Virus record (IMG/VR): IMGVR_UViG_3300022555_000014 | Length of the DNA: 64,000 nt | DNA from: an uncultured virus (IMG/VR IMGVR_UViG_3300022555_000014) | Taxonomy: Duplodnaviria > Heunggongvirae > Uroviricota > Caudoviricetes | Reading direction: 5' to 3' (one strand) | Shown: piece after piece, positions 1 to 64,000 of the stretch | Position numbering within the stretch: position 1 is the first letter of the stretch | How the letters are laid out: each line of letters opens with the position of its first letter | Program-made: the position numbers and the translations under genes | Notes under the pieces: generated by a model | What the model saw: the letters and a program-made list of their open reading frames with translations, nothing else | Told to the model about the DNA's origin: nothing | Database searches by the model: none

Positions 1-584
1 GGAATTGGACGATCTTTTTGAATACCAGGGAATACAGAGTTAAAGTCCCTGTAGTAGTCCTTGTACCGATCTGGGTACCTATAGGTTTTCTTTACATAGT
101 TGGGAGGCAACTCGTTTAAAAACTCAACGGAATCCCAATTACGTGCTGTTGGGTAGGCGTAATAAGGATACTGCTGCTTAACCCCGCGCACTACAACAAC
201 ATTTATAGACTTGTTGTTGGTCTTAGCGTAGGTTACCCTATGTAAGCCGTCGTTGATTAGTAGTACTGTCTTACCGCCCGCCTCAAAGGACTCCTCTACT
301 ATAGGAGGTAGGACTGGAATACTTTCTCCGTTCCAGTCTACGTAGTGGTCTTTAGTTAGGCGTGTAACATCAATGCCTTTCTCTAAAAGGGATTCCCACA
401 AGGATTTCTGAGCTTCTAGAATAGGCTTGAGCACATAGTTCTGACAAACAGTTAGATCGTTAGGATTCAACCGCTCCAGGCTGAAATCACAATTTTCGTA
501 AACTAAGTGACGGTCAAAACCCTTCAAGGGAACTTGACGTAACTTTGTAAACAGACCTAAAGTTTCTACGCGAGTAATAAACAT
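1..584 (-). CDS. ParB/sulfiredoxin-like domain protein (runs off window start)
   Basis: Manual translation from ATG at 584 (MFITRVETLG...) stays open to base 1; contains PPIV...LLINDGLHRV, a ParB-N-like DGxHR motif. Not in the supplied ORF track. Confidence 0.6.
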   Translation of the reverse strand, partial: MFITRVETLGLFTKLRQVPLKGFDRHLVYENCDFSLERLNPNDLTVCQNYVLKPILEAQKSLWESLLEKGIDVTRLTKDHYVDWNGESIPVLPPIVEESFEAGGKTVLLINDGLHRVTYAKTNNKSINVVVVRGVKQQYPYYAYPTARNWDSVEFLNELPPNYVKKTYRYPDRYKDYYRDFNSVFPGIQKDRPI

Positions 585-596
585 AGTTTTTCCTTT

Positions 597-1328
597 TTAA
601 GAATCTAAACAGGTAAGTAGTTGGTATAGGCTGTTAAGCCTGCAGTGCATCCTACTAGACTGCACAAAGTTATTGAACTCGTCGTTGTCATACAGTAAAC
701 CGTCACTAGCCATATTAGCCATATGAGCCATAACACTTTGTTTGTCCAAGCTAGTACCGGCTCTTGGAATCCAAATAGCTTTGATTCCCGCGTCATTAGC
801 TGCTTGTATATCACTGTCTAATGAGTCACCGATCATTAAGCAGTCTTCAGACTTAGCTTGAAGTTTATTAAGTACTACATCGTAGTAGCATTTAGACTTA
901 ACAAAACCTAGCTTATAACTGAAAAAGTCTAAAGAAGCGTCACGGTCACCGAAGAATAGATCAAATGCTTCTACAAACGGTCGCCAATTGTCACTAACAA
1001 AAGCTACTGTATAGCCTGCTTTCTTGGCGGCTTCTACAGTTTCAATAGCGTTGAGGATAGGCTTAGACAAAAATAGCTGGTTAGTCCATACCTTCTCTAA
1101 CGCCGCCGTAGGAAACTGGTACGGGTAGTTAGGATTACTGTTAATTATGTCAATTAGCGGCCTAACTAGCGCAACAGTACTGTAAGCTTCAGTAGTCATC
1201 AATAGATGTTTTAGTTTAGGCTCTACCTCGGAAGGTAAACCTAGAAGCTTGGCTAAATACTTAGCAGGAGGAGCGTTAAGCCCCTCCATTAAAGTACTGC
1301 CGATGTCAAACAGCAGAAACTTAGGCAT
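597..1328 (-). CDS. HAD-superfamily hydrolase/phosphatase
   Basis: Motif I FDIGSTL, motif II VSD, motif IV MIGDSLDSDIQAANDAG. Start taken at ATG 1328. Confidence 0.85.
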   Translation of the reverse strand: MPKFLLFDIGSTLMEGLNAPPAKYLAKLLGLPSEVEPKLKHLLMTTEAYSTVALVRPLIDIINSNPNYPYQFPTAALEKVWTNQLFLSKPILNAIETVEAAKKAGYTVAFVSDNWRPFVEAFDLFFGDRDASLDFFSYKLGFVKSKCYYDVVLNKLQAKSEDCLMIGDSLDSDIQAANDAGIKAIWIPRAGTSLDKQSVMAHMANMASDGLLYDNDEFNNFVQSSRMHCRLNSLYQLLTCLDS

Positions 1329-1332
1329 TACA

Positions 1333-1626
1333 CTACCTTTCAAAGGTATCAGGCAAACAAGAATTTACGGGTAAAGCTTCAATATCCTTAGCTAGACGCA
1401 CACCTATGGCCCAACCATGATATTGTTTGCTTTTCTGATGAACCTCAGAGATAGCTTTATCCCTAAAGTTAATCTGACCTTGTTGATAGAAAAACACCCG
1501 GTCGTCATCTAAACAAGTAGTTAGCGTCTCAAACTTGAGATTTTGATTTCTCAGAAAAGCTAGCTCTGGTTTAGTTACTGTCGTGTAGTTTAGCAAACCT
1601 AACAAATAGTTTAACACTGTTAGCAT
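1333..1626 (-). CDS. hypothetical protein
   Basis: ORF tightly packed in a minus-strand operon. Confidence 0.55.
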   Translation of the reverse strand: MLTVLNYLLGLLNYTTVTKPELAFLRNQNLKFETLTTCLDDDRVFFYQQGQINFRDKAISEVHQKSKQYHGWAIGVRLAKDIEALPVNSCLPDTFER

Positions 1627-1913
1627 TAGGTACCTCCTCTCACTCGTATCAAGTTACTCAAATGGGTGTTCTTCCTTACAGCTATGATCAGCCAATCCCA
1701 AAGTGTTAAACTGTTATTAGCCTCGTATACCTGACGTGCCCATTCAGCGTTAGTGGCAGCTTCTGTTAGATACTGAGTTAAGTTTGGTGCTGCAACTAAC
1801 TTAGCTAACTTAATCAGTTCGCCAAGGAAATAATCACCGTTGCAGATTCCGTAAGTAGCAGCCCTATCATCCATCGGATGCAACGTCGTGGAAGCCTTTA
1901 GATAGTTCTTCAT
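1626..1913 (-). CDS. hypothetical protein
   Basis: ORF with 1-nt overlap to the next gene. Confidence 0.6.
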   Translation of the reverse strand: MKNYLKASTTLHPMDDRAATYGICNGDYFLGELIKLAKLVAAPNLTQYLTEAATNAEWARQVYEANNSLTLWDWLIIAVRKNTHLSNLIRVRGGT

Positions 1914-1918
1914 GGTTT

Positions 1919-2377
1919 TTAACCTTCTTGTTCGCGTTGAAAATCTACTACTATCGGTGCTACCGCCAGAATGTACCGAATGAATTTATCTGACGGTTTA
2001 ACGTTGTGGTCAACTATATAGTGCCTAAAACCTGACGGCCAAACGAAAACATCGGTGTAATAGTCATATGAGCCGTTACAGTTGATACTGCAAAGCCTAC
2101 AATGAGAGGAACCCTTGTAGGCATGAGCGTGACAAAACTTCTCGACAACGTCAAAATGGAGTAGAAACTTGTCTTTATCTTCCCAGATTCCGTTATAAGG
2201 TATCGGCATAGGAAGGTCAGGTTCGTGTTTACTCCATCAAAAACCCTCTTTGATTAAAGAGCCTAAGTTATCGCTAGGAAGTTCTTCAAACAGACAAGGT
2301 GGAGGTGTATTACTACCTTGATGTTCTTTAGAGAAGCCAAACTCAAACCTGTGGTTCAGTTGTATATTGCTTACCAT
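1919..2377 (-). CDS. conserved phage/viral hypothetical protein (YKGxSxCRLC...WPSGFxHY) with in-frame TGA at 2237-2239
   Basis: Track ORF 1919..2209 extends upstream in frame through one TGA (KEGF*WSKHEPDLPMP) to ATG 2377. Confidence 0.55.
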
Positions 2378-3824
2378 TTTTAAGCCTTTGTTCTAGCCTA
2401 GCAAGCTCGCGTCCTACATAGATAGCGTGAGGTACGTCACTGATAGCACAATCCTTAACCAGAGCGTACTCTATACATTCAGCAGTTGTTCCACGGTACT
2501 CTTTTAGAGTAAGTCCGTCATGTCGGTGTTCTACTACTAGTTCATGGGTATCAAGGTCTACGTTAAAAGAGAAATAGCCACAAGAATCAGACTTGAATCC
2601 TTCTTTCTTGTCTACTTCAAAGTTGTGGTAGCCTTCAGCTAGGACTTTTTCAACAATCCGAATCTTATCTACTGCGGCAGGGTCTATAGTAATGGAGTTA
2701 CTTATTACTGTTATTGAGCCGACTTTAATTCCTAAGTTGTCAGGTAGGTTAATTATTACTGTTTGCATTACCACGTAGAGGGCTGCAAAGTTTTTTAACC
2801 ACGCACTCATGCAGTTGTGTACTCTAAATACAGCAGTTAAATTTAACTTATCGTCAATAACTCGTAAATACAGACTTACAAGACAAGGGTGGGCCTTATC
2901 GCCGTCAATTGTCATATCATTGAAATTCTGCCAAAGGCTTATGTAGCAATCCCGACGCGTCGGGTCTTTAGCTAACATGTCTATGACGTAAAGCAGTGTA
3001 TCAATAGGAGAAGATCGTATCCTATGTCCGTAAGTGTATTCTACATCTACTGGCTCAGAACCGTCCAAGAAAGTTAATTGGTACTTTAAGACTTCTTCAT
3101 ACGATGTACCAATGTCGTCTGTAAAGTCTTCTTTTTTAAGAATTGGGTCGTTCACAACCACTTTAACATTGCACAGTTCTGTACGAAGTTTACCTTTGCC
3201 ACAAACAGAATTTTGTTTTCCAAATCTAGCAAGGCGTAAGATAAGCTCTTTCCAAGCTTCTACTGCTTTTTGTCTAACAATAGTGTGACCGTTAACATCC
3301 GAAGGGTAAGTTGTAACTTCCATCTTAGGAAGCGGGATTAGAATGTTGTCAGTTTTTCTAGGGTACTTAGGCTGCATCATTCCTTGCAATACGTTACCTA
3401 GCCCTATATTCAGCTTCGGTCCTAAGTTGAATACTTGAACATCGTCTAAAAGCTCTGGGTTAACCCCGTCATCAATAATCCTGTCTGTCCCGTTAATCTT
3501 TAGTAAACCGTCTCCTATCGGAGTACAACCCAACTTTATAAAATTGGTAAAGTGTTCCGCTGACTGTGAAAGGTTTTGCCCAAGAATTACTACGGTTGTT
3601 ACCGTGTTATTGAGGGCTAGTGACCTAAGCAACTGCGGTAGACCGTCCCCGTAGAAGTTACTGATAGCACACAGCAACGAAGTTTCTGGTTTAAGGTCAA
3701 ACCCTTCACGCTCTAGGAACTTGAGAACAGTTTTGACTGGTGTCCATAATGTAAGAATAATAGCACTAGCATTAGGGTTTACAACCGTAATTCTGTCTTT
3801 GTGGTACAATAATTGTAACGGCAT
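2343..3824 (-). CDS. thymidylate synthase-like protein with MtrA-like N-terminal and DUF4346-like C-terminal domains
   Basis: YTYGHRIR, HPCL (catalytic Cys), FRVHN motifs; C-terminal HAIYVGRELA. GGAG RBS before ATG 3824. Confidence 0.75.
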   Translation of the reverse strand: MPLQLLYHKDRITVVNPNASAIILTLWTPVKTVLKFLEREGFDLKPETSLLCAISNFYGDGLPQLLRSLALNNTVTTVVILGQNLSQSAEHFTNFIKLGCTPIGDGLLKINGTDRIIDDGVNPELLDDVQVFNLGPKLNIGLGNVLQGMMQPKYPRKTDNILIPLPKMEVTTYPSDVNGHTIVRQKAVEAWKELILRLARFGKQNSVCGKGKLRTELCNVKVVVNDPILKKEDFTDDIGTSYEEVLKYQLTFLDGSEPVDVEYTYGHRIRSSPIDTLLYVIDMLAKDPTRRDCYISLWQNFNDMTIDGDKAHPCLVSLYLRVIDDKLNLTAVFRVHNCMSAWLKNFAALYVVMQTVIINLPDNLGIKVGSITVISNSITIDPAAVDKIRIVEKVLAEGYHNFEVDKKEGFKSDSCGYFSFNVDLDTHELVVEHRHDGLTLKEYRGTTAECIEYALVKDCAISDVPHAIYVGRELARLEQRLKNGKQYTTEPQV

Positions 3825-3888
3825 AAAAGTTACTCCACTCAATTTAGATTTGACTCTAACATAGGTATTTGAGAAAGTCAAGAGAAAT

Positions 3889-4527
3889 TTAAGTAAGTTT
3901 ATTTGTTTTTCTATAGAGAAAAAGTAAGGTTTTACTCTCGCGAGCTAGACGTTTGTTCTTGGGGTAGAAGTCAAAGGCTCTCATTCCTAATCCTGCCATT
4001 GATATATCTGTTTGTATTGGCGTCATCGTAGTAGAGTCAACCGCGTCTAGTTTAAGGTTGTTACGCTTCATTAGGTTAGCTATCGCCGTCTTGCTTCCGA
4101 AACAGCGGCAATTTCCGTCTGCCACTAACGTGTAGCTGAACGCTATCGCCAAATGTCTTAAAATACCTTCAAGAAGCTCACCACCGTCTACCTTTAACCA
4201 TTTGAGAATATAGGGGTTAATGTAACCGTTGTGCTCATAAGGTTCTATTTCTAACTTTACGCTACAGTTAAAAATTGTCTCGTTTGCGTAGTTCAGGTCT
4301 TTTAACTCCCCGGCTATAAACATATTACGGTCAGCCTTGCTAGTAGCGAAAATTGACCAGCAGCCTAGCCTGATAATATCTGTCCAGTTGTCAGTCAACT
4401 CCTTGTAGGATAAGGCTCCTAGACTAGTTGGTCCTGGAACCCAAGGTGCCGGTGGACCGTATTTTTCTGGCTCACGACGATGTCTATAAAATGAAGGATG
4501 TAGCCCACCAATGCATGCAAAGGTCAT
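3889..4527 (-). CDS. hypothetical protein
   Basis: 212-aa ORF with AGGAAG RBS. Confidence 0.6.
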   Translation of the reverse strand: MTFACIGGLHPSFYRHRREPEKYGPPAPWVPGPTSLGALSYKELTDNWTDIIRLGCWSIFATSKADRNMFIAGELKDLNYANETIFNCSVKLEIEPYEHNGYINPYILKWLKVDGGELLEGILRHLAIAFSYTLVADGNCRCFGSKTAIANLMKRNNLKLDAVDSTTMTPIQTDISMAGLGMRAFDFYPKNKRLARESKTLLFLYRKTNKLT

Positions 4528-4540
4528 TAGTTTTCTTCCT

Positions 4541-5554
4541 TTAGCTCATGAAGTGAGTGACAGCACTTTGATCAATAACCTCATTTCTTGACTTGGTTTC
4601 TTCTAGAGACTTGGACTCAATAATAGCACGAAGAATTCTAGTTACCTCTTTAGCTAAGATGTCTATCAAAGCTCTGTCGTACAGAGGTTGATCTATTATT
4701 GGAGTGCTGCGCTTACCTTTTAGTGCCGTGTTACGGATAATATGCCAAGTTTCAGTGTCCCTGATTTTATTTTTTAAGTCAAACCCTATACAGGAATTAA
4801 CATCACCAGGAGTAATGATAGCTCCCGTCTCGTATAAACATTGCTTACAAGCGTCTTTGATAGTTAGAACTTTGCCTGATACACGACCGCTAGTAAGGTA
4901 TTTATAAACAAGTTCTACTACTATCTGCCCAGCGTGAGCGGCCGTTTCTAAAGTGTTTTTATAGTACCTTAACCAAATCTCAGCAAGTCTAATGTTACCT
5001 TTGCGCCATTCAGTATGCGGCTGCAAGGTAATCCTATTTAACCCAATACGCTTATTTTTAGCGGTATCAGGAATGTTATTAGTCCAAGCTTTGAGACTAT
5101 TTACAGACAAATTGCCTATCTTACTCATAAGTTTTAATTTGTCTCCTAGCTTGTCAACATTTCTGACTGTTTCAACTTGAATGTAATGAATGTATTCATG
5201 AAACAGTTGTCCTCTCATAAGACTTATAGCCTTTACATTAAGTTTCATCTCTTTAGGTAAAATTAAACCAATAGCTCTTTCGTCTCCCGAGGATTCAAAC
5301 TGATGATATGCAGTTATAGTTGTGGCGCCTTCTAGCATATGTATCCTAACCTTTAGTGACCTTGCGTCTGTGTTAGTTAAAGGAAACTGTACAGGATTGT
5401 TAACGTCGTCACGGTATTCTACATTAGGCCAATTTTGTTTAATCTCTTGTAGTACTTCCTCAATGAAGGTAAAGTCTTCTTCTACAAACTTTAAAGTAGC
5501 GAGTTCAACGTACTTGGCTATACGTTGATCTGCTGTAGTTACGGGAACAATCAT
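4541..5554 (-). CDS. putative zincin-type metallopeptidase (HExxH), paralog of the neighbouring genes
   Basis: HEYIH motif followed later by E..AHA; shares WLRYYK, LTIK.AC..CLYE and EVTR.LRAIIE with 5578..6414. Confidence 0.5.
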   Translation of the reverse strand: MIVPVTTADQRIAKYVELATLKFVEEDFTFIEEVLQEIKQNWPNVEYRDDVNNPVQFPLTNTDARSLKVRIHMLEGATTITAYHQFESSGDERAIGLILPKEMKLNVKAISLMRGQLFHEYIHYIQVETVRNVDKLGDKLKLMSKIGNLSVNSLKAWTNNIPDTAKNKRIGLNRITLQPHTEWRKGNIRLAEIWLRYYKNTLETAAHAGQIVVELVYKYLTSGRVSGKVLTIKDACKQCLYETGAIITPGDVNSCIGFDLKNKIRDTETWHIIRNTALKGKRSTPIIDQPLYDRALIDILAKEVTRILRAIIESKSLEETKSRNEVIDQSAVTHFMS

Positions 5555-5577
5555 AATAACGCCTTCTTTAAAAGAGT

Positions 5578-6414
5578 TTAGCTCATAAGGCTACCCATAC
5601 GACTCCTATCAATTATAGCAGGGTAGATATTTACTTCGTCTAGTGTTCTATCCTCAATTATAGCTCGTAAAACTCGTGTAACTTCGTTAATAATAGTATC
5701 TAAAGCCTGGAGGTACATGCCTGATCTAATAAAGTAATTTTCTAAAAGTTTCCAAGGCTCGGTGTCTTTTACTCTATTTTCTAAAGTATAAGACGCTTTA
5801 ACAATCTCTTCTACTGGAGCTTGAAACATGCGCCCAATTCTTTCGTATAGACAACGATTACAGGCTTCCTTGATGGTCAATGTTGGTAACGCTGAGGTAC
5901 GTCTTCCTTTAAGGTGGTAATACACTATCTCAACTACTATCTCGCCTATTACCGGAGAGCTGACTAATATAGGTTTATAATATCTAAGCCATACGTCAGA
6001 TAGGTGTAATACGTTTTTAGTTAATTGCTCGTTAGATTTTACAGACAGTAAGCTTAACTTTGTTAATGGTAACATCTTGCTACCAAGAGAATCTACACCT
6101 TCTACCATATTAGCCTTAAATTTAGGAAACCGCTCTTTAAACATGTCTGTATATAACACATCTTTACTGCTAACTCTAGCTTTTATAGGAGTCTGTAAAC
6201 TACTAAACTTTGATAAAGGTGTAGTCTCTACATTGTTAACATGATCAAAAAGTTCAGTAAGGTGATCATCAACTCGTAGAATTGTTGATAGTTCTACAAA
6301 CTGTGTTAGCCTTAGTTCCGTTTCATGTGGCTTAGTCATAATATAGCCTTTTATTGTAGACAACAGGGTATAGGTAGCAATCCGGCTTGACGCAGTAGAT
6401 TGTCCAATAACCAT
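5578..6414 (-). CDS. paralog of 4541..5554 lacking HExxH
   Basis: Shared blocks WLRYYK, GEIVVEIVY, NRVKDTEPW, EVTRVLRAIIE. Confidence 0.65.
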   Translation of the reverse strand: MVIGQSTASSRIATYTLLSTIKGYIMTKPHETELRLTQFVELSTILRVDDHLTELFDHVNNVETTPLSKFSSLQTPIKARVSSKDVLYTDMFKERFPKFKANMVEGVDSLGSKMLPLTKLSLLSVKSNEQLTKNVLHLSDVWLRYYKPILVSSPVIGEIVVEIVYYHLKGRRTSALPTLTIKEACNRCLYERIGRMFQAPVEEIVKASYTLENRVKDTEPWKLLENYFIRSGMYLQALDTIINEVTRVLRAIIEDRTLDEVNIYPAIIDRSRMGSLMS

Positions 6415-7175
6415 GACTTAAACTTCTCAATTTCAAAGTAAAGACGTTCTATCAACCTAATTACGGCCTGACACAAAGCTGACAAAATTAACTCGTGGTC
6501 TAGACGGTCAGTATTTAAAATTAGATATTGCCAAAAATCCGTAACACGAATCTTGTTAGGTAAGTTGCTACCAACAACCGTTGTCTTTAAGTTATAGTCA
6601 TATTCGCTATGGCGCTTGATAAGATTAAGGCACTGATTCTTGAAGAAGTGTTGATACATTTTTATTGGCCGGGTTTCTTGACCGTTCTTAAACAAGTCCA
6701 ATAATATACACCCTGTAAACGTACTACCTAACGCTTCTTGAAAGAAAGCCCGCCAACTAGAGTGCTCATAAGATAAGTGGTTTGTCTCCTCTAGTGAAGA
6801 GTTTTCAAACTTATAGTAAGACCAAACGGACTCCTTCAACTCAACCGAATTAGCTTCATGAAAAAACTTAGTGTACAGGTACATAGCGTAGCCTTGCTGT
6901 ACGTCCTTTAGAGCGTTGTCAACAAAGTCTTCCCTCTCTTCGATGGCGGAATCTACGAACACGATTAGCTTCTTGTTAACTGAATCGTACCAGTGAGACA
7001 AACAGCCGTCACGATGCTCCCTAGAGATGACGTTAACTTCTATTTCTTCGTTAAAAAGAGTACGAACCTTAAACTCAGCCTGATTATCTTCCACATACAG
7101 AATAGACGGGAAGTTCCTCATCATGCTAGTCTGACAGTCACGACTAAATCCGTGGTTCTTGGGAATCTCTAACAT
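6351..7175 (-). CDS. hypothetical protein, possible distant paralog of the two downstream genes
   Basis: NKIRVTDFW resembles NKIRDTETW; GAGG RBS. Confidence 0.55.
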   Translation of the reverse strand: MLEIPKNHGFSRDCQTSMMRNFPSILYVEDNQAEFKVRTLFNEEIEVNVISREHRDGCLSHWYDSVNKKLIVFVDSAIEEREDFVDNALKDVQQGYAMYLYTKFFHEANSVELKESVWSYYKFENSSLEETNHLSYEHSSWRAFFQEALGSTFTGCILLDLFKNGQETRPIKMYQHFFKNQCLNLIKRHSEYDYNLKTTVVGSNLPNKIRVTDFWQYLILNTDRLDHELILSALCQAVIRLIERLYFEIEKFKSWLLDNLLRQAGLLPIPCCLQ

Positions 7176-7198
7176 AATTAACCTCTTCTTATTGTTGA

Positions 7199-7235
7199 AA
7201 CAGGCAAGGGTAGAACGATTCTACCCTTGCCTGTT
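7199..7235 (-). terminator. hairpin terminator
   Basis: AACAGGCAAGGGTAGAA / TTCTACCCTTGCCTGTT inverted repeat directly after the stop of 7240..8241. Confidence 0.7.
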
Positions 7236-7239
7236 ATCG

Positions 7240-8241
7240 TCAAGTAGCTAAAGTTACAGTGGTTACTGGTCCTAATGAGACTATAACAGACTCCAAGCTA
7301 CTAGTATCAATGTTACCGTCTACCACAAAGATTAAGTTCGTAGCACTGGTCAGTTTAGGTAAAATAGTAGACAATTTACTAGTAGTGTGTGCTAAGTCAC
7401 TATCAGTTCCTGTGATTAGCGTAGGCAAACCATCGAAGACAACAACTTGAGCAGTACCAATAGGCCAGTAACTATTGTTATCATCGCCTAGAATTTCTGC
7501 AAAGATATCATCAAAGTAAACGTATCGTAAGGTTTTACCAGCAATAGCAAGTTCGTTGGCTATAGCTATAGCCAGTGATGAACTACCACAGCAGAGAGGC
7601 CCGCGTATCACCAAGGAGCACTTGTTATCGTTATTTGTGTTTGTTGTTTGAGTAACTTGATTTACGAAATTGGTAACTGTGATTGCGATTGTTGTTGGGT
7701 TTGCAAGTAATCCAATTTTTTGGTTTTTATCAAAATCAGCTAAGCGAGATAGGTAAGGTATTCCTGATTCATCCAAGTACATATCAGGCCGTAGCTCTAT
7801 AGTCAAGTTGATTATGCTAGTTAATGTCAGCAAACCAATTACTACATAAGCAATAGTGGACCAACTGTACTCATAACTAACATACGCCAGGGCGCAACCT
7901 ATACCAATGTAGTATAGTGCTGTAGCAATATTGGTTAACAATGAGGAAGTGTCTAGAGGAAACATTCCAGATTCTTCATTATTTTTTACTGCAGCTTGGA
8001 AGTCACAGCATTCTTTATAAGCCCAACCTACCCACACCAAAAGTGGACAAAGCCAAGTGAAGCTTAGACTACCAAACAAGCTGATAAGTGGCAAGGAGGG
8101 TACTAACCCTATGGTAACATGACCTAAGTCATCAGAAAGCTGCTGATAAACGTAAGTAATAGCATTATTAGCAGCTTTACTTTGAAGTAGTTGAAATCTT
8201 ATAGACGACCAAACCTGAGACGCGTTGCTAAATACCGACAT
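7240..8241 (-). CDS. membrane protein with degenerate C-terminal P-loop NTPase-like domain
   Basis: Several hydrophobic helices, then IRGPLCCGSSSLA (Walker A lacking Lys) and VVVFDG. Confidence 0.55.
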   Translation of the reverse strand: MSVFSNASQVWSSIRFQLLQSKAANNAITYVYQQLSDDLGHVTIGLVPSLPLISLFGSLSFTWLCPLLVWVGWAYKECCDFQAAVKNNEESGMFPLDTSSLLTNIATALYYIGIGCALAYVSYEYSWSTIAYVVIGLLTLTSIINLTIELRPDMYLDESGIPYLSRLADFDKNQKIGLLANPTTIAITVTNFVNQVTQTTNTNNDNKCSLVIRGPLCCGSSSLAIAIANELAIAGKTLRYVYFDDIFAEILGDDNNSYWPIGTAQVVVFDGLPTLITGTDSDLAHTTSKLSTILPKLTSATNLIFVVDGNIDTSSLESVIVSLGPVTTVTLAT

Positions 8242-8257
8242 GGATAAAATCCTCTCC

Positions 8258-8887
8258 TTAAGTTAACCACAATAGGCTCACAATCGTTAGAGTATTGAAG
8301 AATCCTACACCTAGCTCTGCCACCCAAACCTCGTAGTCGGGAAGCATCCAATTACCGACTAAATAACTACCTGTAGATAGTAGTCCAAAAATAGGCGGGT
8401 ATATTGCTAATCCTGGAAACCAGAAAAGCAACGGTAGGGCTATTAAACATCCACTAAATAAATGGATAAAAAATAACCCTAAACTGTCCCTAACAACTAA
8501 GTTCTTTATACCGTCTAGAAAACTCAGTATAAATAAGTCACTCTTGTCAGCTACTGATTCCCTACCAGCCTGTTGATAACAACCGTGGGGAAACAGAATA
8601 GTGATGACACTACTGGCTATTAGTACACCAATTAAGCTGATAGCCGGTAACTGAACCTTGGAGATTAGTGCTGTTACTACAAGTAGCCCGGTGAACACGG
8701 AACCGTAAAATATCCTAGCAAACTGTGTACCGAAGGGTAGCCACAATCCGTTAGGTTTATCCCAACCTCCACGTAACCTATACGATACTGCACCAATAAC
8801 TGACATGAGCAAAAGAATAATAGTAGCTAAGCTAGTATTGCTAGTGATATCTGCTAAGTTAGGTACACAGTAGCTTAAGTTAATCAC
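8258..8887 (-). CDS. multi-pass membrane protein
   Basis: Multiple hydrophobic segments; YRLRGG motif. Confidence 0.65.
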   Translation of the reverse strand: MINLSYCVPNLADITSNTSLATIILLLMSVIGAVSYRLRGGWDKPNGLWLPFGTQFARIFYGSVFTGLLVVTALISKVQLPAISLIGVLIASSVITILFPHGCYQQAGRESVADKSDLFILSFLDGIKNLVVRDSLGLFFIHLFSGCLIALPLLFWFPGLAIYPPIFGLLSTGSYLVGNWMLPDYEVWVAELGVGFFNTLTIVSLLWLT

Positions 8888-9657
8888 AATACACCTGCCT
8901 TCTTAAATTGTAGATAAACATGACTTAGGTAACGTAGCTCATACCCGTCTACTTTGTACTTGTCTGATATAGCTTTGTACTTTTTGAAGTCTCCCGTGTT
9001 ACTCCTGGCTTCTGTCAACGCCGTTAAAAAGTTTTTACCGATATCGCTAGATAGATAATCAACCATACAGTCAAACGCTTTTCGTATGGCGCTTGTACGC
9101 TTCTTAATTAGTTTATCACCTTCTATAGTAAACTCTTCTTTGGTGATAACACCAAACAAATACTTGACTAAAAGAAGTTTACACTCCTCCCTACGTTTAG
9201 CCGCAGACATACTGTAGATAAACGAGTTATAATAGTTAATAAACCTACCTTCTACATTGAACTTTATTAAAAGGTTGATCAGATTTCTTGGAGTGTGTTC
9301 TATAACATCAGAAGAGTTTCGTTTAAACTGCTCAGAGTCAAACCAGTTAGGTTCTGGTTTAACTTTAATCGGCATTAGATCGCAGTTGTCCAGCTTACAA
9401 TCAACTAATTTTATCTCTTTCAAGTCAAACAACTTGATAGCCGAATCAAAAACTATACCAACAACCCTATTAGTCCTATACTTTCGTAAGTAGGTTACCA
9501 TGTCCTTTACTGATAGGAACATTAGCACGTCAGGGTAAGTCAAGGAGTAGTCTTTAGCTTTTATGAAAAGTTCAACCTTCTTATCTTGCAGAGTCTTCTG
9601 CAATTGTGAGAAGACGGAAAAAGGGTCGGCGTAGGCTATCCCGTACGCTGAAATCAT
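8884..9657 (-). CDS. hypothetical protein
   Basis: ORF; start placed at ATG 9657 after AAGGTGG. Confidence 0.6.
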   Translation of the reverse strand: MISAYGIAYADPFSVFSQLQKTLQDKKVELFIKAKDYSLTYPDVLMFLSVKDMVTYLRKYRTNRVVGIVFDSAIKLFDLKEIKLVDCKLDNCDLMPIKVKPEPNWFDSEQFKRNSSDVIEHTPRNLINLLIKFNVEGRFINYYNSFIYSMSAAKRREECKLLLVKYLFGVITKEEFTIEGDKLIKKRTSAIRKAFDCMVDYLSSDIGKNFLTALTEARSNTGDFKKYKAISDKYKVDGYELRYLSHVYLQFKKAGVL

Positions 9658-9673
9658 GGATTCCACCTTATTG

Positions 9674-9973
9674 CTAGGCGCGGCAGCACATTTCCGGGTT
9701 AACCGAGGTAAGCAGCTTCTTGTACTGATTGAAGACTGCAATAGACTTCTTACCATGGTCTGTCAGACGGTATACCTTGGGACGAACCTTATGCACCAGC
9801 TTCTTGTGAGGAAGCTTGTTCTTTTCTAAGAGAGACAGTTGCCTGCTGTTAAGTGTGACTCCGTTACCTTCATCATTAGATTTTAAGAAAGCTAGAATCT
9901 TAACCTCAGATTCCTTAGGGAGGTATAGATAACTACTGCTGTGCATCGTATAGAACACCGCTTCCTTAGACAT
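9674..9973 (-). CDS. small basic hypothetical protein (possibly winged-helix-like)
   Basis: GGAG RBS; C-terminal VYRLTDHGK resembles a wing motif. Confidence 0.5.
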   Translation of the reverse strand: MSKEAVFYTMHSSSYLYLPKESEVKILAFLKSNDEGNGVTLNSRQLSLLEKNKLPHKKLVHKVRPKVYRLTDHGKKSIAVFNQYKKLLTSVNPEMCCRA

Positions 9974-10029
9974 TAAAGTCTCCGTTTAAAAGGACTTGTT
10001 GATTAAAAAGACTCTTCCTTCATCTAAAA

Positions 10030-12381
10030 TTAAGAAATGCTTAAAGAAGAAATTCCACCTTTCTTCGTAACCTTGAAGGTTTTAGCCCCAGGGATAGGCA
10101 TTTCACGCTCAGACCTAGGTGTAATGATCACTATGTTTGGAACAACCTTGTTGAGTTGGGGTAGTAGCTGGTCAGTAAACAACGAAAGTGAAGGTTCATC
10201 CAAGCCACTCTCGATTTCATCTAGAACCAACAAGTTGGTGCGAAGGCTGGACGGAATCAAAGGCAACAAGGATATTAGGGACAGTAGAGTAAATGAGCTA
10301 CTCTCTGAACCACTAAATTTCCTAACGTCAGAAGGCATACCGTTACGTGTGGCAAGAATGTTAAAAATACCCTTATCAACTTCAATGTTAAAGGTGATAG
10401 GCTCAGGGTAAATCAAGCCTGAGTACTTGTTAAGGTTTTGACAGTACACTTCCGCCAAATGACGAACCTGTAAAATCCTAAGACCTTTTGCCCCGTAAGC
10501 TTCACGTAACGCCTCGTAAAGGTCAAAGTCCTTAGTTGTCTTTTGAAGAGCTTTGATTTGAGTATCTAGCTCTTTTATCTTCTCCTTGAGATTTCGTGCA
10601 GTAGTAAGTTTAACTGTCAGCCCATTAAACTTTGACTGTGCAGCCTTAAGCTTAGGGCTATATTCGTCAATAAACTTAGTGTACTTAGCCTTTACCTGCT
10701 TAGCTTCTTTAACGGAGGCGTATGTCTTAGGAAGCTTCTTTAACTTAATCCGGCAATTCTTATACTGGTTAAGTAATGCAAGAGTACTTTCTAGAATCTC
10801 AAGCTGGGAAGCTAAAGTTTCTGGGTCATCAATTACTTTACTAGGAAGCTTAGGCATAAGTGATAGTGTTTGCTCTTTCAGAGCTTGAAGTTCCGCGTTC
10901 TTTTTAATGTTAAAAGCTGTCTGCTGAAGCTTAAGACGCTCCATACCAAGTTCATCAGCCTTTTTAGTAAGTTCTTCTTTGTTGCTAAGTAGTTTAAGCT
11001 CTTTGGTCTGCTCAAAAACTTCCATGTAGGATGAGTACTTACGGTACTTCTTAGCTTTTTCTGTTAACTCAGAAATTTCCGTCTTCAAGGTTTCAATGAG
11101 TGGAGTTAGGTACTTCTCCGGTAGAGACTGACTGCAGCAAGGACACGTCTTCTTACCAACTAGCTCCTGTAACGGTGCTAGTTGTTCCTTTTTATCTTTC
11201 AACTTGCGTATTAAGTCTTTTGCCAAAGACGACCAAGTGTCTGAAGACTTCTTTTTGGCAAAACCTGCCAGCTTATCTGAAAGTCCTACTGTTTTAAGTT
11301 GCTCTTCAATCTCTTCAAACTGAATTTGTGCATCCAAGTGATCATTTAACTGGTCATCAATAGCCCTAATTGATAGGTTTAGCTTGTCAATCTTGAATTG
11401 AAGCTTAGGGTCTATCTTAGCAGGTAGAGGACAGCGACTAAGTTCTTCATCAACGTCAGCTAACTTTTCCTTCAACGACTTAATTGTCTGAAAGGTATCA
11501 TTGAAAGAAACGGCTTTTTTGTATTTTTCTTTGTACTCGATAATCTTAGCTGATATGAGAGCAATCTGGTCCTTTATTTCCTTATCAGAAAGGTCTGGTC
11601 GGTCGTCCGCAGATAGAGTCAAGTACGTACGAGTGTGAGCAAGCTCTTCTAGATACTTGCGAATACGATCTTGAACAATGTCTATGTTAGACTGAAGCTT
11701 GTTTAATTGCTTATTGATAACGTCAACATCTTCCGGGTCGGTAAGTTTTGACCGTTCGGCACCCACGTAGTCTAGTTGCTGCTTGTCTTGCTTAAGCGTA
11801 TTGTACTGCTTGTTGATCTTTGCAGAAATTGTATCAAACAAGTCTAATCGGAACATTGATTCAAAAAAGTCAAACCTCTGATCAGGCTTTCCTGACTGAA
11901 GTATTGATTTGGTCCGTCCGTCAATTAGCACAGACGCATCAAATTGTTCCTCTGACAACGGCCAAATACGCGAAACGTATGCCTTGGCGTCGCCTACCTT
12001 CCTAATTCCTAGATCCTCACCGTCACGAGAGATATCAAGCCCAAAGGTTTTACCCTTCGACTTGATAGAACTTTCGTACTGGTGCTGTTCATTACTAAAG
12101 GTCAAGTCGATAGTAGAAGTATCATCTTTACTACCAGTCATTACGTCTCTAGCACTATTCTTACGAACAGACGCCGGAGGTTCAAAGTACAAAGGAGTCT
12201 TTAACCCAGTTCCGTAGAGGATCGACTTTCCAGAAGCATTGCTGGCAGCCTTGATACTCCTCCGGTCATGGTTAGCTCCACGTACTACCACCATAGGGTA
12301 CTTATTCAACGGAACAACTGTTGCGTTTTTACCTTTATATGTTACGATGTTACGGAGTTTGAGTGTTTCAAGTTCAATCAT
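10030..12381 (-). CDS. Rad50/SbcC (T4 gp46)-like recombination ATPase
   Basis: Walker A NASGKS, long coiled coil with CPCC zinc hook, signature FSGSE, Walker B LLVLDE. Confidence 0.9.
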   Translation of the reverse strand: MIELETLKLRNIVTYKGKNATVVPLNKYPMVVVRGANHDRRSIKAASNASGKSILYGTGLKTPLYFEPPASVRKNSARDVMTGSKDDTSTIDLTFSNEQHQYESSIKSKGKTFGLDISRDGEDLGIRKVGDAKAYVSRIWPLSEEQFDASVLIDGRTKSILQSGKPDQRFDFFESMFRLDLFDTISAKINKQYNTLKQDKQQLDYVGAERSKLTDPEDVDVINKQLNKLQSNIDIVQDRIRKYLEELAHTRTYLTLSADDRPDLSDKEIKDQIALISAKIIEYKEKYKKAVSFNDTFQTIKSLKEKLADVDEELSRCPLPAKIDPKLQFKIDKLNLSIRAIDDQLNDHLDAQIQFEEIEEQLKTVGLSDKLAGFAKKKSSDTWSSLAKDLIRKLKDKKEQLAPLQELVGKKTCPCCSQSLPEKYLTPLIETLKTEISELTEKAKKYRKYSSYMEVFEQTKELKLLSNKEELTKKADELGMERLKLQQTAFNIKKNAELQALKEQTLSLMPKLPSKVIDDPETLASQLEILESTLALLNQYKNCRIKLKKLPKTYASVKEAKQVKAKYTKFIDEYSPKLKAAQSKFNGLTVKLTTARNLKEKIKELDTQIKALQKTTKDFDLYEALREAYGAKGLRILQVRHLAEVYCQNLNKYSGLIYPEPITFNIEVDKGIFNILATRNGMPSDVRKFSGSESSSFTLLSLISLLPLIPSSLRTNLLVLDEIESGLDEPSLSLFTDQLLPQLNKVVPNIVIITPRSEREMPIPGAKTFKVTKKGGISSLSIS

Positions 12382-12415
12382 AGTAAAAATGTCCTTTTGT
12401 TTTTGAATCTTAGAG

Positions 12416-12463
12416 TCCGGTTGGTTGGTGCTCTATGTTCTATTAAGCACCAACCAACCGGAC
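12416..12463 (-). terminator. hairpin terminator
   Basis: GTCCGGTTGGTTGGTGCT / AGCACCAACCAACCGGAC inverted repeat. Confidence 0.65.
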
Positions 12464-12467
12464 TCAT

Positions 12468-13145
12468 TTAATGTTTAGCGCGCATGACCAAGAGGATATG
12501 TTGCATATCAGGACCACGACCCCAAACTTCAGGATCAAACTCATGCTCTTGTTTACCGTGCTTTAACTCAACATCAGTTTGTAGCACCGTCCATTTTCGA
12601 CTATCTATTACGTCCACGTTAAGGTCAGGTTGTTTTGATAGACTTTGCCAAAGCAACCTTCCTCCAAAGTATTGTTTAGTGTCAGAGATCAAAGTGAAGT
12701 TGTTAGGTTGCTTAACAAGGTACCTATAAACAGTAGAGGCTATATTAAATCCTCTCTCCGAGTCGTGAACCCAAACTCCATCAACTTGATGGGGGTTGAC
12801 GTAACCCATTAGTCTGGCGTATTCAGATTGAACTTTTAGATCGAGTCTGAACATTTGCTCAAACAACTCTTCTGGTTCGCCGTCAATTACTACTTTAGAC
12901 CACTTACCTAGAAGGTATGTAGGACAAACGTTACACCTAGCTAAAATAAAGTCTTTTTCTTTACCTTCTTTGCTGGTTACGGTGAAGTCTCATAGCGAAT
13001 GCCAGTTGTCATCGAAGGCGTATCTTTTAAAAGACGCTATGCTGTCAGGGTCCGGTACCCAAGCTTTGCCGGGTACAGCCTCTGGAAAAGCCAAGATTTC
13101 TCGGCGTTTCAAGTAGATGTTGATTTTCTGGTTGGCGTTGCTCAT
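12468..13145 (-). CDS. GNAT-like protein with in-frame TGA at 12990-12992; paralog of 33650..34345
   Basis: Track ORF extends in frame through one TGA (NWHSL*DFT) to ATG 13145 with AGGTGAG RBS; ERGFNIAST resembles GNAT motif A. Confidence 0.55.
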
Positions 13146-13220
13146 GACTCACCTGTCTACGAACTCTAAAACACTCTACACCACTTAGAGAGAAATGTCA
13201 AGAGGAATCTTTACAAGAAT

Positions 13221-13709
13221 TTATTCTGAAGCTTTGGGCTTAAACCAGCTAGGAAACTCGCGGTTAGTCCACCTAACTCCCTTGGCTCCCGCAGCTTTCC
13301 ACTTAGCCAATAAGTAGGCTTTGTATGACTGAGGTACAGGTAGGTGAGTGTAGTCCAGACCTAAAGCTAGATTTCGAGCAGAGTTTTGAAACACTATATC
13401 TGTAAACGTCGCTGGAAGAGAGGTTTCTATCTTAAATTGACTCAACAGGTCTTGACAAGCGTGACGCTTATTAAACCTAAAAGTGTACTCTTCGCATAGA
13501 GCAACTAGGTGCGCTCTAGTCCAAACTTGATGTAGTTTACTGGCACAAACCCATAAAGTTACAGGATGAGCAGTAAAACTTGGTTTATAACCAACTCCTA
13601 AAGCTGTAGAAAGAAGTTGTGCTGTTTCCAACACAGCTTTAACCAAACGCTTATCGTCCAAGTTAATTGCACATTTAACCGGGCTTTTGGCAGTTACAAA
13701 TAGGTTCAT
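13221..13709 (-). CDS. pyrimidine dimer DNA glycosylase/endonuclease V family protein
   Basis: MNLF...LDDKRLVKAVLETAQLLST, HPVTLW, EYTFRFNKRH: family hallmark motifs. Confidence 0.85.
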   Translation of the reverse strand: MNLFVTAKSPVKCAINLDDKRLVKAVLETAQLLSTALGVGYKPSFTAHPVTLWVCASKLHQVWTRAHLVALCEEYTFRFNKRHACQDLLSQFKIETSLPATFTDIVFQNSARNLALGLDYTHLPVPQSYKAYLLAKWKAAGAKGVRWTNREFPSWFKPKASE

Positions 13710-13714
13710 TTTAA

Positions 13715-14029
13715 TAAATCTCTGTAGGAGTTATTTGAAATGTGTAAGATTCATCAAGATAGTTGTTTCTTAACCCTGACAACAAGTCACACCGCACACA
13801 CTTCTGGTAGCCTGCATTGCTCAAATTAAAGTCGTTGCAGGAAGTTTTGCTATGCTCCGATGCAAAAACGTCTACAACCCCTTCAGTTAATAGTCGCTAG
13901 GAGTATAGAAGAATAAACCACATCAACTACACTCCCTTCAGGCCACTGGTGTCGTGAACCTAGGATGCACTACAAGGCACCCCTTACCTCACGGAGTGAG
14001 GATACTGTTAGGAACCGTTTAACAGGCTC
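13715..14029 (-). ncRNA. putative omegaRNA/right end of the TnpB element
   Basis: About 300 nt non-coding, hairpin-rich segment immediately 3' of tnpB, ending ...CATTTCAA (minus strand, about 13736). Confidence 0.5.
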
Positions 14030-15784
14030 CTAGACGTTAGTAAGGTAGTCCTTGTTGATCTTGTCCCTAATAGTCTTGATACCGCCTTTAGGAATCTGAA
14101 TCCCAAAAGAAGCTGACAAAACCTTACGGACCCAACTCAAGTCTACTTCCTTAACCTTACGAAGGATATTGATAGCCCCGTTAACGTCAGAGTGGACCCG
14201 AACTCCATCCTTGGTGGCGTAGATTCCACCCTTACGCTTACCACTGAACGAAGGACCCTTGTTCTTCCCTAGGTATTTCTCAGGGAGGAAGTCCATGTCC
14301 CAAGCAGAAGCCTTACTCGTGTACGATTCCTCTTGAAAAATCACAGTGATTCCAGCTTCCATAGCCTTATAGGCAACAAGCTGTAGGAACCTAGCGATTG
14401 GAATCTGAGTAAAGTTCTTCATGTGCTTCTTTAACTGCTTCCAGTTGACGTTCTTACCTATTACTAGGTGAGTCACACCGTCAACTAGAAGGATATCTAC
14501 AATCTCCCTGGAAACATCGTGTAGGTAGTGGTCGATTCGGTTGTCCCTTTTCAACCAGATCAACTGAATCTTCTTGGAAGAGTTCTTAGAAACTGGTGAG
14601 GAAGGAACCAGGATTCTAGTGGGGTCGTAGGGTGGAATCTCTGGTAACAAGCACTGAAGTTTGGCGTAAGCTTCCTGAGTCTTTTTACCTTGAAGGTAGT
14701 AAGCCATTGGGTGTTTATCAGGGTCTTTGATAGCTTTTAGAAGTTCGTGCTCCTTCTTGTAGGCTTTCAGAGTCAGGCGGAACAGTTTCTCTTCAGCTTT
14801 CTGTTCCTTGGACTTACACCGTTGAAACTCCTTCTTAGCCTTAGCTATCTCGGTGTTACACCAGGAGTTTAGACTCTTGAGAATCTTACCGTTGAAAGAA
14901 ATAGGGTAGTCTTTACCTTCGCTTACCAAAGTAGCTAGACGGTTTAAGCCAGGATCAAGAGCAGCGTACTTGTGCTTAGCTTTAGGGATTAAGGTTGATA
15001 AGTCTAGGTCAGGAACCTCTTCTTCGTAACAGACTTCTACTACGTAACCACCAGTACGAGGGACGATTCTAACCTCTTCAATCTCAACCTGACGGTAGAC
15101 TACTTCCTTGGTTACGGGGTCTAGAATCTGTTGTTTAGTAAGAGGGTCCAGCTGAGGTTGGAGGTGCAAATTGAAGTGAAACGGCTGCTTAAACTCGGAT
15201 TCAGTAGAACAAACAGTAATGATTCCTAACGGTGCTATTGAAAGAGACCTCTCTCGACCGTGCTGTGCCTTAAGTTTACCTGTTTCTGGGTCTTCCTTAC
15301 CACGGCCACCAGACATAGTCTGGTAGTTTAGGTGTACTACGTTCCTACCGTCTGTACGGCTCAACTCAATGGAGCCGTTGTAGTTAGGAGGGTTAGGTCT
15401 AGCCTTGAACTTGTTAGGGTACTTCTCCTTTTCTGAGGGACTCTTAATCCATTTGTAGTACTCAAAAAGTCCTCTCAGGAACCCTTTCCAGTCTTTTAGG
15501 ACATATTTCAAGGTAGCGTTAGCTACTTTAGCTGGTAAAGCTTGGTACTCTGGGCAGGGAATCAACTCTTTGTTGAGAGTCTTGAGAGTCCAATCAATAG
15601 CTTTACGGTAACCGGGTTTGTCCCAGTTCTCTTGGTGGTGGAAGAAGTTCTGACGTAGAAGGTAATACCCTTTGTCACGGAGTCTATCGGTTAGGTAACT
15701 GAAGTTGTCACAGTAACCGTAGAGTTGGTGTTTGAAGTCTACCTGTTGACGGGAAACATGTTTAAACTTCATGTTAGATTCCAA
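14030..15784 (-). CDS. tnpB: TnpB-family RNA-guided nuclease with rearranged RuvC-II
   Basis: RuvC-I ALDPGLNRLAT, LVIG at the canonical RuvC-II position, EESYTSK, RuvC-III HSDVNGAINILRK. No TnpA nearby. Confidence 0.88.
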   Translation of the reverse strand: MESNMKFKHVSRQQVDFKHQLYGYCDNFSYLTDRLRDKGYYLLRQNFFHHQENWDKPGYRKAIDWTLKTLNKELIPCPEYQALPAKVANATLKYVLKDWKGFLRGLFEYYKWIKSPSEKEKYPNKFKARPNPPNYNGSIELSRTDGRNVVHLNYQTMSGGRGKEDPETGKLKAQHGRERSLSIAPLGIITVCSTESEFKQPFHFNLHLQPQLDPLTKQQILDPVTKEVVYRQVEIEEVRIVPRTGGYVVEVCYEEEVPDLDLSTLIPKAKHKYAALDPGLNRLATLVSEGKDYPISFNGKILKSLNSWCNTEIAKAKKEFQRCKSKEQKAEEKLFRLTLKAYKKEHELLKAIKDPDKHPMAYYLQGKKTQEAYAKLQCLLPEIPPYDPTRILVPSSPVSKNSSKKIQLIWLKRDNRIDHYLHDVSREIVDILLVDGVTHLVIGKNVNWKQLKKHMKNFTQIPIARFLQLVAYKAMEAGITVIFQEESYTSKASAWDMDFLPEKYLGKNKGPSFSGKRKGGIYATKDGVRVHSDVNGAINILRKVKEVDLSWVRKVLSASFGIQIPKGGIKTIRDKINKDYLTNV

Positions 15785-16169
15785 CTTAAAAGGAGTCTAG
15801 AAAGATTCTTCTTTAACTTTCAACTAGATTCTACAAACTGAGTGAACGTATTCAACACACTAAGAATGTTATAGTTCTTCTTTTTTGATGGAGTCTTGAC
15901 AAGCTTGAAGATAGTCTTGTTGAGCTTTGGTCAAAGCAAGCTTCTTTTCAGATATGGATTTGCTACTCATTTTTAGTTCCTTTTACTAGTTAAAAAGCAG
16001 AACAGCTTGGGCACAAATCATTCTCTAAAGACTCCCAAGCAATAGACCTCTAGAAGTAGTTAAGTGGTGCTCAACGCCTAGAGCACTCACAAACTCCTCT
16101 AGGTGTTGTGGACCGAACTCGTCTCTTGATAGGAAGATTCTCTAAGAACGTTAAGGAACTACATCTTTT

Positions 16170-16715
16170 CTACTCTGTGGATTCTTTGACAGAACAGCAT
16201 TCTGTACTGCTATTAGCTAAGTCTGCGTAGTTCTCATAGGCAACTACCTCAACAATCCTAACCTCTACCTGAAGGATTCCACATTCTTTAACACAAGACT
16301 TGGCTTTCTTAAGGGACTCTACAGTGTTAAACATTTCTACAGGTAGTGTGTCTGTGCTACCCAGGTGGTAATCAAAGTCAGTCTTACAGCAGAAAACTTT
16401 GGCAGTTTTCAACGCGTAATTTGCTCCTTTCTGGAAACCTTCAGCATAACCGAACGTTTTAACTCCATCATGATTAAGAGTTTTGTTAGACTTAGGAGTT
16501 AACTCTTCTACAACTCGTCTGAACTCCTTCAAACAAACCTTACCTAGTCCGGAATATCGACTCAACTCTGTATCAGGGATAGAAGCTATATGCTCTATAG
16601 TATCATCGTTATGCTTATTATCACTCCCGTTAAGAATACATTTCCTAAGCCTATTTGAAAAACAAGTAGCGTCCTTGATTTTTGTTTGTAAAGTGTCGAT
16701 GTACATGTGAATCAT
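16170..16715 (-). CDS. protein with RNA polymerase alpha-CTD-like N-terminal domain
   Basis: FSNRLRKCI...TIEHIASIPDTELSRYSGLGKVCLKEF matches the alphaCTD pattern LSxRxxNCL...EL....NLG.KSL.EI. Confidence 0.6.
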   Translation of the reverse strand: MIHMYIDTLQTKIKDATCFSNRLRKCILNGSDNKHNDDTIEHIASIPDTELSRYSGLGKVCLKEFRRVVEELTPKSNKTLNHDGVKTFGYAEGFQKGANYALKTAKVFCCKTDFDYHLGSTDTLPVEMFNTVESLKKAKSCVKECGILQVEVRIVEVVAYENYADLANSSTECCSVKESTE

Positions 16716-16726
16716 GACAATTACTC

Positions 16727-16897
16727 CTACTTGTTCTGGAGTTCAGGGTCAACTTTCAAGAAGTTAGGACAGCCATTACCCTTCGGATGAAAGAGTTCAA
16801 ACGATTGTCCCGGAACAGGTTTAGTACCACTAGCTATATGACGCATGCAAGAAGCCCTGATAGCACAAGTTCTACTGATGCACATTAACGATACCAT
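16727..16897 (-). CDS. small Cys-rich hypothetical protein (56 aa)
   Basis: Manual translation MVSLMCISRTCAIRASCMRH...; GGGAG RBS. Confidence 0.5.
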   Translation of the reverse strand: MVSLMCISRTCAIRASCMRHIASGTKPVPGQSFELFHPKGNGCPNFLKVDPELQNK

Positions 16898-16910
16898 TTT
16901 TACAACTCCC

Positions 16911-17303
16911 TTAAACTAATTGGTTGAGAACTTTAGTTGAGGTATCAGCAAACCACCAAGTTCCGTTACGCCACAGATAAATGTAGTCTGCCTTGTACAG
17001 GAAGCACTTGTCATCGTTTATTTTACGAATTGTTGTGCTTCTACAAACATCGCCTCTATCTCTACCGTAGCCACAGCACTCATCAAAGTCTTCAGCAAAC
17101 TCTAAGCAATAATCACGAAAACGTTGATCAAGGCTAAACCTATTACCTTCTTTTATCAAAGCGTTGACGAGAAACTCAGAGTTGTGTTTTTGAAGTAACT
17201 GCTTGCCTAGTTTGTCACCGTCCTTCTGACAGAAGATACTTTCTACAATATTGTCACCTCTATCTACCCCAATCCATGCTTTAGTAAACATTACATTCTC
17301 CAA
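16911..17303 (-). CDS. hypothetical phage protein
   Basis: YGRDRGD and DYIYLWRNGTW motifs resemble a common phage family. Confidence 0.6.
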   Translation of the reverse strand: MENVMFTKAWIGVDRGDNIVESIFCQKDGDKLGKQLLQKHNSEFLVNALIKEGNRFSLDQRFRDYCLEFAEDFDECCGYGRDRGDVCRSTTIRKINDDKCFLYKADYIYLWRNGTWWFADTSTKVLNQLV

Positions 17304-17705
17304 TCAAACGTTAGTTGCTAAATGCTTACGCTTTTCAATTGATTTACGAAGTTCAGTGCATCGGTCTCTCAACAACCCGTGTTGGTACCTAGTATTTGCC
17401 ACGGCAGTAGTCTTGACTCCAAAAACCTTAGCTATTTCTCGGTCATCGTAGCCTTGTTCAAACAACTGCTTGAATTTTTCAAGGTCAATTACAGGTGCAG
17501 GAGGCTTTCCACCAAACGAACGTTCATAAGACACGGTTATCTTGTATAACTTAATCAGGGATTTAACCACTTCAACACTAGTGTTGTGCTTTTTACTTAT
17601 TTTCCCTATCGCCAAAAATTCCTTATTAAGAAGTTGTTCAAGGTTGTCTTTAGTTAAGCCGTTAGCTTGTGCTCTAAGTACGTTAGTCGTCAAATCTTTC
17701 AACAT
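17304..17705 (-). CDS. tandem HTH DNA-binding protein
   Basis: LFEQGYDDREIAKVFGV HTH; TGATG coupling with the upstream gene; paralog of 20138..20557. Confidence 0.7.
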   Translation of the reverse strand: MLKDLTTNVLRAQANGLTKDNLEQLLNKEFLAIGKISKKHNTSVEVVKSLIKLYKITVSYERSFGGKPPAPVIDLEKFKQLFEQGYDDREIAKVFGVKTTAVANTRYQHGLLRDRCTELRKSIEKRKHLATNV

Positions 17706-17974
17706 CAAGCTCTCCAACGTTTAACAATCCAATTACTGATTTTACACCAAGGACTCTGCATTGTCAAGACCTTTCTCAAAGTTTTAATCAGCCAATCTCG
17801 GTGCCCTCTACTGTCTCTAGCAAGCTTCTCTAGTCTAGGCACAAACTCTGAAAAGTCCCGCTCCCTGTACTCGGCGTACTCTTTAGCTCGTTTATCATAG
17901 TGCATGGCTAGGTAGTTGTAGTGTCTGGCGCGCTTAACACTACTAAAATTGTATACGCTCATCTTAGGCCCCAA
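17705..17974 (-). CDS. hypothetical protein
   Basis: ORF coupled to the next gene by a TGATG overlap. Confidence 0.55.
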   Translation of the reverse strand: MGPKMSVYNFSSVKRARHYNYLAMHYDKRAKEYAEYRERDFSEFVPRLEKLARDSRGHRDWLIKTLRKVLTMQSPWCKISNWIVKRWRA

Positions 17975-18595
17975 CTACGTCTGGAGTTTGAAATCTGGAC
18001 CGACATAAGTTCTAACTGGATTACCTCTTATCACGTTGTTGTGGGTTGACCACACGTCTTGTTGTTTATTTTTCAAGTCAGAAGCTTGTTGCGACTTCAG
18101 GATGTGTGCTAGTCTAGCTAGAGCCAGTGACTTGTTACGGTGTTGCGACCGTTCCTCTTCAGCACGGATAACTATGCCAGAAGGCAAGTGAGTTAGTCTA
18201 ACAGCCGATTCTGTTTTGTTTACGTGTTGACCTCCTTTTCCTCCTGATTTAAGAGTATCCCACACAAGATCAGAATCTTTGATTGCAGTGTCTAGTTCTG
18301 TGTATGGAGCTAAACAAAACACGCCAACAAACCAGTTGGAACGTCGCCAATTGGGCCTTATTGTAGATTTTCAAACCCACTGAATAGTTCCGATCCAACT
18401 ACTTAAAAACTCCGCCGGAACTTGTTCCAAAGAGATCAAGGCTGACACTAGCCCATGTTTACTCTCCTGAGAATCTAAGAGCTTGGGTTCCAACTTAAAC
18501 TCTGCCGCGTCTTTCAGAATCTCCTTTACTACCAACTGAACTGTTCGCTCACCTTCTGCCGGACCTCTGCCGGAGGTTACACTTAGCCAAGTCAC
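17975..18595 (-). CDS. prfH: peptide chain release factor homolog PrfH, interrupted by in-frame TGA (18371-18373)
   Basis: TSGRGPAE, WIGTIQWV*KSTIRPNWRRSNWFVGV, GGQHVNKTESAVR, EERSQHRNK; the two track ORFs are in one frame; directly downstream of rtcB. Confidence 0.85.
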
Positions 18596-18599
18596 AACC

Positions 18600-19736
18600 T
18601 TACCTCCTATTAGACTGTCTACGTTGTTGACGCCAGTCTTTGTCTTTGGATTCTTCCTTGAGAGAAGAGGACTTGAAAGTTACTACCGGGCGAAGTGTGG
18701 CAATTACCTTTACTAGTCCGTGGTCTATTAGAGCTTGCACAACAGTTGCTACTTTCTTATATCCCCCAGGAGCCTCTTCTTTGGCTACCTTGTTGTCTCC
18801 ACAAACTACCCTACCGCCCCACGGATTAACTTGCCAGTTACTGTCGCTTCTTTCAAAGGTCTCTAACCTAGACATTTTTCTACCAGCACCGTGGGCAACT
18901 GAAAACAAGCTTTTCTCAGAAGGTATTGGTTGGACTAGGTAGGTTAAGTCGCCACGACTACCGGGAACAACTAACAAGTCGTCAGTAGCTGGTGCAGCCC
19001 CTTTTCTATGCAGAGCTTCGTCACCAGTTACTGTAACGCTGTTGTGAGTACTGTCTAGCAGACATTTAATGTCTGTGTTAAAAGCTTCAGCGACTCGTTG
19101 TCCACACAGAGTTCGGTTAGCTCTAGCCCACTTAACCGCATTGTCATGTTGCTTGAGATAGTTTCGTCCTTCTTCAGAGTCAATAGGAAGTCCCTTGGCC
19201 TCGTGTTTAGCGGCAACTTCGTGGAAGATTGATTCTCCCAAACCTCTAGAGCCTGTATGTACTAGAAGGTACAAATTACTAGAGAGTTTTTCTGCCCAAT
19301 CAGGGTCTAGTATTTCGTGTACGATCTGAGCTTCTATGAAGTGGTTTCCAGCACCAACTGTAGAGAGGGACTTTTCGAATCCCGTACCTTCTATTTCTTT
19401 ATCCTTAAGGTACTTTTGCACGTAGTCAATGTCCCAGGGTGTATCCAGCCCTTCCATTTTACTAGCTAGTTTTTCAGGTTTCAGTTTCGACCCTGAAATA
19501 TTCAACCGAGAGAACTGCATGCCGCAACCAACGTCATTCCCGACTAGTATGGGGTGTAGTACATCTTTACTGAGGAAGGCGGCTCCTATTGGATATCCTT
19601 TACCTGGGTGTATATCAGGAAGCCCTACAACTCGTTGCATTCCTTCCAACTCTGACGCTTTATTTAGTTGCCTAACCGCTTCTCCTTCTATCCACAAGTT
19701 AGGAGAGTCGATAACCGTCACTTTCGTCCTGTGCAT
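18600..19736 (-). CDS. rtcB: RtcB-family RNA ligase (PrfH-coupled RtcB2 type)
   Basis: LPDIHPGKGYPIG, GNDVGCG, GNHFIE, VHTGSRG, HRKGA, HGAGR; WIEGEAV N-terminus typical of the prfH-linked clade. Confidence 0.92.
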   Translation of the reverse strand: MHRTKVTVIDSPNLWIEGEAVRQLNKASELEGMQRVVGLPDIHPGKGYPIGAAFLSKDVLHPILVGNDVGCGMQFSRLNISGSKLKPEKLASKMEGLDTPWDIDYVQKYLKDKEIEGTGFEKSLSTVGAGNHFIEAQIVHEILDPDWAEKLSSNLYLLVHTGSRGLGESIFHEVAAKHEAKGLPIDSEEGRNYLKQHDNAVKWARANRTLCGQRVAEAFNTDIKCLLDSTHNSVTVTGDEALHRKGAAPATDDLLVVPGSRGDLTYLVQPIPSEKSLFSVAHGAGRKMSRLETFERSDSNWQVNPWGGRVVCGDNKVAKEEAPGGYKKVATVVQALIDHGLVKVIATLRPVVTFKSSSLKEESKDKDWRQQRRQSNRR

Positions 19737-19756
19737 AATTGTTGTCCCCCCTTTAA

Positions 19757-20117
19757 CTACTTCCACTTGCTCAGAAAATCAGCCTGCCTAGCTTCAGCCT
19801 CTTTGTGAGCAGCGTGTTCGTTACCTTTATCCTTTTGAACCTTTTTAAACACAGCGTTCCAGATTAGATAACTGTATTCTTTAACTAAACAAGTAGCCCA
19901 GTGAGTTCTAAACTCAGTTCCCCACGTAGCAGACACCTTATCCTTTAGTGTACCAATCGTACCCCAAAGCTTATCAGGGGTTAAGGCAATTTCTGATTGA
20001 AGCAAAGTGACAGTTAGTTTGTCGTGAACTGAGTGGAAAAACCGGTCTGGAGATTCCGGCCAGTTGTACTTGTTAAAGTGAGTAGGGGGTGTTATCGTGA
20101 TTATACTCTTTAGCCAT
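19757..20117 (-). pseudogene. hypothetical gene with apparent frameshift at a C5 run
   Basis: ATG 20117 (GAGGG RBS) reads MAKEYNHDNTP then stops; removing one base of the G5 run at about 20085-20089 joins it to the 19757..20005 frame. Confidence 0.45.
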
Positions 20118-20137
20118 ATCTAAACCCTCTTCTTTAA

Positions 20138-20557
20138 TCAGTCAGCGCCAACTTGATTCTCTTGTTGAGCTTTCTTCAAGGCGCTCCTATTCAACATAGT
20201 TGCACGGCGATCTCGCTTCATTCCACCTTGCTGTCTAAGGTGTTCCACCGTTCTCGGAACGGTTTCAAGTTCTGCTGCTATCTCACGATCCGACAAGCCT
20301 TGTTCAAATAACGGTCGGACCATGTCAACGGTCACAGTAATAGCCCGCTTAGTGTTGTACTGATTGTGAACAACTCCGTAGTCCTTAATCAACAAGCGAA
20401 CTACTTCTCCTTTAACGCTGTAGAGTTGGCCTATAGCCTAGCAGGTAAGTTTACTGCCGTTAACCAACTCTTCCATCTTCTCGACGGTTAATCCTTTAGC
20501 TTTAGCTCTTAGCACAGCCTCTGGTTCACCCGACTTGACGTAGTCTGTATAGCGCAT
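20138..20557 (-). CDS. tandem HTH protein with in-frame TAG at 20438-20440
   Basis: ATG 20557 with AGGAG RBS; VLRAKAKGLT and LFEQGLSDREIA align with 17304..17705 on both sides of the stop. Confidence 0.65.
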
Positions 20558-20599
20558 AAGTTTACTTTCTCCTACGATAGGAAGTTAAAATTTCAACAG

Positions 20600-21259
20600 T
20601 TAAACTGTAAATCTGCCTATAATTTCGTTCATTCTACTGTTAACCTTGTTTACTATGTCGTCAGTTAGGCTGATGCAGCGTGCTTGACTAGAGTCTTCCG
20701 TCCAAATCTCTTTGAGAGCTTCCAGAATCACAGGGCGCAACCCAATCTCTATTATATTATTGACTACTGCTGAGTAGAACGGATTGATATAGTCTGCATT
20801 GCCAATCTTAGTAGTTTCAGGAGTCGCGTCTTCGGAAACTTTAGCCACTTTTGTTTCAAGAGTTGGTGATTCTGAAATGTGTTTCGAAGGTTTAATTGTT
20901 GGGACGCTATAATTTACTGAGTCCAAAACATATTCTACAAGGATGTTATTCCAGATGAAGGGTGTGCATAAAGCCATCCGACGTGAATAATCGTAGATTA
21001 AATCTCTAGCAGTAGCGTAGAAGATACGCTCAGTATTTTTAGGAATTACAACGTTGTCCAGAGTCAAAGGTGTTGCTACCCAATAAACTCCTCCGTATTC
21101 TGTTACCAAGGCTTGCTTTTTAAGTTTACGCGTTCCCTGCTTGAACGCCAAGATTGCTCGCAATTCCGACTTTGAAATATGCTGAGTAGCTACAGAGTTG
21201 GCTCTTTCTTGAGACACAGGGTTTGCTGATTGGCTTGCTGTACTAGTTTCAAGGTTCAT
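20600..21259 (-). CDS. hypothetical protein
   Basis: 219-aa ORF. Confidence 0.6.
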   Translation of the reverse strand: MNLETSTASQSANPVSQERANSVATQHISKSELRAILAFKQGTRKLKKQALVTEYGGVYWVATPLTLDNVVIPKNTERIFYATARDLIYDYSRRMALCTPFIWNNILVEYVLDSVNYSVPTIKPSKHISESPTLETKVAKVSEDATPETTKIGNADYINPFYSAVVNNIIEIGLRPVILEALKEIWTEDSSQARCISLTDDIVNKVNSRMNEIIGRFTV

Positions 21260-21422
21260 CTTGACCGCCTATTTCATTGGTTACGTTGGTTATCTCTATC
21301 TGCACCAACCTGACAACAGTAGCACTATCCCACCCGGTCTGTCAAGTGGAATTTTACTCTCAGTTAACTGTTGCTCAAGCTCAACAAAATTAGGGCTAGG
21401 ATAGACATAACTACACCCACTG

Positions 21423-21938
21423 TTAAACAGATGAAGCATTGCTGCGGGACAAATCTCCAGGCAACCCTGTGTCCTTAGCAGGAAGGTTAGCCATTGCAGT
21501 AGTTTCAAACCGAGCAGACGAACTCAACGGTTTTACCATGTCGATAATATCAGTTGACCCTAATGTGTCGGACTTCCAGAATTTTGTCAACAGCTTACTA
21601 TTAAGTATTATCCAAGAAAATAAGGCTTTCATCTCCTCTTCATTGAAGACATTGTTAATGCCCGCTACTATCTTAGGCTTACTAGAAACATTTACCAGAA
21701 ACACGTTAACGTAGTCTCCTAGTTTTCGATTCTTACTAACTCTAACGACAGGGAACTCTCCTATAGTATGACAGTTACTAACAAAGATTAACATCTTGGT
21801 AGGCATCCCTGTTGTGCTAGAATCTAAGTCAGTTAAGTTCCAGATTTCTTCCTCAGTTGGGATAACAGACACGGTTTTTGGATCAACATTTTTAGCCTGT
21901 GTTAAGTAGTAGTTGATCCTAGTTCTTGCGTCAGTCAT
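21423..21938 (-). CDS. phage protein with NL...TGLP repeat domain (second copy truncated)
   Basis: NLTDLDSSTTGMP... domain followed by MANLPAKDTGLPG that ends abruptly. Confidence 0.55.
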   Translation of the reverse strand: MTDARTRINYYLTQAKNVDPKTVSVIPTEEEIWNLTDLDSSTTGMPTKMLIFVSNCHTIGEFPVVRVSKNRKLGDYVNVFLVNVSSKPKIVAGINNVFNEEEMKALFSWIILNSKLLTKFWKSDTLGSTDIIDMVKPLSSSARFETTAMANLPAKDTGLPGDLSRSNASSV

Positions 21939-22031
21939 GCTTCAAACTCCTTAGTCAAAGTGGTAGGGTCAGCACGTTAGCCAACCCTACCACACAATCA
22001 TTCACCTGTCAAGCAGAATCTTTGACTATCT

Positions 22032-23099
22032 TCACTCTGACCGCTTTTTCTTGGAAAGGAGGTACTGCCCAATCCCAGCAATCACGATTGCCTTCTCGTC
22101 CGGTACCCCGTAGACCATCTTGGTTTTCAGGTCGGACAACATAGCGTAGATTTCTACCGCTTGTTCCAGGGCAATTTCTGGCCGTTTCTTGTGAAGAATT
22201 TCCAAGAATTGTTTCTGCGGCCAGTTAATTATTCCGGAGTTCGATACGTCAGATACCACACCCCAAGCCATGAGATGCATACTGTTCAATAGTCCTCGGA
22301 AGTTAGGACCGTTGTCGTTCATGCACCGCATAGCTGACACTAATGACGAACAGTAAATACTAAGCAAAGTCTTCATGGCAACTTGATCGGATGAAATGTC
22401 AAGTTGCTTGAGTGCTTGAGTAATTACTACATCATCAACTTTCCCACCGTTACTTGCTTGAATGTCAATGACATTAGCCAAGATTTGAAGACATTCACGC
22501 GGTGCTCCACTAGCAGCCTTGGCGATCTTAGTAATTGTTTTCGGATCAAGTTTTACTTTCTCGCCTTTACAAACTCTTAGGATTAAAGTCTCAAGGTCCT
22601 CAACTTGTACTATGTCGTTTAGAACTATGTGGCGACCGCGTTGTTTGGCAGCTTTCAGTATCTTATCAGGCTCGGAGGTGCATAAAATGAATACCACATG
22701 TGCTGGAGGTTCTTCTACCACTTTTAAAAGTGCGCTCGCGGCGACTCCTTGTAGGGCGTGGACTTCATCCATCACATAGCATTTAAAGCGTCCGCGCATA
22801 GGTTTGAAGCGACAATTCTCTGCAAGTTCACGGATGGAGTCTATGGACCGTTCAGACCCAACATTGATCTCAATGATGTCATCCGTGATACCCTCATTTA
22901 TTTCAGTCGCAATGATTCGAGCTAAGGTAGTCTTCCCAACGCCACAACTGCCTGTGATCAGAATAGTGCTGGGCACTTGCTTTCTAGCTAAGAACCCCTT
23001 TACGATACTAACCGCCTCTGGTTGCCCTACTACCTGATCTAAAGTCTTAGGACGGTATTTTACGTTTAGTGCAGACGCTGCTAAAACTGTTTCAGCCAT
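22032..23099 (-). CDS. clamp loader / DNA polymerase III gamma-tau (DnaX)-like AAA+ ATPase
   Basis: KYRPKTLDQVVGQ, Walker A GSCGVGKTT, DEVH, ALLKVVEEPP, GAPRE. Confidence 0.92.
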   Translation of the reverse strand: MAETVLAASALNVKYRPKTLDQVVGQPEAVSIVKGFLARKQVPSTILITGSCGVGKTTLARIIATEINEGITDDIIEINVGSERSIDSIRELAENCRFKPMRGRFKCYVMDEVHALQGVAASALLKVVEEPPAHVVFILCTSEPDKILKAAKQRGRHIVLNDIVQVEDLETLILRVCKGEKVKLDPKTITKIAKAASGAPRECLQILANVIDIQASNGGKVDDVVITQALKQLDISSDQVAMKTLLSIYCSSLVSAMRCMNDNGPNFRGLLNSMHLMAWGVVSDVSNSGIINWPQKQFLEILHKKRPEIALEQAVEIYAMLSDLKTKMVYGVPDEKAIVIAGIGQYLLSKKKRSE

Positions 23100-23328
23100 G
23101 GTTAACATTCCTATTTTTAATAGTTTTCCAATTACCTTTGATGTAGTCTAGTGTGCCCGAGGTTACAGAATCCTGCTGCTCATGAGTCATGGGAATCCCT
23201 GGACACTCGGTAGGCAAAGAAGATTCTGCTCCACGACACACCAGACAATTAGACAACCCGCCATCGCAGATCGGACAACAACCGGGACGGTCACACTTAT
23301 TACCGTGTTCTTCAAGTTTGTGTTTCAT
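23092..23328 (-). CDS. Cys-rich hypothetical phage protein
   Basis: CPICDGGL..C.VC.GAE.SLPTECPG. Confidence 0.65.
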   Translation of the reverse strand: MKHKLEEHGNKCDRPGCCPICDGGLSNCLVCRGAESSLPTECPGIPMTHEQQDSVTSGTLDYIKGNWKTIKNRNVNHG

Positions 23329-23345
23329 GTCAACTTGTCCTCTCG

Positions 23346-23708
23346 TCAAAGGCACCCACGGCTCCGACACCACAAATAGTTTACTGCCAAACCAGACAAC
23401 CCATCAGGATGTCTAAGCTTACGATCTTTTAAGTCTACGCCTTTATTCGGTAGCCCCTTTGCCAACTCAGACAGTCGAGCATCAACATCTGTCTTAGACG
23501 AGCGTTGGTACAGGAACTTATTACGAATAGCCCGACCTAGACTATGGTGACAAAGAATCAAGTCACCTTCCGGCATTTCCTCCAACTCTTTTTTAGCGGA
23601 AGCTGTATAGGTTTCTAAAAACCACTTCCACAAATTTTCGCAAAACTCACCCTTAACCGCATACACGCTAGGTTGTTCCGGTTTAAGTGTGTCTGTAGTG
23701 TCGGACAT
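23346..23708 (-). CDS. DUF6794-like hypothetical protein
   Basis: HHSLGRAIRN...HPDGLS pattern; AGGAG RBS. Confidence 0.55.
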   Translation of the reverse strand: MSDTTDTLKPEQPSVYAVKGEFCENLWKWFLETYTASAKKELEEMPEGDLILCHHSLGRAIRNKFLYQRSSKTDVDARLSELAKGLPNKGVDLKDRKLRHPDGLSGLAVNYLWCRSRGCL

Positions 23709-23726
23709 GTTATTTTACTCCTGTTG

Positions 23727-24041
23727 TTAAGGACACATTACGGATGCATAGGTCTTGCAGGCAACTAGACTCATGAACTGTTGAAGGTTAGGACTCAACC
23801 GCCAAACCTTCTTCTTACTGTCCCATTTGTATAGGATTACTGTATCACCATCCGACCGAAAGTGGGTTATTAGAAATTCTGGTTTACCAATAACTTGTAG
23901 AGCGTCTTTCAAATCTTCGTAGTACCCATAACCTTCGGAATATATCATCCCTTCAAGCCCAACTCCGAAAATTTCTTTTCTAGTAGAATCTTTCCCCTGA
24001 CAGGGATCGTACACTTCTTTCAACGTTGAATAGTCAAGCAT
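23727..24041 (-). CDS. hypothetical protein
   Basis: AGGAG RBS, 104 aa. Confidence 0.6.
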   Translation of the reverse strand: MLDYSTLKEVYDPCQGKDSTRKEIFGVGLEGMIYSEGYGYYEDLKDALQVIGKPEFLITHFRSDGDTVILYKWDSKKKVWRLSPNLQQFMSLVACKTYASVMCP

Positions 24042-24063
24042 TTCTAGGCTCCTTTCTTATTGA

Positions 24064-25395
24064 TCACAAGGGGTCGTTAACGTCTGGGTGGAAACCACGA
24101 GCACGAGAGTTGTGGATTGGTTTGAACCCAAGCAGGTTGGTCAAGTTTTCTAGAGGTACGAATACTGAAGCAGACTCTCGTAGAGCACGAGAGGTAATTT
24201 TGTACTCGGCTGACGGACTAATTACTATGACATTTATCCCTATAGCTTTCAACTTGCTGCAAGCGTAGCAGAAGTCACCGTCACCGGAGAACAAAATCAC
24301 GTTTTTAGTGTCACGTGTTACAGACATAATCATGTCTGTAACTATATAAGTATCCATGTTTCCTTTTACTGTTTTTACTCCACGCTCGTCAGTACGCTCA
24401 ATGCAAAATTTAGTGACAAACTCGTAACCATTGTACTTCAACCAATCATGAATTGGTTTGTACTTGTCGTAGCCAGATTGCTCATAACTACGATTGCTCA
24501 AAGATATACTGTAGTAATTTAAGCTACAGTCGTGAGAGTACTTGTGGAAAAAGTTTCTTAGAGTCAAGTAGTCAACCATGACTCCACCTAGTAGGCGTTG
24601 GCTCTCATGAAGGTTGCTAGCGTCAATAAACACCTCCGTACGTCCATACTTTAGCAACCTAATCATCAAGTCAATAGAGGATACAGTAGCGGAAAGCTGT
24701 TCTGCATCTTTTACCGAGAGTAGGTTAGACTCAGGTCCGTAGAAGTCGTTAAAATTGTCATGCTCGTTGGTTACAACAACAGTAGGTAGCATTGGCTCCA
24801 CTACGTCTGTTACTGATGTATCACCCAACTCTACACTAGGGTTAATCTCCTCCTCTAGTTCTTCTTGATGTTCTAAGAAGTTCTTTTTGAAATATTTATT
24901 CTCCTTGCAAGGCTTACTTTCTTCAGGAGCTACCTTTTCAACCTCTGATGTCTTTTGGGTCATAATATTCTGTTCTTTTGTAGTATTCTTGTGAGTAGAA
25001 GGTAGAGCTTGTGTAGCAACCTGTGCTGCAACCACAGGTTCAGCCGGTTCCTTATCGAGGACTCCTTTAGGACGTTCTTGAAAATCTTTTATAACTTCCT
25101 CCGAAGGAACTTTCTGATCAAATTTGTACCACCTATTAAGTTTCAACACATCCATAATTTTGAACACCACAGCCCTCTTGGCGTACTTAGCATTAACAAT
25201 CGTGTCTATTGACTGTGTTCCTAGATGTATCTTAATAAATGTAGTAGTCTGTTCGTCTATCTCCTCCATTTCTTTCAATCGTTGTTCAACAGCACGAGCA
25301 AGCAGATGTCTTGCTTCTTTCTTTGATACTTTGAACCTACTCTCTGCGTCAGAGATTGGATCAAAATTTTTGGACATATCCACTGGATTTCTCAC
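24064..25395 (-). CDS. NYN-domain (LabA/DUF88) PIN-like nuclease with long N-terminal extension
   Basis: VFIDASNL, KGNMD, LFSGDGDF, SRALRESA. Confidence 0.85.
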   Translation of the reverse strand: MRNPVDMSKNFDPISDAESRFKVSKKEARHLLARAVEQRLKEMEEIDEQTTTFIKIHLGTQSIDTIVNAKYAKRAVVFKIMDVLKLNRWYKFDQKVPSEEVIKDFQERPKGVLDKEPAEPVVAAQVATQALPSTHKNTTKEQNIMTQKTSEVEKVAPEESKPCKENKYFKKNFLEHQEELEEEINPSVELGDTSVTDVVEPMLPTVVVTNEHDNFNDFYGPESNLLSVKDAEQLSATVSSIDLMIRLLKYGRTEVFIDASNLHESQRLLGGVMVDYLTLRNFFHKYSHDCSLNYYSISLSNRSYEQSGYDKYKPIHDWLKYNGYEFVTKFCIERTDERGVKTVKGNMDTYIVTDMIMSVTRDTKNVILFSGDGDFCYACSKLKAIGINVIVISPSAEYKITSRALRESASVFVPLENLTNLLGFKPIHNSRARGFHPDVNDPL

Positions 25396-25432
25396 TTTCT
25401 TTTTCTGCTTAAAAAACTTTAGAAATGCTTAA

Positions 25433-25549
25433 CAATTTCTCTTGACAAACTCCTTTATATAGAGTAGACTACGTAATCTTGCCTCCTCTCTTATAAGGCA
25501 TTTGAAAAACCATCTTACCAGAAGAGACAAGATTTGTCAAGAGAAATTT
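25433..25549. promoter_or_regulatory. two face-to-face sigma70-like promoters forming an inverted repeat
   Basis: Plus: AATTTCTCTTGACA...TAGACT; minus: AAATTTCTCTTGACA-N17-TAAGAT. Confidence 0.65.
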
Positions 25550-25637
25550 TCAACCTGATAACTTAATTTTGTAGTAACTGAAGATGTTCTCTAAAATCTT
25601 AGGTTGCACTACACGTCTTTCAAGGAGTTATTTTTAC

Positions 25638-26807
25638 ATGATCGAAAGCTTTGGTTCTACCTTCTTAGACGAGGCTACAGACTTGTTCTACTTGGACCGT
25701 AATTACGACCGTATGATGGCTAGTGCGGCTCGTAGTAACGTTAAAAATTCAGCTATTCTTTTTGGCATACAGGAAAAGCTGCCAGAGTTGTTAGCTGCTA
25801 TAGCGTCAGTTAATTCTAGCCTTAATCCTTTAGATTTGAATCTAAAGGCTCACCGTTATTCTGATCGGCAAGGTAAAAAGATTTGTAGTTTACACGTAGA
25901 CTCATCTAGTATAGAGTATAAGAAGTTCATCACTGCTATTCCCGCTAAGCGGATCAAGTCTTCTGACTTTAGTTCGGCTATGTCTTGTTATAAAGAGTTT
26001 AAAGAAGTTTTATCCTACGTAGGAACTAAGTCTGGAGCAACTTGTTTTGGAGTTATGGAGTTTGAGCTTCAGAAAATCCACGAGAAAAACCACATCACAG
26101 GAAAGGTGTCTACTGTCTCTTGTTTGCAGCCGCACATGCATATCCTTTCTACCAAGAAGTTAAAGGCTAAAGACTTTCCCGAATACTTTTTCGGAGATAT
26201 TAACGTTGACTCACTTTGTGCTGCTCGGCCACTAGTCAACAAAAATATTAAGCCCGGCACAGCTAAGCGTATTGTTAACTACCTGTTCAAACCTCTCAAG
26301 ACTTCTAACGTTTGGAAATTTACTGACGAGGTGACTGGAAAGCCTATTGGTCAGAAAAAGTACAACACCAAGACTCCGCCGTCTTACTTGATTCGTTTAA
26401 ACATTGAGTATCTCCTCAACAAGACTGAGATTACTGACACTATCATCTGCACCGACGATCTGAAAATTACTAAAACAGGAATCGTCACCACTAAAGAATT
26501 GTTACTCGCCCGTCAAAAGAAAATTGAGAAGCGGGAGAAGTTAGAAAAAATTAAACAACGGTTTGCTGAGCGTAAAGAGTCTAGAAAGTTGAAAAAACTT
26601 TCCGACCAAGAACGTAAGGCTCTCGCTGAACAGAAAAAACTTCAGGCTGAGTTGAAGGCTAACCTTAAGGCCGCACTCAAGCGCAAGGCTACAATTACTC
26701 CAGTCTACTCCACCGTTTTCGCCGTTGACTTTTCCACTCCGTCTTTCAATTCTTACGCTGGTACTGGTTTCCAGCAGACTGATTTGTTTGATCCAGAAGC
26801 GTTATAA
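25638..26807 (+). CDS. HUH-endonuclease (rolling-circle Rep-like) protein
   Basis: GVMEF, PHMHIL (HUH motif II), NYLFK (YxxK motif III); Lys-rich coiled C-terminus; AAGGAG RBS before ATG 25638. Confidence 0.7.
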   Translation: MIESFGSTFLDEATDLFYLDRNYDRMMASAARSNVKNSAILFGIQEKLPELLAAIASVNSSLNPLDLNLKAHRYSDRQGKKICSLHVDSSSIEYKKFITAIPAKRIKSSDFSSAMSCYKEFKEVLSYVGTKSGATCFGVMEFELQKIHEKNHITGKVSTVSCLQPHMHILSTKKLKAKDFPEYFFGDINVDSLCAARPLVNKNIKPGTAKRIVNYLFKPLKTSNVWKFTDEVTGKPIGQKKYNTKTPPSYLIRLNIEYLLNKTEITDTIICTDDLKITKTGIVTTKELLLARQKKIEKREKLEKIKQRFAERKESRKLKKLSDQERKALAEQKKLQAELKANLKAALKRKATITPVYSTVFAVDFSTPSFNSYAGTGFQQTDLFDPEAL

Positions 26808-27116
26808 GTGGCTTTAGTCTACGAAAAGCCACTGCCTTAGCCGACCTAGAGGAAGTCCGCTAAGAAGAATACACTCCTCAGACAATTTGAAGTGGTTAAA
26901 GGCTTGCCAGAATCGGCATAGCCTTCTATATTTTTGCCTTTTTTCTGGAGCAACCTTCTTTCAAACACCCTTCAACACCACGTTTCTACAGCCCAATCCC
27001 AGATTCGTCTTTTACAACCCCTCTTTATTCCAACAACCTACAGCCATACACTACCGTTTAACCATTATTTACCAGCCCTACTTTCCTCTATTCCAGAATC
27101 TGGGCTACAGTATTAC

Positions 27117-27300
27117 CCTCCCTAGTCCCCTCATTAAACAAATAGTAGAATACCTTCGGTGAAGTACTAATGGTTTAGAATAGTCAGGTATATCCTCCCT
27201 AGTCCCCTCATTAAACAAATAGTAGAATACCTTCGGTGAAGTACTAATGGTTTAGAATAGTCAGGTATATCCTCCCTAGTCCCCTCATTAAACAAATAGT
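27117..27300. repeat. 77-bp direct tandem repeat, about 2.4 copies
   Basis: Copies start at 27117, 27194 and 27271 (CCTCCCTAGTCCCCTCATTAAACAAATAGT...). Confidence 0.95.
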
Positions 27301-27465
27301 TAAATAATAGGAACATGTTTGCTAGGGGATCGAGCAACTTGAAAAAGATACTAACGGTTAGTAATAAATGATTGAGCTGACTGACTGACGGGTTAGTTGA
27401 AGTATTGAGGAGTACCAGGGTTAATTGACTCATTGGTTTAAGACTATTCCACCAGTCTAAAAGAA

Positions 27466-27521
27466 TTAAGGGGTTAAGGGGTTAAGGGGTTAAGGGGTTA
27501 AGGGGTTAAGGGGTTAAAGGG
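27466..27521 (+). repeat. (TTAAGGGG)6 plus TTAAAGGG telomere-like / G-quadruplex-prone repeat
   Basis: Directly visible. Confidence 0.95.
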
Positions 27522-27554
27522 TTAAAAGACTGCGGGTTAGCTGGTATCGATAGG

Positions 27555-28295
27555 ATTGACTCAGGATTGGAAAAGAATCCTTAAACTGGTCTACAATAAA
27601 CCGTTGTTAGTTAGAGGTACCTGTTAAAAAGAATCAATTGACTCTAAAGTCTAAGAACCCAGACTTGAAAATGACTCACTGGTAAAATAGAATCCAATAA
27701 GCTCAATAGACTCTAGTGAACTATACTAAGAATCCAACTACCACTTGACTCACTAGTACCAATAATTAAAAATAGTTGAGTCTAGACTCCTGAGTAAGAG
27801 CCAAAAAGAATCAAAAAACCAAACTGAATCCAAAAGCATCAATGACTCTAGTTAATACCCTTAGACCCTTAGACTACTAGTACTAGAATCCAAAGAGTAG
27901 TTGACTCACAGGTACGTAGTTGAATATAATTAAAAGTGGTTGGTTGAGTCCAGATAAGAATCGAAAATGATTCCTAGGAGTCACTAGAACTAACCCTTAG
28001 CTAAAAAGTGTAGATAAATTGAGTCCAAGGTAAGAGAAGAGTCAATAGGCACTCATAGTAGAATCCATTAAAAAAGAATCCAGAGTCACAGTTGAGTCCA
28101 ATGAGTCCAAGGTAAAGAGTCAATAGGATAGAGTCACAGTTGACTCACTAGTACCAAATAGTTAAAAGGAATCACTGTTGAGTCCAGATAAGAATCACTA
28201 GTAGTTAGAATAAGTGATTAAATAATAGTTGAGTCCAATGAGTCCGATTAAAAAGAGTCAATAAAAGTCAATAAAAATAAAAACCGGAGTCAAAA
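27555..28295. promoter_or_regulatory. dense GANTC (CcrM-type methylation site) array
   Basis: About 37 GANTC sites by manual count in about 740 bp, versus about 3 expected. Confidence 0.85.
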
Positions 28296-28653
28296 GAAAC
28301 ACTAGTACGTATAGTAAATGAGGTTAGAATAGGTAGTAAAGTGGTAGTAATAAAGGGGGTAAAAAATTTGGAGCCTTCGCGCAATCCGGCAAATGTCTAA
28401 ATATAGAGAATCGAAAAATCGGAACCCTCAAAAAATCCTTCCCGGTCTCCAGAGTTCCAAAAGTCACCCTCAGAATCCAAATCAATCCTCATAACCTATT
28501 ACACAACAAGCCCGTTTGAGACCTCCATTTTTCACAGAATCGGTTTTGTGTGTCCTAGCCTACCCAGAATCAAACTTTTTTAGAAAACCCAAAAAATCCA
28601 GAAAAAGTTAAAGTTAAAGAGTTTGGTGACTCTCAGAAATGTGCCCAAGTTAC

Positions 28654-28737
28654 TCTGAAAATAAAATTTCTCTGAAAATAAAATTTCTCTGAAAATAAAA
28701 TTTCTCTTGACAGGGTCGTTGTAGCCTGGTACACTGT
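28654..28737 (+). promoter_or_regulatory. sigma70-like promoter preceded by 17-bp repeat x3
   Basis: (TCTGAAAATAAAATTTC)x3 then TCTTGACA-N17-TACACT. Confidence 0.75.
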
Positions 28738-28786
28738 CCTCCAATCCAATGTTACACGAGAATATCCAATCCTAGGAGCAACAAAA

Positions 28787-29482
28787 ATGACCAAGACCTC
28801 GGCAGCGAGCCAGTCTCCTAAGCTTAACTACTTGCCTAGTGATTCAGTACTACTCAACCCTGGTACTAGTTTGTACACGTGGTCGTCAATCATCGACGCT
28901 ATCAAACAAGAGTTGGCTAAACTACAAACCTCGTACTTCTGTTTAACCGAAGGGCAGTTTGAAATGTTGTTTGGGTACCGTCTAGATGACGTGCCTGCAG
29001 AAGACATTGACTCGATGCTCTATTTAAAATCTGATGGCTCCCTGAGAGTTCTAGAACACGAGGTGAATGACATTTTGGTGTTAATCGTAACCCTTGATAA
29101 CCTAGTACCTGTCTTTATGGAGTTTGGGGTTGATCAACCTGTTCCTGACATAAACAAGAAAGTTAGACTGCCTAACCGTAAGGTATTATTGAACGATTTC
29201 ATGACTGACAATATGGTTGAAGCCTTAGATGAAGATAACATAGTCAGACAACCTAAAGAGGCTAACAAGTTATTCCAGTTTCTAGACAACCTCATGTTTG
29301 ATGCCACGTTGAAAATCAAGTGTGATGAAAACCTAAGAAAAGAGCTAATAACCAAATACCCTGGGAAAATAACCAAATACCCTGGAAACTTGCTGTTAAC
29401 CCATAAAGGTGTAATATTCTCAAACACTGTAGAAGGAATCCAATTCGCTAACCGAGTCCTAAACTGGCCTATCGAGTCCTAA
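28787..29482 (+). CDS. hypothetical protein
   Basis: AGGAG RBS; internal in-frame 21-bp duplication (ITKYPG x2). Confidence 0.7.
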   Translation: MTKTSAASQSPKLNYLPSDSVLLNPGTSLYTWSSIIDAIKQELAKLQTSYFCLTEGQFEMLFGYRLDDVPAEDIDSMLYLKSDGSLRVLEHEVNDILVLIVTLDNLVPVFMEFGVDQPVPDINKKVRLPNRKVLLNDFMTDNMVEALDEDNIVRQPKEANKLFQFLDNLMFDATLKIKCDENLRKELITKYPGKITKYPGNLLLTHKGVIFSNTVEGIQFANRVLNWPIES

Positions 29483-29599
29483 TATCATAAGACACTTCCA
29501 GTAAAACCCAGAGGCGTTAATTTGTGCTTGACACACTGAGACGCCTCTGGTACACTGCTCTTCAATCGGTTCCACCTTTGGACCCTTGTAGGAACGCCC

Positions 29600-29947
29600 A
29601 TGCCCTCTACCTCTGTGACTGTACGAGACAGTGCTCCTGGTATCTCTGGCACCCTAGTAGATAGTAAAACTCTATTCAACTTGCTTAAAGTTCATCCAGG
29701 AAAGATTAGGCTAAAAGACCCTAACACGTCTTCCTACTTGCAAGTAATCAAGAATCACCTATTAGCTGAACTGGTTGCTTGGTCTAACCCAACTAACCCA
29801 GTAACACCTTTCCCTAAGCTAACTTTCTCAATAACTAGAGGGGATTTGTACCTTAGAGGAATCCCTCCGTCTGTGTTTTCTGCAGTCAGGGAAAGGCACT
29901 TTGTACAACCCCTGAAACCAATAAAACCCCTACAACCCAAGAAATAA
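29600..29947 (+). CDS. hypothetical protein
   Basis: Preceded by a TTGACA...TACACT promoter and AGGA. Confidence 0.6.
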   Translation: MPSTSVTVRDSAPGISGTLVDSKTLFNLLKVHPGKIRLKDPNTSSYLQVIKNHLLAELVAWSNPTNPVTPFPKLTFSITRGDLYLRGIPPSVFSAVRERHFVQPLKPIKPLQPKK

Positions 29948-29959
29948 GGATACATACCT

Positions 29960-30599
29960 ATGATAGAGTACACTCCTGGAATTACCATCGAACGAGTTAC
30001 TTCTGGATTCTTTCGTTTAAGTGGCGACTCGATGATGTACGACCGTCGCCTAACAGACACCACCAACGGTAACGTCGCTCACGTCCGGCACAATGATAAT
30101 GGTCAACTTGCAGTTTACAGTAAAGACGGCGTTCTTGTAACTACCAAGACGTACAAAACCCTCTGTAAACCCTCTGTAAACCCTCTGGCAAGCCCACAAC
30201 GCTGCTGCTAAATACTTGGAGTTTGAACGTGGGTTACCCAAGTTTAAGGACAAGCTCACTACTCTCAACCATCTCAACCCCCAAGGAGGTGAACTAGTAA
30301 CTATTCCGGTTAACACTCAACGTACTGTTCTAGTAACCTACTGTAAACACGTCTGGGTGTCCGAAGTACCCCGTGACGTATGTCACTCTATGGATCAATT
30401 ACAGGTGGAGAATATTGTAGTAGTTGTGGTCAACATGCTGTTAGGAATTGATTTTATCAACACTATTGAGAAATACCTCCGTGACGTATGTCACATTCCT
30501 ACAGCAAAGATTGTAACCTTCAATGTGTTGGAACAAGTTCCTCCTGAGAATTCCTGGGTTAATCAACTTCTGCTGCCGCCTGAAATCCGTTATCTTTGA
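29960..30599 (+). pseudogene. single gene frameshifted by an 11-bp tandem repeat
   Basis: (AAACCCTCTGT)2 AAACCCTCTGG at 30156-30188; with one copy the frame reads YKTLWQAHNAAAKYLEFERG, joining track ORFs 29960..30211 and 30216..30599. Confidence 0.7.
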
Positions 30600-30614
30600 G
30601 AGTTGGAAGCAGCC

Positions 30615-31139
30615 ATGAAAAAACTAACCAAAATGAAGAGTCTCCTCACCCGTAAACAGGCTGTACAACAGAAAAAGGACGCGGCTGATCGAGCTAGAAT
30701 CGCTGCTAACATTGAAAAGTATGGACAGCACCTAGTTGGTGTGATGGAACCAGACTCTGACTTACTGCCGTTCACCTACAGTGTTGGCATGCATCAACTA
30801 GGTCTACCTGAGATTCTGATCATAGGACTTGAGCCAGGGATGGTAGCAGGAGTAATCAATCACTTGTGCGACATCCAACGTAGTAGAGGAGTTGGCTATA
30901 AAGACGGTGAGTTGATTGACATCGGTGGTAAATATCCAGTCAAAGCTATTGACGTTACAGGGTACGCTAATATGTTTGTCACCTTCTCACCTTGGTATTA
31001 CGGTCAACCTGTAAAAAGTGTACAAATCCTAGTCCCTGACAAGAAAGGTATATTCCCTGATGACAGTAAGTGTGACCCACTTTACGGCTTTGTCCCGATT
31101 CTAAACCCTCACCACTCCAAGAGTAAGAAACTGCACTGA
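30615..31139 (+). CDS. DUF4262-like protein
   Basis: IEKYG..V.V, PFTYSVG...GLPEILIIGL, QILVPDKKGIFP. Confidence 0.75.
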   Translation: MKKLTKMKSLLTRKQAVQQKKDAADRARIAANIEKYGQHLVGVMEPDSDLLPFTYSVGMHQLGLPEILIIGLEPGMVAGVINHLCDIQRSRGVGYKDGELIDIGGKYPVKAIDVTGYANMFVTFSPWYYGQPVKSVQILVPDKKGIFPDDSKCDPLYGFVPILNPHHSKSKKLH

Positions 31140-31198
31140 CGGAGTTTGGACTCTTCTGGTCAGGGAGTCCATTTACTCTTTTTAAGAGAGGTGTACCT

Positions 31199-32194
31199 AT
31201 GCAGACCCAAACCCTACAAACCCTTAATCCAGTCAACTGTGAAGTACTAGACGTTGAAGAGGTTAAACAGCATTTGGAAAGCGGACTGTCCGCAAGTTTT
31301 TTAGCGAGCTACTACAACATAAATAGTAATAGTTTCCTGGTTTGGATGAAGAAACAAGGGTTAGAAGACTACATTGGAAAGTCTACTCGTGTAGACAAAG
31401 TTCTAGACCCTGAACTAGAAACTATTAAAGAAAGGTTGGAAGCAGGAGAACCTCCTCATAAAATAGTTAATTACTACGACTGTTCTAGTAGCTCCTTTAA
31501 CACATGGTTACGAAAACAAGGACTCGGTGACTACATTAGATATCGCACAGATATAGCTACTCTACTACCTGAGTTGGAGCGTATTAAGGAAAAGCTAGAA
31601 GCAGGAGAATCTTCCCACTCTATAGCTATTCAGTACAACGTAAGCCATCAAGGGTTTACTAACTTGTTACGCAGTAATGGTCTAGGTACCTACATTAGGA
31701 CGATGAAAAACATAGACTCTTACCTTTCTTCAGAGTTTGACACCATTAAAGAGCTATTGGAATTAGGAGAATCTGCTCGCTCTGTAGCTATCAAGTATGA
31801 CATAAACCCTGGAGCCCTTTGTGGTTGGCTTAGACGCCATGGCTTAGGTGACTATATTGAAAGTTTCCGCAAGAGACTAGTCTATACAGATGACGATAAG
31901 GCTACAATAGTGAAGATGTTTATGTCTGGACAAAATCCAAGTAGTATCTGTAACACCTTAAACAAGGACAATTTAGGACCACCACATTTATTCTGTACAA
32001 TTAGCTTATTGTTGCTCAGACTTATTGGTAAAGATACCTACTCACATCAGATAAACCTTAACAGGCGAGTCAACACTTCGCAAGCTACAACTAAAATTCA
32101 TCTCTCTGGAGTTGACGGTGGAAAAAGAGGTAAAGGTCCTGGCAGTAGACTCACTGCACTTGCCGGACATTCTAAATACTACCGAGGCAACTGA
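31199..32194 (+). CDS. multi-HTH repeat DNA-binding protein
   Basis: Repeated units of about 53 aa, LE.GES...IA..Y.....WLR..GLG.YI. Confidence 0.75.
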   Translation: MQTQTLQTLNPVNCEVLDVEEVKQHLESGLSASFLASYYNINSNSFLVWMKKQGLEDYIGKSTRVDKVLDPELETIKERLEAGEPPHKIVNYYDCSSSSFNTWLRKQGLGDYIRYRTDIATLLPELERIKEKLEAGESSHSIAIQYNVSHQGFTNLLRSNGLGTYIRTMKNIDSYLSSEFDTIKELLELGESARSVAIKYDINPGALCGWLRRHGLGDYIESFRKRLVYTDDDKATIVKMFMSGQNPSSICNTLNKDNLGPPHLFCTISLLLLRLIGKDTYSHQINLNRRVNTSQATTKIHLSGVDGGKRGKGPGSRLTALAGHSKYYRGN

Positions 32195-32214
32195 CTTACA
32201 AAAGGAGAATCGTC

Positions 32215-33192
32215 ATGGCAACAATGGACTCAGTTCAGACTCTTTACCGAGACTTTATGGATGCTATAGGTAAAGTGCTTAAGAGTCCTAAAACTGAAAA
32301 CGCTATCAATCCTAAGTACCAATTGAATCAATTAAACAGATTGAACGTATCTCAAGTCCTTGACTTCTTGGACATCTTGAAACCTGAGTCAACACAGGGT
32401 AACGGAGTTAACGTAGTCAAAGCTGTGAATGCTTTCAATCAGGGTTTGCTGAGACTACCTTACTCCAACTGTCTATTTCTCATGCAATCTTCTGAAGACT
32501 TTAAAGATATACGATGTTTAGTCCAGCTAGCGGAGTTTGACAATGAATCCAATCCGCATCCCTATTATGAACCAACTCCAGAACAACTGCCTAAACAATC
32601 AAAATACCTGTCAATAACTGTTTATATCTATGTTGAGAAAGGCCATATTCGTGAAGACGGAGTCGCTATACCAGCAGGTATGAGCCCTCCTCCTTTAATG
32701 GAAGTGTTTCTATTTCCTAACCCTCAAGACATGAATGACCTAACCAAGTTCCTTGTTTATTTTGACATGTTCTACAGTCTGTCTGCCGACCAACAACATA
32801 GTGCTGTTACTTCCTTTCAACACACATGTTTTTACAGCTTAGAGAATTTACTACTCTTGCACACCAGTGACATCAAACTGAAAGGTTATGTAGACAAGAA
32901 AAGCAACCAACTCCGTAGACTTCGTGGTTTAGCGCCCTTGAAGAACTACTACATCACTGTTCTTAACCCTGATAAAAAGAAGGTGTTTGAGCGGCAGTTA
33001 CCTAAAGGAAGTCACGCTTCTCCTATAACACACGAACGTCGTGGTCATGACCGCACTTATTCTGACGGTAGAAGAGTTTGGGTTGCTCCAGTAACTGTTA
33101 ATAAAGACAAAGGTACACCAGTCGCTCGTCACTACAAGGTTGAACCTTCAAACGGAGATAAGGGCAATGTCAGTGGCATCGAAGAAATGTGA
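32215..33192 (+). CDS. conserved phage protein with C-terminal SPxxHxRRGH motif
   Basis: HASPITHERRGHDR...VWV. Confidence 0.7.
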   Translation: MATMDSVQTLYRDFMDAIGKVLKSPKTENAINPKYQLNQLNRLNVSQVLDFLDILKPESTQGNGVNVVKAVNAFNQGLLRLPYSNCLFLMQSSEDFKDIRCLVQLAEFDNESNPHPYYEPTPEQLPKQSKYLSITVYIYVEKGHIREDGVAIPAGMSPPPLMEVFLFPNPQDMNDLTKFLVYFDMFYSLSADQQHSAVTSFQHTCFYSLENLLLLHTSDIKLKGYVDKKSNQLRRLRGLAPLKNYYITVLNPDKKKVFERQLPKGSHASPITHERRGHDRTYSDGRRVWVAPVTVNKDKGTPVARHYKVEPSNGDKGNVSGIEEM

Positions 33193-33607
33193 CCGTGGGT
33201 CGTCAGTCGAAGTAACCTTTCTCCCTGGTGGAGCGTGTAATCTGTACGTAGTACCAGCAGAAGATTGGGAGACTTACGCTGGATTCCGCTTTAAGAAAGA
33301 ACACAGAACGATCAACCTTTTACTTGATCGTTCTGAGGCCGCAGAGTTTGGAGCTATCTTGACCCAGGGGTGGTCGGTAATATCTGACCCAGAAGGTATT
33401 CTACAACGAGGAATGTTTCCAGGTTGTATTCCGTTCTTGAGAGGATACGTTGCTGCAGCAATGTCTGTAACAGGAGGAATAGCTATATCTGCTTCTGGTA
33501 TAAACGGACCAACCTCAGTTCGTGCCGTTATTACGGAAAGAGAATTGCTGGAAATCGGGAGAGCAATACTCTGTCACACAAATATTGGTGTATCAGAACT
33601 CCTGTGA
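33167..33607 (+). CDS. hypothetical protein
   Basis: ORF overlapping the upstream stop. Confidence 0.55.
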   Translation: MSVASKKCDRGSSVEVTFLPGGACNLYVVPAEDWETYAGFRFKKEHRTINLLLDRSEAAEFGAILTQGWSVISDPEGILQRGMFPGCIPFLRGYVAAAMSVTGGIAISASGINGPTSVRAVITERELLEIGRAILCHTNIGVSELL

Positions 33608-33649
33608 CCTTGAGCTACAGTAAAATACACCAAACTAACGGAGACTACA

Positions 33650-34345
33650 ATGACAGACAAATTCGATCACATTAACAAGAAAATAGTAGAGTGTAAAACT
33701 ACAAGAGAGGTTTTGGCTACAGCACCACCAACTGCTGAGGTAGGTGTATGGGAAGAGGCTCAGGCTAAAATAGCTTCTCTTACGGAGAGAGTTCGGAGTT
33801 TGAATTGGCACACGTTGTTCTCCTTCACAATTAACAACACTAAATATGACTTGATCAAGTTTAACACTCTTGACACTTATATGGTGGTAAAGCCAGGAAT
33901 GACTGACGACCCTATGGAAGAGGTGCGTCCTACTAACAATGTTTACTTCTTCCTGTCTCTAGAAGAAACCTCCTATTCTGAAAAGTTAAAGCTCAATAAG
34001 AAATCAGCGTACAACCGTCCTATCTGGCAATGCACGGAGATCGGTACCTCAAACGCAGTACAGGGTGGTGGTATTGCCAAGACAGTACTGCTATGGTTGT
34101 TGAAGGATCAAAAGAAAATCTTGTGCTCTGGTCCGAACGAGTTCTTCCCTGCTAGAGTTGGTTGGTCTAGAATTTCTAACCGTCTAGACTTAGTCTGCGA
34201 TTTAGTTGACATAGACAAATACCAAGTCTTGCAAGACTTGGTAAAAGTCCACCAGGGCTTAAAAGATTCCGACTTTGATAAACGTTTGTGGGATTACGGT
34301 AACTTGCGTAACCACGTCCTATTAGTTGTTAGAGACGTTGTCTAG
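33650..34345 (+). CDS. GNAT-like protein, paralog of 12468..13145
   Basis: VQGGGIAK motif; NWHTL, DLVDI and FDKRLW blocks shared with the paralog. Confidence 0.6.
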   Translation: MTDKFDHINKKIVECKTTREVLATAPPTAEVGVWEEAQAKIASLTERVRSLNWHTLFSFTINNTKYDLIKFNTLDTYMVVKPGMTDDPMEEVRPTNNVYFFLSLEETSYSEKLKLNKKSAYNRPIWQCTEIGTSNAVQGGGIAKTVLLWLLKDQKKILCSGPNEFFPARVGWSRISNRLDLVCDLVDIDKYQVLQDLVKVHQGLKDSDFDKRLWDYGNLRNHVLLVVRDVV

Positions 34346-34404
34346 TCCGATGAGACAGATACGGATTACATTGAACCTCAACTCTGAAAAAGGAGTACCT
34401 AAAA

Positions 34405-35394
34405 ATGTTGCTGAACTTCGAAGCCTCTAACGTTTTGTGTTTCCAGAACGCTGTAGAGTTTTCTATGGTATCGAAAGACTCTACAGACGAGAATCTGCAA
34501 CCGTTAAATGTTGCCGCTGTGTTTGGAGCTAACAATCATGGTAAGACTTCTTTGTTTAGGTCTGTAGGAACGCTTAAGGATTGTGTTCTAACTGGCAGTA
34601 TTTTACCTGTGGTTCCTTTCAATACTAGTAGGGATACTACTTTGGAAGTAGTCTTTCGTCACCTTGGGGTTGACTATCAGTACGGATTGCATCTAAACAC
34701 TGAGTCTATTCTAGAGGAGTGGCTATTCAGCGGTGACACTTTGATTTTCCAAGTAGTTACTGAAACTACAGGTGAACGCGTGTGCGAGACCTCGTTGACT
34801 GTACCGCTTACTGAATGGCCTTGCGGCCAACTCTTGCTGTCGTACCTCAATTACCATGAGGTAATTGCACCAGTTTACTCTTGGTTTGAAGACGTGTTGG
34901 TAACACAAGCTCCTACTTTTGGTAGTGTACAAGATGCTTGTGTTAACGATCCAAAGCTAGCAACGTTTGTACAAAAGTTTTTAGAGGCTAGTGACGTAGC
35001 AGAAAACTCAATTTTTGTAGAATCTAGTAGTGTACAACAACTTAGTAACCTAGCCTACTTACTGTACAAGGCTACTAAGGAGAATAAAGTTATTTTCCTA
35101 GACGGGTTTGACGTAGGTTTACATTTAAATCTCAGTCTGGAAATTGTACGCTGGTTTACTAGACATGTTAACACTAACAGTCAGTTTGTTTTTAGTACCC
35201 ACAACACACTCCTTCTTGACTATCTACGCCGAGATTCTATTTGGTTTGTAAAGAAAGATTCTCTTGGAGACTCTTCCCTTTACTCTTTACTTGAGTTTAA
35301 AAAGCGTGAAAGCCAAACTGTTTCGAAGGACTACTTACAAGGGCGCTTTGATGGAGTTCCGTTCCTTAACTTCGATTCTTTGACTAGTGACTGA
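34405..35394 (+). CDS. RloA/AAA_21-like ABC ATPase (degenerate)
   Basis: AAVFGANNHGKTS, YQYG...ILEEWL, FLDGFD.GLH, QFVFSTHN, RRDSIWFV.K, YLQGRFDGVP. Confidence 0.8.
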   Translation: MLLNFEASNVLCFQNAVEFSMVSKDSTDENLQPLNVAAVFGANNHGKTSLFRSVGTLKDCVLTGSILPVVPFNTSRDTTLEVVFRHLGVDYQYGLHLNTESILEEWLFSGDTLIFQVVTETTGERVCETSLTVPLTEWPCGQLLLSYLNYHEVIAPVYSWFEDVLVTQAPTFGSVQDACVNDPKLATFVQKFLEASDVAENSIFVESSSVQQLSNLAYLLYKATKENKVIFLDGFDVGLHLNLSLEIVRWFTRHVNTNSQFVFSTHNTLLLDYLRRDSIWFVKKDSLGDSSLYSLLEFKKRESQTVSKDYLQGRFDGVPFLNFDSLTSD

Positions 35395-35484
35395 TCTGAA
35401 AGTAACACCTTGTTAAAATTGTTCTTGACAAGCAGACAGGTTAGTGGTACACTGGTTTTTCAACTGTTGCTACGGAGACAACTC

Positions 35485-35904
35485 ATGGTTCCTAAAACGC
35501 TAACGATTATAGCTGTGTGTGGTTTGCTTTACTACATCTTAGGAGAAGATGTACTTTGGTTTGACGACCATGCCGCTTTATCCATGTGGATAGTAGTTGC
35601 TGCTACTGTTATAGCAATAATGTTTATCATTTCAATGATCTTTGACGAATACGAAGGTTGGTTTTTAAATTTAATCATTATTGGTCTGTGTTCAGTTTTA
35701 TTTTCTCTTGTGCGTGTCGAAAAAGTGAACTACGCACTATGTTTAACTAAACCTGCTTGTGCCGAGTCTAAGCAACAAACTACTGAAAAAACTCTATCTG
35801 AAAAGAAGAAGTTTTGTCAAAGTTTTGTCTCTTACTTAAATACTCTTTCTGATGAAGAAAAAGTAACTGCTTTGCGTTTAACCAGAACCCTTTGCAACTA
35901 CTAA
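35485..35904 (+). CDS. membrane protein
   Basis: Three hydrophobic helices; GGAG RBS; upstream TTGACA...TACACT promoter. Confidence 0.65.
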   Translation: MVPKTLTIIAVCGLLYYILGEDVLWFDDHAALSMWIVVAATVIAIMFIISMIFDEYEGWFLNLIIIGLCSVLFSLVRVEKVNYALCLTKPACAESKQQTTEKTLSEKKKFCQSFVSYLNTLSDEEKVTALRLTRTLCNY

Positions 35905-35919
35905 TTGGGGAAGTTGATC

Positions 35920-36207
35920 ATGCAAAGAGTTGAATTGCCTATAAGCTTGGAAGAAGTGGTAGAGCTATATAACAGCGGCAAGTCTATCAAAAAGATAGCA
36001 GACTATCTAGGTGTGAGTGCTTGGACCCTGCACGATAGGCTTAGGAAAGCAGATGTTAAACTACGCCCTATAGGACGAAATCCTAAGCCTATCGACCTAG
36101 ATAAAGTTAGAAAATTGCGTAATGAGGGTGTAAGTTGGGCTAATATTAGTATAGAGTTGGGCTTGTGTAGGGAAAGTCTAAGAGTGCGCTTTGAAAAAGC
36201 AGCTTAA
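35920..36207 (+). CDS. tandem HTH protein
   Basis: LYNSGKSIKKIADYLGVS; second unit LRNEGVSWANIS. Confidence 0.75.
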   Translation: MQRVELPISLEEVVELYNSGKSIKKIADYLGVSAWTLHDRLRKADVKLRPIGRNPKPIDLDKVRKLRNEGVSWANISIELGLCRESLRVRFEKAA

Positions 36208-36231
36208 CGCTGTAAAAGGAGGGATAAACCG

Positions 36232-36870
36232 ATGCCTATTAGTACCGAGCTAAAGCAACGTGTGTACGACCTGTACGCTAGTGGAAAAACTTTGTTGCAG
36301 GTTAGTCAAGCAACTGGAGTTGGTGTACCGATTGTAAGAGAAATAGTAAGACCTATTATTAGAAAGGCGGGTGGCGTCCACTTAAAAAAGTTTGACCGAG
36401 AGGAAGCCGAAAAACTCTATTCAGAAGGTAAAAGTCTGCGAGAGGTCGGTAGGCTATTAGGTGTAAGTTACGAAGCGGTTCGTTTGGTTCTTTCTAACAC
36501 TAGAACTCCAGGTTTTTATAAGTATCCGGATACTTACGTTAGTTCTGATGTGGTGGTTAAAGAGTTTGTTGATGGCTTATCTATGATTGCAATTTCTGAG
36601 AAATACGATGTAACTATAGGTTATGTCCGACAGACATTGACATCTGCTGGACTAAACACTATTAGAAATTATGATAATAAGGCCAAACTTGATCTTGATG
36701 AAGACAAGTTAGTAGAACTCTACGAAAGCGGTAAAAGTTTATCTAAGCTTAGCACTATGTTTGGAGTAAGTGTCACCACCATACAACGCAGACTTAAAGA
36801 TAACGGTGTGGTTATGCATCCTCCTGGTACTAAATTCTTTGTAAAAGAAGATGAACAAATCAGTGCTTGA
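36232..36870 (+). CDS. four-repeat HTH protein
   Basis: Repeated LY.SGKSL..V....GVS units. Confidence 0.8.
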   Translation: MPISTELKQRVYDLYASGKTLLQVSQATGVGVPIVREIVRPIIRKAGGVHLKKFDREEAEKLYSEGKSLREVGRLLGVSYEAVRLVLSNTRTPGFYKYPDTYVSSDVVVKEFVDGLSMIAISEKYDVTIGYVRQTLTSAGLNTIRNYDNKAKLDLDEDKLVELYESGKSLSKLSTMFGVSVTTIQRRLKDNGVVMHPPGTKFFVKEDEQISA

Positions 36871-37063
36871 CAGCCAGGTAATCCTGTGGTAATATCATCG
36901 TCATCACATCTCCAAGGAGATAAATGACCCATGACCCCTTCACCAAGGGCTGCCCTACAATCCACACTATCTACGGACCAATTGACATTGCATACCTCAA
37001 AGAGTGTCAAAATCTAGCAGCTTGAAGGTCAAATCCTTAGCCGAAGGCAAACAGGAGGTTTTT

Positions 37064-37483
37064 ATGCCAACTCCCTTAACAACTTCTGAAGAAGACCTAA
37101 TATGTCGTGACTATAAGTCTGGCGAATCGTTAGATTCGATATGCAAGACTTATAAAATAGGCATAACTCAGTTAAAGAAGTTGTTGAAGGAGTCTGGTGT
37201 AAAACAGCCTAAGAAAGACATAGACTTTTCCACTTTGGCTAAAGACTACGAAAAAGGAAAATCGCTAAAAACTCTAGCTGTTGAGAACAACGTGTCTCTA
37301 TCTCACATGTGGTGCGGTCTTAGGGATAAGGTAAAATTTAGAGATAAAGGTAGAAATCGTAAGTTTGACTACGCTTATGCAAAACACCTTTACTCAAGCG
37401 GTTTGACCTTCAGAGATATAGCTAAGCTATTGGATGTCAGTCCAGAAGCCGTACGTCTAGTAATAACTCAACTACAAAAGTAA
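37064..37483 (+). CDS. three-repeat HTH protein
   Basis: YKSGESL, YEKGKSL, YSSGLTF units; AGGAGG RBS. Confidence 0.8.
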   Translation: MPTPLTTSEEDLICRDYKSGESLDSICKTYKIGITQLKKLLKESGVKQPKKDIDFSTLAKDYEKGKSLKTLAVENNVSLSHMWCGLRDKVKFRDKGRNRKFDYAYAKHLYSSGLTFRDIAKLLDVSPEAVRLVITQLQK

Positions 37484-37488
37484 CCTTC

Positions 37489-37854
37489 ATGGAACACCGG
37501 GAACACAGGGAACTCAAGAACGCAAGTAGAGATTCTTTAGTCGTAAGTCTGTACACGTCAGGTAGTACCTACTCCGAGATAGTAGAAATTGTGAGTGTCA
37601 GCACCAAGACTGTACGAAAAATACTTAAACAGAACAACATTCCAATACGAAAGTCTGGATGTAGAGCGTTAGAGATTGATCTGGAAGCCATTGCTAAAGG
37701 CTACGAAAACGGTAAATCCCTTCTATATTTGAGTAAGGTCTTAGGAGTAAGCCACGACACTGTCTACCGACGCTTGAAAGAAGCCGGTTATCCAATTAAG
37801 AGAACTGTTGAAAAGGAACTAAGTAATGTCTGCAGAGACGAATTGGCCTCTTAG
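37489..37854 (+). CDS. tandem HTH protein
   Basis: LYTSGSTYSEI and YENGKSL...LGVSHDTVYRRL. Confidence 0.75.
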   Translation: MEHREHRELKNASRDSLVVSLYTSGSTYSEIVEIVSVSTKTVRKILKQNNIPIRKSGCRALEIDLEAIAKGYENGKSLLYLSKVLGVSHDTVYRRLKEAGYPIKRTVEKELSNVCRDELAS

Positions 37855-38782
37855 AAAAGAGGACCTTTACGATAGGTTTATTGTTCAGAATTTAAGCCAT
37901 AAGCAAATTGCTGACCAAGTAGGTGTCTCAGAATCTGCTGTGTCTGGATTGTTGTACCGGCTAAACATCTTTAAAAACAAAGAAGGGCGGACACCTGAAG
38001 AAATTGAACGTCGGAAGGAAGAGATTCGCTCTAGGCGAAGGGATCGTAGGCGTGAGCTTAGAAAAGACCCTGTCAAGGCTGAGCAAGAGTTGGAGCGTTT
38101 GAGGGTTATAGAAGAAGCTCGAGAAGAGGCTCGTCGTCTCAAGAAAGAAAAACAAGAACTGCGTCAACAGGCTAAGCAGGAAGCCAAATTAGGACGAATT
38201 GAAGCTGACTTACTACGGAAACAACGTAAGGAAGAAAAGCTTAAAGCTTCTGAGTTGAAAGAGAAATGTTCTCAACTAAAACAACAAGATAAGTTGTTTA
38301 AACAGAAGATGAAGGAGGCTAGGGTTAACGCTCGTGCTAACTCTAAGCTTCTAAAAGAGGCTCAGGAAGAACAAAAGAGGCTAGATAAGGTTGCCTTGCA
38401 GGAAGCTAAAAACCGAGCCAAAGAAGAATTGAAAATAGCCAAAGCTCTTGCTCGTGAATTGGCTAAAGCTTCTAAGTCGGTTAAGTCCCCTAAGACCGCC
38501 AGACTTGAGAAGGTCAACCCGGAACAAACTCCTGTGATTGTTGTGTCGGCGGCTACACAAGTTACTGAGGTTACTGTCGTTACTGATGTTGTAGAGGACT
38601 ACTTTAGTGTCCTAGCTGACCCTAAACAGCCAAAAGGGTGTAGGTTCATCCACGGAGACATTGGTCCTAAAGAGAACTGGAGCTTTTGTCAGCAGCCCAA
38701 GGTGTCAAACAGCAGCTACTGTAAAAAACATCACGATATATGTCACACAGGTTTCTTTCTGTCCTATAAGAAGGTAGCTTAA
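37826..38782 (+). CDS. gcrA: GcrA-like cell-cycle transcriptional regulator
   Basis: N-terminal HTH (LSHKQIADQVGVSESAVSGLLYRL), long charged linker, C-terminal CRFIHGD...FC..P....SYCKKH signature. Confidence 0.8.
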   Translation: MSAETNWPLRKEDLYDRFIVQNLSHKQIADQVGVSESAVSGLLYRLNIFKNKEGRTPEEIERRKEEIRSRRRDRRRELRKDPVKAEQELERLRVIEEAREEARRLKKEKQELRQQAKQEAKLGRIEADLLRKQRKEEKLKASELKEKCSQLKQQDKLFKQKMKEARVNARANSKLLKEAQEEQKRLDKVALQEAKNRAKEELKIAKALARELAKASKSVKSPKTARLEKVNPEQTPVIVVSAATQVTEVTVVTDVVEDYFSVLADPKQPKGCRFIHGDIGPKENWSFCQQPKVSNSSYCKKHHDICHTGFFLSYKKVA

Positions 38783-38864
38783 CTTAGAAAGAGCCAAGAG
38801 AAATTTCTCTTGACTCTTTCTCCCTAGTGTGATACATTATCGGATAATAAATAGGAGACTTAAA

Positions 38865-39206
38865 ATGGTGAATACCCCTGAAGAAGTGTACCCTGAATTT
38901 TTGATTGCAGAGAAGAAGCGCAAAGAGTCGTTGCACGCTAAGCTAACCCAAGAAATAAACTCCGGTTTAGTTTCTTGCTACAACTCTGGAAGCATGGTTT
39001 TGTTAAATCCTGTCTCTGACTTGGGAACAGCGGAAAATCCGTCAGACCTTCTGGTGTCTATACTTAACGAGTTTATTGCTGTTGGGTGGCATTTCCAACT
39101 AACTGGTTTTCATAGCTTAACTATGTTAAGCCTTAAGTTTTGGCCTAATCAGAAAGAATCTGCACCAGAATCTGGAACCTTCTTGATGAAAGGCTCAAGT
39201 AAATGA
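38865..39206 (+). CDS. hypothetical protein
   Basis: AGGAG RBS; upstream AAATTTCTCTTGACT promoter. Confidence 0.6.
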   Translation: MVNTPEEVYPEFLIAEKKRKESLHAKLTQEINSGLVSCYNSGSMVLLNPVSDLGTAENPSDLLVSILNEFIAVGWHFQLTGFHSLTMLSLKFWPNQKESAPESGTFLMKGSSK

Positions 39207-39628
39207 CTACTTTCCCTTTGGCTACCTATCAAGGCTACCAAGCCACTATAGAGTTTGCTGATAACCAAGTTCAAGCCTACTATATAGCGAGTGGAGTAAC
39301 AATCTACTGTAACGCCGATACTGCCGAGGATATGATTGCAGAATTTCATGCTTCAGTTGACAGACTGTTGGAAGATCAACAGCACACACAAGAATACATT
39401 GTTCCCGCAGAGATTAAGGAAGAAGTCAACCCCGAATCTTTCGTGACATTAACTATAACTGGCGCCATAGAGTTGGCGGCTCCTGTTAGGAAAGGCGCTT
39501 ACTTTTCAGCCTTTCTAACTAAACACGACATCCACGGTAACTACGTGTTCCGTACCGAGAAAGGCCATTTCGTCGGACATAGTAAGATCATTATGTCTAA
39601 TCTTACATTGAAAGCGGGTACTAAATGA
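39203..39628 (+). CDS. HicB-like antitoxin N-terminal domain protein
   Basis: YQGYQATIEF...T..A.T...EFHASVD matches the HicB YKGY..../F..SVD.YL pattern. Confidence 0.55.
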   Translation: MTTFPLATYQGYQATIEFADNQVQAYYIASGVTIYCNADTAEDMIAEFHASVDRLLEDQQHTQEYIVPAEIKEEVNPESFVTLTITGAIELAAPVRKGAYFSAFLTKHDIHGNYVFRTEKGHFVGHSKIIMSNLTLKAGTK

Positions 39629-40038
39629 CCTACGATAAACAGGTAATCTTCTGCGATTGTCATAGTCCTGAACATCAACTGATCGTTCCTGGTGACGAGG
39701 ACTTTGTTTATTTGCACATCCATTTAGACAAACGTTCGTTTTGGAAGCGACTAGTCGCTGGAGTAAAATATATCTTCGGCTACTATTGCCAGTACGGACA
39801 TTGGGACGAAATACTCCTAAATAAGGAAGCCGCTGACCGATTCGGAAATCTACTGGTTAATTACGCTGGCCTTCCTAAAGACCCAGGTACCTGGATATCT
39901 GTGAGTAAACAAGACGACACTGTCGCTACTAAACCTCCAGAACCGAAGGTAATTCCAGATAACACTTTGTATGTGTGGGGACCACCTTGCTATGGACCCA
40001 GACCTTTTATTTTTGACTCTTCAAATAAAGGAGTCTAG
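39625..40038 (+). CDS. conserved phage hypothetical protein
   Basis: CDCHSPEH, FWKRL..GVKYIFGY...YGHWDE. Confidence 0.65.
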   Translation: MTYDKQVIFCDCHSPEHQLIVPGDEDFVYLHIHLDKRSFWKRLVAGVKYIFGYYCQYGHWDEILLNKEAADRFGNLLVNYAGLPKDPGTWISVSKQDDTVATKPPEPKVIPDNTLYVWGPPCYGPRPFIFDSSNKGV

Positions 40039-40040
40039 AC

Positions 40041-40274
40041 ATGGTCTCTTTTGCTCCTCCTAAGACCAGTAACCCTGAAGTTTTTAGACGAGCTGGGTGC
40101 TGGTTTGATAGAGCAATTCCTCATTTGCTCAGACTCTTTCCCACTGAAGAAAATAACCCTTGTACGACAGGCTGTACTAGATTCATCAACGGAACTTGTT
40201 CAAGCTATTTGGCACTAACTGATTCAAAAATCGTTGAAAAGTTGACATCGGAGGTGGCTAATGAGCTTGCTTGA
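40041..40274 (+). CDS. hypothetical protein
   Basis: AAGGAG RBS. Confidence 0.55.
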   Translation: MVSFAPPKTSNPEVFRRAGCWFDRAIPHLLRLFPTEENNPCTTGCTRFINGTCSSYLALTDSKIVEKLTSEVANELA

Positions 40275-40545
40275 TCTGGATGAGTGTTCTAGAATTAGGA
40301 TAGCAAGAACGTGCGATTATTTGAGAATCTCTGAAAAAGAGTTTGAAAACCTGTTAATATCAGTGGTTAAGCTTAGATACGGGAAAGAGTTTGCTAGACA
40401 CGGATTTAAAGGAATCCATCCGGGACATGTGTCCCACATTATTCGCGATGTAGCAGGCTATTTTGCAGTTAGTTCAGTGTTAACCCGTTTAGATTTAACA
40501 CCTACCAGAGGAGAAGCTGTCTGTGGATACGGTTCAAGCGTCTAA
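40261..40545 (+). CDS. hypothetical protein
   Basis: GGAGG RBS. Confidence 0.6.
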   Translation: MSLLDLDECSRIRIARTCDYLRISEKEFENLLISVVKLRYGKEFARHGFKGIHPGHVSHIIRDVAGYFAVSSVLTRLDLTPTRGEAVCGYGSSV

Positions 40546-41236
40546 ATCTATAAGAGCGAGTCATGGTCAGTTCTTATCTTTGGATGTAGGGGAGGATATC
40601 AAAAATAGCCTTTGTGGTTTGGAGTTGGTCGCTCAACAGATATTTGATCACTTTCTTACTACGCTCCCTGAGCATCTGGCTAAAGACTACGTGACGTTTT
40701 ACCTTCGTCATCTAGCTCGTAACTTCAGACCAAACCGTACAGACTTGTATCAACAGTACGGAACAATAAAGGAGATTGGAACCCCTTGGGATAACTGGTT
40801 GGAGATTCCAGAATCTGCTGAGATTCGTTTTGCAAAGAGTTCGCTCTTCACAGACAAGTCTCCAGTGACTACTCAAGAACAAAATTCAGTAGTGCCCGTA
40901 GTGCCCACTGAACCTGCTATAGAGGTTTTACCTCCTGAACCAGAGGTTGAAGAAAAGTCCCTAGTAATTCCTTCTGTAGAGACTCCTATGGTCTCAGTTG
41001 TTATTGAGACACCTACAAAAGAAATAGTATTTACACTTACTCCTGACATCTCGGACTGGTGGATAAATAAGACATTTTCAAAGAAAGCTCCAGGACGTAG
41101 GGTCATGTATAAAGTTGACGCTGTGAGTTTGGATGCTAACAAAATCTGTCTTGTTAAGCAGACGGCTAAGAGGGATCGCGTTGTTGTAAACCCTTCTGAG
41201 TTGTTGCAGGCACCTTGGTTTTTGGTAGAATCTTAA
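40523..41236 (+). CDS. hypothetical protein
   Basis: GAGGAG RBS; followed by a hairpin terminator. Confidence 0.6.
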   Translation: MDTVQASKSIRASHGQFLSLDVGEDIKNSLCGLELVAQQIFDHFLTTLPEHLAKDYVTFYLRHLARNFRPNRTDLYQQYGTIKEIGTPWDNWLEIPESAEIRFAKSSLFTDKSPVTTQEQNSVVPVVPTEPAIEVLPPEPEVEEKSLVIPSVETPMVSVVIETPTKEIVFTLTPDISDWWINKTFSKKAPGRRVMYKVDAVSLDANKICLVKQTAKRDRVVVNPSELLQAPWFLVES

Positions 41237-41389
41237 TTTTTAACTGGAGTAGGTTAGAAATTTCTAACCTACTCCAGTTCTAGCTACAACAGGAACGTAA
41301 AGAAATGGCAGCCGTTATCAGCTACTTGCTACTAGGCTTAGCCTTCATCAGTTACGGTTTAGCTCTAATTTTGGAAAAGGTCGGATACC

Positions 41390-41590
41390 ATGACTACCTC
41401 AAAAGTACTAACAGCCTACTTAAATAAAGCATTAGACTACTTTTGCATACTCTTAATAATGGTTTTTACAGCAATTGGCTTACTACTTCAACTAGCTTAT
41501 ACCATAACTATATGGTTAGCGTTTTACGTTTTCATTGCACCGTCAACTTGGATAGCTATCTTGCTTAAGAAAGTAACTTCTAACCAATAA
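41390..41590 (+). CDS. small membrane protein
   Basis: Hydrophobic 66-aa ORF. Confidence 0.45.
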   Translation: MTTSKVLTAYLNKALDYFCILLIMVFTAIGLLLQLAYTITIWLAFYVFIAPSTWIAILLKKVTSNQ

Positions 41591-41637
41591 CCTCAGTTAA
41601 CACCCTCTAAGACCATCTAAGAAGAAGGTAAGAAACC

Positions 41638-42360
41638 ATGTTGTGTGATGACTTAGTTAACGTCAACGTTGAGAACGGTCCTGTAGGTTTCAAGGAAGTT
41701 TTAAACAGAAAAGCTTTGATGTGTTACCATAGTAGCCGGTTTAGTTTGACATCTTCTGCTGTATTGAAGCTTGAAGCTATGAAGCTGTCAGAGCCAGAGA
41801 AGTTGGACATCGTTAAGCTACGCATAAAGTCAAATTACCCAATTTGGGTAGAGTTTCCTTATTCTTGTCGGTTGAATGCTAGAGGTATAGTTCAGGACGG
41901 TAAATTCCCTGAGAAGATTGGTTTTTTGTTCAACTCTGACAGCGAAGGTATCGCTTGTGTTGTAAGTGCTGTTTGGAAGTTCAAGGAAGATTTCAACTTT
42001 AGTGTTCATGATACTATTATTGATCACACAGGTGGAGACGTTCCTGAAAATAGCAACATCCGGTCAATGTCTCAGTTTGGTTACTGTGGTTCATTAGCAC
42101 CTCACTTGAGGATTGGTATTGAGCCTTTGTCTCTTACTTACCTACGTAGTGCAGTCGAATCTAATCCTGTGTTGAGTGTGGAAAACTTAATTAAGTCCGA
42201 CAATGTCGAAGAGCTTGATTGGGTGATTAAGTTGTACAAAGTAGTGTACGATCTAGTTAACGGTACAGTCGGTCATCTTCCAGTTGACCGGGAGAAACTT
42301 ACCGAGACTAGGAAGAAGCGCGGTCTCCTGACCCTAGACTTTTCTGAAATCGTTTTGTAA
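41638..42360 (+). CDS. hypothetical phage protein
   Basis: 240-aa ORF; C-terminal R.KRG..L.F resembles part of 32215..33192. Confidence 0.6.
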   Translation: MLCDDLVNVNVENGPVGFKEVLNRKALMCYHSSRFSLTSSAVLKLEAMKLSEPEKLDIVKLRIKSNYPIWVEFPYSCRLNARGIVQDGKFPEKIGFLFNSDSEGIACVVSAVWKFKEDFNFSVHDTIIDHTGGDVPENSNIRSMSQFGYCGSLAPHLRIGIEPLSLTYLRSAVESNPVLSVENLIKSDNVEELDWVIKLYKVVYDLVNGTVGHLPVDREKLTETRKKRGLLTLDFSEIVL

Positions 42361-42525
42361 GCTCTCACTAATGTCTGACGTTGTGAGGACACGACTCGGC
42401 AGGAATCCTCTACTGAATTTTTTGTTGACCTCCTGATATACTTCATAGTACAAAGGAGCCTTAATATGTTGTATTTCACCGACACCCGAATGTGACGCTC
42501 CTGTCACGTTTCGGAGACTTCTCAA

Positions 42526-42849
42526 ATGAGTCGGACAGTCAAAACCGGTGCGGCTTGGTACGTCAAAGATTTGCCAAACTACTCTATCCTCTTGTTGATA
42601 GAGCTTGCGGAAACCGGTAAGGTGACTACGTGGTTTGGCAGAACCTTCAAAACTTTGGAGGACTACCATAACTACTGTCTTCGCAAGCACAGGACCGATG
42701 TAGGTAGTCCTGATTCTTCTTGTCCTAAAAGCCACAACTCTTGGAACGAGACCCGGAATCGTAAGTGGGCAAAAGCTAAAGCCGCTCGGTTGAACCGTCG
42801 AGTTGCTGCCCGCCATATTCGCAAAGAGTTGGATGATTTGAATAGCTGA
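42526..42849 (+). CDS. hypothetical basic protein
   Basis: GGAG RBS; followed by a hairpin and T-run terminator at about 42870-42915. Confidence 0.6.
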   Translation: MSRTVKTGAAWYVKDLPNYSILLLIELAETGKVTTWFGRTFKTLEDYHNYCLRKHRTDVGSPDSSCPKSHNSWNETRNRKWAKAKAARLNRRVAARHIRKELDDLNS

Positions 42850-42987
42850 CTTACTAGCTAAACTTTTAAAACCAGGGTGTAGATTCTAGCTAGAATCTAC
42901 ACCCTGGTTTTTTATTTACTGGAGGACTTGACATTTGTTTTTGACTGTGTTAAGCTGTATTTTCTTGAGTCAGGAAGGGGTTGGAAA

Positions 42988-43296
42988 GTGAAGCCGAAAG
43001 TCTTAAAAATTAAAGATGTTCCTGTAAGTGGCGTTGTCATCATGCCCGAAAGGATGGACGATGAAGTTAGAGAAACTCACTACATTAGACTAGCAGATAA
43101 GCCGACTCGCTATCCAGGTAACGTTCCAGTAGCTAGGATTCAGGTAATTCAAGGCTACACCGACACTTCTATAAAGCCCAGAATCAACGTAGTTCCTAAG
43201 AAACTGTTTGAGTCTGAAATGCATGGAGCAACTCCGGTAGTTGAGAACTCACAGTTTACTGCTTGGGTTGATCATTCCTTGGGAGAGCCTCAATGA
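42988..43296 (+). CDS. hypothetical protein
   Basis: ATGA coupling to the next gene; start uncertain. Confidence 0.5.
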   Translation: MKPKVLKIKDVPVSGVVIMPERMDDEVRETHYIRLADKPTRYPGNVPVARIQVIQGYTDTSIKPRINVVPKKLFESEMHGATPVVENSQFTAWVDHSLGEPQ

Positions 43297-44123
43297 GAGA
43301 CATTAACGGTATCCAGTTTGAGTATAGTGATAGTCATAGTCATATAACTGATCAGTTGGTAACGGAAGATAGTATAGAAAAGTTTAAGAAGGTGTGGTTC
43401 AAATCTCTTAAGTTTGAAGAGGCTAAGTCTAATATTTGGAGTTTGTTGCCTGTACCTTACGGCGTTCCGGTGGTTTTCGTTTACGAAAACGGTGGGTTGG
43501 TGGGAATAGAATCACCAACCCTAATGTTGCCTTGGGCTGAAAAGTTAGCACCTGTCAAAAGACCTAGCTTGGACTACTTACCCTTAGGAGTAATAAAGTC
43601 CCTTGTTATACAACACATAAATTACCAGTATGTTTTTGGGTATCTTACCCTGTGTAAGAAGGATATAAAGTCAGAAGACACTGAAGAGTTTGTCAAAAAG
43701 CAAGTAATTAAAGGATCAGAGTTGGTAGAGTTTGTTACAGTTAGGTATTTTAATGTATCGAAACGACCAAACGGTCATGTCGATGTAAGAGCACCTAATC
43801 TTAAAGGGCAGTTGGCAGCCCTACTTACTCATGGCTTCTTGACTGTGAATAATCTTATACAAACTGACAAAATAGAAAAATCAGATATTCAGAACTTAGC
43901 AATTCGTCCTATTATAAGAGACAAAGTTATAAATCTTTCCTTAGTAGAAGGGATTCCTTACGATAAGTTAACTTCCGAACTCTTAAAGAAGGCCACATCT
44001 CTTAGAAAGACTCTTAAAAAGCTTTACCCTTGGCCTATACGCTACTTAGGTCTAGTAGACAACAATTCTTCGGTAGGGCGAATAACCCGTTTGCCGCCAA
44101 CTCCTTCAAAGAGTTTGTTTTGA
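43293..44123 (+). CDS. hypothetical protein, weak resemblance to NAD-dependent ligase adenylation domain
   Basis: PVPYGVPVVFVYENGGLV resembles KxDG..V.L.YENG.L but lacks the catalytic Lys. Confidence 0.45.
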   Translation: MRDINGIQFEYSDSHSHITDQLVTEDSIEKFKKVWFKSLKFEEAKSNIWSLLPVPYGVPVVFVYENGGLVGIESPTLMLPWAEKLAPVKRPSLDYLPLGVIKSLVIQHINYQYVFGYLTLCKKDIKSEDTEEFVKKQVIKGSELVEFVTVRYFNVSKRPNGHVDVRAPNLKGQLAALLTHGFLTVNNLIQTDKIEKSDIQNLAIRPIIRDKVINLSLVEGIPYDKLTSELLKKATSLRKTLKKLYPWPIRYLGLVDNNSSVGRITRLPPTPSKSLF

Positions 44124-44279
44124 TTCGGCAGGACTCAGTGGGAATGGCAGGAAAATCCCACTGAATTTTTTTGTTGACATCATGCTTGACACCTGATATG
44201 CTTGGTGTGGACTGGTAGACTCAGGACAAGTTGGCCTTGTCTTTAACCAACACAGTCTTTAGCTAGGAGGGTAGCTATT

Positions 44280-44828
44280 ATGAGGAAGCCTATAAAGATT
44301 AAGGGTTTAAAGAAGCCCAGTCTTGATGGTATGAAGGCAGGTCTCGAATTGCTAAAAGCTAGCGGGAAGTTAAAATCTAAGCGTATTATTAAGCCTTCTG
44401 TTAACTCACCAACTCCACCAAAGAGTTTGGAGACAGCAACTCCTGCAAACCAGACTCCTCCTTCTGCTCCTAAAGAGGTGGCTAGACCGACTAGTACTGT
44501 GGTTCATATTCATCCTCACCCTATTACCGAAGACTTGTCACGATTGGTAGACAGAATGGAAGACACTCAGATGCAACTGAGTGCTCTTCAGAATAAGATG
44601 AACGAATTGAAGGAAGAGTTCCTTAGGAAGTCGCCTACTTCCATTGTGTACGGAACAAGAAACGGAAATTATGTGAAGAAAGAAGAAAAGACTCTGGTAA
44701 GCTACAACATTCCTCTAATGGTAGAGGTGATGGGTGTACCTTGGATTAGTCGGTACGCTATTCCAAAACCTTATGTGTCAGTTACCCTTGGTCACACCAC
44801 CCTAAAAGTTGCTGCCTTCAACCGCTAA
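44280..44828 (+). CDS. hypothetical protein
   Basis: AGGAGG RBS. Confidence 0.65.
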   Translation: MRKPIKIKGLKKPSLDGMKAGLELLKASGKLKSKRIIKPSVNSPTPPKSLETATPANQTPPSAPKEVARPTSTVVHIHPHPITEDLSRLVDRMEDTQMQLSALQNKMNELKEEFLRKSPTSIVYGTRNGNYVKKEEKTLVSYNIPLMVEVMGVPWISRYAIPKPYVSVTLGHTTLKVAAFNR

Positions 44829-44849
44829 ACTCTCACAGGAGCCTTAACA

Positions 44850-45149
44850 ATGTCTGACTCGATTCTCTTCCCTAAGTTGGCGAAAGCTACACAGGAACTC
44901 TACGGAACAGGATTTGTCATGAAAGGTCGAAGACTGGATACTTGGGTGAAGAAAGTCGGTGACATCTCAGTAACCGCCTTTATTGAACCTGTAGAGTCCA
45001 ACTCTATCACTAAGGGAGTTGTTAAGGCGTTGGTTAAAACCGACGCTCCTAACTTTCAAGAGTTTGGTGATGATGACGATAACGGCCTCTCTAATCTCAT
45101 GGCAGTCATTGGCGTGACTAGGTCACAGCCGAGAGCCCAACTCCCATAA
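44850..45149 (+). CDS. hypothetical protein, paralog of 53972..54208
   Basis: GF...R.D.WV.K...I.A.IEP....I.KG.V shared. Confidence 0.65.
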   Translation: MSDSILFPKLAKATQELYGTGFVMKGRRLDTWVKKVGDISVTAFIEPVESNSITKGVVKALVKTDAPNFQEFGDDDDNGLSNLMAVIGVTRSQPRAQLP

Positions 45150-45459
45150 GACCCGTAAGATTCGTCAAACTCTCACTCACCTCGGAAATTCGAACAAACC
45201 TAGGTAGGCTATCATAGCCTACCTAGGTTTTTTATTAAGAACACTAATTTTAATTATGCCTTACAGAATGCAAGGTGGATTGGCAATTGTATAAAATGCA
45301 ATACGATTGTTGAAAATTTCTCTTGACTTGTGGAATTGACTGGCGTACACTGAAGACGGCAGGCAGATAACCAGACTGCTTATCGCCTAGTAACCCCTCT
45401 GGTTGAACCCTTTTCCTACGGGGCCAGCATAGCACTGGTCAGAGGAAGGAGAACACAAA

Positions 45460-48297
45460 ATGACTACGACAACGACTCCTACGTGGATCAACTCGATCAG
45501 CACTTCTGTTTTGAAGAGCGACGTTACTGCTGCTGCAGCAACCGGAATCATGTCTTACAGCAATTGCGTCAAGCTGCTGTCTGATTTGGCCTCTCTCATC
45601 ACAACCACTGGAGTCACTGCGGCAGAGTTTGCCGACATGAAGACCATAGTTACCAACGATACAAATGGTCTTACAACGTCAAATTACCTGCAAAGTGTAA
45701 TGAATAGCCTTGTTAACGGTAGTAATGCAAACCAGTACTGGACTGGTGGCGCCTCTCAAGCTGTTCACTTGGGCAACTTGGCTGTTGGTTCAACTCTCAC
45801 TCAAGTCACAGAGTTGACTGGTAAATGGTTGCTTGGTACTGACACACCGAGTGCCGGTGGTATCATCCAGAATCAAAACCCAATCTACACTGAGGTGAAA
45901 ACCACTTTATACGGCACTGCTGGTGCTCCGACTATCAACGAAGTTTGCCAAGGCGAAGTCGGTGATTGCTACTTCCTAGCCGGTGTCGGTGCTGTCGCTC
46001 TGGAAAACCCGACGCTGATTAAGAACGCAATTATCAGCAACGGGAACAACTCCTACGGTGTTGAGTTTTTTGTTAACGGCAATCCAGTGTGGGTTACAGT
46101 TAACGATTACATCCCGACACTTAGTGGTGCTGCTCCTTATGCCAACGGGTTCAACAATCCTGATAACGCTTCTTGGCTCCAACTCTACGAAAAAGCTTTT
46201 GCTCAACTCCAAGCAATCTCCCCAACCACAGGAAACCCTGGAAACGTCTATGGTAATGCTTACCAGTCCATCAACTCTGGTCAGTTGGTAAACGCTATTG
46301 CTGCTATCACCGGAGCAACTCCTGTCCTGTACACTGGGTCTCAGATCACTTCTAGCGTCAACTCCATTATTGCAGCTTTGAACAATCATGAAGCTGTGGA
46401 GTTGGGTTCTTACACTACAGCTACCGACTCGGCTGGAAAGTACACTTTGATTGCCAACCACGCTTTCACCGTGACTGGCTACGACACGGTTACCAACGAG
46501 TTTATCGTTCGTAATCCTTGGGGTACGATGACTAGCGGGCAGTACTGGGAGACTTCCTTTGAAGTAACCGCCGCTCAACTAGCCTCTGTTGGTGATCAAA
46601 TCTCGATTTGCCCTACGGTTGCTGGTCAGACTGCGGTTGTTCCAACTCCTGCCGTGACAACGACCAACGCCACTCTGCACGGCGGTCAGTCTCTGGCTTT
46701 GGCTACCACCGTAACTGCAACTCCTGTTAGTGGCAGCACTGTAAAGTACTACGATGTCACCACCAACGGAGTTACTGTTAACCTGAACGGTGCAACAAAC
46801 CTCTCACACACTGCTGGTGACATTCAAGTTGCCGCTTCGCAATGGTCAATGCTCACTATTAGTGGCGCCGCCAACACTGGAACACAGACTATCTCTATCT
46901 CTGCCAGCACTGACGGCAATAACTACGGCACACCAGTTACTGACACCATCACGACTGTTGGTGCCGTAATCACTGGGAACACAAACTCAGTTGTTGCTGG
47001 TAAGTCCGTTGCCGTGTCTACCCTGTTCACCACTTCAGATGTCGGTGGTACTATTCTTGACTACCAGTTCACAACTCCCACCTCCGGTACAATCAACCTC
47101 GGTGGTGCAACCAACCTCTCACACACTGCCGGAGTAATTGAAGTCGCTGCTAACCAGTTGTCTCTGCTTACTTACACTGCTGGTTCAACTGCCGGGACTA
47201 CATCTCTTGGAGTTCAAGTTTACGACGGTGCATGGGACAACGTCACCAACGTCTCTTTGACTACTACGGCAGCAACTTCTGTAGCCGCAACTCCGGTTAT
47301 CACTTCTAGCACTCACACGATACACGGTGGCGTTATTACACCAGTTGCGTCCACCTTCTCTTACACGGGGTCGCCGTCTTTCTTCAAGTTTACAAACATG
47401 GGTGGAGGTGTTATCCAGCTTAACGGTGCCACTAACTTGTTGGGTTCTTCCAGCACCTCTGTTGAAGTTACTGCAGCACAGTTGAAGCTGTTGAACTTTG
47501 CAGATGTTGCCCTTGGTCCTGACACCATCACTATCTCGGCGTCTAACGACGGCGTCAACTGGGGAGCGTCAGTTTCTACGGACATTATGAATGTTGTTGG
47601 TGCAACTGTTACAATCACGGCCGGTTCTGTAGCCGTTGGAAAGACTGTTAACCTTTCAACTCTGATCAACGCTTCTGATCCTGGTGGCACCATCCAGTAT
47701 TACGAGGTTGATTTCTCACCGAAGGCTGCTAGTGGCACGGTTTCACTTAACGGAGCAACGAATCTTAACGGGTCTTCTTACACCAGCCAGGGTTACATTG
47801 AAGTCACTCAGACTGATCTGGCTAAGTTGCTCTTCACCGGAAGCTCGGCCGGTTCCCAGACTATCCAAGTCAAAGCTTTTGACGGTGCGTGGTCCAACAT
47901 CGCTAATCTTGCTATGACGACCACAGCTTCAACTCCGGCTCCCACGACTCCGGGAATCACTATTACCTCTAACAACTCGTCGGTTGCTGCTGGTCACTCA
48001 ATCTCGGTTGCTTCTACCATCACTTCTACCGATGTCGGTGGAACTATCGGAGCCTACTTGGTGTTTGCTCCGACGCACGGAACTCTGACCTACGCTGGTG
48101 GTAATGTTAACAGCGTCAACGGTGTTCAAGTTTCTGCCGCTCAGTTGTCTAGCCTGATGTACGTAGCAGGTTCAACTCCTGGAGCGGACAGCTTCACTAT
48201 CGAAGCCTGCAACACTAACTTCAACGGTTGGTCGACTCCTGTTGTTGACCACATCAATATCACTGGTGCAGTTTCTTCAACTCTCTTCATGATCTGA
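45460..48297 (+). CDS. calpain-like (peptidase C2) cysteine protease with Thr-rich beta-repeat C-terminus
   Basis: QGEVGDCYFLA (Cys), NHAFTV (His), RNPWG (Asn); repeats with LNGATNL...EV.A.QL..L...DG.WS. Confidence 0.88.
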   Translation: MTTTTTPTWINSISTSVLKSDVTAAAATGIMSYSNCVKLLSDLASLITTTGVTAAEFADMKTIVTNDTNGLTTSNYLQSVMNSLVNGSNANQYWTGGASQAVHLGNLAVGSTLTQVTELTGKWLLGTDTPSAGGIIQNQNPIYTEVKTTLYGTAGAPTINEVCQGEVGDCYFLAGVGAVALENPTLIKNAIISNGNNSYGVEFFVNGNPVWVTVNDYIPTLSGAAPYANGFNNPDNASWLQLYEKAFAQLQAISPTTGNPGNVYGNAYQSINSGQLVNAIAAITGATPVLYTGSQITSSVNSIIAALNNHEAVELGSYTTATDSAGKYTLIANHAFTVTGYDTVTNEFIVRNPWGTMTSGQYWETSFEVTAAQLASVGDQISICPTVAGQTAVVPTPAVTTTNATLHGGQSLALATTVTATPVSGSTVKYYDVTTNGVTVNLNGATNLSHTAGDIQVAASQWSMLTISGAANTGTQTISISASTDGNNYGTPVTDTITTVGAVITGNTNSVVAGKSVAVSTLFTTSDVGGTILDYQFTTPTSGTINLGGATNLSHTAGVIEVAANQLSLLTYTAGSTAGTTSLGVQVYDGAWDNVTNVSLTTTAATSVAATPVITSSTHTIHGGVITPVASTFSYTGSPSFFKFTNMGGGVIQLNGATNLLGSSSTSVEVTAAQLKLLNFADVALGPDTITISASNDGVNWGASVSTDIMNVVGATVTITAGSVAVGKTVNLSTLINASDPGGTIQYYEVDFSPKAASGTVSLNGATNLNGSSYTSQGYIEVTQTDLAKLLFTGSSAGSQTIQVKAFDGAWSNIANLAMTTTASTPAPTTPGITITSNNSSVAAGHSISVASTITSTDVGGTIGAYLVFAPTHGTLTYAGGNVNSVNGVQVSAAQLSSLMYVAGSTPGADSFTIEACNTNFNGWSTPVVDHINITGAVSSTLFMI

Positions 48298-48407
48298 TAC
48301 CCTAACAAGTAAAAACCAGTGGGGTTAACGTTAACCCTACTGGTTTAGGAAAACTGAACTTAATCCCTACGGGGCCAGCAAAGGCACTGGTCAGAGGAGA
48401 TACCAAA

Positions 48408-49772
48408 ATGACTACCGCTACAGTTAATCCGTTGGTTGTTACAGGTGCAACGATCCACGGTGGGCAAACTCTCAATATCGGAACGACTATTTCCGATTCG
48501 CAGAAACCCTTGTTTTATGAGTTGTTAGCTCCGACTGGGTTAATCAACCTTAACGGTGCAACCAACCTGATGGCGTTGCCTGCCAATAGCTACGGTGCTA
48601 CTACAGCCATTGAAGTTAAGGCATCCCAACTCTCACTGTTGACAGTTACGGGATCAATGTTTGGTGGTGACCAGCTTGTTCAGGTGATGGCTTCAAACGA
48701 CGGTAAAACTTGGGGAACTTCCGTATTTGACCACATCACTACGGCGACAGCTACTATAACGGCAACTCCTAAAAGTGTTGTTGAACACAGTTCAGTGTCA
48801 GCGTTATCAATGTTTTCTGTTACTGACACAGGTGGTTACACGCCGTCCCTTTACAAACTTACGGCTAATACTGGTACTATTAGCCTTAATGGGGCTACCA
48901 ATCTCCTTGGAGCTTCTAGCACTGGGGCTGGAATATTCGAGTTCTCCGCCTCCGATCTAGCCAATCATGTTACCTATACGGCGCTATCAACTCCCGGAGT
49001 CTACTCTCTATCTTTACAAGCTTTTGACGGTGCGTGGTCAAATACTGTCAACTCTTCAGTAACTGTTACTCCTCCGCCTCCTCCGCCTGTACCTAAGCTT
49101 ACCGCTAATAGCGCCGCCGCTATCACTGTTCACGGCGGTCAAGCCTTCCATGTTGGCACATCGGTTACCTATGACAGTAACGCCACTCATTTCCAGGTAA
49201 CCGATATCAATCAAACCAGTCACCCAACAAGTCAAGGGCTTCAGGACTACATCCCCAATAGTTCTGTCACTTACCCTTCTCTGGACCTTGCTCAGTTTAA
49301 GGCCCTAACTTACAACAATTGGAGTTCGGCCGGTACAGATACTCTTATTATTCGTGCGTCATCTGACAACGTTAATTGGAGTGCTCCTGTTGAAGAGACA
49401 GTTAACACTGTCGCAGCAACGATTACTGCTAACAATAACCAACTAACTGTTGGTAGTAAGGTTTTGTTGTCTTCGTTGTTCACTGTTCATGACAGCGTAC
49501 CTGTTCAGAAGATTCACTTCACTCTTCCTACCGTTGGCAGCATTGCAGTGAACGGTGTAGCTCTTGATCATATCAACGATCCTGGTGATGCCTACATCGC
49601 TCTAAACGGTCAAATGCCGACTATTACCTACACCGCTAGCCTATCAGCCACGTCAAGCAACGGTGGTTTGAACACGACTAGCATCAATGTTGATGTCTAC
49701 GATGGTGTTCAGTCTAATTCGTACTACATTCCGATCTCTATTTTAGGGCACATTCCTACCGCTCACGTTTAG
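48408..49772 (+). CDS. repeat-only paralog of the calpain-like protein's C-terminal region
   Basis: Same IHGGQ, LNGATNL, AFDGAWSN repeats; no protease domain. Confidence 0.8.
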   Translation: MTTATVNPLVVTGATIHGGQTLNIGTTISDSQKPLFYELLAPTGLINLNGATNLMALPANSYGATTAIEVKASQLSLLTVTGSMFGGDQLVQVMASNDGKTWGTSVFDHITTATATITATPKSVVEHSSVSALSMFSVTDTGGYTPSLYKLTANTGTISLNGATNLLGASSTGAGIFEFSASDLANHVTYTALSTPGVYSLSLQAFDGAWSNTVNSSVTVTPPPPPPVPKLTANSAAAITVHGGQAFHVGTSVTYDSNATHFQVTDINQTSHPTSQGLQDYIPNSSVTYPSLDLAQFKALTYNNWSSAGTDTLIIRASSDNVNWSAPVEETVNTVAATITANNNQLTVGSKVLLSSLFTVHDSVPVQKIHFTLPTVGSIAVNGVALDHINDPGDAYIALNGQMPTITYTASLSATSSNGGLNTTSINVDVYDGVQSNSYYIPISILGHIPTAHV

Positions 49773-50117
49773 ATGATCAAAACCCTCCTAGGTGGGCAAA
49801 TCCACCTAGGAGGGTTTTTTGATTCTACCAACTCTCACCAACCCTTTCCCGCGTGACCGACTCAGGATCGACTCGTCACCCACTAGGGCATTAGTGAGAG
49901 TTTAGCGGTTAGGAAGTGGAGGGTACGAACTCTCACTAATGCCTGAGTTTGGTTGTGAGACTACGCGAGATACGGTGTGCGGTTAAAAAATCCTTGGTTT
50001 TTCAAGCGTTATAAAGTTTTTGGCTGTAAGTCAAAAAGTAGTTGCTTTTTGAAAATAAGTGGGATAAACTGAGTAGGCAGGGAAATCCTGGCAAACACAC
50101 ATAGAAGGAAAACGATC

Positions 50118-50543
50118 ATGGCTGCACAAGCTAAAGTGACCCCCGTCCAGACCTTGGAACAGACTGTAGCCTCTTACCTGGGAAAGAGTGTAGTACTCTC
50201 TGACGGTAAGGTTGGCGTCATAAAGTCTTATGATGACGTTCGTGGACTTCTTTCGGTAGTGCTGGGCGCCTACCGTCCGAGGCTCATTCCTTTGACTTCT
50301 TTGACCCGTGTCAAGGATGAAATTACTGAAGTCGCTTCCAAGAAAGTGATGGACATTGATCCGCCGACCAAGTCCAAAAAGTCTATCAAGGTAAGTGAAC
50401 AGGCTAACTCGGCAATTTCAGCCGAAGCTCTTGTACGCGTGTTCAGTGAGTATTCAGCGGCAGTGGAACTCGCCAAGTCTACCGCCCAAGCCAAACTCGC
50501 CCAACTCGGTATCACTACTCCAATTGACTGGAGCAACGTTTAA
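50118..50543 (+). CDS. hypothetical protein (SH3-like segment shared with 57909..58319)
   Basis: DG..G..K.....RG..SVV.G..RP.LIP shared. Confidence 0.7.
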   Translation: MAAQAKVTPVQTLEQTVASYLGKSVVLSDGKVGVIKSYDDVRGLLSVVLGAYRPRLIPLTSLTRVKDEITEVASKKVMDIDPPTKSKKSIKVSEQANSAISAEALVRVFSEYSAAVELAKSTAQAKLAQLGITTPIDWSNV

Positions 50544-50881
50544 CTCTCACTAACCCCTAGGTGGACAATCCACCTAGGGGTTTTCTCGATTCCAACTCTC
50601 ACCAACCCCTTCCCGCGTGACCGACTCAGGATCGACTCGTCACCCACTAGGGCATTAGTGAGAGTTTAGCGGTTAGGATGTGAGGGTACGAACTCTCACC
50701 AACGTCGGTTTTCAGGATGGGGTGCCTTCCCAACTACCTTTGGTGTGCGTGTCCTACGAATCTTTTTGGTTGTCGGTGCATTTTCCTGTTGACTCTGAGA
50801 AACAGGGGTGCTATTCTAAAATGGCGGAAGGGGTTGATCTTCTCCCCATCCAAACCAAACACACATAGAAGGAAAACGATC

Positions 50882-51256
50882 ATGGCTGCTCCCAAGACTG
50901 GCAAGTCCGCTTCTAAGGCTCCCGCCGCTACTGCCGCCGAAGCTCCTAAGAAGAGCGGTGGTACGCTCACCCTCACCTGCGACTCAACTCGCAAGCAAGC
51001 TGTTGGGCTGAACATGACGGTGTATCCAGCCATCAACTCCAAAGGTGATGATCGCTTGGTTATCGTGATTGACCCAAGCAAAATCGGTAAGGAGTCCAGC
51101 ACTGGTAAGAGTTTGCAAGTTGCTAACACGGGTGGGTGGACGATTTTGGAACAGTTTGAACGCTTCAAGATCACCGGCTCTCTCATTCAGGTCAAAGAAA
51201 AGGCTTCCAAAAAGGAAGTGGTTGCTGATGACGATGATGATGACTCAGACGACTAA
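50882..51256 (+). CDS. hypothetical cassette protein
   Basis: ATG after the shared leader; SSTGKSLQVANTGG motif. Confidence 0.75.
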   Translation: MAAPKTGKSASKAPAATAAEAPKKSGGTLTLTCDSTRKQAVGLNMTVYPAINSKGDDRLVIVIDPSKIGKESSTGKSLQVANTGGWTILEQFERFKITGSLIQVKEKASKKEVVADDDDDDSDD

Positions 51257-51624
51257 TCTGAAATAACAAAACCCCTAGGTGGACGGTCCACCTAGGGGTT
51301 TTCTGATTCGACCAACTCTCACCAACCCCCTTCCCACGTGACCGACTCAGGCTCGACTCGTCACCTACTAGGCCATTAGTGAGAGTTGAGCGGTTAGGAG
51401 GTGATGGTACGAACTCTCACCAACGTCGGTTTTCAGGATGGTTATCTTGGTGTCAGGATGGGTATCTTGGTGTACGTGTCCTACGAATCTTTTTGGTTGT
51501 CGGTGCATTTTCCTGTTGACTCTGAGAAACAGGGGTGCTATTCTAAAATGGCGGAAGGGGTTGATCTTCCAAACCAAACACACGTTGATCTTCCAAACCA
51601 AACACACATAGAAGGAAAACGATC

Positions 51625-52233
51625 ATGGCTGCTTTTTCAGAAACAGAAGTCACCACTTTCCTGAAAACTCAAGGTGTAATTGGCATGTGTTTGCCTGTTA
51701 CAGTTTGCTCTACAAGGACGAGTTCAAACTCCACTATAACATATTTGAGTAATGTACTTAATGGAGCGGAAGTACAGGTACAGTTAGGGACTGGTACTAA
51801 AGCTGTAAGTGCTAGCAGACTCTTTGGTTCAGAGTGTGAAGGTTTTGACGGCTTAAAGAGTTTGGATGTATACCGTAGCGTTTTAGACCAGTCTTTACTG
51901 ATAGGTAAAATTTTCAGTTCTATAACTCAGACAAGTTGGACTTTATATTCACTCATGAGGATGCTTAAGGACCACCCTCTTAACGAAGGCAGGTTCCTTG
52001 TACTTAAAGCAACTCTCTCTAAAGTTGACAGAAAGTTTGCTTACTACGACGAAGACTATGACCTGACTTCAACGTATGGCCTAACTATTACTGGTGGTTA
52101 CCTAGTAGAAACTCCTATAAAGGAGTTTTTAACACAAGGTACTTATACTAGGACCTTTGAAAACGTGGAAATTTTCACGAATAGGGAAAAATTCGAGGCT
52201 AAGCTAGCCTTAGAATCAGAGGATAGTGACTGA
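51625..52233 (+). CDS. hypothetical cassette protein
   Basis: Shared leader; close paralog of the next cassette. Confidence 0.75.
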   Translation: MAAFSETEVTTFLKTQGVIGMCLPVTVCSTRTSSNSTITYLSNVLNGAEVQVQLGTGTKAVSASRLFGSECEGFDGLKSLDVYRSVLDQSLLIGKIFSSITQTSWTLYSLMRMLKDHPLNEGRFLVLKATLSKVDRKFAYYDEDYDLTSTYGLTITGGYLVETPIKEFLTQGTYTRTFENVEIFTNREKFEAKLALESEDSD

Positions 52234-52555
52234 TCTGAAATAACAAAACCCCTAGGTGGACTGTCCACCTAGGGGTTTTTTGATTCGACCAACTCTCACC
52301 AACCCCTTCCCGCGTGACCGACTCAGGATCGACTCGTCACCCACTAGGGCCTTAGTGAGAGTTGAGCGGTTTTCAGGATGAAAGTACACTATCAACTGCC
52401 TTCCCAACTGCCTTTGGTGTACGTGTCCTACGAATCTTTTTGGTTGTCGGTGCATTTTCCTGTTGACTCTGAGAAACAGGGGTGCTATTCTAAAATGGCG
52501 GAAGGGGTTGATCTTCTCCCCATCCAAACCAAACACACATAGAAGGAAAACGATC

Positions 52556-53155
52556 ATGGCTGCTTTTTCAGAAGCTCCTCTTTCAGAAACAGAAGTCACC
52601 ACTTTCCTGAAAACCCAAGGTGTAATTGGCATGTGTTTGCCTGTTAAAGTTTGCTCTACAAAGACGAGTTCGCCGAACTCCACTGTAGGGTATTTGGGTT
52701 ATCTACTTAATGGAGCAGCGGAAGTACAGGTACAGTTAGGTACTGGTACTGAATATGTGAGTAAAGAAAGACTCTTTGGTTCAGAGTTAGAGGATGAAGG
52801 TGAGGATGAAGGTTTTGGTGACTTAAATAGTTTGGATGTGTACCGTAGCCTTTTAGACCAGTCTTTACTGATAGGTAAAATTTTCAGTACTCTAACTCGG
52901 GCAAGTTGGGCTTTATACTCATTCATGGTGATGCTTAAGGACCGCCCTCTTAACGAAGGCAAGTTCCTTGTACTTAAAGCAACTTTCTCTAGAGTTAAAA
53001 GAAAGTTTTACTACAACGAAGGCTATGATCTGATCTCAAAGTACGACCTAACTATTACTGGTGGTTACCTAGTAGAAACTCCTATAAAGGAGTTTTTAAC
53101 ACAAGGTACTTACACTAGGACCTTTGAATCCCTGGAAATGGACATGAGAGAATAG
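52556..53155 (+). CDS. hypothetical cassette protein, recent duplicate of 51625..52233
   Basis: Long identical peptide blocks such as GGYLVETPIKEFLTQGTYTRTFE. Confidence 0.75.
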   Translation: MAAFSEAPLSETEVTTFLKTQGVIGMCLPVKVCSTKTSSPNSTVGYLGYLLNGAAEVQVQLGTGTEYVSKERLFGSELEDEGEDEGFGDLNSLDVYRSLLDQSLLIGKIFSTLTRASWALYSFMVMLKDRPLNEGKFLVLKATFSRVKRKFYYNEGYDLISKYDLTITGGYLVETPIKEFLTQGTYTRTFESLEMDMRE

Positions 53156-53530
53156 CGACTAATCTGAAATAACAAAACCCCTAGGTGGACAATCCACCTA
53201 GGGGTTTTTTGATTCTACCAACTCTCACCAACCCTTTCCCGCGTGACCGACTCAGGATCGACTCGTCACCCACTAGGGCCTTAGTGAGAGTTTAGCGGTT
53301 AGGCTGTGAGGGTACGAACTCTCACCAACGTCGGTTTCGGTAAGGTACGATAATCAAACGTTCCACGTGAAACACTTGCTTTTGTTGGGGTTTAGCAGGA
53401 ATTCAGCGGTGTTTCAAAAATTTTCCAAAAACCTCTTGACTCCTGGCAACGCCTATTGTATCATTGGGTACAGGCTACTGGTGGATAGCAGCCGGTCCCT
53501 TCAACTCCCCAATTAAACAGGAGCGACATT

Positions 53531-53911
53531 ATGCGAAACGAACTCACCCTTCCTACCGGAGAAACAGCCATCATCGTGGGTGGTGACGCTGATCGGGTTT
53601 ACCTTAGAGTACCTGGGAAGACTCGTGGTACACCACGTGCTGTTAACAAGACGGAGTTGGTTGCTAGGATTAACGTTCTCGGTCAGCCTATCCGTCTGTC
53701 TAGCGGCGACGTAGGCGAGATTGTTGGGATTGACGCCAACCGGTTGCTTGTCCGTGTCCATGGGAAGACTCGTGGTACACCGAGAGTTGTTAACGTGGAA
53801 AAGGTGCGTGTACGCTTTTCCAAAAAGAACTGGAGCTTGAAACAGTACACTAGGAAGGCAGCGAACACTTTTACTTTCACCCCGTTCCTCATGCAATCGT
53901 TGTCTGCTTAA
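53531..53911 (+). CDS. hypothetical protein with internal duplicated SH3-like domain
   Basis: IVG.DA.R...RV.GKTRGTPR.VN occurs twice. Confidence 0.7.
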   Translation: MRNELTLPTGETAIIVGGDADRVYLRVPGKTRGTPRAVNKTELVARINVLGQPIRLSSGDVGEIVGIDANRLLVRVHGKTRGTPRVVNVEKVRVRFSKKNWSLKQYTRKAANTFTFTPFLMQSLSA

Positions 53912-53971
53912 CAACAAAAGTGTTGGTGTAGTAAACGTTTACTACACCAACACTAACCTAGGAGAACGGTC

Positions 53972-54208
53972 ATGGCTTCAGTATCCAAGGACTACATTTT
54001 GTATTCCAAACTCTCTCTGGCTATGAGGGATTTGTTCAGCCAAGGGTTTGAGATCAACTCCGGAGGAAGAGTTGACATGTGGGTGCAGAAATGTGGTAAG
54101 GGTTACGACATAACTGCCAGAATAGAACCTTGTGAGCATGATATCAGCAAGGGTGCAGTTAGAGTTTCTATCCTGGTAAACAACCCTGTAGAGCAACGGG
54201 TTAGCTGA
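53972..54208 (+). CDS. hypothetical protein
   Basis: Paralog of 44850..45149. Confidence 0.6.
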   Translation: MASVSKDYILYSKLSLAMRDLFSQGFEINSGGRVDMWVQKCGKGYDITARIEPCEHDISKGAVRVSILVNNPVEQRVS

Positions 54209-54220
54209 GGAGTTGGTATC

Positions 54221-54604
54221 ATGGCTACGATGACTATGCTGGCAGAGTCTAATGTTATCACCTCTTTTGATAACCGCCGTCTAGACCGACTTATTAACGA
54301 GAAAGGCGCGTCAAACAAACTAACAGATGTTGACTATGTTCTATGCCGACTCTACTTGCAGGGGTTTCCTGTGAGGGAAATCCTGGATAATCTCTATCCA
54401 GGAGATGACGATGGCTCGGACGACGACGATGCTGATGACGACTCGGAAGAGGAAGACTTTACCGTTCGGCATTTGGCATCGGCTCTCAAAGAGTTGCCTG
54501 TAAACGTCAAGCACGCCGTTGCCCATCTAATCTTTCTGGTGGAAAATGACGGTGAATTGGAAGAGGATGACGATCCTGAAGAAGACCGAGACGTTGACGA
54601 CTGA
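54221..54604 (+). CDS. acidic hypothetical protein
   Basis: GAGGAG RBS; D/E-rich tracts. Confidence 0.65.
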   Translation: MATMTMLAESNVITSFDNRRLDRLINEKGASNKLTDVDYVLCRLYLQGFPVREILDNLYPGDDDGSDDDDADDDSEEEDFTVRHLASALKELPVNVKHAVAHLIFLVENDGELEEDDDPEEDRDVDD

Positions 54605-54870
54605 ACTCTCATTAACCCCTAGGTGGACAATCCACCTAGGGGTTTTCTCGATTCCAACTCTCACCAACCCTTTCCCGCGTGACCGACTCAGGATCGACTC
54701 GTCACCCACTAGGGCCTTAGTGAGAGTTGGTTCTCCGGAGGACTACACGACTCATTGGTTTTGTTAAGGTTTTGACTGGTAAAATTTATTCTTGACAGCC
54801 AGAAACGATGTGTGGTAAGGTTGGACTACCAGATTTCCCTGGTCTACCCAATCGGAATAGGTGTGCCATC

Positions 54871-55137
54871 ATGAAAACCATCCTTGACGAACTCAACAAC
54901 GGCTACGCTATTGCCAAGGACGTTATTGCCGTGGTGATTAACAAGCGGGGACGCAGGATTAGTCAAGAGGTAGTTCAGTACCAATTACTAAACAAGGATA
55001 ACACGGTGATCAACTCTTACCCGTCCTATCAAGACGCGCTGGAAAAAGGTATGGGTTTCGTGTATGACCGGCTGCCCCGAGGTGGTCAGGCGTTCATGCC
55101 AAGGAAACATGCCGCTGCCGAACACTTGTTTGCCTAG
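54871..55137 (+). CDS. hypothetical protein, related to 56872..57108
   Basis: V.Y.L.N..N.V...Y segment shared. Confidence 0.6.
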   Translation: MKTILDELNNGYAIAKDVIAVVINKRGRRISQEVVQYQLLNKDNTVINSYPSYQDALEKGMGFVYDRLPRGGQAFMPRKHAAAEHLFA

Positions 55138-55239
55138 CAGGCTTAGTTAGGCTAATGGCTTAATTAGGAGTCGAGGGTGAAACAAACCCTCGACTCCCTA
55201 TTTAGCCCGTTATGATCCTTATAGCCAAGGAGTTGACTC

Positions 55240-55474
55240 ATGATAAATCTTACAAAGTTCCACTCTAAACTCGCTAGCGTCGTTGTTAGTAACACGCTAA
55301 CAGGTGTCTTCTCTGTTGTAGGTGGTTTACCTTGTAGTTTCTGATTTAACCGCTAATCAGTGGTTGATTGGAAGTGCGGTGGTAGTCATGACTGTTCTGG
55401 CGGCAGAGGTTATGTTCTATCATGTACGTCATTGGCTTCGGTGCAAGCGACTCGAGCGTCAACTGTACGGATGA
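55240..55474 (+). pseudogene. small membrane protein gene with apparent 1-nt frameshift near 55320
   Basis: MINLTKFHSK... frame and VVYLVVSDLTANQWLIG... frame join with a one-base shift. Confidence 0.4.
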
Positions 55475-55529
55475 TACGTCAGGGTGTGGTGGACAGTCCA
55501 CCACACCCTCTAACCAAGGAGTTGGAACT

Positions 55530-56018
55530 ATGCCTTTACCAAAAATAGCGGAACTTAATCCTTCTTTACCTCAAGTTTATGTAATAACCGATAACTTTGG
55601 AGGCGAATATCCAGCTATCTTGGGAGTGTACTCTAGCTCAGAAGAAGCTCGAGCGATATGTGACGAGTATAACAGAGGGGCTAAACTACAGAACGAATAT
55701 AATGATCTCTCTTATAGGTACATCAAGAAGTTGAATGAACCAAAGAAACCACCAAGACCTACTTTATCTAAGACCTTGCCTGTTGAAAAGGACAAATCCT
55801 TACTATCAAAGGAAAAGCAAGCTTGGGAAGACGCTTACAAGCAAGTGTTAGCAGGCTATGAGTCTGATAAGGATAAGCTGTATAAAAAGGCTGAACGTGT
55901 TCTTATTAAGAAGTACAAACTAACCCCAGAGGAAAAGAAGAAATTTTTGGATGGGGGGTACGAATGCACCTACGGTTACCTTAACTTTCACAAAGTAAAC
56001 TTTATCGGAAAACTCTAA
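55530..56018 (+). CDS. hypothetical protein
   Basis: AAGGAG RBS; VYVI...ILGVYSS.EEA motif common in small phage proteins. Confidence 0.65.
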   Translation: MPLPKIAELNPSLPQVYVITDNFGGEYPAILGVYSSSEEARAICDEYNRGAKLQNEYNDLSYRYIKKLNEPKKPPRPTLSKTLPVEKDKSLLSKEKQAWEDAYKQVLAGYESDKDKLYKKAERVLIKKYKLTPEEKKKFLDGGYECTYGYLNFHKVNFIGKL

Positions 56019-56034
56019 CCAGGGAGTTGGAACC

Positions 56035-56445
56035 ATGTCCGAGTTTCAAATGCCGGTCGGCAACAGTGAGAAGTGGAGCGATTTACCTTGGATAGTCAAA
56101 GGTTACATTCAGGCTGCTTTCTTTACTGAGTGTAACGAAGACCATCCAGAGTTGGCTGATGCAACGTTCTCAGATATCTCTGAAGAGAGTCTAGCAACAA
56201 TTCTGGTGGATTGTGCGCTTTTCCAAAATAAGTCAGTAGACTATTTGGAGAAAGCTTGCGAATTGGCCGGTAAGTCAGAGGAGTCTTTGGGAATGGACTT
56301 TTGGTACACGCGGAATGGTCATGGAGTTGGTTTCTGGGAGAAAGGTAGGTGGCCCAAGTACGGTGCTCGGTTGGACAGGCTTGCCAAAGAGTTTGGTGAG
56401 TGTTGCGTTGTTCGCGGTGATGACGGTCAAGTTTATTTTGACTAA
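56035..56445 (+). CDS. conserved phage hypothetical protein
   Basis: GMDFWYTRNGHGVGFW motif. Confidence 0.7.
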   Translation: MSEFQMPVGNSEKWSDLPWIVKGYIQAAFFTECNEDHPELADATFSDISEESLATILVDCALFQNKSVDYLEKACELAGKSEESLGMDFWYTRNGHGVGFWEKGRWPKYGARLDRLAKEFGECCVVRGDDGQVYFD

Positions 56446-56871
56446 CTTGTAAGGAGGAAGTAAAATGAGGCTTTACCAAGAGAGTGTCTATGTTGACTTT
56501 AACGAGTTGCTAGGACGTTATTGTGTTATCGGAGTAAGTACGGGACAGTGCTATTTCTATGGTACTGAGTCTCAATGTCAAATCAAAGCTGAGAAAATCT
56601 TTATCGGTTCCGTTTGAGGCTTTGATTAGGAGACTAACATGAGAACCTGGGTGTTAGGTTTCAAAACCGGAGAGTTTACCAGCGACGGTTACCCGTGCAT
56701 GGGTATCTTGATGGTACGGGCGGGTTCTTTACGCGAAGCCCTACGGAGACTGCGTTTGGACAACGCCGGAGTTCACGATGTCTACGTGGTCTGAAATTTA
56801 CCCTTGACACCGACAACCTGATTGTGGTAATCTAAACTCGGAACGAAAAATCCAAACAGGAGAAAACCATC

Positions 56872-57108
56872 ATGTCAAACCTTCTGGTCATGAAAGACCT
56901 TCCGGGAGTTCATCAACTTGTTCACCGTCTTGACGGCGGGTTGAGGATTCGCCGGGCGTTCATCACGGTAGGGCTATACACCAAGCACGCCAAGACCGTT
57001 CATAGATATGAGCTAGTCAACTCTGAAAATGTGGTGCTGAGAACTTACCGCACCTTGGCTTTTGCCCGACAGGACAACGGAGTTGACGTTAGCCGGAAGG
57101 CTGCTTAA
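56872..57108 (+). CDS. hypothetical protein
   Basis: TTGACA...TAATCT promoter, AGGAG RBS. Confidence 0.65.
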   Translation: MSNLLVMKDLPGVHQLVHRLDGGLRIRRAFITVGLYTKHAKTVHRYELVNSENVVLRTYRTLAFARQDNGVDVSRKAA

Positions 57109-57168
57109 TTTAACGAGAGGGAAGGTCTAACTATTTAGACCTTCCCTCTGACTTTAAAGGGATTTGTC

Positions 57169-57375
57169 ATGGCTTATGTAAAATATAAGGACTACTACGG
57201 TAGTCATGTCTACACTGTTAACGGAAAGAAGATTAAAACCTTAGCTAGGGTTACTATTACCAATAAAGGTTTGACTCGTACCTACGAAGTTGATCCCAGT
57301 CTTGTTACTGTGGAATTTTTAGAACCGCACAGTCGTTTTAGTCATCCTGTAAGATCAACGGACTTTTTGTGGTAG
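57169..57375 (+). CDS. hypothetical protein
   Basis: Short ORF with RBS. Confidence 0.5.
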   Translation: MAYVKYKDYYGSHVYTVNGKKIKTLARVTITNKGLTRTYEVDPSLVTVEFLEPHSRFSHPVRSTDFLW

Positions 57376-57523
57376 AGCAAGTTCTAGGCATTGAAATTAA
57401 ACTTCCTCTGAGCTTTTTCATTCAAAACAAAGCAAAAGTTGCTGTTATGAAAAAAGACGTAACGCTTGACGACTCCGCTGAATAAGAACAAGCCTACTAT
57501 GAAACCCTCAGGGAGTTTGAAAT

Positions 57524-57724
57524 ATGGAAATCCTGACAACCCTCTTACCATACTACCTAGGAGTTGCTACCCTGTGTTGGTTGTGGATCATAGCCGGGGT
57601 GTTTGCTAACCCAAGATGTAGCCGATTAAATATTTTAGAGGCTATTACGCTGGGTTGGTTACCAGCTACTTTTTGGCCGCTGTGGGCTATGTACCAGATT
57701 CGTACCTATTACAAATGGTACTAG
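57524..57724 (+). CDS. small membrane protein
   Basis: Two hydrophobic helices, FWPL motif. Confidence 0.55.
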   Translation: MEILTTLLPYYLGVATLCWLWIIAGVFANPRCSRLNILEAITLGWLPATFWPLWAMYQIRTYYKWY

Positions 57725-57908
57725 AGGGAGTTTGGCCTATGTTGCTACACGACACGAGCTAACCTGTTGAAAGTCAACGAGAAAAAATGTTGAAGACCCT
57801 TGTCGATTTTTGTTGACTTTTGGGAACGACTTCGGTAAACTTGTTTTCAAGGTGGTCGGGTTGGTCGGCCACTCTGGAATAGAACCTCGTAATAGGAGTA
57901 TCGTAATC

Positions 57909-58319
57909 ATGGCCGTTAAGATCAATCGCGAAGCTGTTGTGGAAACCATTCGCAGCCTTATCTCTGAGTTGCACATTGACCAAGAAGAACTTTTTGGTTC
58001 TAATGACTCCTCTGAGGAAGAGGATGCTGTTGAGGCGGCTCCTGTTAAAGCTTCAGTTCAAGAAAAGACTACTGCGAGTAAGTACTCGGCTAAAGAGATT
58101 GCAGCTATTGAAGCTGCGTACCTTGGTAACCATATCAAGATGGCCGATGGCACCCTTGGAACTCTGAAGACCTTTTACCCTGACCGTGGAGTTGTTTCAG
58201 TGGTGACCGGGCCGCACCGCCCCAAGTTGATCCCGATTGACTCTATTGTTAAGAAGGAAGGCGAGGACGTGCCGCGTACCTTCAAGAAGGGTGAAGATCG
58301 CTACTTTAAGGTGGCGTAA
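57909..58319 (+). CDS. hypothetical protein
   Basis: AGGAG RBS; segment shared with 50118..50543. Confidence 0.7.
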   Translation: MAVKINREAVVETIRSLISELHIDQEELFGSNDSSEEEDAVEAAPVKASVQEKTTASKYSAKEIAAIEAAYLGNHIKMADGTLGTLKTFYPDRGVVSVVTGPHRPKLIPIDSIVKKEGEDVPRTFKKGEDRYFKVA

Positions 58320-58672
58320 ACTCTTCAAGGAAAAAGTGAGTGTCATATTTAATTAAATATGACACTCACTTTTCTAAAAAGTAAGTTTGGCACTAATAAC
58401 CAATTTTTGCCAAACTCTCTAATCAACCAACTTTTACTACTGAAGGGTAAGTAATATGCCTCTAAACGGTGTATACAAAAATTTTCCCCCGTGGCTTAAT
58501 TCCCGATACTAATTTTCTTTTGCAAGACAGAGTAAACCGGTGAAAAGAAAAATTCGAAAACAGTAAAATTTTTCTTGACTTCCCGGTTTTAACCTGTTAT
58601 CATCTTTTTAGTTTTGGTGGTCTCACCAAAATAACTGGTTAATACCCTACCCTCTCTAGGAGATTAAAACAA

Positions 58673-59524
58673 ATGGCTAAGAAGAGCAAGGAAATTGAAG
58701 TCGTTGAAGTTGACGAAGATGAAGACGATGACAACACCAGTGAATCTGGTGAAGGCTTTGCTACCGAGGCTGACGTTGTTGCTGACTCTGAAGACGGTCT
58801 AGACGCTAAGTTGATCGTCATTAACATTCTCAATGAATGTGAAGACTCAGTAGCCATGAACTTGGCGTCGTTTCTAGCTTCTATCTTCGGTGATGACGAC
58901 GGAGAGTCAGGCGAAGATGAAGATGAAGATGAAGATGACGACGACTCTGATGACGAAGATTCAGACGACGAAGAGGATGAGGACGACGACTCTTCTGATG
59001 ACTCGGACGACGAAGACGAAGACGACGATTCGGATGATGAAGAGTCAGACGACGAAGATTCTGATGATGACTCGGACGACGAAGACGACGACTCTGATGA
59101 TGAAGAGTCAGACGATGATGACGATGACGAGCCTGTAAAGCCTGCTGCTAAGAAGGGTGCTGCTAAGGCTCCTCCGGCTAAGGCACCAGCCAAGGCTGCC
59201 AAGGCAGAACCGGCCAAGCCCGCTAAGGCGGCTAAGGCAGAACCGGCTCCAAAGGGTCTTTCTGTTGAAGAGAAGGCAGAGAAGCTCACTAAGCTTAACA
59301 TCGAATTTAAGACTGCTAAGAAGCAGTCGGTTCAGGAAGCGAACATTACTAATCGCTTTGCTGAATGGGAAACCTTCGCTAAGAAGCATGAAGGTAAGTC
59401 TTTTGAACAGGTTCAAAAGCTGCTCACTAAGGCAGGAGTAGAGCCCTCTTACGGTCGTGGTCGTAAGTCTGACGACACTAAGAAGGAAATCGCCTTGGCA
59501 GCACTGTTTAACCAGCAAGCGTAA
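58673..59524 (+). CDS. highly acidic protein with PAK/AAK basic linker
   Basis: Long D/E/S tract, Lys/Ala repeats, C-terminal SYGRGRK; own promoter and terminator. Confidence 0.8.
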   Translation: MAKKSKEIEVVEVDEDEDDDNTSESGEGFATEADVVADSEDGLDAKLIVINILNECEDSVAMNLASFLASIFGDDDGESGEDEDEDEDDDDSDDEDSDDEEDEDDDSSDDSDDEDEDDDSDDEESDDEDSDDDSDDEDDDSDDEESDDDDDDEPVKPAAKKGAAKAPPAKAPAKAAKAEPAKPAKAAKAEPAPKGLSVEEKAEKLTKLNIEFKTAKKQSVQEANITNRFAEWETFAKKHEGKSFEQVQKLLTKAGVEPSYGRGRKSDDTKKEIALAALFNQQA

Positions 59525-59603
59525 TTGAATTAACCTAATTGGGATAAGGGGTAAAACAACAAAAACCCCTTATCCCAACCTTAACCAAGAAGGATATACT
59601 ACT

Positions 59604-60104
59604 ATGGCAAAGCCCGTTTCTTCTAAGAAGACCCTCGCTGCAGGCGCCAACTCTGTACCGTACACCGTTGCAGTACGTGTTCCTCAGAGCCTGAAGACCC
59701 TTCAGGGTGTCGTTGAGAGCATCAATTCGCTCTTCACTGTTGTTCGCGCGCCGCGTCCGCATTCAACAGCCTACCAGCTGGTTAACATTCCTACCTCTAC
59801 CGTTCGTCGTATTGACGGTGAGATTGGTAAGTCCTGCAAGGTGTTCTTTATCGCTACTGAGACCCAACGTCCGATCACGGGTACAATCGACCATCAGGTC
59901 GAAGGCACCAATCTCGTTAAGATCGTTGGTGAGGACAAGGAAGGCAACGCCGTAACAACCTTCGTTGCCGCTGACTACGCAGAGTTCGTTGCTGCTAACG
60001 TCGAGGCTCCCGATGAGAGCACTGGCTTCAAGCGTAAGGGTAAGGTTAAGGCTGAAGTTGAAGAGAAGCCGGTAGCCGCCGCTAAGAAGCCTTCCAAGAA
60101 GTAA
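59604..60104 (+). CDS. hypothetical protein
   Basis: AAGGA RBS; followed by a hairpin. Confidence 0.7.
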   Translation: MAKPVSSKKTLAAGANSVPYTVAVRVPQSLKTLQGVVESINSLFTVVRAPRPHSTAYQLVNIPTSTVRRIDGEIGKSCKVFFIATETQRPITGTIDHQVEGTNLVKIVGEDKEGNAVTTFVAADYAEFVAANVEAPDESTGFKRKGKVKAEVEEKPVAAAKKPSKK

Positions 60105-60280
60105 AACCTAGTTCTGAAAACTAAAGGTCTTAGAGGGGAAACTCTCTAAGACCTTTAGTTTATCCCGAAACTCTTTAGGAGTTGGTGCTATGACGCCGAT
60201 TGAAAGTCGTATATCGTTTAGGGCAACGACGGAGCGACTCCAGAAAGAGTTGGTAGCTTTAACCAAATAGGAGAAACTCA

Positions 60281-60742
60281 ATGGCAACTAAGTCACCGTT
60301 CTCAATAGACGAGCTTGAGAATTTAGTAAAGCTTCAATACAACGAGATTCAACGACTTCAGGCTATCGTTGATCAGCATACAGGTCAAGTTCGACATACT
60401 GCACCTACTAAACAGCTAGTGCATGTTAAAGCCAAGGTTCCAAAAGAAGAGCCTGTTGAGTTCGAAGAGTCTGACGACGTTAGCGACAAAAAATCTTGGT
60501 TGGAAAAAATAGGTTGGCCTATACCAAAAGCTAAGGTAGGTGAGGGTAGGGACAAAGTAATATGTGACGCTTATGACCTATACCTAGATTTCGAATCTGA
60601 TCACGATAACTTCACTGTAGATCAACTTGTAGAAAAAGCTAAAAAGTTGGGGGATTTTTCTTTTGGGCGCGGTCGTAAGCTGGAAGACTACAAGCGTGGT
60701 TTGGTGACTGCTTTCATCTATCGTAACGAAGAGACGACTTGA
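60281..60742 (+). CDS. hypothetical protein sharing C-terminal GRGRK domain with 58673..59524
   Basis: SFGRGRKLEDYK vs SYGRGRKSDDTK. Confidence 0.7.
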   Translation: MATKSPFSIDELENLVKLQYNEIQRLQAIVDQHTGQVRHTAPTKQLVHVKAKVPKEEPVEFEESDDVSDKKSWLEKIGWPIPKAKVGEGRDKVICDAYDLYLDFESDHDNFTVDQLVEKAKKLGDFSFGRGRKLEDYKRGLVTAFIYRNEETT

Positions 60743-60907
60743 CGCCAAAACCGGTTGGAAATTCCCAACCGGTTTTCGTCGTTTCGACCAACTCTCACTA
60801 TCAACGACTCGAAGAAAACCGTTGATTTTCCTGAGAGATTTTCCACTTGACATCAGATAATCGGTTGTGATATAATGCTGGTAACGATCCCAGACAGGAG
60901 ATGTATC

Positions 60908-61195
60908 ATGTCCGAGTTAGAAGATTACGTTATTGAAGAAGAAAAACTACTTAACTCACTAGCAGTTTCTATTGAGTCTCTATTCTCTTCCGAGTGTTCT
61001 AGTTTTAAATTAAGCAGGAGAGGTTTAGTCAGTAAGTTCGTTGTCTTTGGCGATTATGCCGACTTGATGGGAAAGCTCCAAATTTTACTGGAGGGTAGGG
61101 GTATTTATCTAGTCTTAGAAAATTCAGGGAAGGAGGTGTTCGTGTTCGGTAGGTCTTGTATCAGCCAGGCACCCCTTCTGGGATTTTCTCTCTAG
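60908..61195 (+). CDS. hypothetical protein
   Basis: TTGACA-N17-TATAAT promoter at about 60847-60875; AGGAG RBS. Confidence 0.6.
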   Translation: MSELEDYVIEEEKLLNSLAVSIESLFSSECSSFKLSRRGLVSKFVVFGDYADLMGKLQILLEGRGIYLVLENSGKEVFVFGRSCISQAPLLGFSL

Positions 61196-61361
61196 AGTAG
61201 GAGTTTTGCAATGGCTAAAGAGTTGGAATGTGTACATAAAGCCATAAAAGACTTATATGAATCTGGTTTTGTTGACGATGTAGTCATGCGGCGGTTGGAC
61301 GTGCTGTGTAAGGTTAAAGAAGAGGACAAACTCAAACCTCAGAAACCAATAGGAGGCGGAA

Positions 61362-61640
61362 ATGACCATAGTTACGTGTAATCATGTTGATTTACACGGT
61401 GAGGTGTCTGTTGTGTCTTTAGAGTTGCCTACCTGCAAAGAGGCTTTCTGGAGGTCCTATGTTAGAAAGTGTCAACAGTTGATGTCAGGTCCGTCAGAGC
61501 AATATTGGGTATTGTCAGACGGTAAAGTAGCTGGGTACGGTAAAGGTCTACCTAGAGGTCAAGTCGTAATGGACAGGTTCACCTTTGAGTACGCGATAGG
61601 TTTGGTTAGTGGTTCTAGCGGAGGAGAACAGCACGCTTAG
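61362..61640 (+). CDS. hypothetical protein
   Basis: AGGAGG RBS. Confidence 0.6.
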   Translation: MTIVTCNHVDLHGEVSVVSLELPTCKEAFWRSYVRKCQQLMSGPSEQYWVLSDGKVAGYGKGLPRGQVVMDRFTFEYAIGLVSGSSGGEQHA

Positions 61641-61692
61641 CTCTAATGTAGAATATGGGTAGTCAACAGACAACTAATAAGGAGTTCCCGTT

Positions 61693-62247
61693 ATGGACGT
61701 GTACAAAAACTTCTCTGAAATCCCGCAATTGACCAAAGGAGCACCTTATAAGGTAAACATGGCTTGGGATTATATAGAGGACTGGTTACGCCTTGAAAAC
61801 GAGACAGCTAAAGGGTACTCCATTGACTTGGATCCAAGTTTCCAGAGAGTTCATGTTTGGGACGACGTGCGAAGGGTACGCTATGTTGAGTACATCTTAC
61901 GTGGCGGTTTAAGTGGCAAGGATTTGTACTTCAACCACCCTAATTGGATGAGTTCTTTCAAAGGTACCTTAGTTCTTGTTGACGGTAAGCAAAGGCTAGA
62001 GGCTGTAAGAAAATTCATGAATAACGAAATACCAGCTTTTGGAACACTACTAAAGGACTACTCTGGTAGATTGCCTATGATGAAATGTGATTTCATAGTC
62101 AACGTTAACAATCTGAAAACCACAGCGGAGGTGTTACAGTGGTATATTGATTTGAACGCTGGTGGGGTTGCTCACACTGATGGAGAGATAGAGAAGGTGA
62201 GAGTCATGTTGAAAAAGGAAACTTTGAAATCCAAGAGGAAGGAGTAA
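61693..62247 (+). CDS. DUF262 (ParB-like) domain protein
   Basis: LDPSFQRVHVW and LVDGKQRL, DUF262 hallmark motifs; C-terminal LN.GG. Confidence 0.85.
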   Translation: MDVYKNFSEIPQLTKGAPYKVNMAWDYIEDWLRLENETAKGYSIDLDPSFQRVHVWDDVRRVRYVEYILRGGLSGKDLYFNHPNWMSSFKGTLVLVDGKQRLEAVRKFMNNEIPAFGTLLKDYSGRLPMMKCDFIVNVNNLKTTAEVLQWYIDLNAGGVAHTDGEIEKVRVMLKKETLKSKRKE

Positions 62248-62250
62248 CCA

Positions 62251-62562
62251 ATGTCAGTAGTAATTACCCATCCAAAAGACGGTGTTTATCTCGGTCAGAC
62301 TCTTGGCTTGGGGTTCTGGACTCTCATGGACTCCGTTGGTCAGCCTAGTGCCTGTGTATTTAAAAGTGTCAAGCAGGCTACTAAACATGTTGAGAGTTGG
62401 GAGGAGCACCATCCTGTCAGAGACTATGTTTTTGTGACTGTTAAGACTGCTGATGATCGCTACGCTACTATCCAAGAGTTGAAAGACGCGGGTTTGGAGC
62501 ATTTGCTCGGTGACATGGAGCAGCAAGCTTTAGAGTTTGCCGACGTGTCAGGAAACGCTTAA
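62251..62562 (+). CDS. hypothetical protein
   Basis: AAGGAG RBS; GVYLG..LGLGFW. Confidence 0.65.
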   Translation: MSVVITHPKDGVYLGQTLGLGFWTLMDSVGQPSACVFKSVKQATKHVESWEEHHPVRDYVFVTVKTADDRYATIQELKDAGLEHLLGDMEQQALEFADVSGNA

Positions 62563-62582
62563 CATAGAAGGAGTAAACAGTC

Positions 62583-62783
62583 ATGATGCCTACCGGAGAC
62601 AACAGTATTTTGGGTATCGTCCTGACCTACCTTTTCGTCGCTAGTTTGGTAGTAGCAGTAGTACTCAGAGTAGCTTTGGGAATCCTATCTTGGATATTTA
62701 GCCTTGATATTAGGTTTAGTATCTTCAAGATTTGGGCTTTCATTGTGCTTTGGTTTATGTTAGTAGGAAAGGCGTTTGTGTAA
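62583..62783 (+). CDS. small membrane protein
   Basis: Hydrophobic; AAGGAG RBS. Confidence 0.55.
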   Translation: MMPTGDNSILGIVLTYLFVASLVVAVVLRVALGILSWIFSLDIRFSIFKIWAFIVLWFMLVGKAFV

Positions 62784-62931
62784 TACATGGTTAAAAAGAT
62801 CAAGATAGAGTTGCCACCGAGTAAACGTCCTAGGGACACCCACGCGGTGGCAACTAAGTTGAGGAAAGCGGGTCCTCACAAGAAAAAACGCGACAAGAAA
62901 TCAACTACAGAGTTGGAAACAGGAGGCGACA

Positions 62932-63285
62932 ATGAACCGTAAGTCAATGTCTAGTCGTCAATTCATCAACTTAACGTACAGAAACAGTTTAAGTCAAAAA
63001 ACCAACTCAGATATGCTATTTGAGGTTATGCGCGTCTACAATCTAGTAGAACAGAGTAATAATACCTACATTCACGATTTATTCAAAGTCGGCAGTTTGT
63101 TGAAAGCCTTTCATTCTACCGCCTTCCGAGATTGTCTGATTATTGAGTCTTGCTTTAAAACTACTAGTAAGCTTGGAAGATATAGATCACATTATCGTTG
63201 GGCTACTTGGGGAATGTCAACCGATGAGTTGGTAGATTTTGGGCTAACCTTTGAGAAACATAACCTAGCAACAAAAGGAGAATAA
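62932..63285 (+). CDS. hypothetical protein
   Basis: AGGAGG RBS. Confidence 0.6.
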   Translation: MNRKSMSSRQFINLTYRNSLSQKTNSDMLFEVMRVYNLVEQSNNTYIHDLFKVGSLLKAFHSTAFRDCLIIESCFKTTSKLGRYRSHYRWATWGMSTDELVDFGLTFEKHNLATKGE

Positions 63286-63287
63286 TC

Positions 63288-63623
63288 ATGTTGATATCTG
63301 AAAAAGAGACTAACTCTATTAAGTGCTGTGGTCCTGAAGGGTGTGGAGATTTAACCGACTCTTTGAATAGACGTTGTGTTGGTTCAAATTGTATGGCTTG
63401 GTCATGGTTTGATCCGGTTACTATTGAAATGCATTGTTCTAGCCGTGGAAAATTCACCAAGGAAGAGATGACATCTTTTGGCCCAGCCTCTAATTGGCCC
63501 AGTGCTATGTTGAGCGGTAGTTGGAGATTAGTAGAAACTGGTAATCGTCGTCGTGGTTTTTGTAACTATGCGGGTGTCCCTCTCGGACACATTGAACCGT
63601 TTTCTTTACCTAAAAACTACTAA
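63288..63623 (+). CDS. Cys-rich hypothetical phage protein
   Basis: CVGSNCMAW.W...RGFC. Confidence 0.65.
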   Translation: MLISEKETNSIKCCGPEGCGDLTDSLNRRCVGSNCMAWSWFDPVTIEMHCSSRGKFTKEEMTSFGPASNWPSAMLSGSWRLVETGNRRRGFCNYAGVPLGHIEPFSLPKNY

Positions 63624-63631
63624 AGGAGTTT

Positions 63632-63815
63632 AACGTATTCCCAGTGAATCTGGGAAGTACCGAAGGACATCGGAAACGCTTTAGCCTAAGAGAGGGTCTA
63701 GATTCCCTTGAAAGTCTAAGGCTGCCTGTTATCTTGGAGTTGCTACCCAAGAGCACACAGGAAGAAACCTCCAGGGTTTAGCCGGAGGTATGTCATTGAC
63801 CCTTGACCTACCAGG
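63632..63815 (+). ncRNA. orphan omegaRNA-like / IS200-IS605 right-end-like structured RNA
   Basis: Five consecutive hairpins ending GAAACCTCCAGGGTTTAGCCGGAGGTATGTCA. Confidence 0.55.
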
Positions 63816-63823
63816 AGTTTGTC

Positions 63824-64000
63824 ATGAAAACCTACTTTGCTAGTCATCAAGACTTTATCTGGGGTGTGGGTTCCTCTAATGAAGAAGCGTTAGCTGACGC
63901 TAAAGAACTTTGGGACCAACACTATCGTGCCACCGACAAACTAGGAAACTATCCAGTGTTTGCAGTGTACCCTCCTCCGAAAGCGGCAGCAAAGGCTCCT
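63824..64000 (+). CDS. hypothetical protein (partial)
   Basis: AGGAG RBS, open to the window end. Confidence 0.55.
   Translation, partial: MKTYFASHQDFIWGVGSSNEEALADAKELWDQHYRATDKLGNYPVFAVYPPPKAAAKAP

Follow-up and report, generated by a model that had tools for sequence, protein, structure and literature searches.

The window analyzed here is a 64,000-nucleotide stretch of the genome, at least 126 kb long, of an uncultured virus, and its assignment to a phage rests solely on PHROG-type replication genes found within these 64 kb. The window is densely coding, unlike a gene-free block of 1,979 bp (26808-28786) that separates P0001, a gene whose product has HUH and YxxK motifs, from the first rightward gene. 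The features relevant to this locus are:

25395..25584, no strand: intergenic point where the strands diverge, with a back-to-back pair of promoter-like sites, 25442-25470 (+) and 25540-25512 (-), each with 10/12 matches (ORF layout, promoter scan)
25584..26807, +: P0001, ORFan, 407 aa (motifs, ESM Atlas leads)
26807..26925, +: three successive hairpins directly after the P0001 stop, terminator-like or nick-site-like (DNA fold)
27117..27300, no strand: perfect 77-bp tandem repeat, 2.4 copies in the window (TRF)
27466..27525, +: (TTAAGGGG) x 7.5 tandem repeat (TRF)
27558..28291, +: array of 37 GANTC sites in a single orientation (counts, shuffles, flank statistics)
28408..28571, +: four more GAATC sites in the block's right-hand part, 3/4 in CAGAATC context
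28653..28707, +: AT-rich 17-bp tandem repeat x 3.2 (TRF)
28707..28735, +: promoter-like TTGACA-17-TACACT with extended TG, 52 bp upstream of P0003 (promoter scan)
28787..29482, +: P0003, 231 aa, first gene right of the block, no family match
31199..32194, +: tandem-HTH protein, 4-5 modules (Pfam HTH_7 and HTH_Tnp_1; NF040595 below cut-off)
35905-36207, +: tandem-HTH gene, 2 modules
36232-36870, +: tandem-HTH gene, 4 modules
37004-37483, +: tandem-HTH gene, 3 modules
37489-37854, +: tandem-HTH gene, 2 modules
37826..38782, +: P0002, GcrA-like, 318 aa (Pfam, alignments, ESM Atlas)

An earlier note on this DNA described a non-coding block of about 2 kb beside an HUH-motif gene, at the strand divergence. 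The block itself is borne out: in 27434-28323 the ORF listing contains none that reaches 50 aa, the longest stop-free run of the array is 47 codons, and four of the six short block ORFs of at least 50 aa, when scanned, give no Pfam match at E <= 0.1. The placement requires correction, as the strands diverge upstream of P0001, 1.2 kb left of the block, next to a leftward replication module with clamp loader, SbcC-like and DnaC-like genes.

The array is extreme. Within 734 bp, it contains exactly the 37 GANTC sites counted in the earlier note, against 3.8 expected from the background rate of the window and 4.0 +/- 1.9 (maximum 10) in 500 dinucleotide shuffles of the array. A density scan of the whole window peaks in the block, with 35 sites in the densest 750 bp; the runner-up outside the block, at 58.5 kb, has 14 and is explained by Asp/Glu/Ser codons. 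Altogether, the 64 kb contain 367 GANTC sites (237.6 +/- 14.4 in shuffles, none of 100 reaching 367), with an observed/expected ratio (O/E) of 1.19 outside the block, i.e. without depletion. Among the XXNXX-type words of the array, GANTC is the most enriched by a wide margin (37 vs 3.9 expected), followed by AANAA (28 vs 6.2). Sites with one mismatch to GANTC are depleted (19 vs 38.3 +/- 4.8 in shuffles), which implies that the exact core is maintained.

The sites share an extended word, W-W-G-A-N-T-C-(A/C)-A-n-n-G, and fall into several sub-classes, including TTGAGTCCA, AGAATCCA, TTGACTCACTAGTAC and AGAGTCAATAGG, for which the GANTC core is the sole common part. The flanks run one way: C follows the site in 16/37 cases and G precedes it in only 3/37, and there is an A at position +6 in 23 sites and a G at position +9 in 20. 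The central base is G in 15 sites, A in 12, C in 9 and T in one. Spacing is irregular (7-56 bp), with no helical phasing (best resultant 0.21). Contigs covering the array come from three lake/freshwater studies, of 2016, 2017 and 2020; a 1,195-nt array contig is letter-identical between the 2017 and 2020 runs, and the 2016 runs carry two differences in the array, neither within a GANTC. The array is stable across these populations, although two SNPs among populations do not suffice to demonstrate selection on the sites, and no relatives were found for comparison.

Hairpins and other tandem repeats flank the array. The hairpin region (26800-27120) folds as DNA with z = -2.79, and 1/100 shuffles folds equally well. 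In four runs, the k-mer depth of the 77-bp unit exceeds that of its flanks by a factor of 14-70, and the JGI contig ends inside this repeat, which probably has many more copies in the real genome. The + strand of the (TTAAGGGG) repeat shows stretches of four G, and a version 32 bp shorter appears in contigs from two runs. No other 40 bp of the block are as AT-rich (34/40) as those in the 17-bp repeat, which may serve for unwinding or as an upstream element of the promoter. Such perfect adjacent repeats of variable copy number show that repeats are actively expanding in the block. The strand carrying all array sites is 41% A and serves as sense strand for the gene on either side. These observations would fit a transcribed block whose one-way motifs act on the RNA, as a long leader or a sponge for proteins, or a functionless, recently expanded satellite. 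Either is hardly probable: the block has no Rfam match, its RNA fold has only a slight edge over shuffled sequence (z = -1.8 and -2.4; 20 shuffles each), and the array combines diverged flanks with an exact core, in contrast to the 77-mer and 8-mer repeats, which are perfect. Together with the near-miss depletion, this pattern favors selection over fresh expansion.

The protein adjoining the block, P0001, probably starts at M19 (25638) and contains the motifs H184-M-H186-I and Y233-L-F-K236, a pair that is improbable by chance, arising in 5/2000 shuffles. Its sole match among 5.8e9 clusters and 1.84e9 representatives is a copy 99% identical. A Pfam search finds nothing at E <= 10, nor is there a PDB match or any HMM or BLAST support for an initiator, and the AlphaFold model has a pLDDT of 33. 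ESM Atlas places the protein near Rep_1/G2P rolling-circle initiator clusters (REP_ORF2-G2P, 0.94; Rep_1, 0.93, TM 0.41-0.50), which is to be taken as a lead only. The HUH call is thus carried by the motifs and the language-model leads, and homology searches add nothing to them. P0001 is possibly an HUH rolling-circle initiator or a transposase relative; an initiator of this type in a genome of at least 126 kb would be unusual.

The GcrA-like gene reported at 37826-38782 is confirmed. P0002 scores 31.2 bits against the Pfam GcrA model (cut-off 26.9) and consists of an N-terminal HTH, a Lys/Glu/Arg-rich linker of about 180 aa that looks coiled-coil-like by eye, and a C-terminal CCCH finger (C272-X15-C288-X10-C299-X2-H302); ESM Atlas assigns the C-terminus to GcrA clusters. 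Judging from its sequence, P0002 is a true GcrA-family member. Alignment with phiCbK gp222 and Pam5 gp57 indicates that the zinc finger and several sigma-contact positions of the sigma-interacting domain are retained. By contrast, alignment with the GcrA DNA-binding domain (chain 5yiu_A) shows that three of the four methyl-pocket residues are lost (R33, N34 and I37 of GcrA are replaced by E, S and S), and P0002 differs from GcrA at 5/7 DNA-contact positions, so that GANTC reading is not to be assumed.

The earlier note suggested a tie of the array to host methylation and the cell cycle in an alphaproteobacterial setting. On this account, selection would keep the sites as targets for a host or phage CcrM/HinfI-type adenine methylase, and initiation or transcription would depend on whether they are methylated, as with GATC clusters and SeqA at oriC, or else the array soaks up methylase or host GcrA. 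The invariant GA-N-TC with three common central bases matches the CcrM/HinfI-type and GcrA specificity described in the relevant part of PMC4647560, near-miss sites are depleted, and the phage encodes a GcrA-family protein. Passages of PMC7139368 add that GANTC methylases are often encoded by phages of Alphaproteobacteria and that a jumbo phage at 37.7% GC can infect a host 18% GC-richer, and the section of PMC6090056 on repABC origins describes these as GANTC-rich. However, no methyltransferase family is detected among the approximately 80 ORFs scanned in the window (64 kb of the at least 126-kb genome). GANTC is undepleted outside the block, whereas O/E is 0.64 in phiCbK and, in the data quoted from PMC8919816, methylating Alphaproteobacteria show a depletion of more than 2-fold. 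One-way sites with asymmetric flanks are needless for a palindromic methylation target; the GcrA-preferred context YGAKTCK occurs in just 5/37 array sites, compared to 81/330 outside the array; and the methyl-pocket residues of P0002 are replaced. The host hints, weak as they are, point away from Alphaproteobacteria, to a restriction-rich, possibly cyanobacterial host, and neither of two other GcrA-encoding phages has such an array (at most 4 sites per 750 bp in Pam5 and 9 in phiCbK). Methylation of the GANTC adenine, and its relevance, is a live rival reading, albeit an unsupported and unlikely one. The earlier interpretation is accordingly supported for the array, the motif gene and the GcrA-family gene, and unsupported for the methylation/cell-cycle link.

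Another possibility is that the array is not an origin but a transcription platform or decoy, the cognate landing pad of the GcrA-like sigma cofactor and/or the tandem-HTH proteins. Close to the early promoter at 28707, the array would then gather RNA polymerase or regulators, or keep them sequestered, and in this way set the timing of the early-to-late switch. GcrA is described in parts of PMC4647560 and PMC5887438 as a monomeric HTH protein that reads GANTC asymmetrically, with flank preferences, in agreement with the one-way, flank-biased sites of the array. P0002 retains the CCCH finger and several sigma contacts, and its long linker could confer multivalency. Promoter-like sites are enriched in 25000-29500 (18 vs 8.5 +/- 3.3), a near-consensus one (11/12) is located within the array at 27901-27930, and the array lies directly upstream of a rightward operon ending in the HTH and GcrA-like genes. 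Nevertheless, this scheme appears improbable given the 5/7 altered DNA contacts of P0002, the absence of GANTC from the three best flanking promoter-like sites and, in our reading, array word pairs that are not at promoter spacing.

P0002 is the last of six HTH genes downstream of the block, which together encode about 16 small HTH modules that could target short repeated words. The five tandem-HTH genes match NF040595 (Cbp1-like) with 30-56 bits; Cbp1 orthology was rejected because these scores are far under the model cut-off of 140 bits. Several of the HTH proteins show weak matches to small-terminase HTH families. Plasmid and phage centromeres typically consist of many short same-direction boxes, and pac sites are bound by small terminase; a partition (centromere-like) or packaging-recognition site, with short boxes bound by a small DNA-binding adaptor, would accommodate these matches, the centromere-type arrangement of the array and the several distinct repeat families of the block. 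This alternative is very unlikely, considering that the window contains no ParA, ParM, TubZ, ParB or terminase gene and that the assemblies lack genome-end signs at the block, apart from repeat-caused contig breaks.

The explanation we favor, tentatively and at somewhat less than an even chance, is that the block is a cis-acting DNA region with an iteron-like array to which proteins bind, at either an origin or a control region of replication. In the array, a degenerate word of about 12 bp is repeated head to tail 37 times, and GANTC alone is invariant in it. A phage-encoded sequence-specific DNA-binding protein, for which P0002, one of the five tandem-HTH proteins and P0001 are candidates, would load on the array many times in one direction, and the array would bind or titrate an initiator or regulator. 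The likeliest role is that of a phage replication origin or replication-control region, with the initiator perhaps supplied by the HUH-motif gene on the left and melting at the AT-rich 17-mers on the right. This reading is favored by the site density, the exact core, the near-miss depletion, the single orientation and the sub-classes united by GANTC alone. The 2-kb gene-free context 1.2 kb from the divergence and beside the replication module, the flanking tandem repeats and AT-rich 17-mers, the motifs and Rep_1/G2P leads of P0001, the stability of the array in the 2016, 2017 and 2020 runs, and the approximately 16 HTH modules encoded downstream point in the same direction. Against it stand the irregular spacing, unlike that of classical iterons, and the number of sites, as we know of no origin that approaches 37. 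The block contains no DnaA-box variant (one loose match only), no CtrA-type box and no pC194-type nick word, and the cumulative GC-skew minimum falls near 33 kb, away from the block. The homology searches and low-pLDDT model of P0001, the lack of relatives, the two SNPs, and a phage call made from replication genes, with no structural gene in the 64-kb window, also weigh against an origin.

Among known systems, ori2 of Vibrio cholerae is a close parallel: as described in the ori2 sections of PMC6090056, it carries head-to-tail 11-/12-mer iterons, such arrays being the iteron hallmark, with a Dam GATC in each 12-mer, and RctB binds the 12-mers only in the methylated state. In both arrays, the short repeats run in the same direction and each embeds a palindromic word for adenine methylation in a longer, asymmetric site, and both lie beside an initiator gene (here the candidate P0001); the extra repeats of ori2 titrate the initiator. 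The same sections give ori2 six regular 12-mers (10-11 bp spacing) and a few more, against 37 irregular sites here, and the word is GATC rather than GANTC; RctB is not an HUH protein, and the origin role of the phage array is putative. The repABC replicons of Alphaproteobacteria, in the part of PMC6090056 devoted to them, have GANTC-rich origin and counter-transcript promoters and thus resemble the phage block, whose role is putative, in GANTC enrichment at the replication-control region of an extrachromosomal element; they differ in having a handful of sites, RepC binding that is methylation-independent in vitro, another initiator family and an alphaproteobacterial host.

The GcrA/CcrM-dependent sigma-70 promoters of Caulobacter, as presented in parts of PMC4647560 and PMC5887438, have one or two GANTC each, preferably YGAKTCK, and GcrA homologs are noted in phiCbK-like phages and Pseudanabaena phage Pam5 (portions of PMC3556154 and PMC9382816). 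P0002 shares the GcrA-type N-terminal HTH and CCCH sigma-interacting finger, and GANTC is the word that, in those descriptions, GcrA reads asymmetrically as a monomer. The phage differs in having 37 sites in a row, 5/37 fitting YGAKTCK, in E/S/S at R33/N34/I37 and in a linker of about 180 aa instead of about 60 aa; no comparable GANTC array occurs in phiCbK or Pam5.

E. coli oriC and the P1 plasmid origin contain GATC clusters that are read by SeqA and act Dam-dependently. Methylation-type words are over-packed locally in both, and P1 is a phage too; however, about 5-11 sites occupy at most 250 bp with no single orientation, whereas the phage array is directional, and the host methylase is known there. 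PMC6090056 also mentions oriC/ori1 and SeqA. In P0001, the HUH and Tyr motifs occur next to same-direction short repeats and hairpins. HUH rolling-circle initiators, such as pMV158 RepB and parvovirus Rep with its tetranucleotide repeats, likewise bind short direct repeats beside the nick site, but those origins hold 3-4 repeats, P0001 matches no Rep profile, and the phage block yielded no nick site. Finally, Cbp1 of Sulfolobus binds the direct repeats of CRISPR arrays through tandem HTH modules (NCBIfam NF040595 description). The five phage genes with 2-5 tandem small HTH modules, at 30-56 bits, all score far below 140 bits and are not orthologs, but Cbp1 may serve as a precedent for a multi-HTH protein that reads a direct-repeat array.

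The 37 GANTC sites that the earlier note counted in 27558-28291 (734 bp) are all present, and this array is by far the densest found in the analysis. At the background rate of the window, 3.8 sites are expected in such a stretch, and shuffled versions of the array contain 4.0 +/- 1.9 sites (maximum 10, n=500). The densest 750-bp window holds 35 sites compared with 14 in the densest one elsewhere outside the surrounding block; GANTC letters account for 25% of the array, and no other word of the form XXNXX comes close to the enrichment of GANTC (37 vs 3.9 expected). The array is embedded in a gene-free block together with several other repeats:

26808-28786: gene-free block (1,979 bp), without credible ORFs
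26807-26925: three hairpins, near the gene of the HUH-motif protein P0001
27117-27300: perfect 77-bp tandem repeat
27466-27525: (TTAAGGGG) x 7.5 tandem repeat
27558-28291: GANTC array
28653-28707: AT-rich 17-mer x 3.2, abutting a promoter-like site
52 bp upstream of the first rightward gene: promoter-like TTGACA-17-TACACT with TG

The strand divergence, originally placed at this block, is actually located 1.2 kb to the left of it: according to the ORF layout, genes are oriented leftward up to 25395 and rightward from 25584. Two other GANTC-dense spots were considered as arrays and rejected. At 58.7-59.1 kb, the sites are created by the Asp/Glu/Ser codons of an acidic-repeat ORF, and at 14-16.4 kb, where the density is about threefold the background, they are scattered within or beside the TnpB gene. 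The former ORF (58673-59524) encodes a long Asp/Glu/Ser acidic repeat whose GAC/GAT-TCN codons generate the second-densest GANTC spot (14 per 750 bp); on the opposite strand, it is overlapped by an ORF of 220 aa.

The sites of the array conform to a consensus of about 12 bp, WWGANTC-M-A-n-n-G. At each of the two positions 5' of the site, 34 of the 37 copies have A or T. On the 3' side, 32 copies have A or C as the next base, 23 have A at position +6 and 20 have G at position +9. A C comes directly after the site in 16 copies, a G directly before it in just 3. In the centre, A is found in 12 copies and T in a single one. Given this asymmetry of the flanks and the bias of the central base, all 37 sites share one direction (+ strand). 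The recurrent sub-classes (TTGAGTCCA, AGAATCCA, TTGACTCACTAGTAC, AGAGTCAATAGG and GAGTCACAGTTGA) have only the GANTC core in common, and pentamers one mismatch away from GANTC are halved in number (19 vs 38.3 +/- 4.8 in shuffles). The flanks have drifted, and the core is kept exact. Spacing is irregular, from 7 to 56 bp with a median of 17, and the best periodicity (resultant 0.21 at 10.5 bp) does not amount to helical phasing. A position-weight scan identifies no second cluster of the extended word in the window.

Comparison of contigs from short-read runs shows that a 1,195-nt contig covering 27488-28682 is letter-identical between one run of 2020 and one of 2017. Two runs of 2016 differ at 27725 and 27791, both outside the GANTC pentamers, two differences being too few for a test. 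A promoter array was rejected as the main explanation: although GACTC and GAATC share letters with -35-like and -10-like words, the pairs are off promoter spacing. The exactness of the core, the shared direction of the flanks, the scarcity of near-misses and the position of the array point to a protein-binding array under selection. A function at the RNA level, or no function at all, appears highly improbable; among the sequencing runs listed, no RNA data carry 25500-29500.

The position in question is a gene-free, multi-repeat block beside a replication module, a strand switch and the HUH-motif gene. The window has a GC content of 41%. The right arm consists for the most part of ORFans, and the left arm carries genes for replication and repair:

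left arm: clamp loader (phrog_5846, 3e-62)
left arm: SbcC-like protein, DnaC-like loader and T4 endonuclease V-like glycosylase
left arm: RtcB, RF-1-domain protein and thymidylate-synthase-like fusion
14030-15784 (-): TnpB, 584 aa, with OrfB_IS605 and a Cas12f-like TNB domain, inside the replication arm

No structural genes, tRNA genes or Rfam families were found in the 64-kb window, so that the designation "phage" is inferred from the PHROG-type genes; no protein shares as much as 32% identity with its best match among known phages. An 89-kb JGI contig represents the same element (two segments were compared and show no mismatch, and the clamp loader sequences are 100% identical). This contig ends within the 77-bp repeat, at about window position 27242, and extends 62 kb further left; thus, the genome is at least 126 kb long. 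The region 25500-29500 is present in 8 runs from 3 lake or freshwater studies (2016, 2017 and 2020). No relatives were detected in viral contigs for P0001, the NYN protein, P0003 (the product of the first gene to the right of the block), the clamp loader, the GcrA-like protein P0002 or the protein P0004, and a blastn search of 25500-33000 against phages gave no match. In metagenome contigs, the clamp loader retrieves only the same phage and an unrelated contig of 69% GC (35% identity) that lacks the array.

Several other genes in the window deserve mention. The gene for the RF-1-domain protein, an ArfB-like peptidyl-tRNA hydrolase (17975-19766, minus strand), adjoins that of RtcB. The GcrA-encoding phage phiCbK likewise possesses RtcB-like and peptidyl-tRNA hydrolase genes, which suggests a common tRNA/ribosome-rescue kit. 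In 34405-35904, a 164-aa protein, apparently hydrophobic and membrane-associated by eye, is encoded after an AAA_21 ABC-type ATPase (phrog_5836, 8e-46), and the two may constitute a defence or anti-defence pair. A calpain-family (Peptidase_C2) protein of 945 aa is encoded in an island of raised GC (45000-51000, 47-50% vs 41%). Metagenome proteins make up most of its relatives (34-45% identity), which also include proteins of Aquitalea and Siculibacillus; the relatives with an assigned taxon are mixed Proteobacteria, and the gene was probably acquired horizontally.

The gene to the left of the block (25584 or 25638 to 26807, plus strand) encodes P0001, a protein of 407 aa; a near-identical database copy begins at M19. 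The protein contains H184-M-H186-I and, 49 residues on, Y233-L-F-K236. In a post hoc test with 2000 composition-preserving shuffles of the sequence, 5 contained an HUH and YxxK pair in this order and at this spacing. Among 5.8 billion clusters and 1.84 billion representatives, the sole homologue is a 99% identical copy. P0001 matches no Pfam family at E<=10 and nothing in PHROG, NCBIfam or PDB, and it has neither a plasmid match nor a relevant phage match by tblastn at E<=10. The feature neighbours in the ESM Atlas, which are to be taken as leads, are REP_ORF2-G2P (0.94) and Rep_1 (0.93); the ESM Atlas model (pTM 0.56) aligns with Rep_1 clusters at TM 0.41-0.50, and one nearby Rep_1 cluster also contains IS91-type transposases. 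The AlphaFold model, built with no alignment input, has a pLDDT of 33, too low to be of use for fold comparison. Thus, the HUH/YxxK gene proposed in the earlier note stands as far as the motif pair is concerned, and neither a family profile nor a family member matches it. That P0001 is an HUH enzyme seems an even bet or slightly better, and such a candidate enzyme could be either an initiator or a rolling-circle transposase.

With this candidate beside it, the array is read by preference, albeit tentatively, as an iteron-like origin or a replication-control region. Several observations go against an origin: the spacing is irregular, the number of sites (37) has no precedent, the GC-skew minimum lies 5 kb away, and boxes for host factors are absent from the block, which contains no DnaA-box variant apart from one loose match and no CtrA-type box. 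The AT-rich 17-mers at 28653-28707 could serve as an unwinding element. The pC194-type nick word matches the window 16 times, with none of the 16 matches inside the block. A protein-bound array in a gene-free block might alternatively serve as a partition or packaging site, which we consider very unlikely.

The repeats that accompany the array are themselves unusual. The k-mer depth of the 77-bp unit is 14-70x that of its flanks in four runs, and the 77-mer and 8-mer arrays are shorter in the contigs of some runs, possibly owing to contig collapse by the assembler; for example, one run's contig has a one-copy form of the 77-bp repeat, and the contigs of two 2016 runs have a (TTAAGGGG) array that is 32 bp (4 units) shorter. 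Together, the k-mer depth and the shorter contig forms indicate that these neighbouring repeats are longer and more variable than the window shows; the real 77-bp array is probably 1-5 kb and variable, or else the unit is present elsewhere too. The 77-bp unit shows no folding (z = 0.25). On the + strand, the (TTAAGGGG) repeat has TTAA between its eight runs of four G; this telomere-like sequence is prone to form G-quadruplexes. In three of four runs (X1, X4 and X7), another contig, of 2,567 nt, includes a 56-bp stretch of the block (28527-28582) that differs at 5 positions and has 2 gaps; in the fourth (X6), loose ends at the same two places suggest that it is there too. The flank in that contig again has GACTC and GATTC, and the match may represent a further copy, located either in another part of the genome or in a relative.

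The gene 37826-38782 (plus strand) encodes P0002, a protein of 318 aa. In accord with the GcrA-like gene claimed before, it passes the cut-off of the Pfam GcrA family (PF07750; 31.2 bits, cut-off 26.9, E 3.3e-07) through its N-terminal HTH, the best stretch spanning only profile positions 2-67. Its C-terminus contains a CCCH finger, C272-X15-C288-X10-C299-X2-H302. In Caulobacter GcrA, the domain that interacts with sigma is likewise a CCCH finger, of the form C-X14-C-X9-C-X2-H (PMC5887438). An alignment of the P0002 finger with phiCbK gp222 and gp57 of Pam5, another GcrA-encoding phage, reveals invariant G, C, R, D, P, C, Y and C, and the C-terminal 83 residues lead to GcrA clusters in the ESM Atlas (0.83, TM 0.56; a lead). 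No homologues of the C-terminus were identified by word-based search, by tblastn against phages or by phmmer against PDB. Taken together, the Pfam score, the CCCH finger, the finger alignment and the ESM Atlas result identify P0002 as a GcrA-family protein. It differs from Caulobacter GcrA in its linker, which is about 180 residues long, Lys/Glu/Arg-rich and coiled-coil-like by eye, compared with about 60 residues. Proteins of the GcrA type bind region 2 of the primary sigma factor and prefer GANTC DNA that carries m6A. In the GcrA DNA-binding domain, the bases are read and the two methyl pockets are built by R33, N34, I37, G38, K39, H41 and R42 (PMC5887438). In a weak alignment with the chain 5yiu_A (E 0.92, 13.4 bits), five of these are replaced in P0002 (R33 by E, N34 by S, I37 by S, K39 by L and H41 by Y), and only G38 and R42 are retained.

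Six HTH genes lie consecutively or close together, and the P0002 gene is the final one; the remaining five are paralogues:

31199-32194 and within 35905-37854: five tandem-HTH genes, with 2-5 small HTH modules each and about 15 modules in all

The tandem-HTH proteins match the model for Cbp1 far below the cut-off. Cbp1 is a tandem-HTH protein that binds CRISPR direct repeats. An array that acts as a transcription platform or a decoy using the GcrA-like and tandem-HTH proteins would be compatible with an origin, and we give this use a modest chance at best. A more specific proposal, to which we give a still smaller chance, is that P0002, with or without the tandem-HTH proteins, and the array together form a multivalent device that traps or loads the host's transcription apparatus. 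P0002 would have retained the sigma-70-binding zinc finger while its HTH was re-tuned, and the coiled-coil-like linker could allow the protein to form oligomers. P0002, by itself or in company with the tandem-HTH proteins, would cover the 37 one-way GANTC-core sites, and RNA polymerase holoenzyme would thereby be gathered or sequestered in the region of the origin and early promoter. On this proposal, the array would serve a sigma cofactor as an enhancer-like or sponge-like element in a host that is not an alphaproteobacterium, and adenine methylation might affect how it works.

The identity of the host bears on the original model, in which the phage couples initiation or gene expression to host methylation and the cell cycle or uses the array as a CcrM/GcrA sponge. 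No methyltransferase family was detected among the approximately 80 ORFs scanned in the 64-kb window of this genome of at least 126 kb. Outside the block, GANTC is not avoided (O/E 1.19); the corresponding value for phiCbK is 0.64. In methylating Alphaproteobacteria, according to excerpts of PMC8919816, GANTC is depleted more than 2-fold (log2 O/E of about -1.1 to -1.8). The methylation model is compatible with an origin and has, in our estimate, a modest chance at best. Ten 6-bp palindromes are absent from the window (1.9-12.2 expected each), namely ATTAAT (12.2 expected), GACGTC (10.5), TGGCCA (7.2), AGATCT, CGATCG, GTGCAC, AGGCCT, GAGCTC, GCCGGC and TGCGCA; GGCC (0.53), GATC (0.69) and CCTNAGG are depleted. 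The absent palindromes and the depletion of GGCC and GATC are a signature of a restriction-rich host. The C-terminal 140 or so residues of TnpB have their top-scoring plasmid matches in Nostoc and Trichormus (44-49% identity), and a TnpB search of genome contigs gave no match; a search with RtcB gave one MAG match at 40% identity. Pam5 is described in the accessible part of PMC9382816 as a freshwater cyanophage with an annotated GcrA gene. The TnpB matches, the restriction signature and the precedent of Pam5 weakly suggest a cyanobacterial host. A low-GC large phage of an alphaproteobacterium is possible as well; excerpts of PMC7139368 describe a phage of 37.7% GC that infects a host 18% richer in GC and encodes its own GANTC methylase.

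The array, a diverged GcrA-type sigma cofactor and the tandem-HTH family occur in the same abundant, recurrent lake phage. Should these proteins read the array, and should it function as an origin or a polymerase-loading pad, GcrA-type biology would reach past cell-cycle promoters and possibly past Alphaproteobacteria; the array and its reader would then form a compact, testable DNA-protein pair, and arrays of this kind could flag the origins of further large phages that are uncultured. Should its sites prove to be methylated, no larger methylation-site array would have been described at a phage control region. In titles and the beginnings of abstracts, the literature searched yielded no description of a phage GANTC array.

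Full scans of the two GcrA-encoding phages revealed 29 GANTC sites in the 39.5 kb of Pam5 (maximum 4 per 750 bp) and 279 in the 205.5 kb of phiCbK (maximum 9 per 750 bp, the peak lying in its tRNA cluster near 52 kb). With an array in neither of the two, it is not a general companion of phage GcrA genes. The GcrA-like gp222 gene of phiCbK (159422-160293) adjoins a strand divergence, with gp223 oriented leftward and gp224 rightward.

Words of the methylation type that are packed in origins couple replication to the cell, as in oriC, P1 and Vibrio ori2. To our knowledge, all such packed-word origins are small, being either GATC-based or those of alphaproteobacterial replicons with few GANTC sites. 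Iteron origins contain several direct repeats that share one orientation, a trait also seen in the 37 sites. Their repeats are regular, helically phased and about 17-22 bp long, whereas the array described here has irregular spacing and a word of about 12 bp. In Vibrio ori2, the initiator recognises 12-mers arranged head to tail, every one of which includes a methylation word (PMC6090056). Vibrio ori2 is the nearest known design to the array when the latter is read as an iteron-like origin.

Follow-up and report, generated by a model that had tools for sequence, protein, structure and literature searches.

What is the function of a 741-bp non-coding stretch in which the degenerate palindrome GANTC recurs at close intervals, in the genome of a large uncultured phage? 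The stretch lies in a window of 64 kb (64,000 nucleotides; the window is the whole stretch of DNA that was analysed), many ORFs of which had no family match in our ORF family scans. It lies in the largest non-coding gap of that window:

27555..28295, no strand assigned: array of 37 GANTC sites; the + strand is rich in A (A 307, T 178, G 133, C 123)
26808..28786, no strand assigned: non-coding gap of 1979 bp between two + strand genes

An exact count gave 37 GANTC sites (starts 27558-28287) with a mean spacing of 20.3 bp and gaps of 7 to 56 bp, which agrees with the recurrence about every 20 bp, with variable spacers, described in an earlier note on this DNA. That note had also put the excess at more than 10-fold over random, and had proposed an exact count against a Markov background. 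Mononucleotide and dinucleotide shuffles of the region gave 2.2 and 3.8 expected sites per 741 bp (maxima of 8 and 11, each in 2000 shuffles), Markov models of order 1, 3, and 4, trained on the window minus the array region, gave 2.7, 3.2, and 3.9 (maximum 12), and 614 sliding windows outside the region held a mean of 3.8 sites (maximum 14). The estimate is borne out: the array is enriched 9.5-16.5 fold over the 2.2-3.9 sites expected from these backgrounds (2.7-3.9 under the Markov models), with a Poisson p of 9e-24 against the outside rate. The enrichment is local and not genome-wide, with a GANTC density of 50/kb in the array vs 4.8/kb in coding and 7.2/kb in other intergenic DNA, and among the 16 families of palindromes of the form XYNY'X' the GANTC family is the only one enriched (9.6 fold; the next reaches 2.4 fold). 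The sole other dense GANTC cluster of the window (58.7-59.1 kb, 11 sites in 300 bp) is attributable to the Asp/Glu-Ser codons of an acidic protein. All four forms of the site are present, as had been claimed, but their usage is very uneven (GAGTC 15, GAATC 12, GACTC 9, and GATTC only once). Restriction avoidance or a restriction decoy was rejected as an explanation, with 330 GANTC sites outside the array vs a dinucleotide expectation of 238 for the whole window.

The array is not an artefact of assembly, because a 1195-bp contig over 27488-28682 was recovered identically, at single-copy phage depth, in runs of two studies (2017 and 2020). A third study has two differing bases (27725 and 27791), both of which are off the GANTC cores and too few for a constraint test.

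A tandem repeat or minisatellite was likewise rejected: Tandem Repeats Finder saw no array-wide period, no offset in a self-alignment of the array exceeded 2.6 sd, and the 37 sites fall into 34 clusters (25-mers at ≥80% identity), the near-copies being limited to three pairs. The excess thus survives the collapsing of duplications, since 34 of the 37 site contexts stay distinct. These observations also bear on the reading that we consider most improbable, in which the array has no dedicated function and consists of the decayed products of old amplifications of short units, in a spacer that tolerates them, with GANTC shared by descent. The few internal duplications (52 nt at 71% identity, and exact pairs of 20 nt and 19 nt) and the young tandem repeats in which the neighbouring DNA is rich would be consistent with such decay, whereas the distinctness of the contexts, the lack of a standout offset or period, the exact retention of the core amid flanks that vary over at least four word classes, and the identity of the sequence in the 2017 and 2020 runs all argue against it.

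The surrounding gap contains several other elements. From left to right, it comprises stem-loops, a C-rich and G-poor tract, a 77-bp repeat, a short repeat, the GANTC array, four sparser CAGAATC-type sites, a 17-bp repeat, and a promoter of a phage-wide family:

26807..26864, + strand: two stem-loops of 9-10 bp, directly following the stop codon of P0007 and lacking a T run
27117..27300, no strand assigned: 77-bp tandem repeat, 2.4 copies as assembled
27466..27525, + strand: (TTAAGGGG) x 7.5, with G4 runs on the + strand
27901..27930, + strand: putative sigma-70-like promoter TTGACT-18-TATAAT, 11/12 consensus, the best in the gap
28188..28283, no strand assigned: AT-rich right end of the array, candidate unwinding element
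28653..28735, + strand: 17-bp repeat x 3.2, holding the second least stable 40-mer of the window

At 28188-28228 lies the 40-mer duplex with the lowest stability in the 64 kb, and 28243-28283 also ranks within the top 15. The runner-up is in the 17-bp repeat, and the two least stable 40-mers are both inside the gap. The 17-bp repeat runs into the promoter aaaaTTTCTCTTGACA-17-TACACT (28707-28735), a member of the phage-wide family, which is predicted from its sequence to drive the operon starting at 28787. There is no credible ORF in the gap, and none of at least 20 aa on the + strand between 27628 and 28392; a coding repeat was accordingly rejected, as was a tRNA-like array (none detected by ARAGORN). 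A search of Rfam with 26000-30000 gave a single chance-level match (E 0.57). A divergent-promoter gap was also rejected, as the strand switch lies at 25396-25583, where two members of the promoter family aaaaTTTCTCTTGACA-17-TAnnnT face apart, and the array is 2 kb further right. Promoter-like sites are overrepresented in the gap (10 vs 4.1 +/- 2.1 in shuffles), and nine of the 10 are on the + strand; a simple promoter cluster was nevertheless rejected, because only one of the 10 is a strong match.

If the palindrome itself were the selected unit, as the earlier note proposed in preference to simple tandem amplification, the sites should be indifferent to strand. The non-tandem character and the shared GANTC core hold, whereas selection on the bare palindrome is unsupported, since the sites are strongly directional. 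GANTC is the common core of at least four longer words (TTGAGTCCA, TTGACTCAC, AAGAATCC, and AGAGTCAAT), and the most enriched 7-mers are TGAGTCC (seven copies), AAGAATC (seven), AGAATCC (six), TGACTCA (five), and AGAGTCA (five). GARTCC occurs 14 times on the + strand and never on the - strand; the corresponding ratios are 7:0 for GASTCAC, 5:0 for TTGAGTCCA, and 6:0 for AGAATCC, while GAATC is found 12 times vs a single GATTC. The flanks are biased as well, with WW before and A or C after 32 of the 37 sites in each case, and with C following a site 16 times vs G preceding one three times. All strand-locked words read in the same sense as the flanking genes. The array further divides into two halves that differ in their predominant words:

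27555..27907, + strand: left half, with GACTC 8 and GAATC 7 in alternation, and GAGTC 1
27555..27907, + strand: composite unit AGAATCCAA-N8-9-WTGACTC, four copies within the left half
27637, 27706, and 27841, + strand: AWWGACTCT, three copies in the left half
27946..28291, + strand: right half, with GAGTC 14, GAATC 5, GACTC 1, and GATTC 1
27946..28291, + strand: TTGAGTCCA, five copies within the right half
28038, 28116, and 28254, + strand: AGAGTCWWT, the reverse complement of the left-half 9-mer, three copies in the right half

Among the sites with C or G in the centre (S-type sites), a switch of the central base takes place mid-array, from C to G (GACTC accounts for 8 of the 9 S-type sites of the left half and GAGTC for 14 of the 15 of the right), and their order, <<<<<><<<>>>>>>>>><>>>>>, gives a Fisher value of 1e-4 and was reached by one of 2000 permutations with the split point left free (p 0.0005). 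The orientation of GAATC is constant across the halves (seven left, five right). The best promoter match of the gap (27901-27930) sits at the switch, with a GACTC overlapping its -35 hexamer. Judged by sequence, the 9-mer class that is inverted between the halves has a symmetry of the type expected of duplex DNA. The strand-locked words indicate that the functional units are asymmetric sites of 7-9 bases built on a GANTC core, as expected of protein-binding sites, with methylation of that core as a factor that may come in addition. A check for helical phasing at about 10.5 bp, also proposed in the earlier note, came out negative: periodogram power was 4.3 at 10.6 bp, compared with 7.0 at 19.3 bp and 5.2 at 9.6 bp, none of which is significant over the ~1000 periods scanned.

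The array is therefore most likely a selected set of ~37 short (7-9 bp), mostly strand-locked putative binding sites that share a GANTC core; directional longer words with biased flanks fit protein sites and not a bare methylation target. As to what such a set is for, we tentatively favour, as a possibility that falls somewhat short of an even chance, a DNA-level protein-docking (iteron-like) field belonging to an origin/early-control region and possibly gated by methylation; the binding proteins, the origin function, and the role of methylation are what we infer here. Several features point in this direction: the position in the largest non-coding gap, the three other repeat families, the easily melted DNA, and the replication genes to the left, in a region that is explained by no ORF, tRNA, or Rfam family. 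The replication block (clamp loader, DnaC-like loader, and SbcC-like gene) is 4-20 kb to the left. Classical iterons are 17-22 bp long, few in number, and helically phased. The array has one feature of an iteron-type origin in the adjoining AT-rich candidate unwinding element (28188-28228), and it has repeated 7-9-mers, although classical iterons are longer and more uniform; against the iteron reading are the word length of 7-9 bp, the number of sites (37), and the non-significant phasing, regular phased spacing being absent. The minimum of the cumulative GC skew, at ~33 kb, is away from the array and counts against an origin there.

In a docking field of this kind, monomeric helix-turn-helix (HTH) modules would each read one site of 5-7 bp, and many such modules would coat the field; the readers could be the tandem-HTH proteins of the phage, the GcrA-like P0003, or the Rep-like orphan P0007. 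The C-left and G-right halves, with their oppositely oriented 9-mer class, would flank a promoter-like AT-rich centre, and the right half would lead up to the most easily melted duplex of the window, the point at which the strands would first come apart. Because each site contains the CcrM-type target GANTC, methylation could gate occupancy: an adenine methylase of the host or of the phage could change the occupancy of the field and thereby time firing.

A comparable control of occupancy and firing through clustered methylation sites is familiar from the GATC sites of Escherichia coli oriC (Dam/SeqA) and of the phage P1 origin and pac site. The phage array resembles these in that a palindromic target of adenine methylation is packed above chance in a cis region, inside longer protein-binding words. 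It differs in that the target is GANTC and not GATC, in being about three times longer with its 37 sites, and in being known from sequence alone; no methylase was found among the 70 scanned ORFs of the window. The origins of SaPI/PICI elements have short iterons bound by a Rep helicase/initiator, and lambda-type origins combine iterons with AT-rich DNA. The likeness to these consists in many short sites by a melted AT-rich stretch, with a candidate initiator gene and replication genes near, whereas the words of the phage belong to at least four classes, follow no regular spacing, and greatly exceed those of such origins in number, and its candidate initiator, P0007, is weakly Rep-like.

The candidate initiator and the other potential readers of the field are encoded on either side of it, with the five HTH-repeat genes and P0003 located 2.4-10 kb downstream:

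25584..26807, + strand: P0007 (407 aa), orphan gene directly upstream of the gap, a lead as candidate initiator
31199..32194, + strand: P0004, tandem-HTH protein with four repeats of ~58 aa
35905-36207, 36232-36870 (P0005, four HTH), 37004-37483, and 37489-37854, + strand: four more HTH-repeat genes
37826..38782, + strand: P0003, GcrA-family protein with an N-terminal HTH, a long charged linker, and a C-terminal C-x15-C-x10-C-x2-H

P0003 is the basis of an explanation that gives methylation the leading part. In this explanation, which we regard as unlikely though worth weighing, the array is an epigenetic pad in which CcrM-type methylated GANTC is read by a phage or host GcrA that boosts the promoters at 27901-27930 and 28707-28735, such that early transcription or replication would depend on how far the DNA is methylated or replicated. 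It would account for GANTC being the only enriched palindrome of the 16 and the only element common to all site classes. Also in its favour, 19 of the 37 sites fit YGAKTC on one strand, and at seven of 40 promoter-like sites a GACTC overlaps the -35 hexamer, five of these lying beyond the gene for the GcrA-like protein, on its downstream side. P0003 passes the Pfam gathering score of the GcrA family (PF07750; 31.2 bits vs 26.9), and its two domains match separately and in the right order, the HTH with 22.8 bits (residues 6-53 to profile positions 2-50) and the C-terminal zinc motif with 16.8 bits (profile positions 109-143). Caulobacter GcrA has the comparable motif C-x14-C-x9-C-x2-H and binds sigma-70 region 2; a single DNA-binding domain of the protein recognises 7 bp with GANTC as their core, and its sites of action can be on either side of a start site (PMC5887438). 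The phage system would share with the CcrM/GcrA promoters of Caulobacter the GANTC core and a GcrA-family HTH and CCCH zinc protein in the same genome (PMC4647560, PMC5887438, PMC5172544). GcrA homologues are moreover known in phages, for example phiCbK and the cyanophage Pam5, and are reported without a linked site array (PMC3556154, PMC9382816).

The finer comparison with GcrA is less favourable. The residues of GcrA that read GANTC and the two methyl groups are R33, N34, I37, G38, H41, and R42 (PMC5887438); in an alignment of P0003 with the structure of the GcrA DNA-binding domain, 5yiu_A (E 1.1), the corresponding residues are E, S, S, G, Y, and R, such that two of six are kept (G38 and R42) and, with the other four differing, GANTC specificity of P0003 is not to be assumed. 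The extended GcrA consensus of Caulobacter, YGAKTCK (PMC4647560), fits five of the 37 sites. The number of sites in the phage array (37) also contrasts with the one to four GANTC sites per described promoter of Caulobacter and Sinorhizobium (PMC5172544), and in pelagiphages GANTC is depleted, not enriched (PMC9516812). Further points against the epigenetic pad are that none of the 70 scanned ORFs matched a methylase family, that strand-locked flanks and a switch from C to G are unexpected from methylation alone, and that P0003 has no homologue detectable by a homologue search or by tblastn against phages. The HTH of P0003 has no significant similarity to P0005. A fuller version, which we consider improbable, would have the phage possess an epigenetic system of its own, in which the tandem-HTH proteins and a sigma-70 cofactor, a diverged relative of GcrA, jointly read a CcrM-type-methylated field, sensing the un-, hemi-, or fully methylated state and timing both origin firing and the switch away from early transcription.

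Either the proteins built of single HTH modules or P0007 would be the likely readers of the docking field. P0004 and P0005 are each chains of four HTH modules, the best NCBIfam match of which is HTH_Cbp1, the family of the tandem-HTH protein of Sulfolobus that binds CRISPR DNA repeats (NF040595). The likeness lies in the fact that such chains bind repeat arrays. The differences are that no CRISPR array is present here and that the scores are 35 and 56 bits, far under the curated cutoff of 140, for which reason P0004 and P0005 are not members of the Cbp1 family. By analogy, we conjecture that they may bind the GANTC field. P0005 gave no tblastn match in phages.

P0007, the end of which is 750 bp upstream of the array, may be considered a weakly Rep-like candidate initiator on the basis of its sequence. 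It has an HUH-like PHMHIL at residues 183-188 and NYLFKP ~47 residues further on (~231-236), with no motif 1 assignable, and its best local match to pC194 Rep is at the HUH motif (PHMHIL vs PHFHVL, E 0.31). Clusters of Rep_1 and REP_ORF2-G2P are found among the neighbours of P0007 in the ESM Atlas (features 0.93-0.94), and five of the eight structure rows of the Atlas are Rep clusters with TM values of 0.33-0.47 against the Atlas's own model. No Rep family was matched in Pfam, PHROGs, NCBIfam, PDB, or by plasmid tblastn, even with E up to 10, whereas pC194 Rep, used as a control, scores 198.7 bits against the Rep profile. Among 1.8 billion representatives, P0007 found itself alone; for pC194 Rep, the homologues among the 120 matches listed were all 99-100% identical. 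The AlphaFold model of P0007 has a pLDDT of 37, too poor for a structure search. The 7-mer said to be the pC194-type nick-site word occurs 16 times in the window but nowhere in 16131-29093, and so is absent from the gap.

The gap is co-oriented with the flanking genes and has no terminator-like site on its + strand, and it may therefore simply be transcribed. This raises the question of whether the array acts as RNA. Multi-site RNAs that serve as sponges are exemplified by CsrB-type RNAs, and in an analogous reading, which we hold to be quite improbable, an A-rich transcript with ~37 GANUC-core motifs, one per ~20 nt, would serve an RNA-binding protein or a nuclease as sponge or scaffold, transcribed together with the flanking + strand genes or from the promoter at 27901-27930. 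The position of all strand-locked words on the sense strand would be accounted for, as would the strand bias of the promoter-like sites and the absence of terminator-like sites on that strand, and genes for RNA processing are near the array (NYN nuclease domain, RtcB ligase, and RF-1 domain). On the other hand, Rfam gave a chance-level match only, predicted folding is no better on the + than on the - strand (z -2.25 vs -2.45), and the inverted 9-mer class is a symmetry of the DNA type.

Another kind of cis-acting short-box site would be a partition centromere or a packaging-recognition region near the genome end, a reading that we rate as very unlikely. Plasmid centromeres reportedly can consist of very short boxes in mixed orientation; the parH centromere of plasmid TP228, for instance, is said to have arrays of ACTC tetramer boxes bound by ParG. 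The GANTC array is comparable in that AT-rich spacers separate copies of a degenerate, very short box, which is part of GACTC and GAGTC and recurs in both direct and inverted orientation, but it differs in lacking the regular 4-bp spacers and an adjacent parFG, and GAATC lacks the box. A gene that might bear on partition is encoded at the left end of the window:

3-584: ParB-CE domain gene, identified by family scan

A genome end near the array could be suggested by an 89-kb public contig that terminates at 27242, inside the adjacent 77-bp repeat. However, this contig end is explained by a collapsed repeat, as the unitig of the 77-bp repeat has 14-67 times the phage depth (four runs), and contigs cannot show the ends of molecules; neither a ParA-type nor a terminase gene was found beside the array. 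We rate the centromere or packaging reading, together with neutral decay, as less likely than the docking, epigenetic, and RNA readings.

Dense clusters of methylation targets are a hallmark of bacterial replication timing and of epigenetic switches. No description of a GANTC array in a phage was found in the openly searchable full-text literature, which was the scope of our search. If the phage does have an epigenetic system of its own, this would be a phage counterpart of the alphaproteobacterial cell-cycle circuit, at about ten times the scale of any described GANTC promoter. The 37-site directional field with its GcrA-family gene would offer a cloneable system for studying the use or hijacking of CcrM/GcrA-type epigenetics by phages. 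It could also reveal the way in which very short sites, when arrayed, are recognised by proteins that string single HTH modules together. In the more sober docking reading, it marks the probable origin/early-control region of a large freshwater phage lineage for which we found no cultured or sequenced relatives.

No relative of the phage turned up in our searches. The region 27100-28800 had no match to plasmids and phages by blastn, viral contigs seeded by three neighbouring genes and one exact 20-mer yielded no relative, and genome contigs scanned with the 77-bp repeat and a TnpB-like protein gave no match. A metagenome scan recovered nothing beyond the same phage and a 35%-identical clamp loader on a contig of 69% GC without any array, and a sequence look-up yielded no array resembling this one. 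The clamp loader of the phage had 1447 phage matches, the best 25 of which are all at or below 32% identity, and a homologue search with the NYN protein returned two proteins, one of them the NYN protein of the phage itself. In addition to the replication block, the window encodes RtcB, the NYN-domain protein, a T4-endoV-like glycosylase, and a thymidylate-synthase-like protein; as it belongs to a large phage, the term virion DNA in the earlier note was reasonable wording. The 89-kb public contig matches window positions 12035-27242 at 100% identity and continues further left, from which the phage genome is at least ~126 kb, with at least 62 kb of it falling outside the 64-kb window. The phage is present in freshwater and lake metagenomes of three studies.

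Within the GANTC array of the non-coding gap (27555-28295), two further sequences are enriched: CTAG occurs 10 times, compared with 3.5 expected, and ACTAGT four times, compared with 0.2 expected. In addition, several of the GACTC sites are followed by ACTAGTAC, which suggests a second motif within the array. The other GANTC cluster of the window arises from codon choice alone in an acidic low-complexity protein. This protein and the repeats of the gap are as follows:

27117-27300, 77-bp tandem repeat, 2.4 copies as assembled
27466-27525, + strand, (TTAAGGGG) x 7.5, with seven G4 runs
58673-59524, acidic low-complexity protein with Asp/Glu-Ser runs, then a Lys/Ala/Pro-rich tail

The 89-kb public contig of the same phage ends within the 77-bp repeat. 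In four metagenome runs, the 107-base unitig of this repeat was 14-, 21-, 67-, and 64-fold deeper than the phage contigs on either side; the real array is probably much longer than assembled, or the unit is also present in other abundant genomes. The G4 runs of the shorter repeat could form a G-quadruplex, and contigs from two runs are four units shorter here. Further along the gap, each of the four runs contains a near-match to 56 bases (28527-28582), with five changes and two gaps, on a separate contig that is 2567 bases long and similar in depth; this is probably a second copy located elsewhere in the phage genome.

Promoter sequences occur as follows:

3881, 13201, 25442, 25540, 28707, 29528, 35425, 38810, 45323, 58575, 60847, and others, phage-wide promoter family defined by a sequence pattern
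50717-53155, three paralogous cassettes, each with the same ~80-base promoter in front

Members of the phage-wide family consist of an A-tract, TTTCTC, TTGAC(A/T), a 17 bp spacing, and often ggTACACT, and have the same orientation as the genes; the strand switch at 25396-25583 holds a divergent pair of them. In the cassette promoters, the -35 hexamer overlaps GACTC (at 50789, 51516, and 52463).

The window also encodes putative DNA-binding proteins and other genes:

37826-38782, + strand, GcrA-family protein (P0003)
31199-32194 and 35905-37854, + strand, five-gene tandem-HTH cluster, two to four HTH modules per gene
14030-15784, gene of the TnpB/IS605 OrfB type that carries a Cas12f-like TNB domain and is surrounded by the phage replication block
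2343-3881, thymidylate-synthase-like protein fused to a pterin-binding DUF4346 domain

P0003 has a diverged recognition helix and a charged, coiled-coil-like linker of ~190 residues that separates the HTH from a CCCH domain; no homologs were detectable by protein homolog search or by tblastn against phages. The best named match of the tandem-HTH cluster is Cbp1, which binds CRISPR repeats, with a score under the Cbp1 cutoff. A search of 185,579 species genomes yielded no close relative of the TnpB-type gene. The thymidylate-synthase-like gene neighbors genes for a ParB-CE domain protein (3-584) and a HAD hydrolase (597-1343), and together these could constitute a DNA base-modification module.
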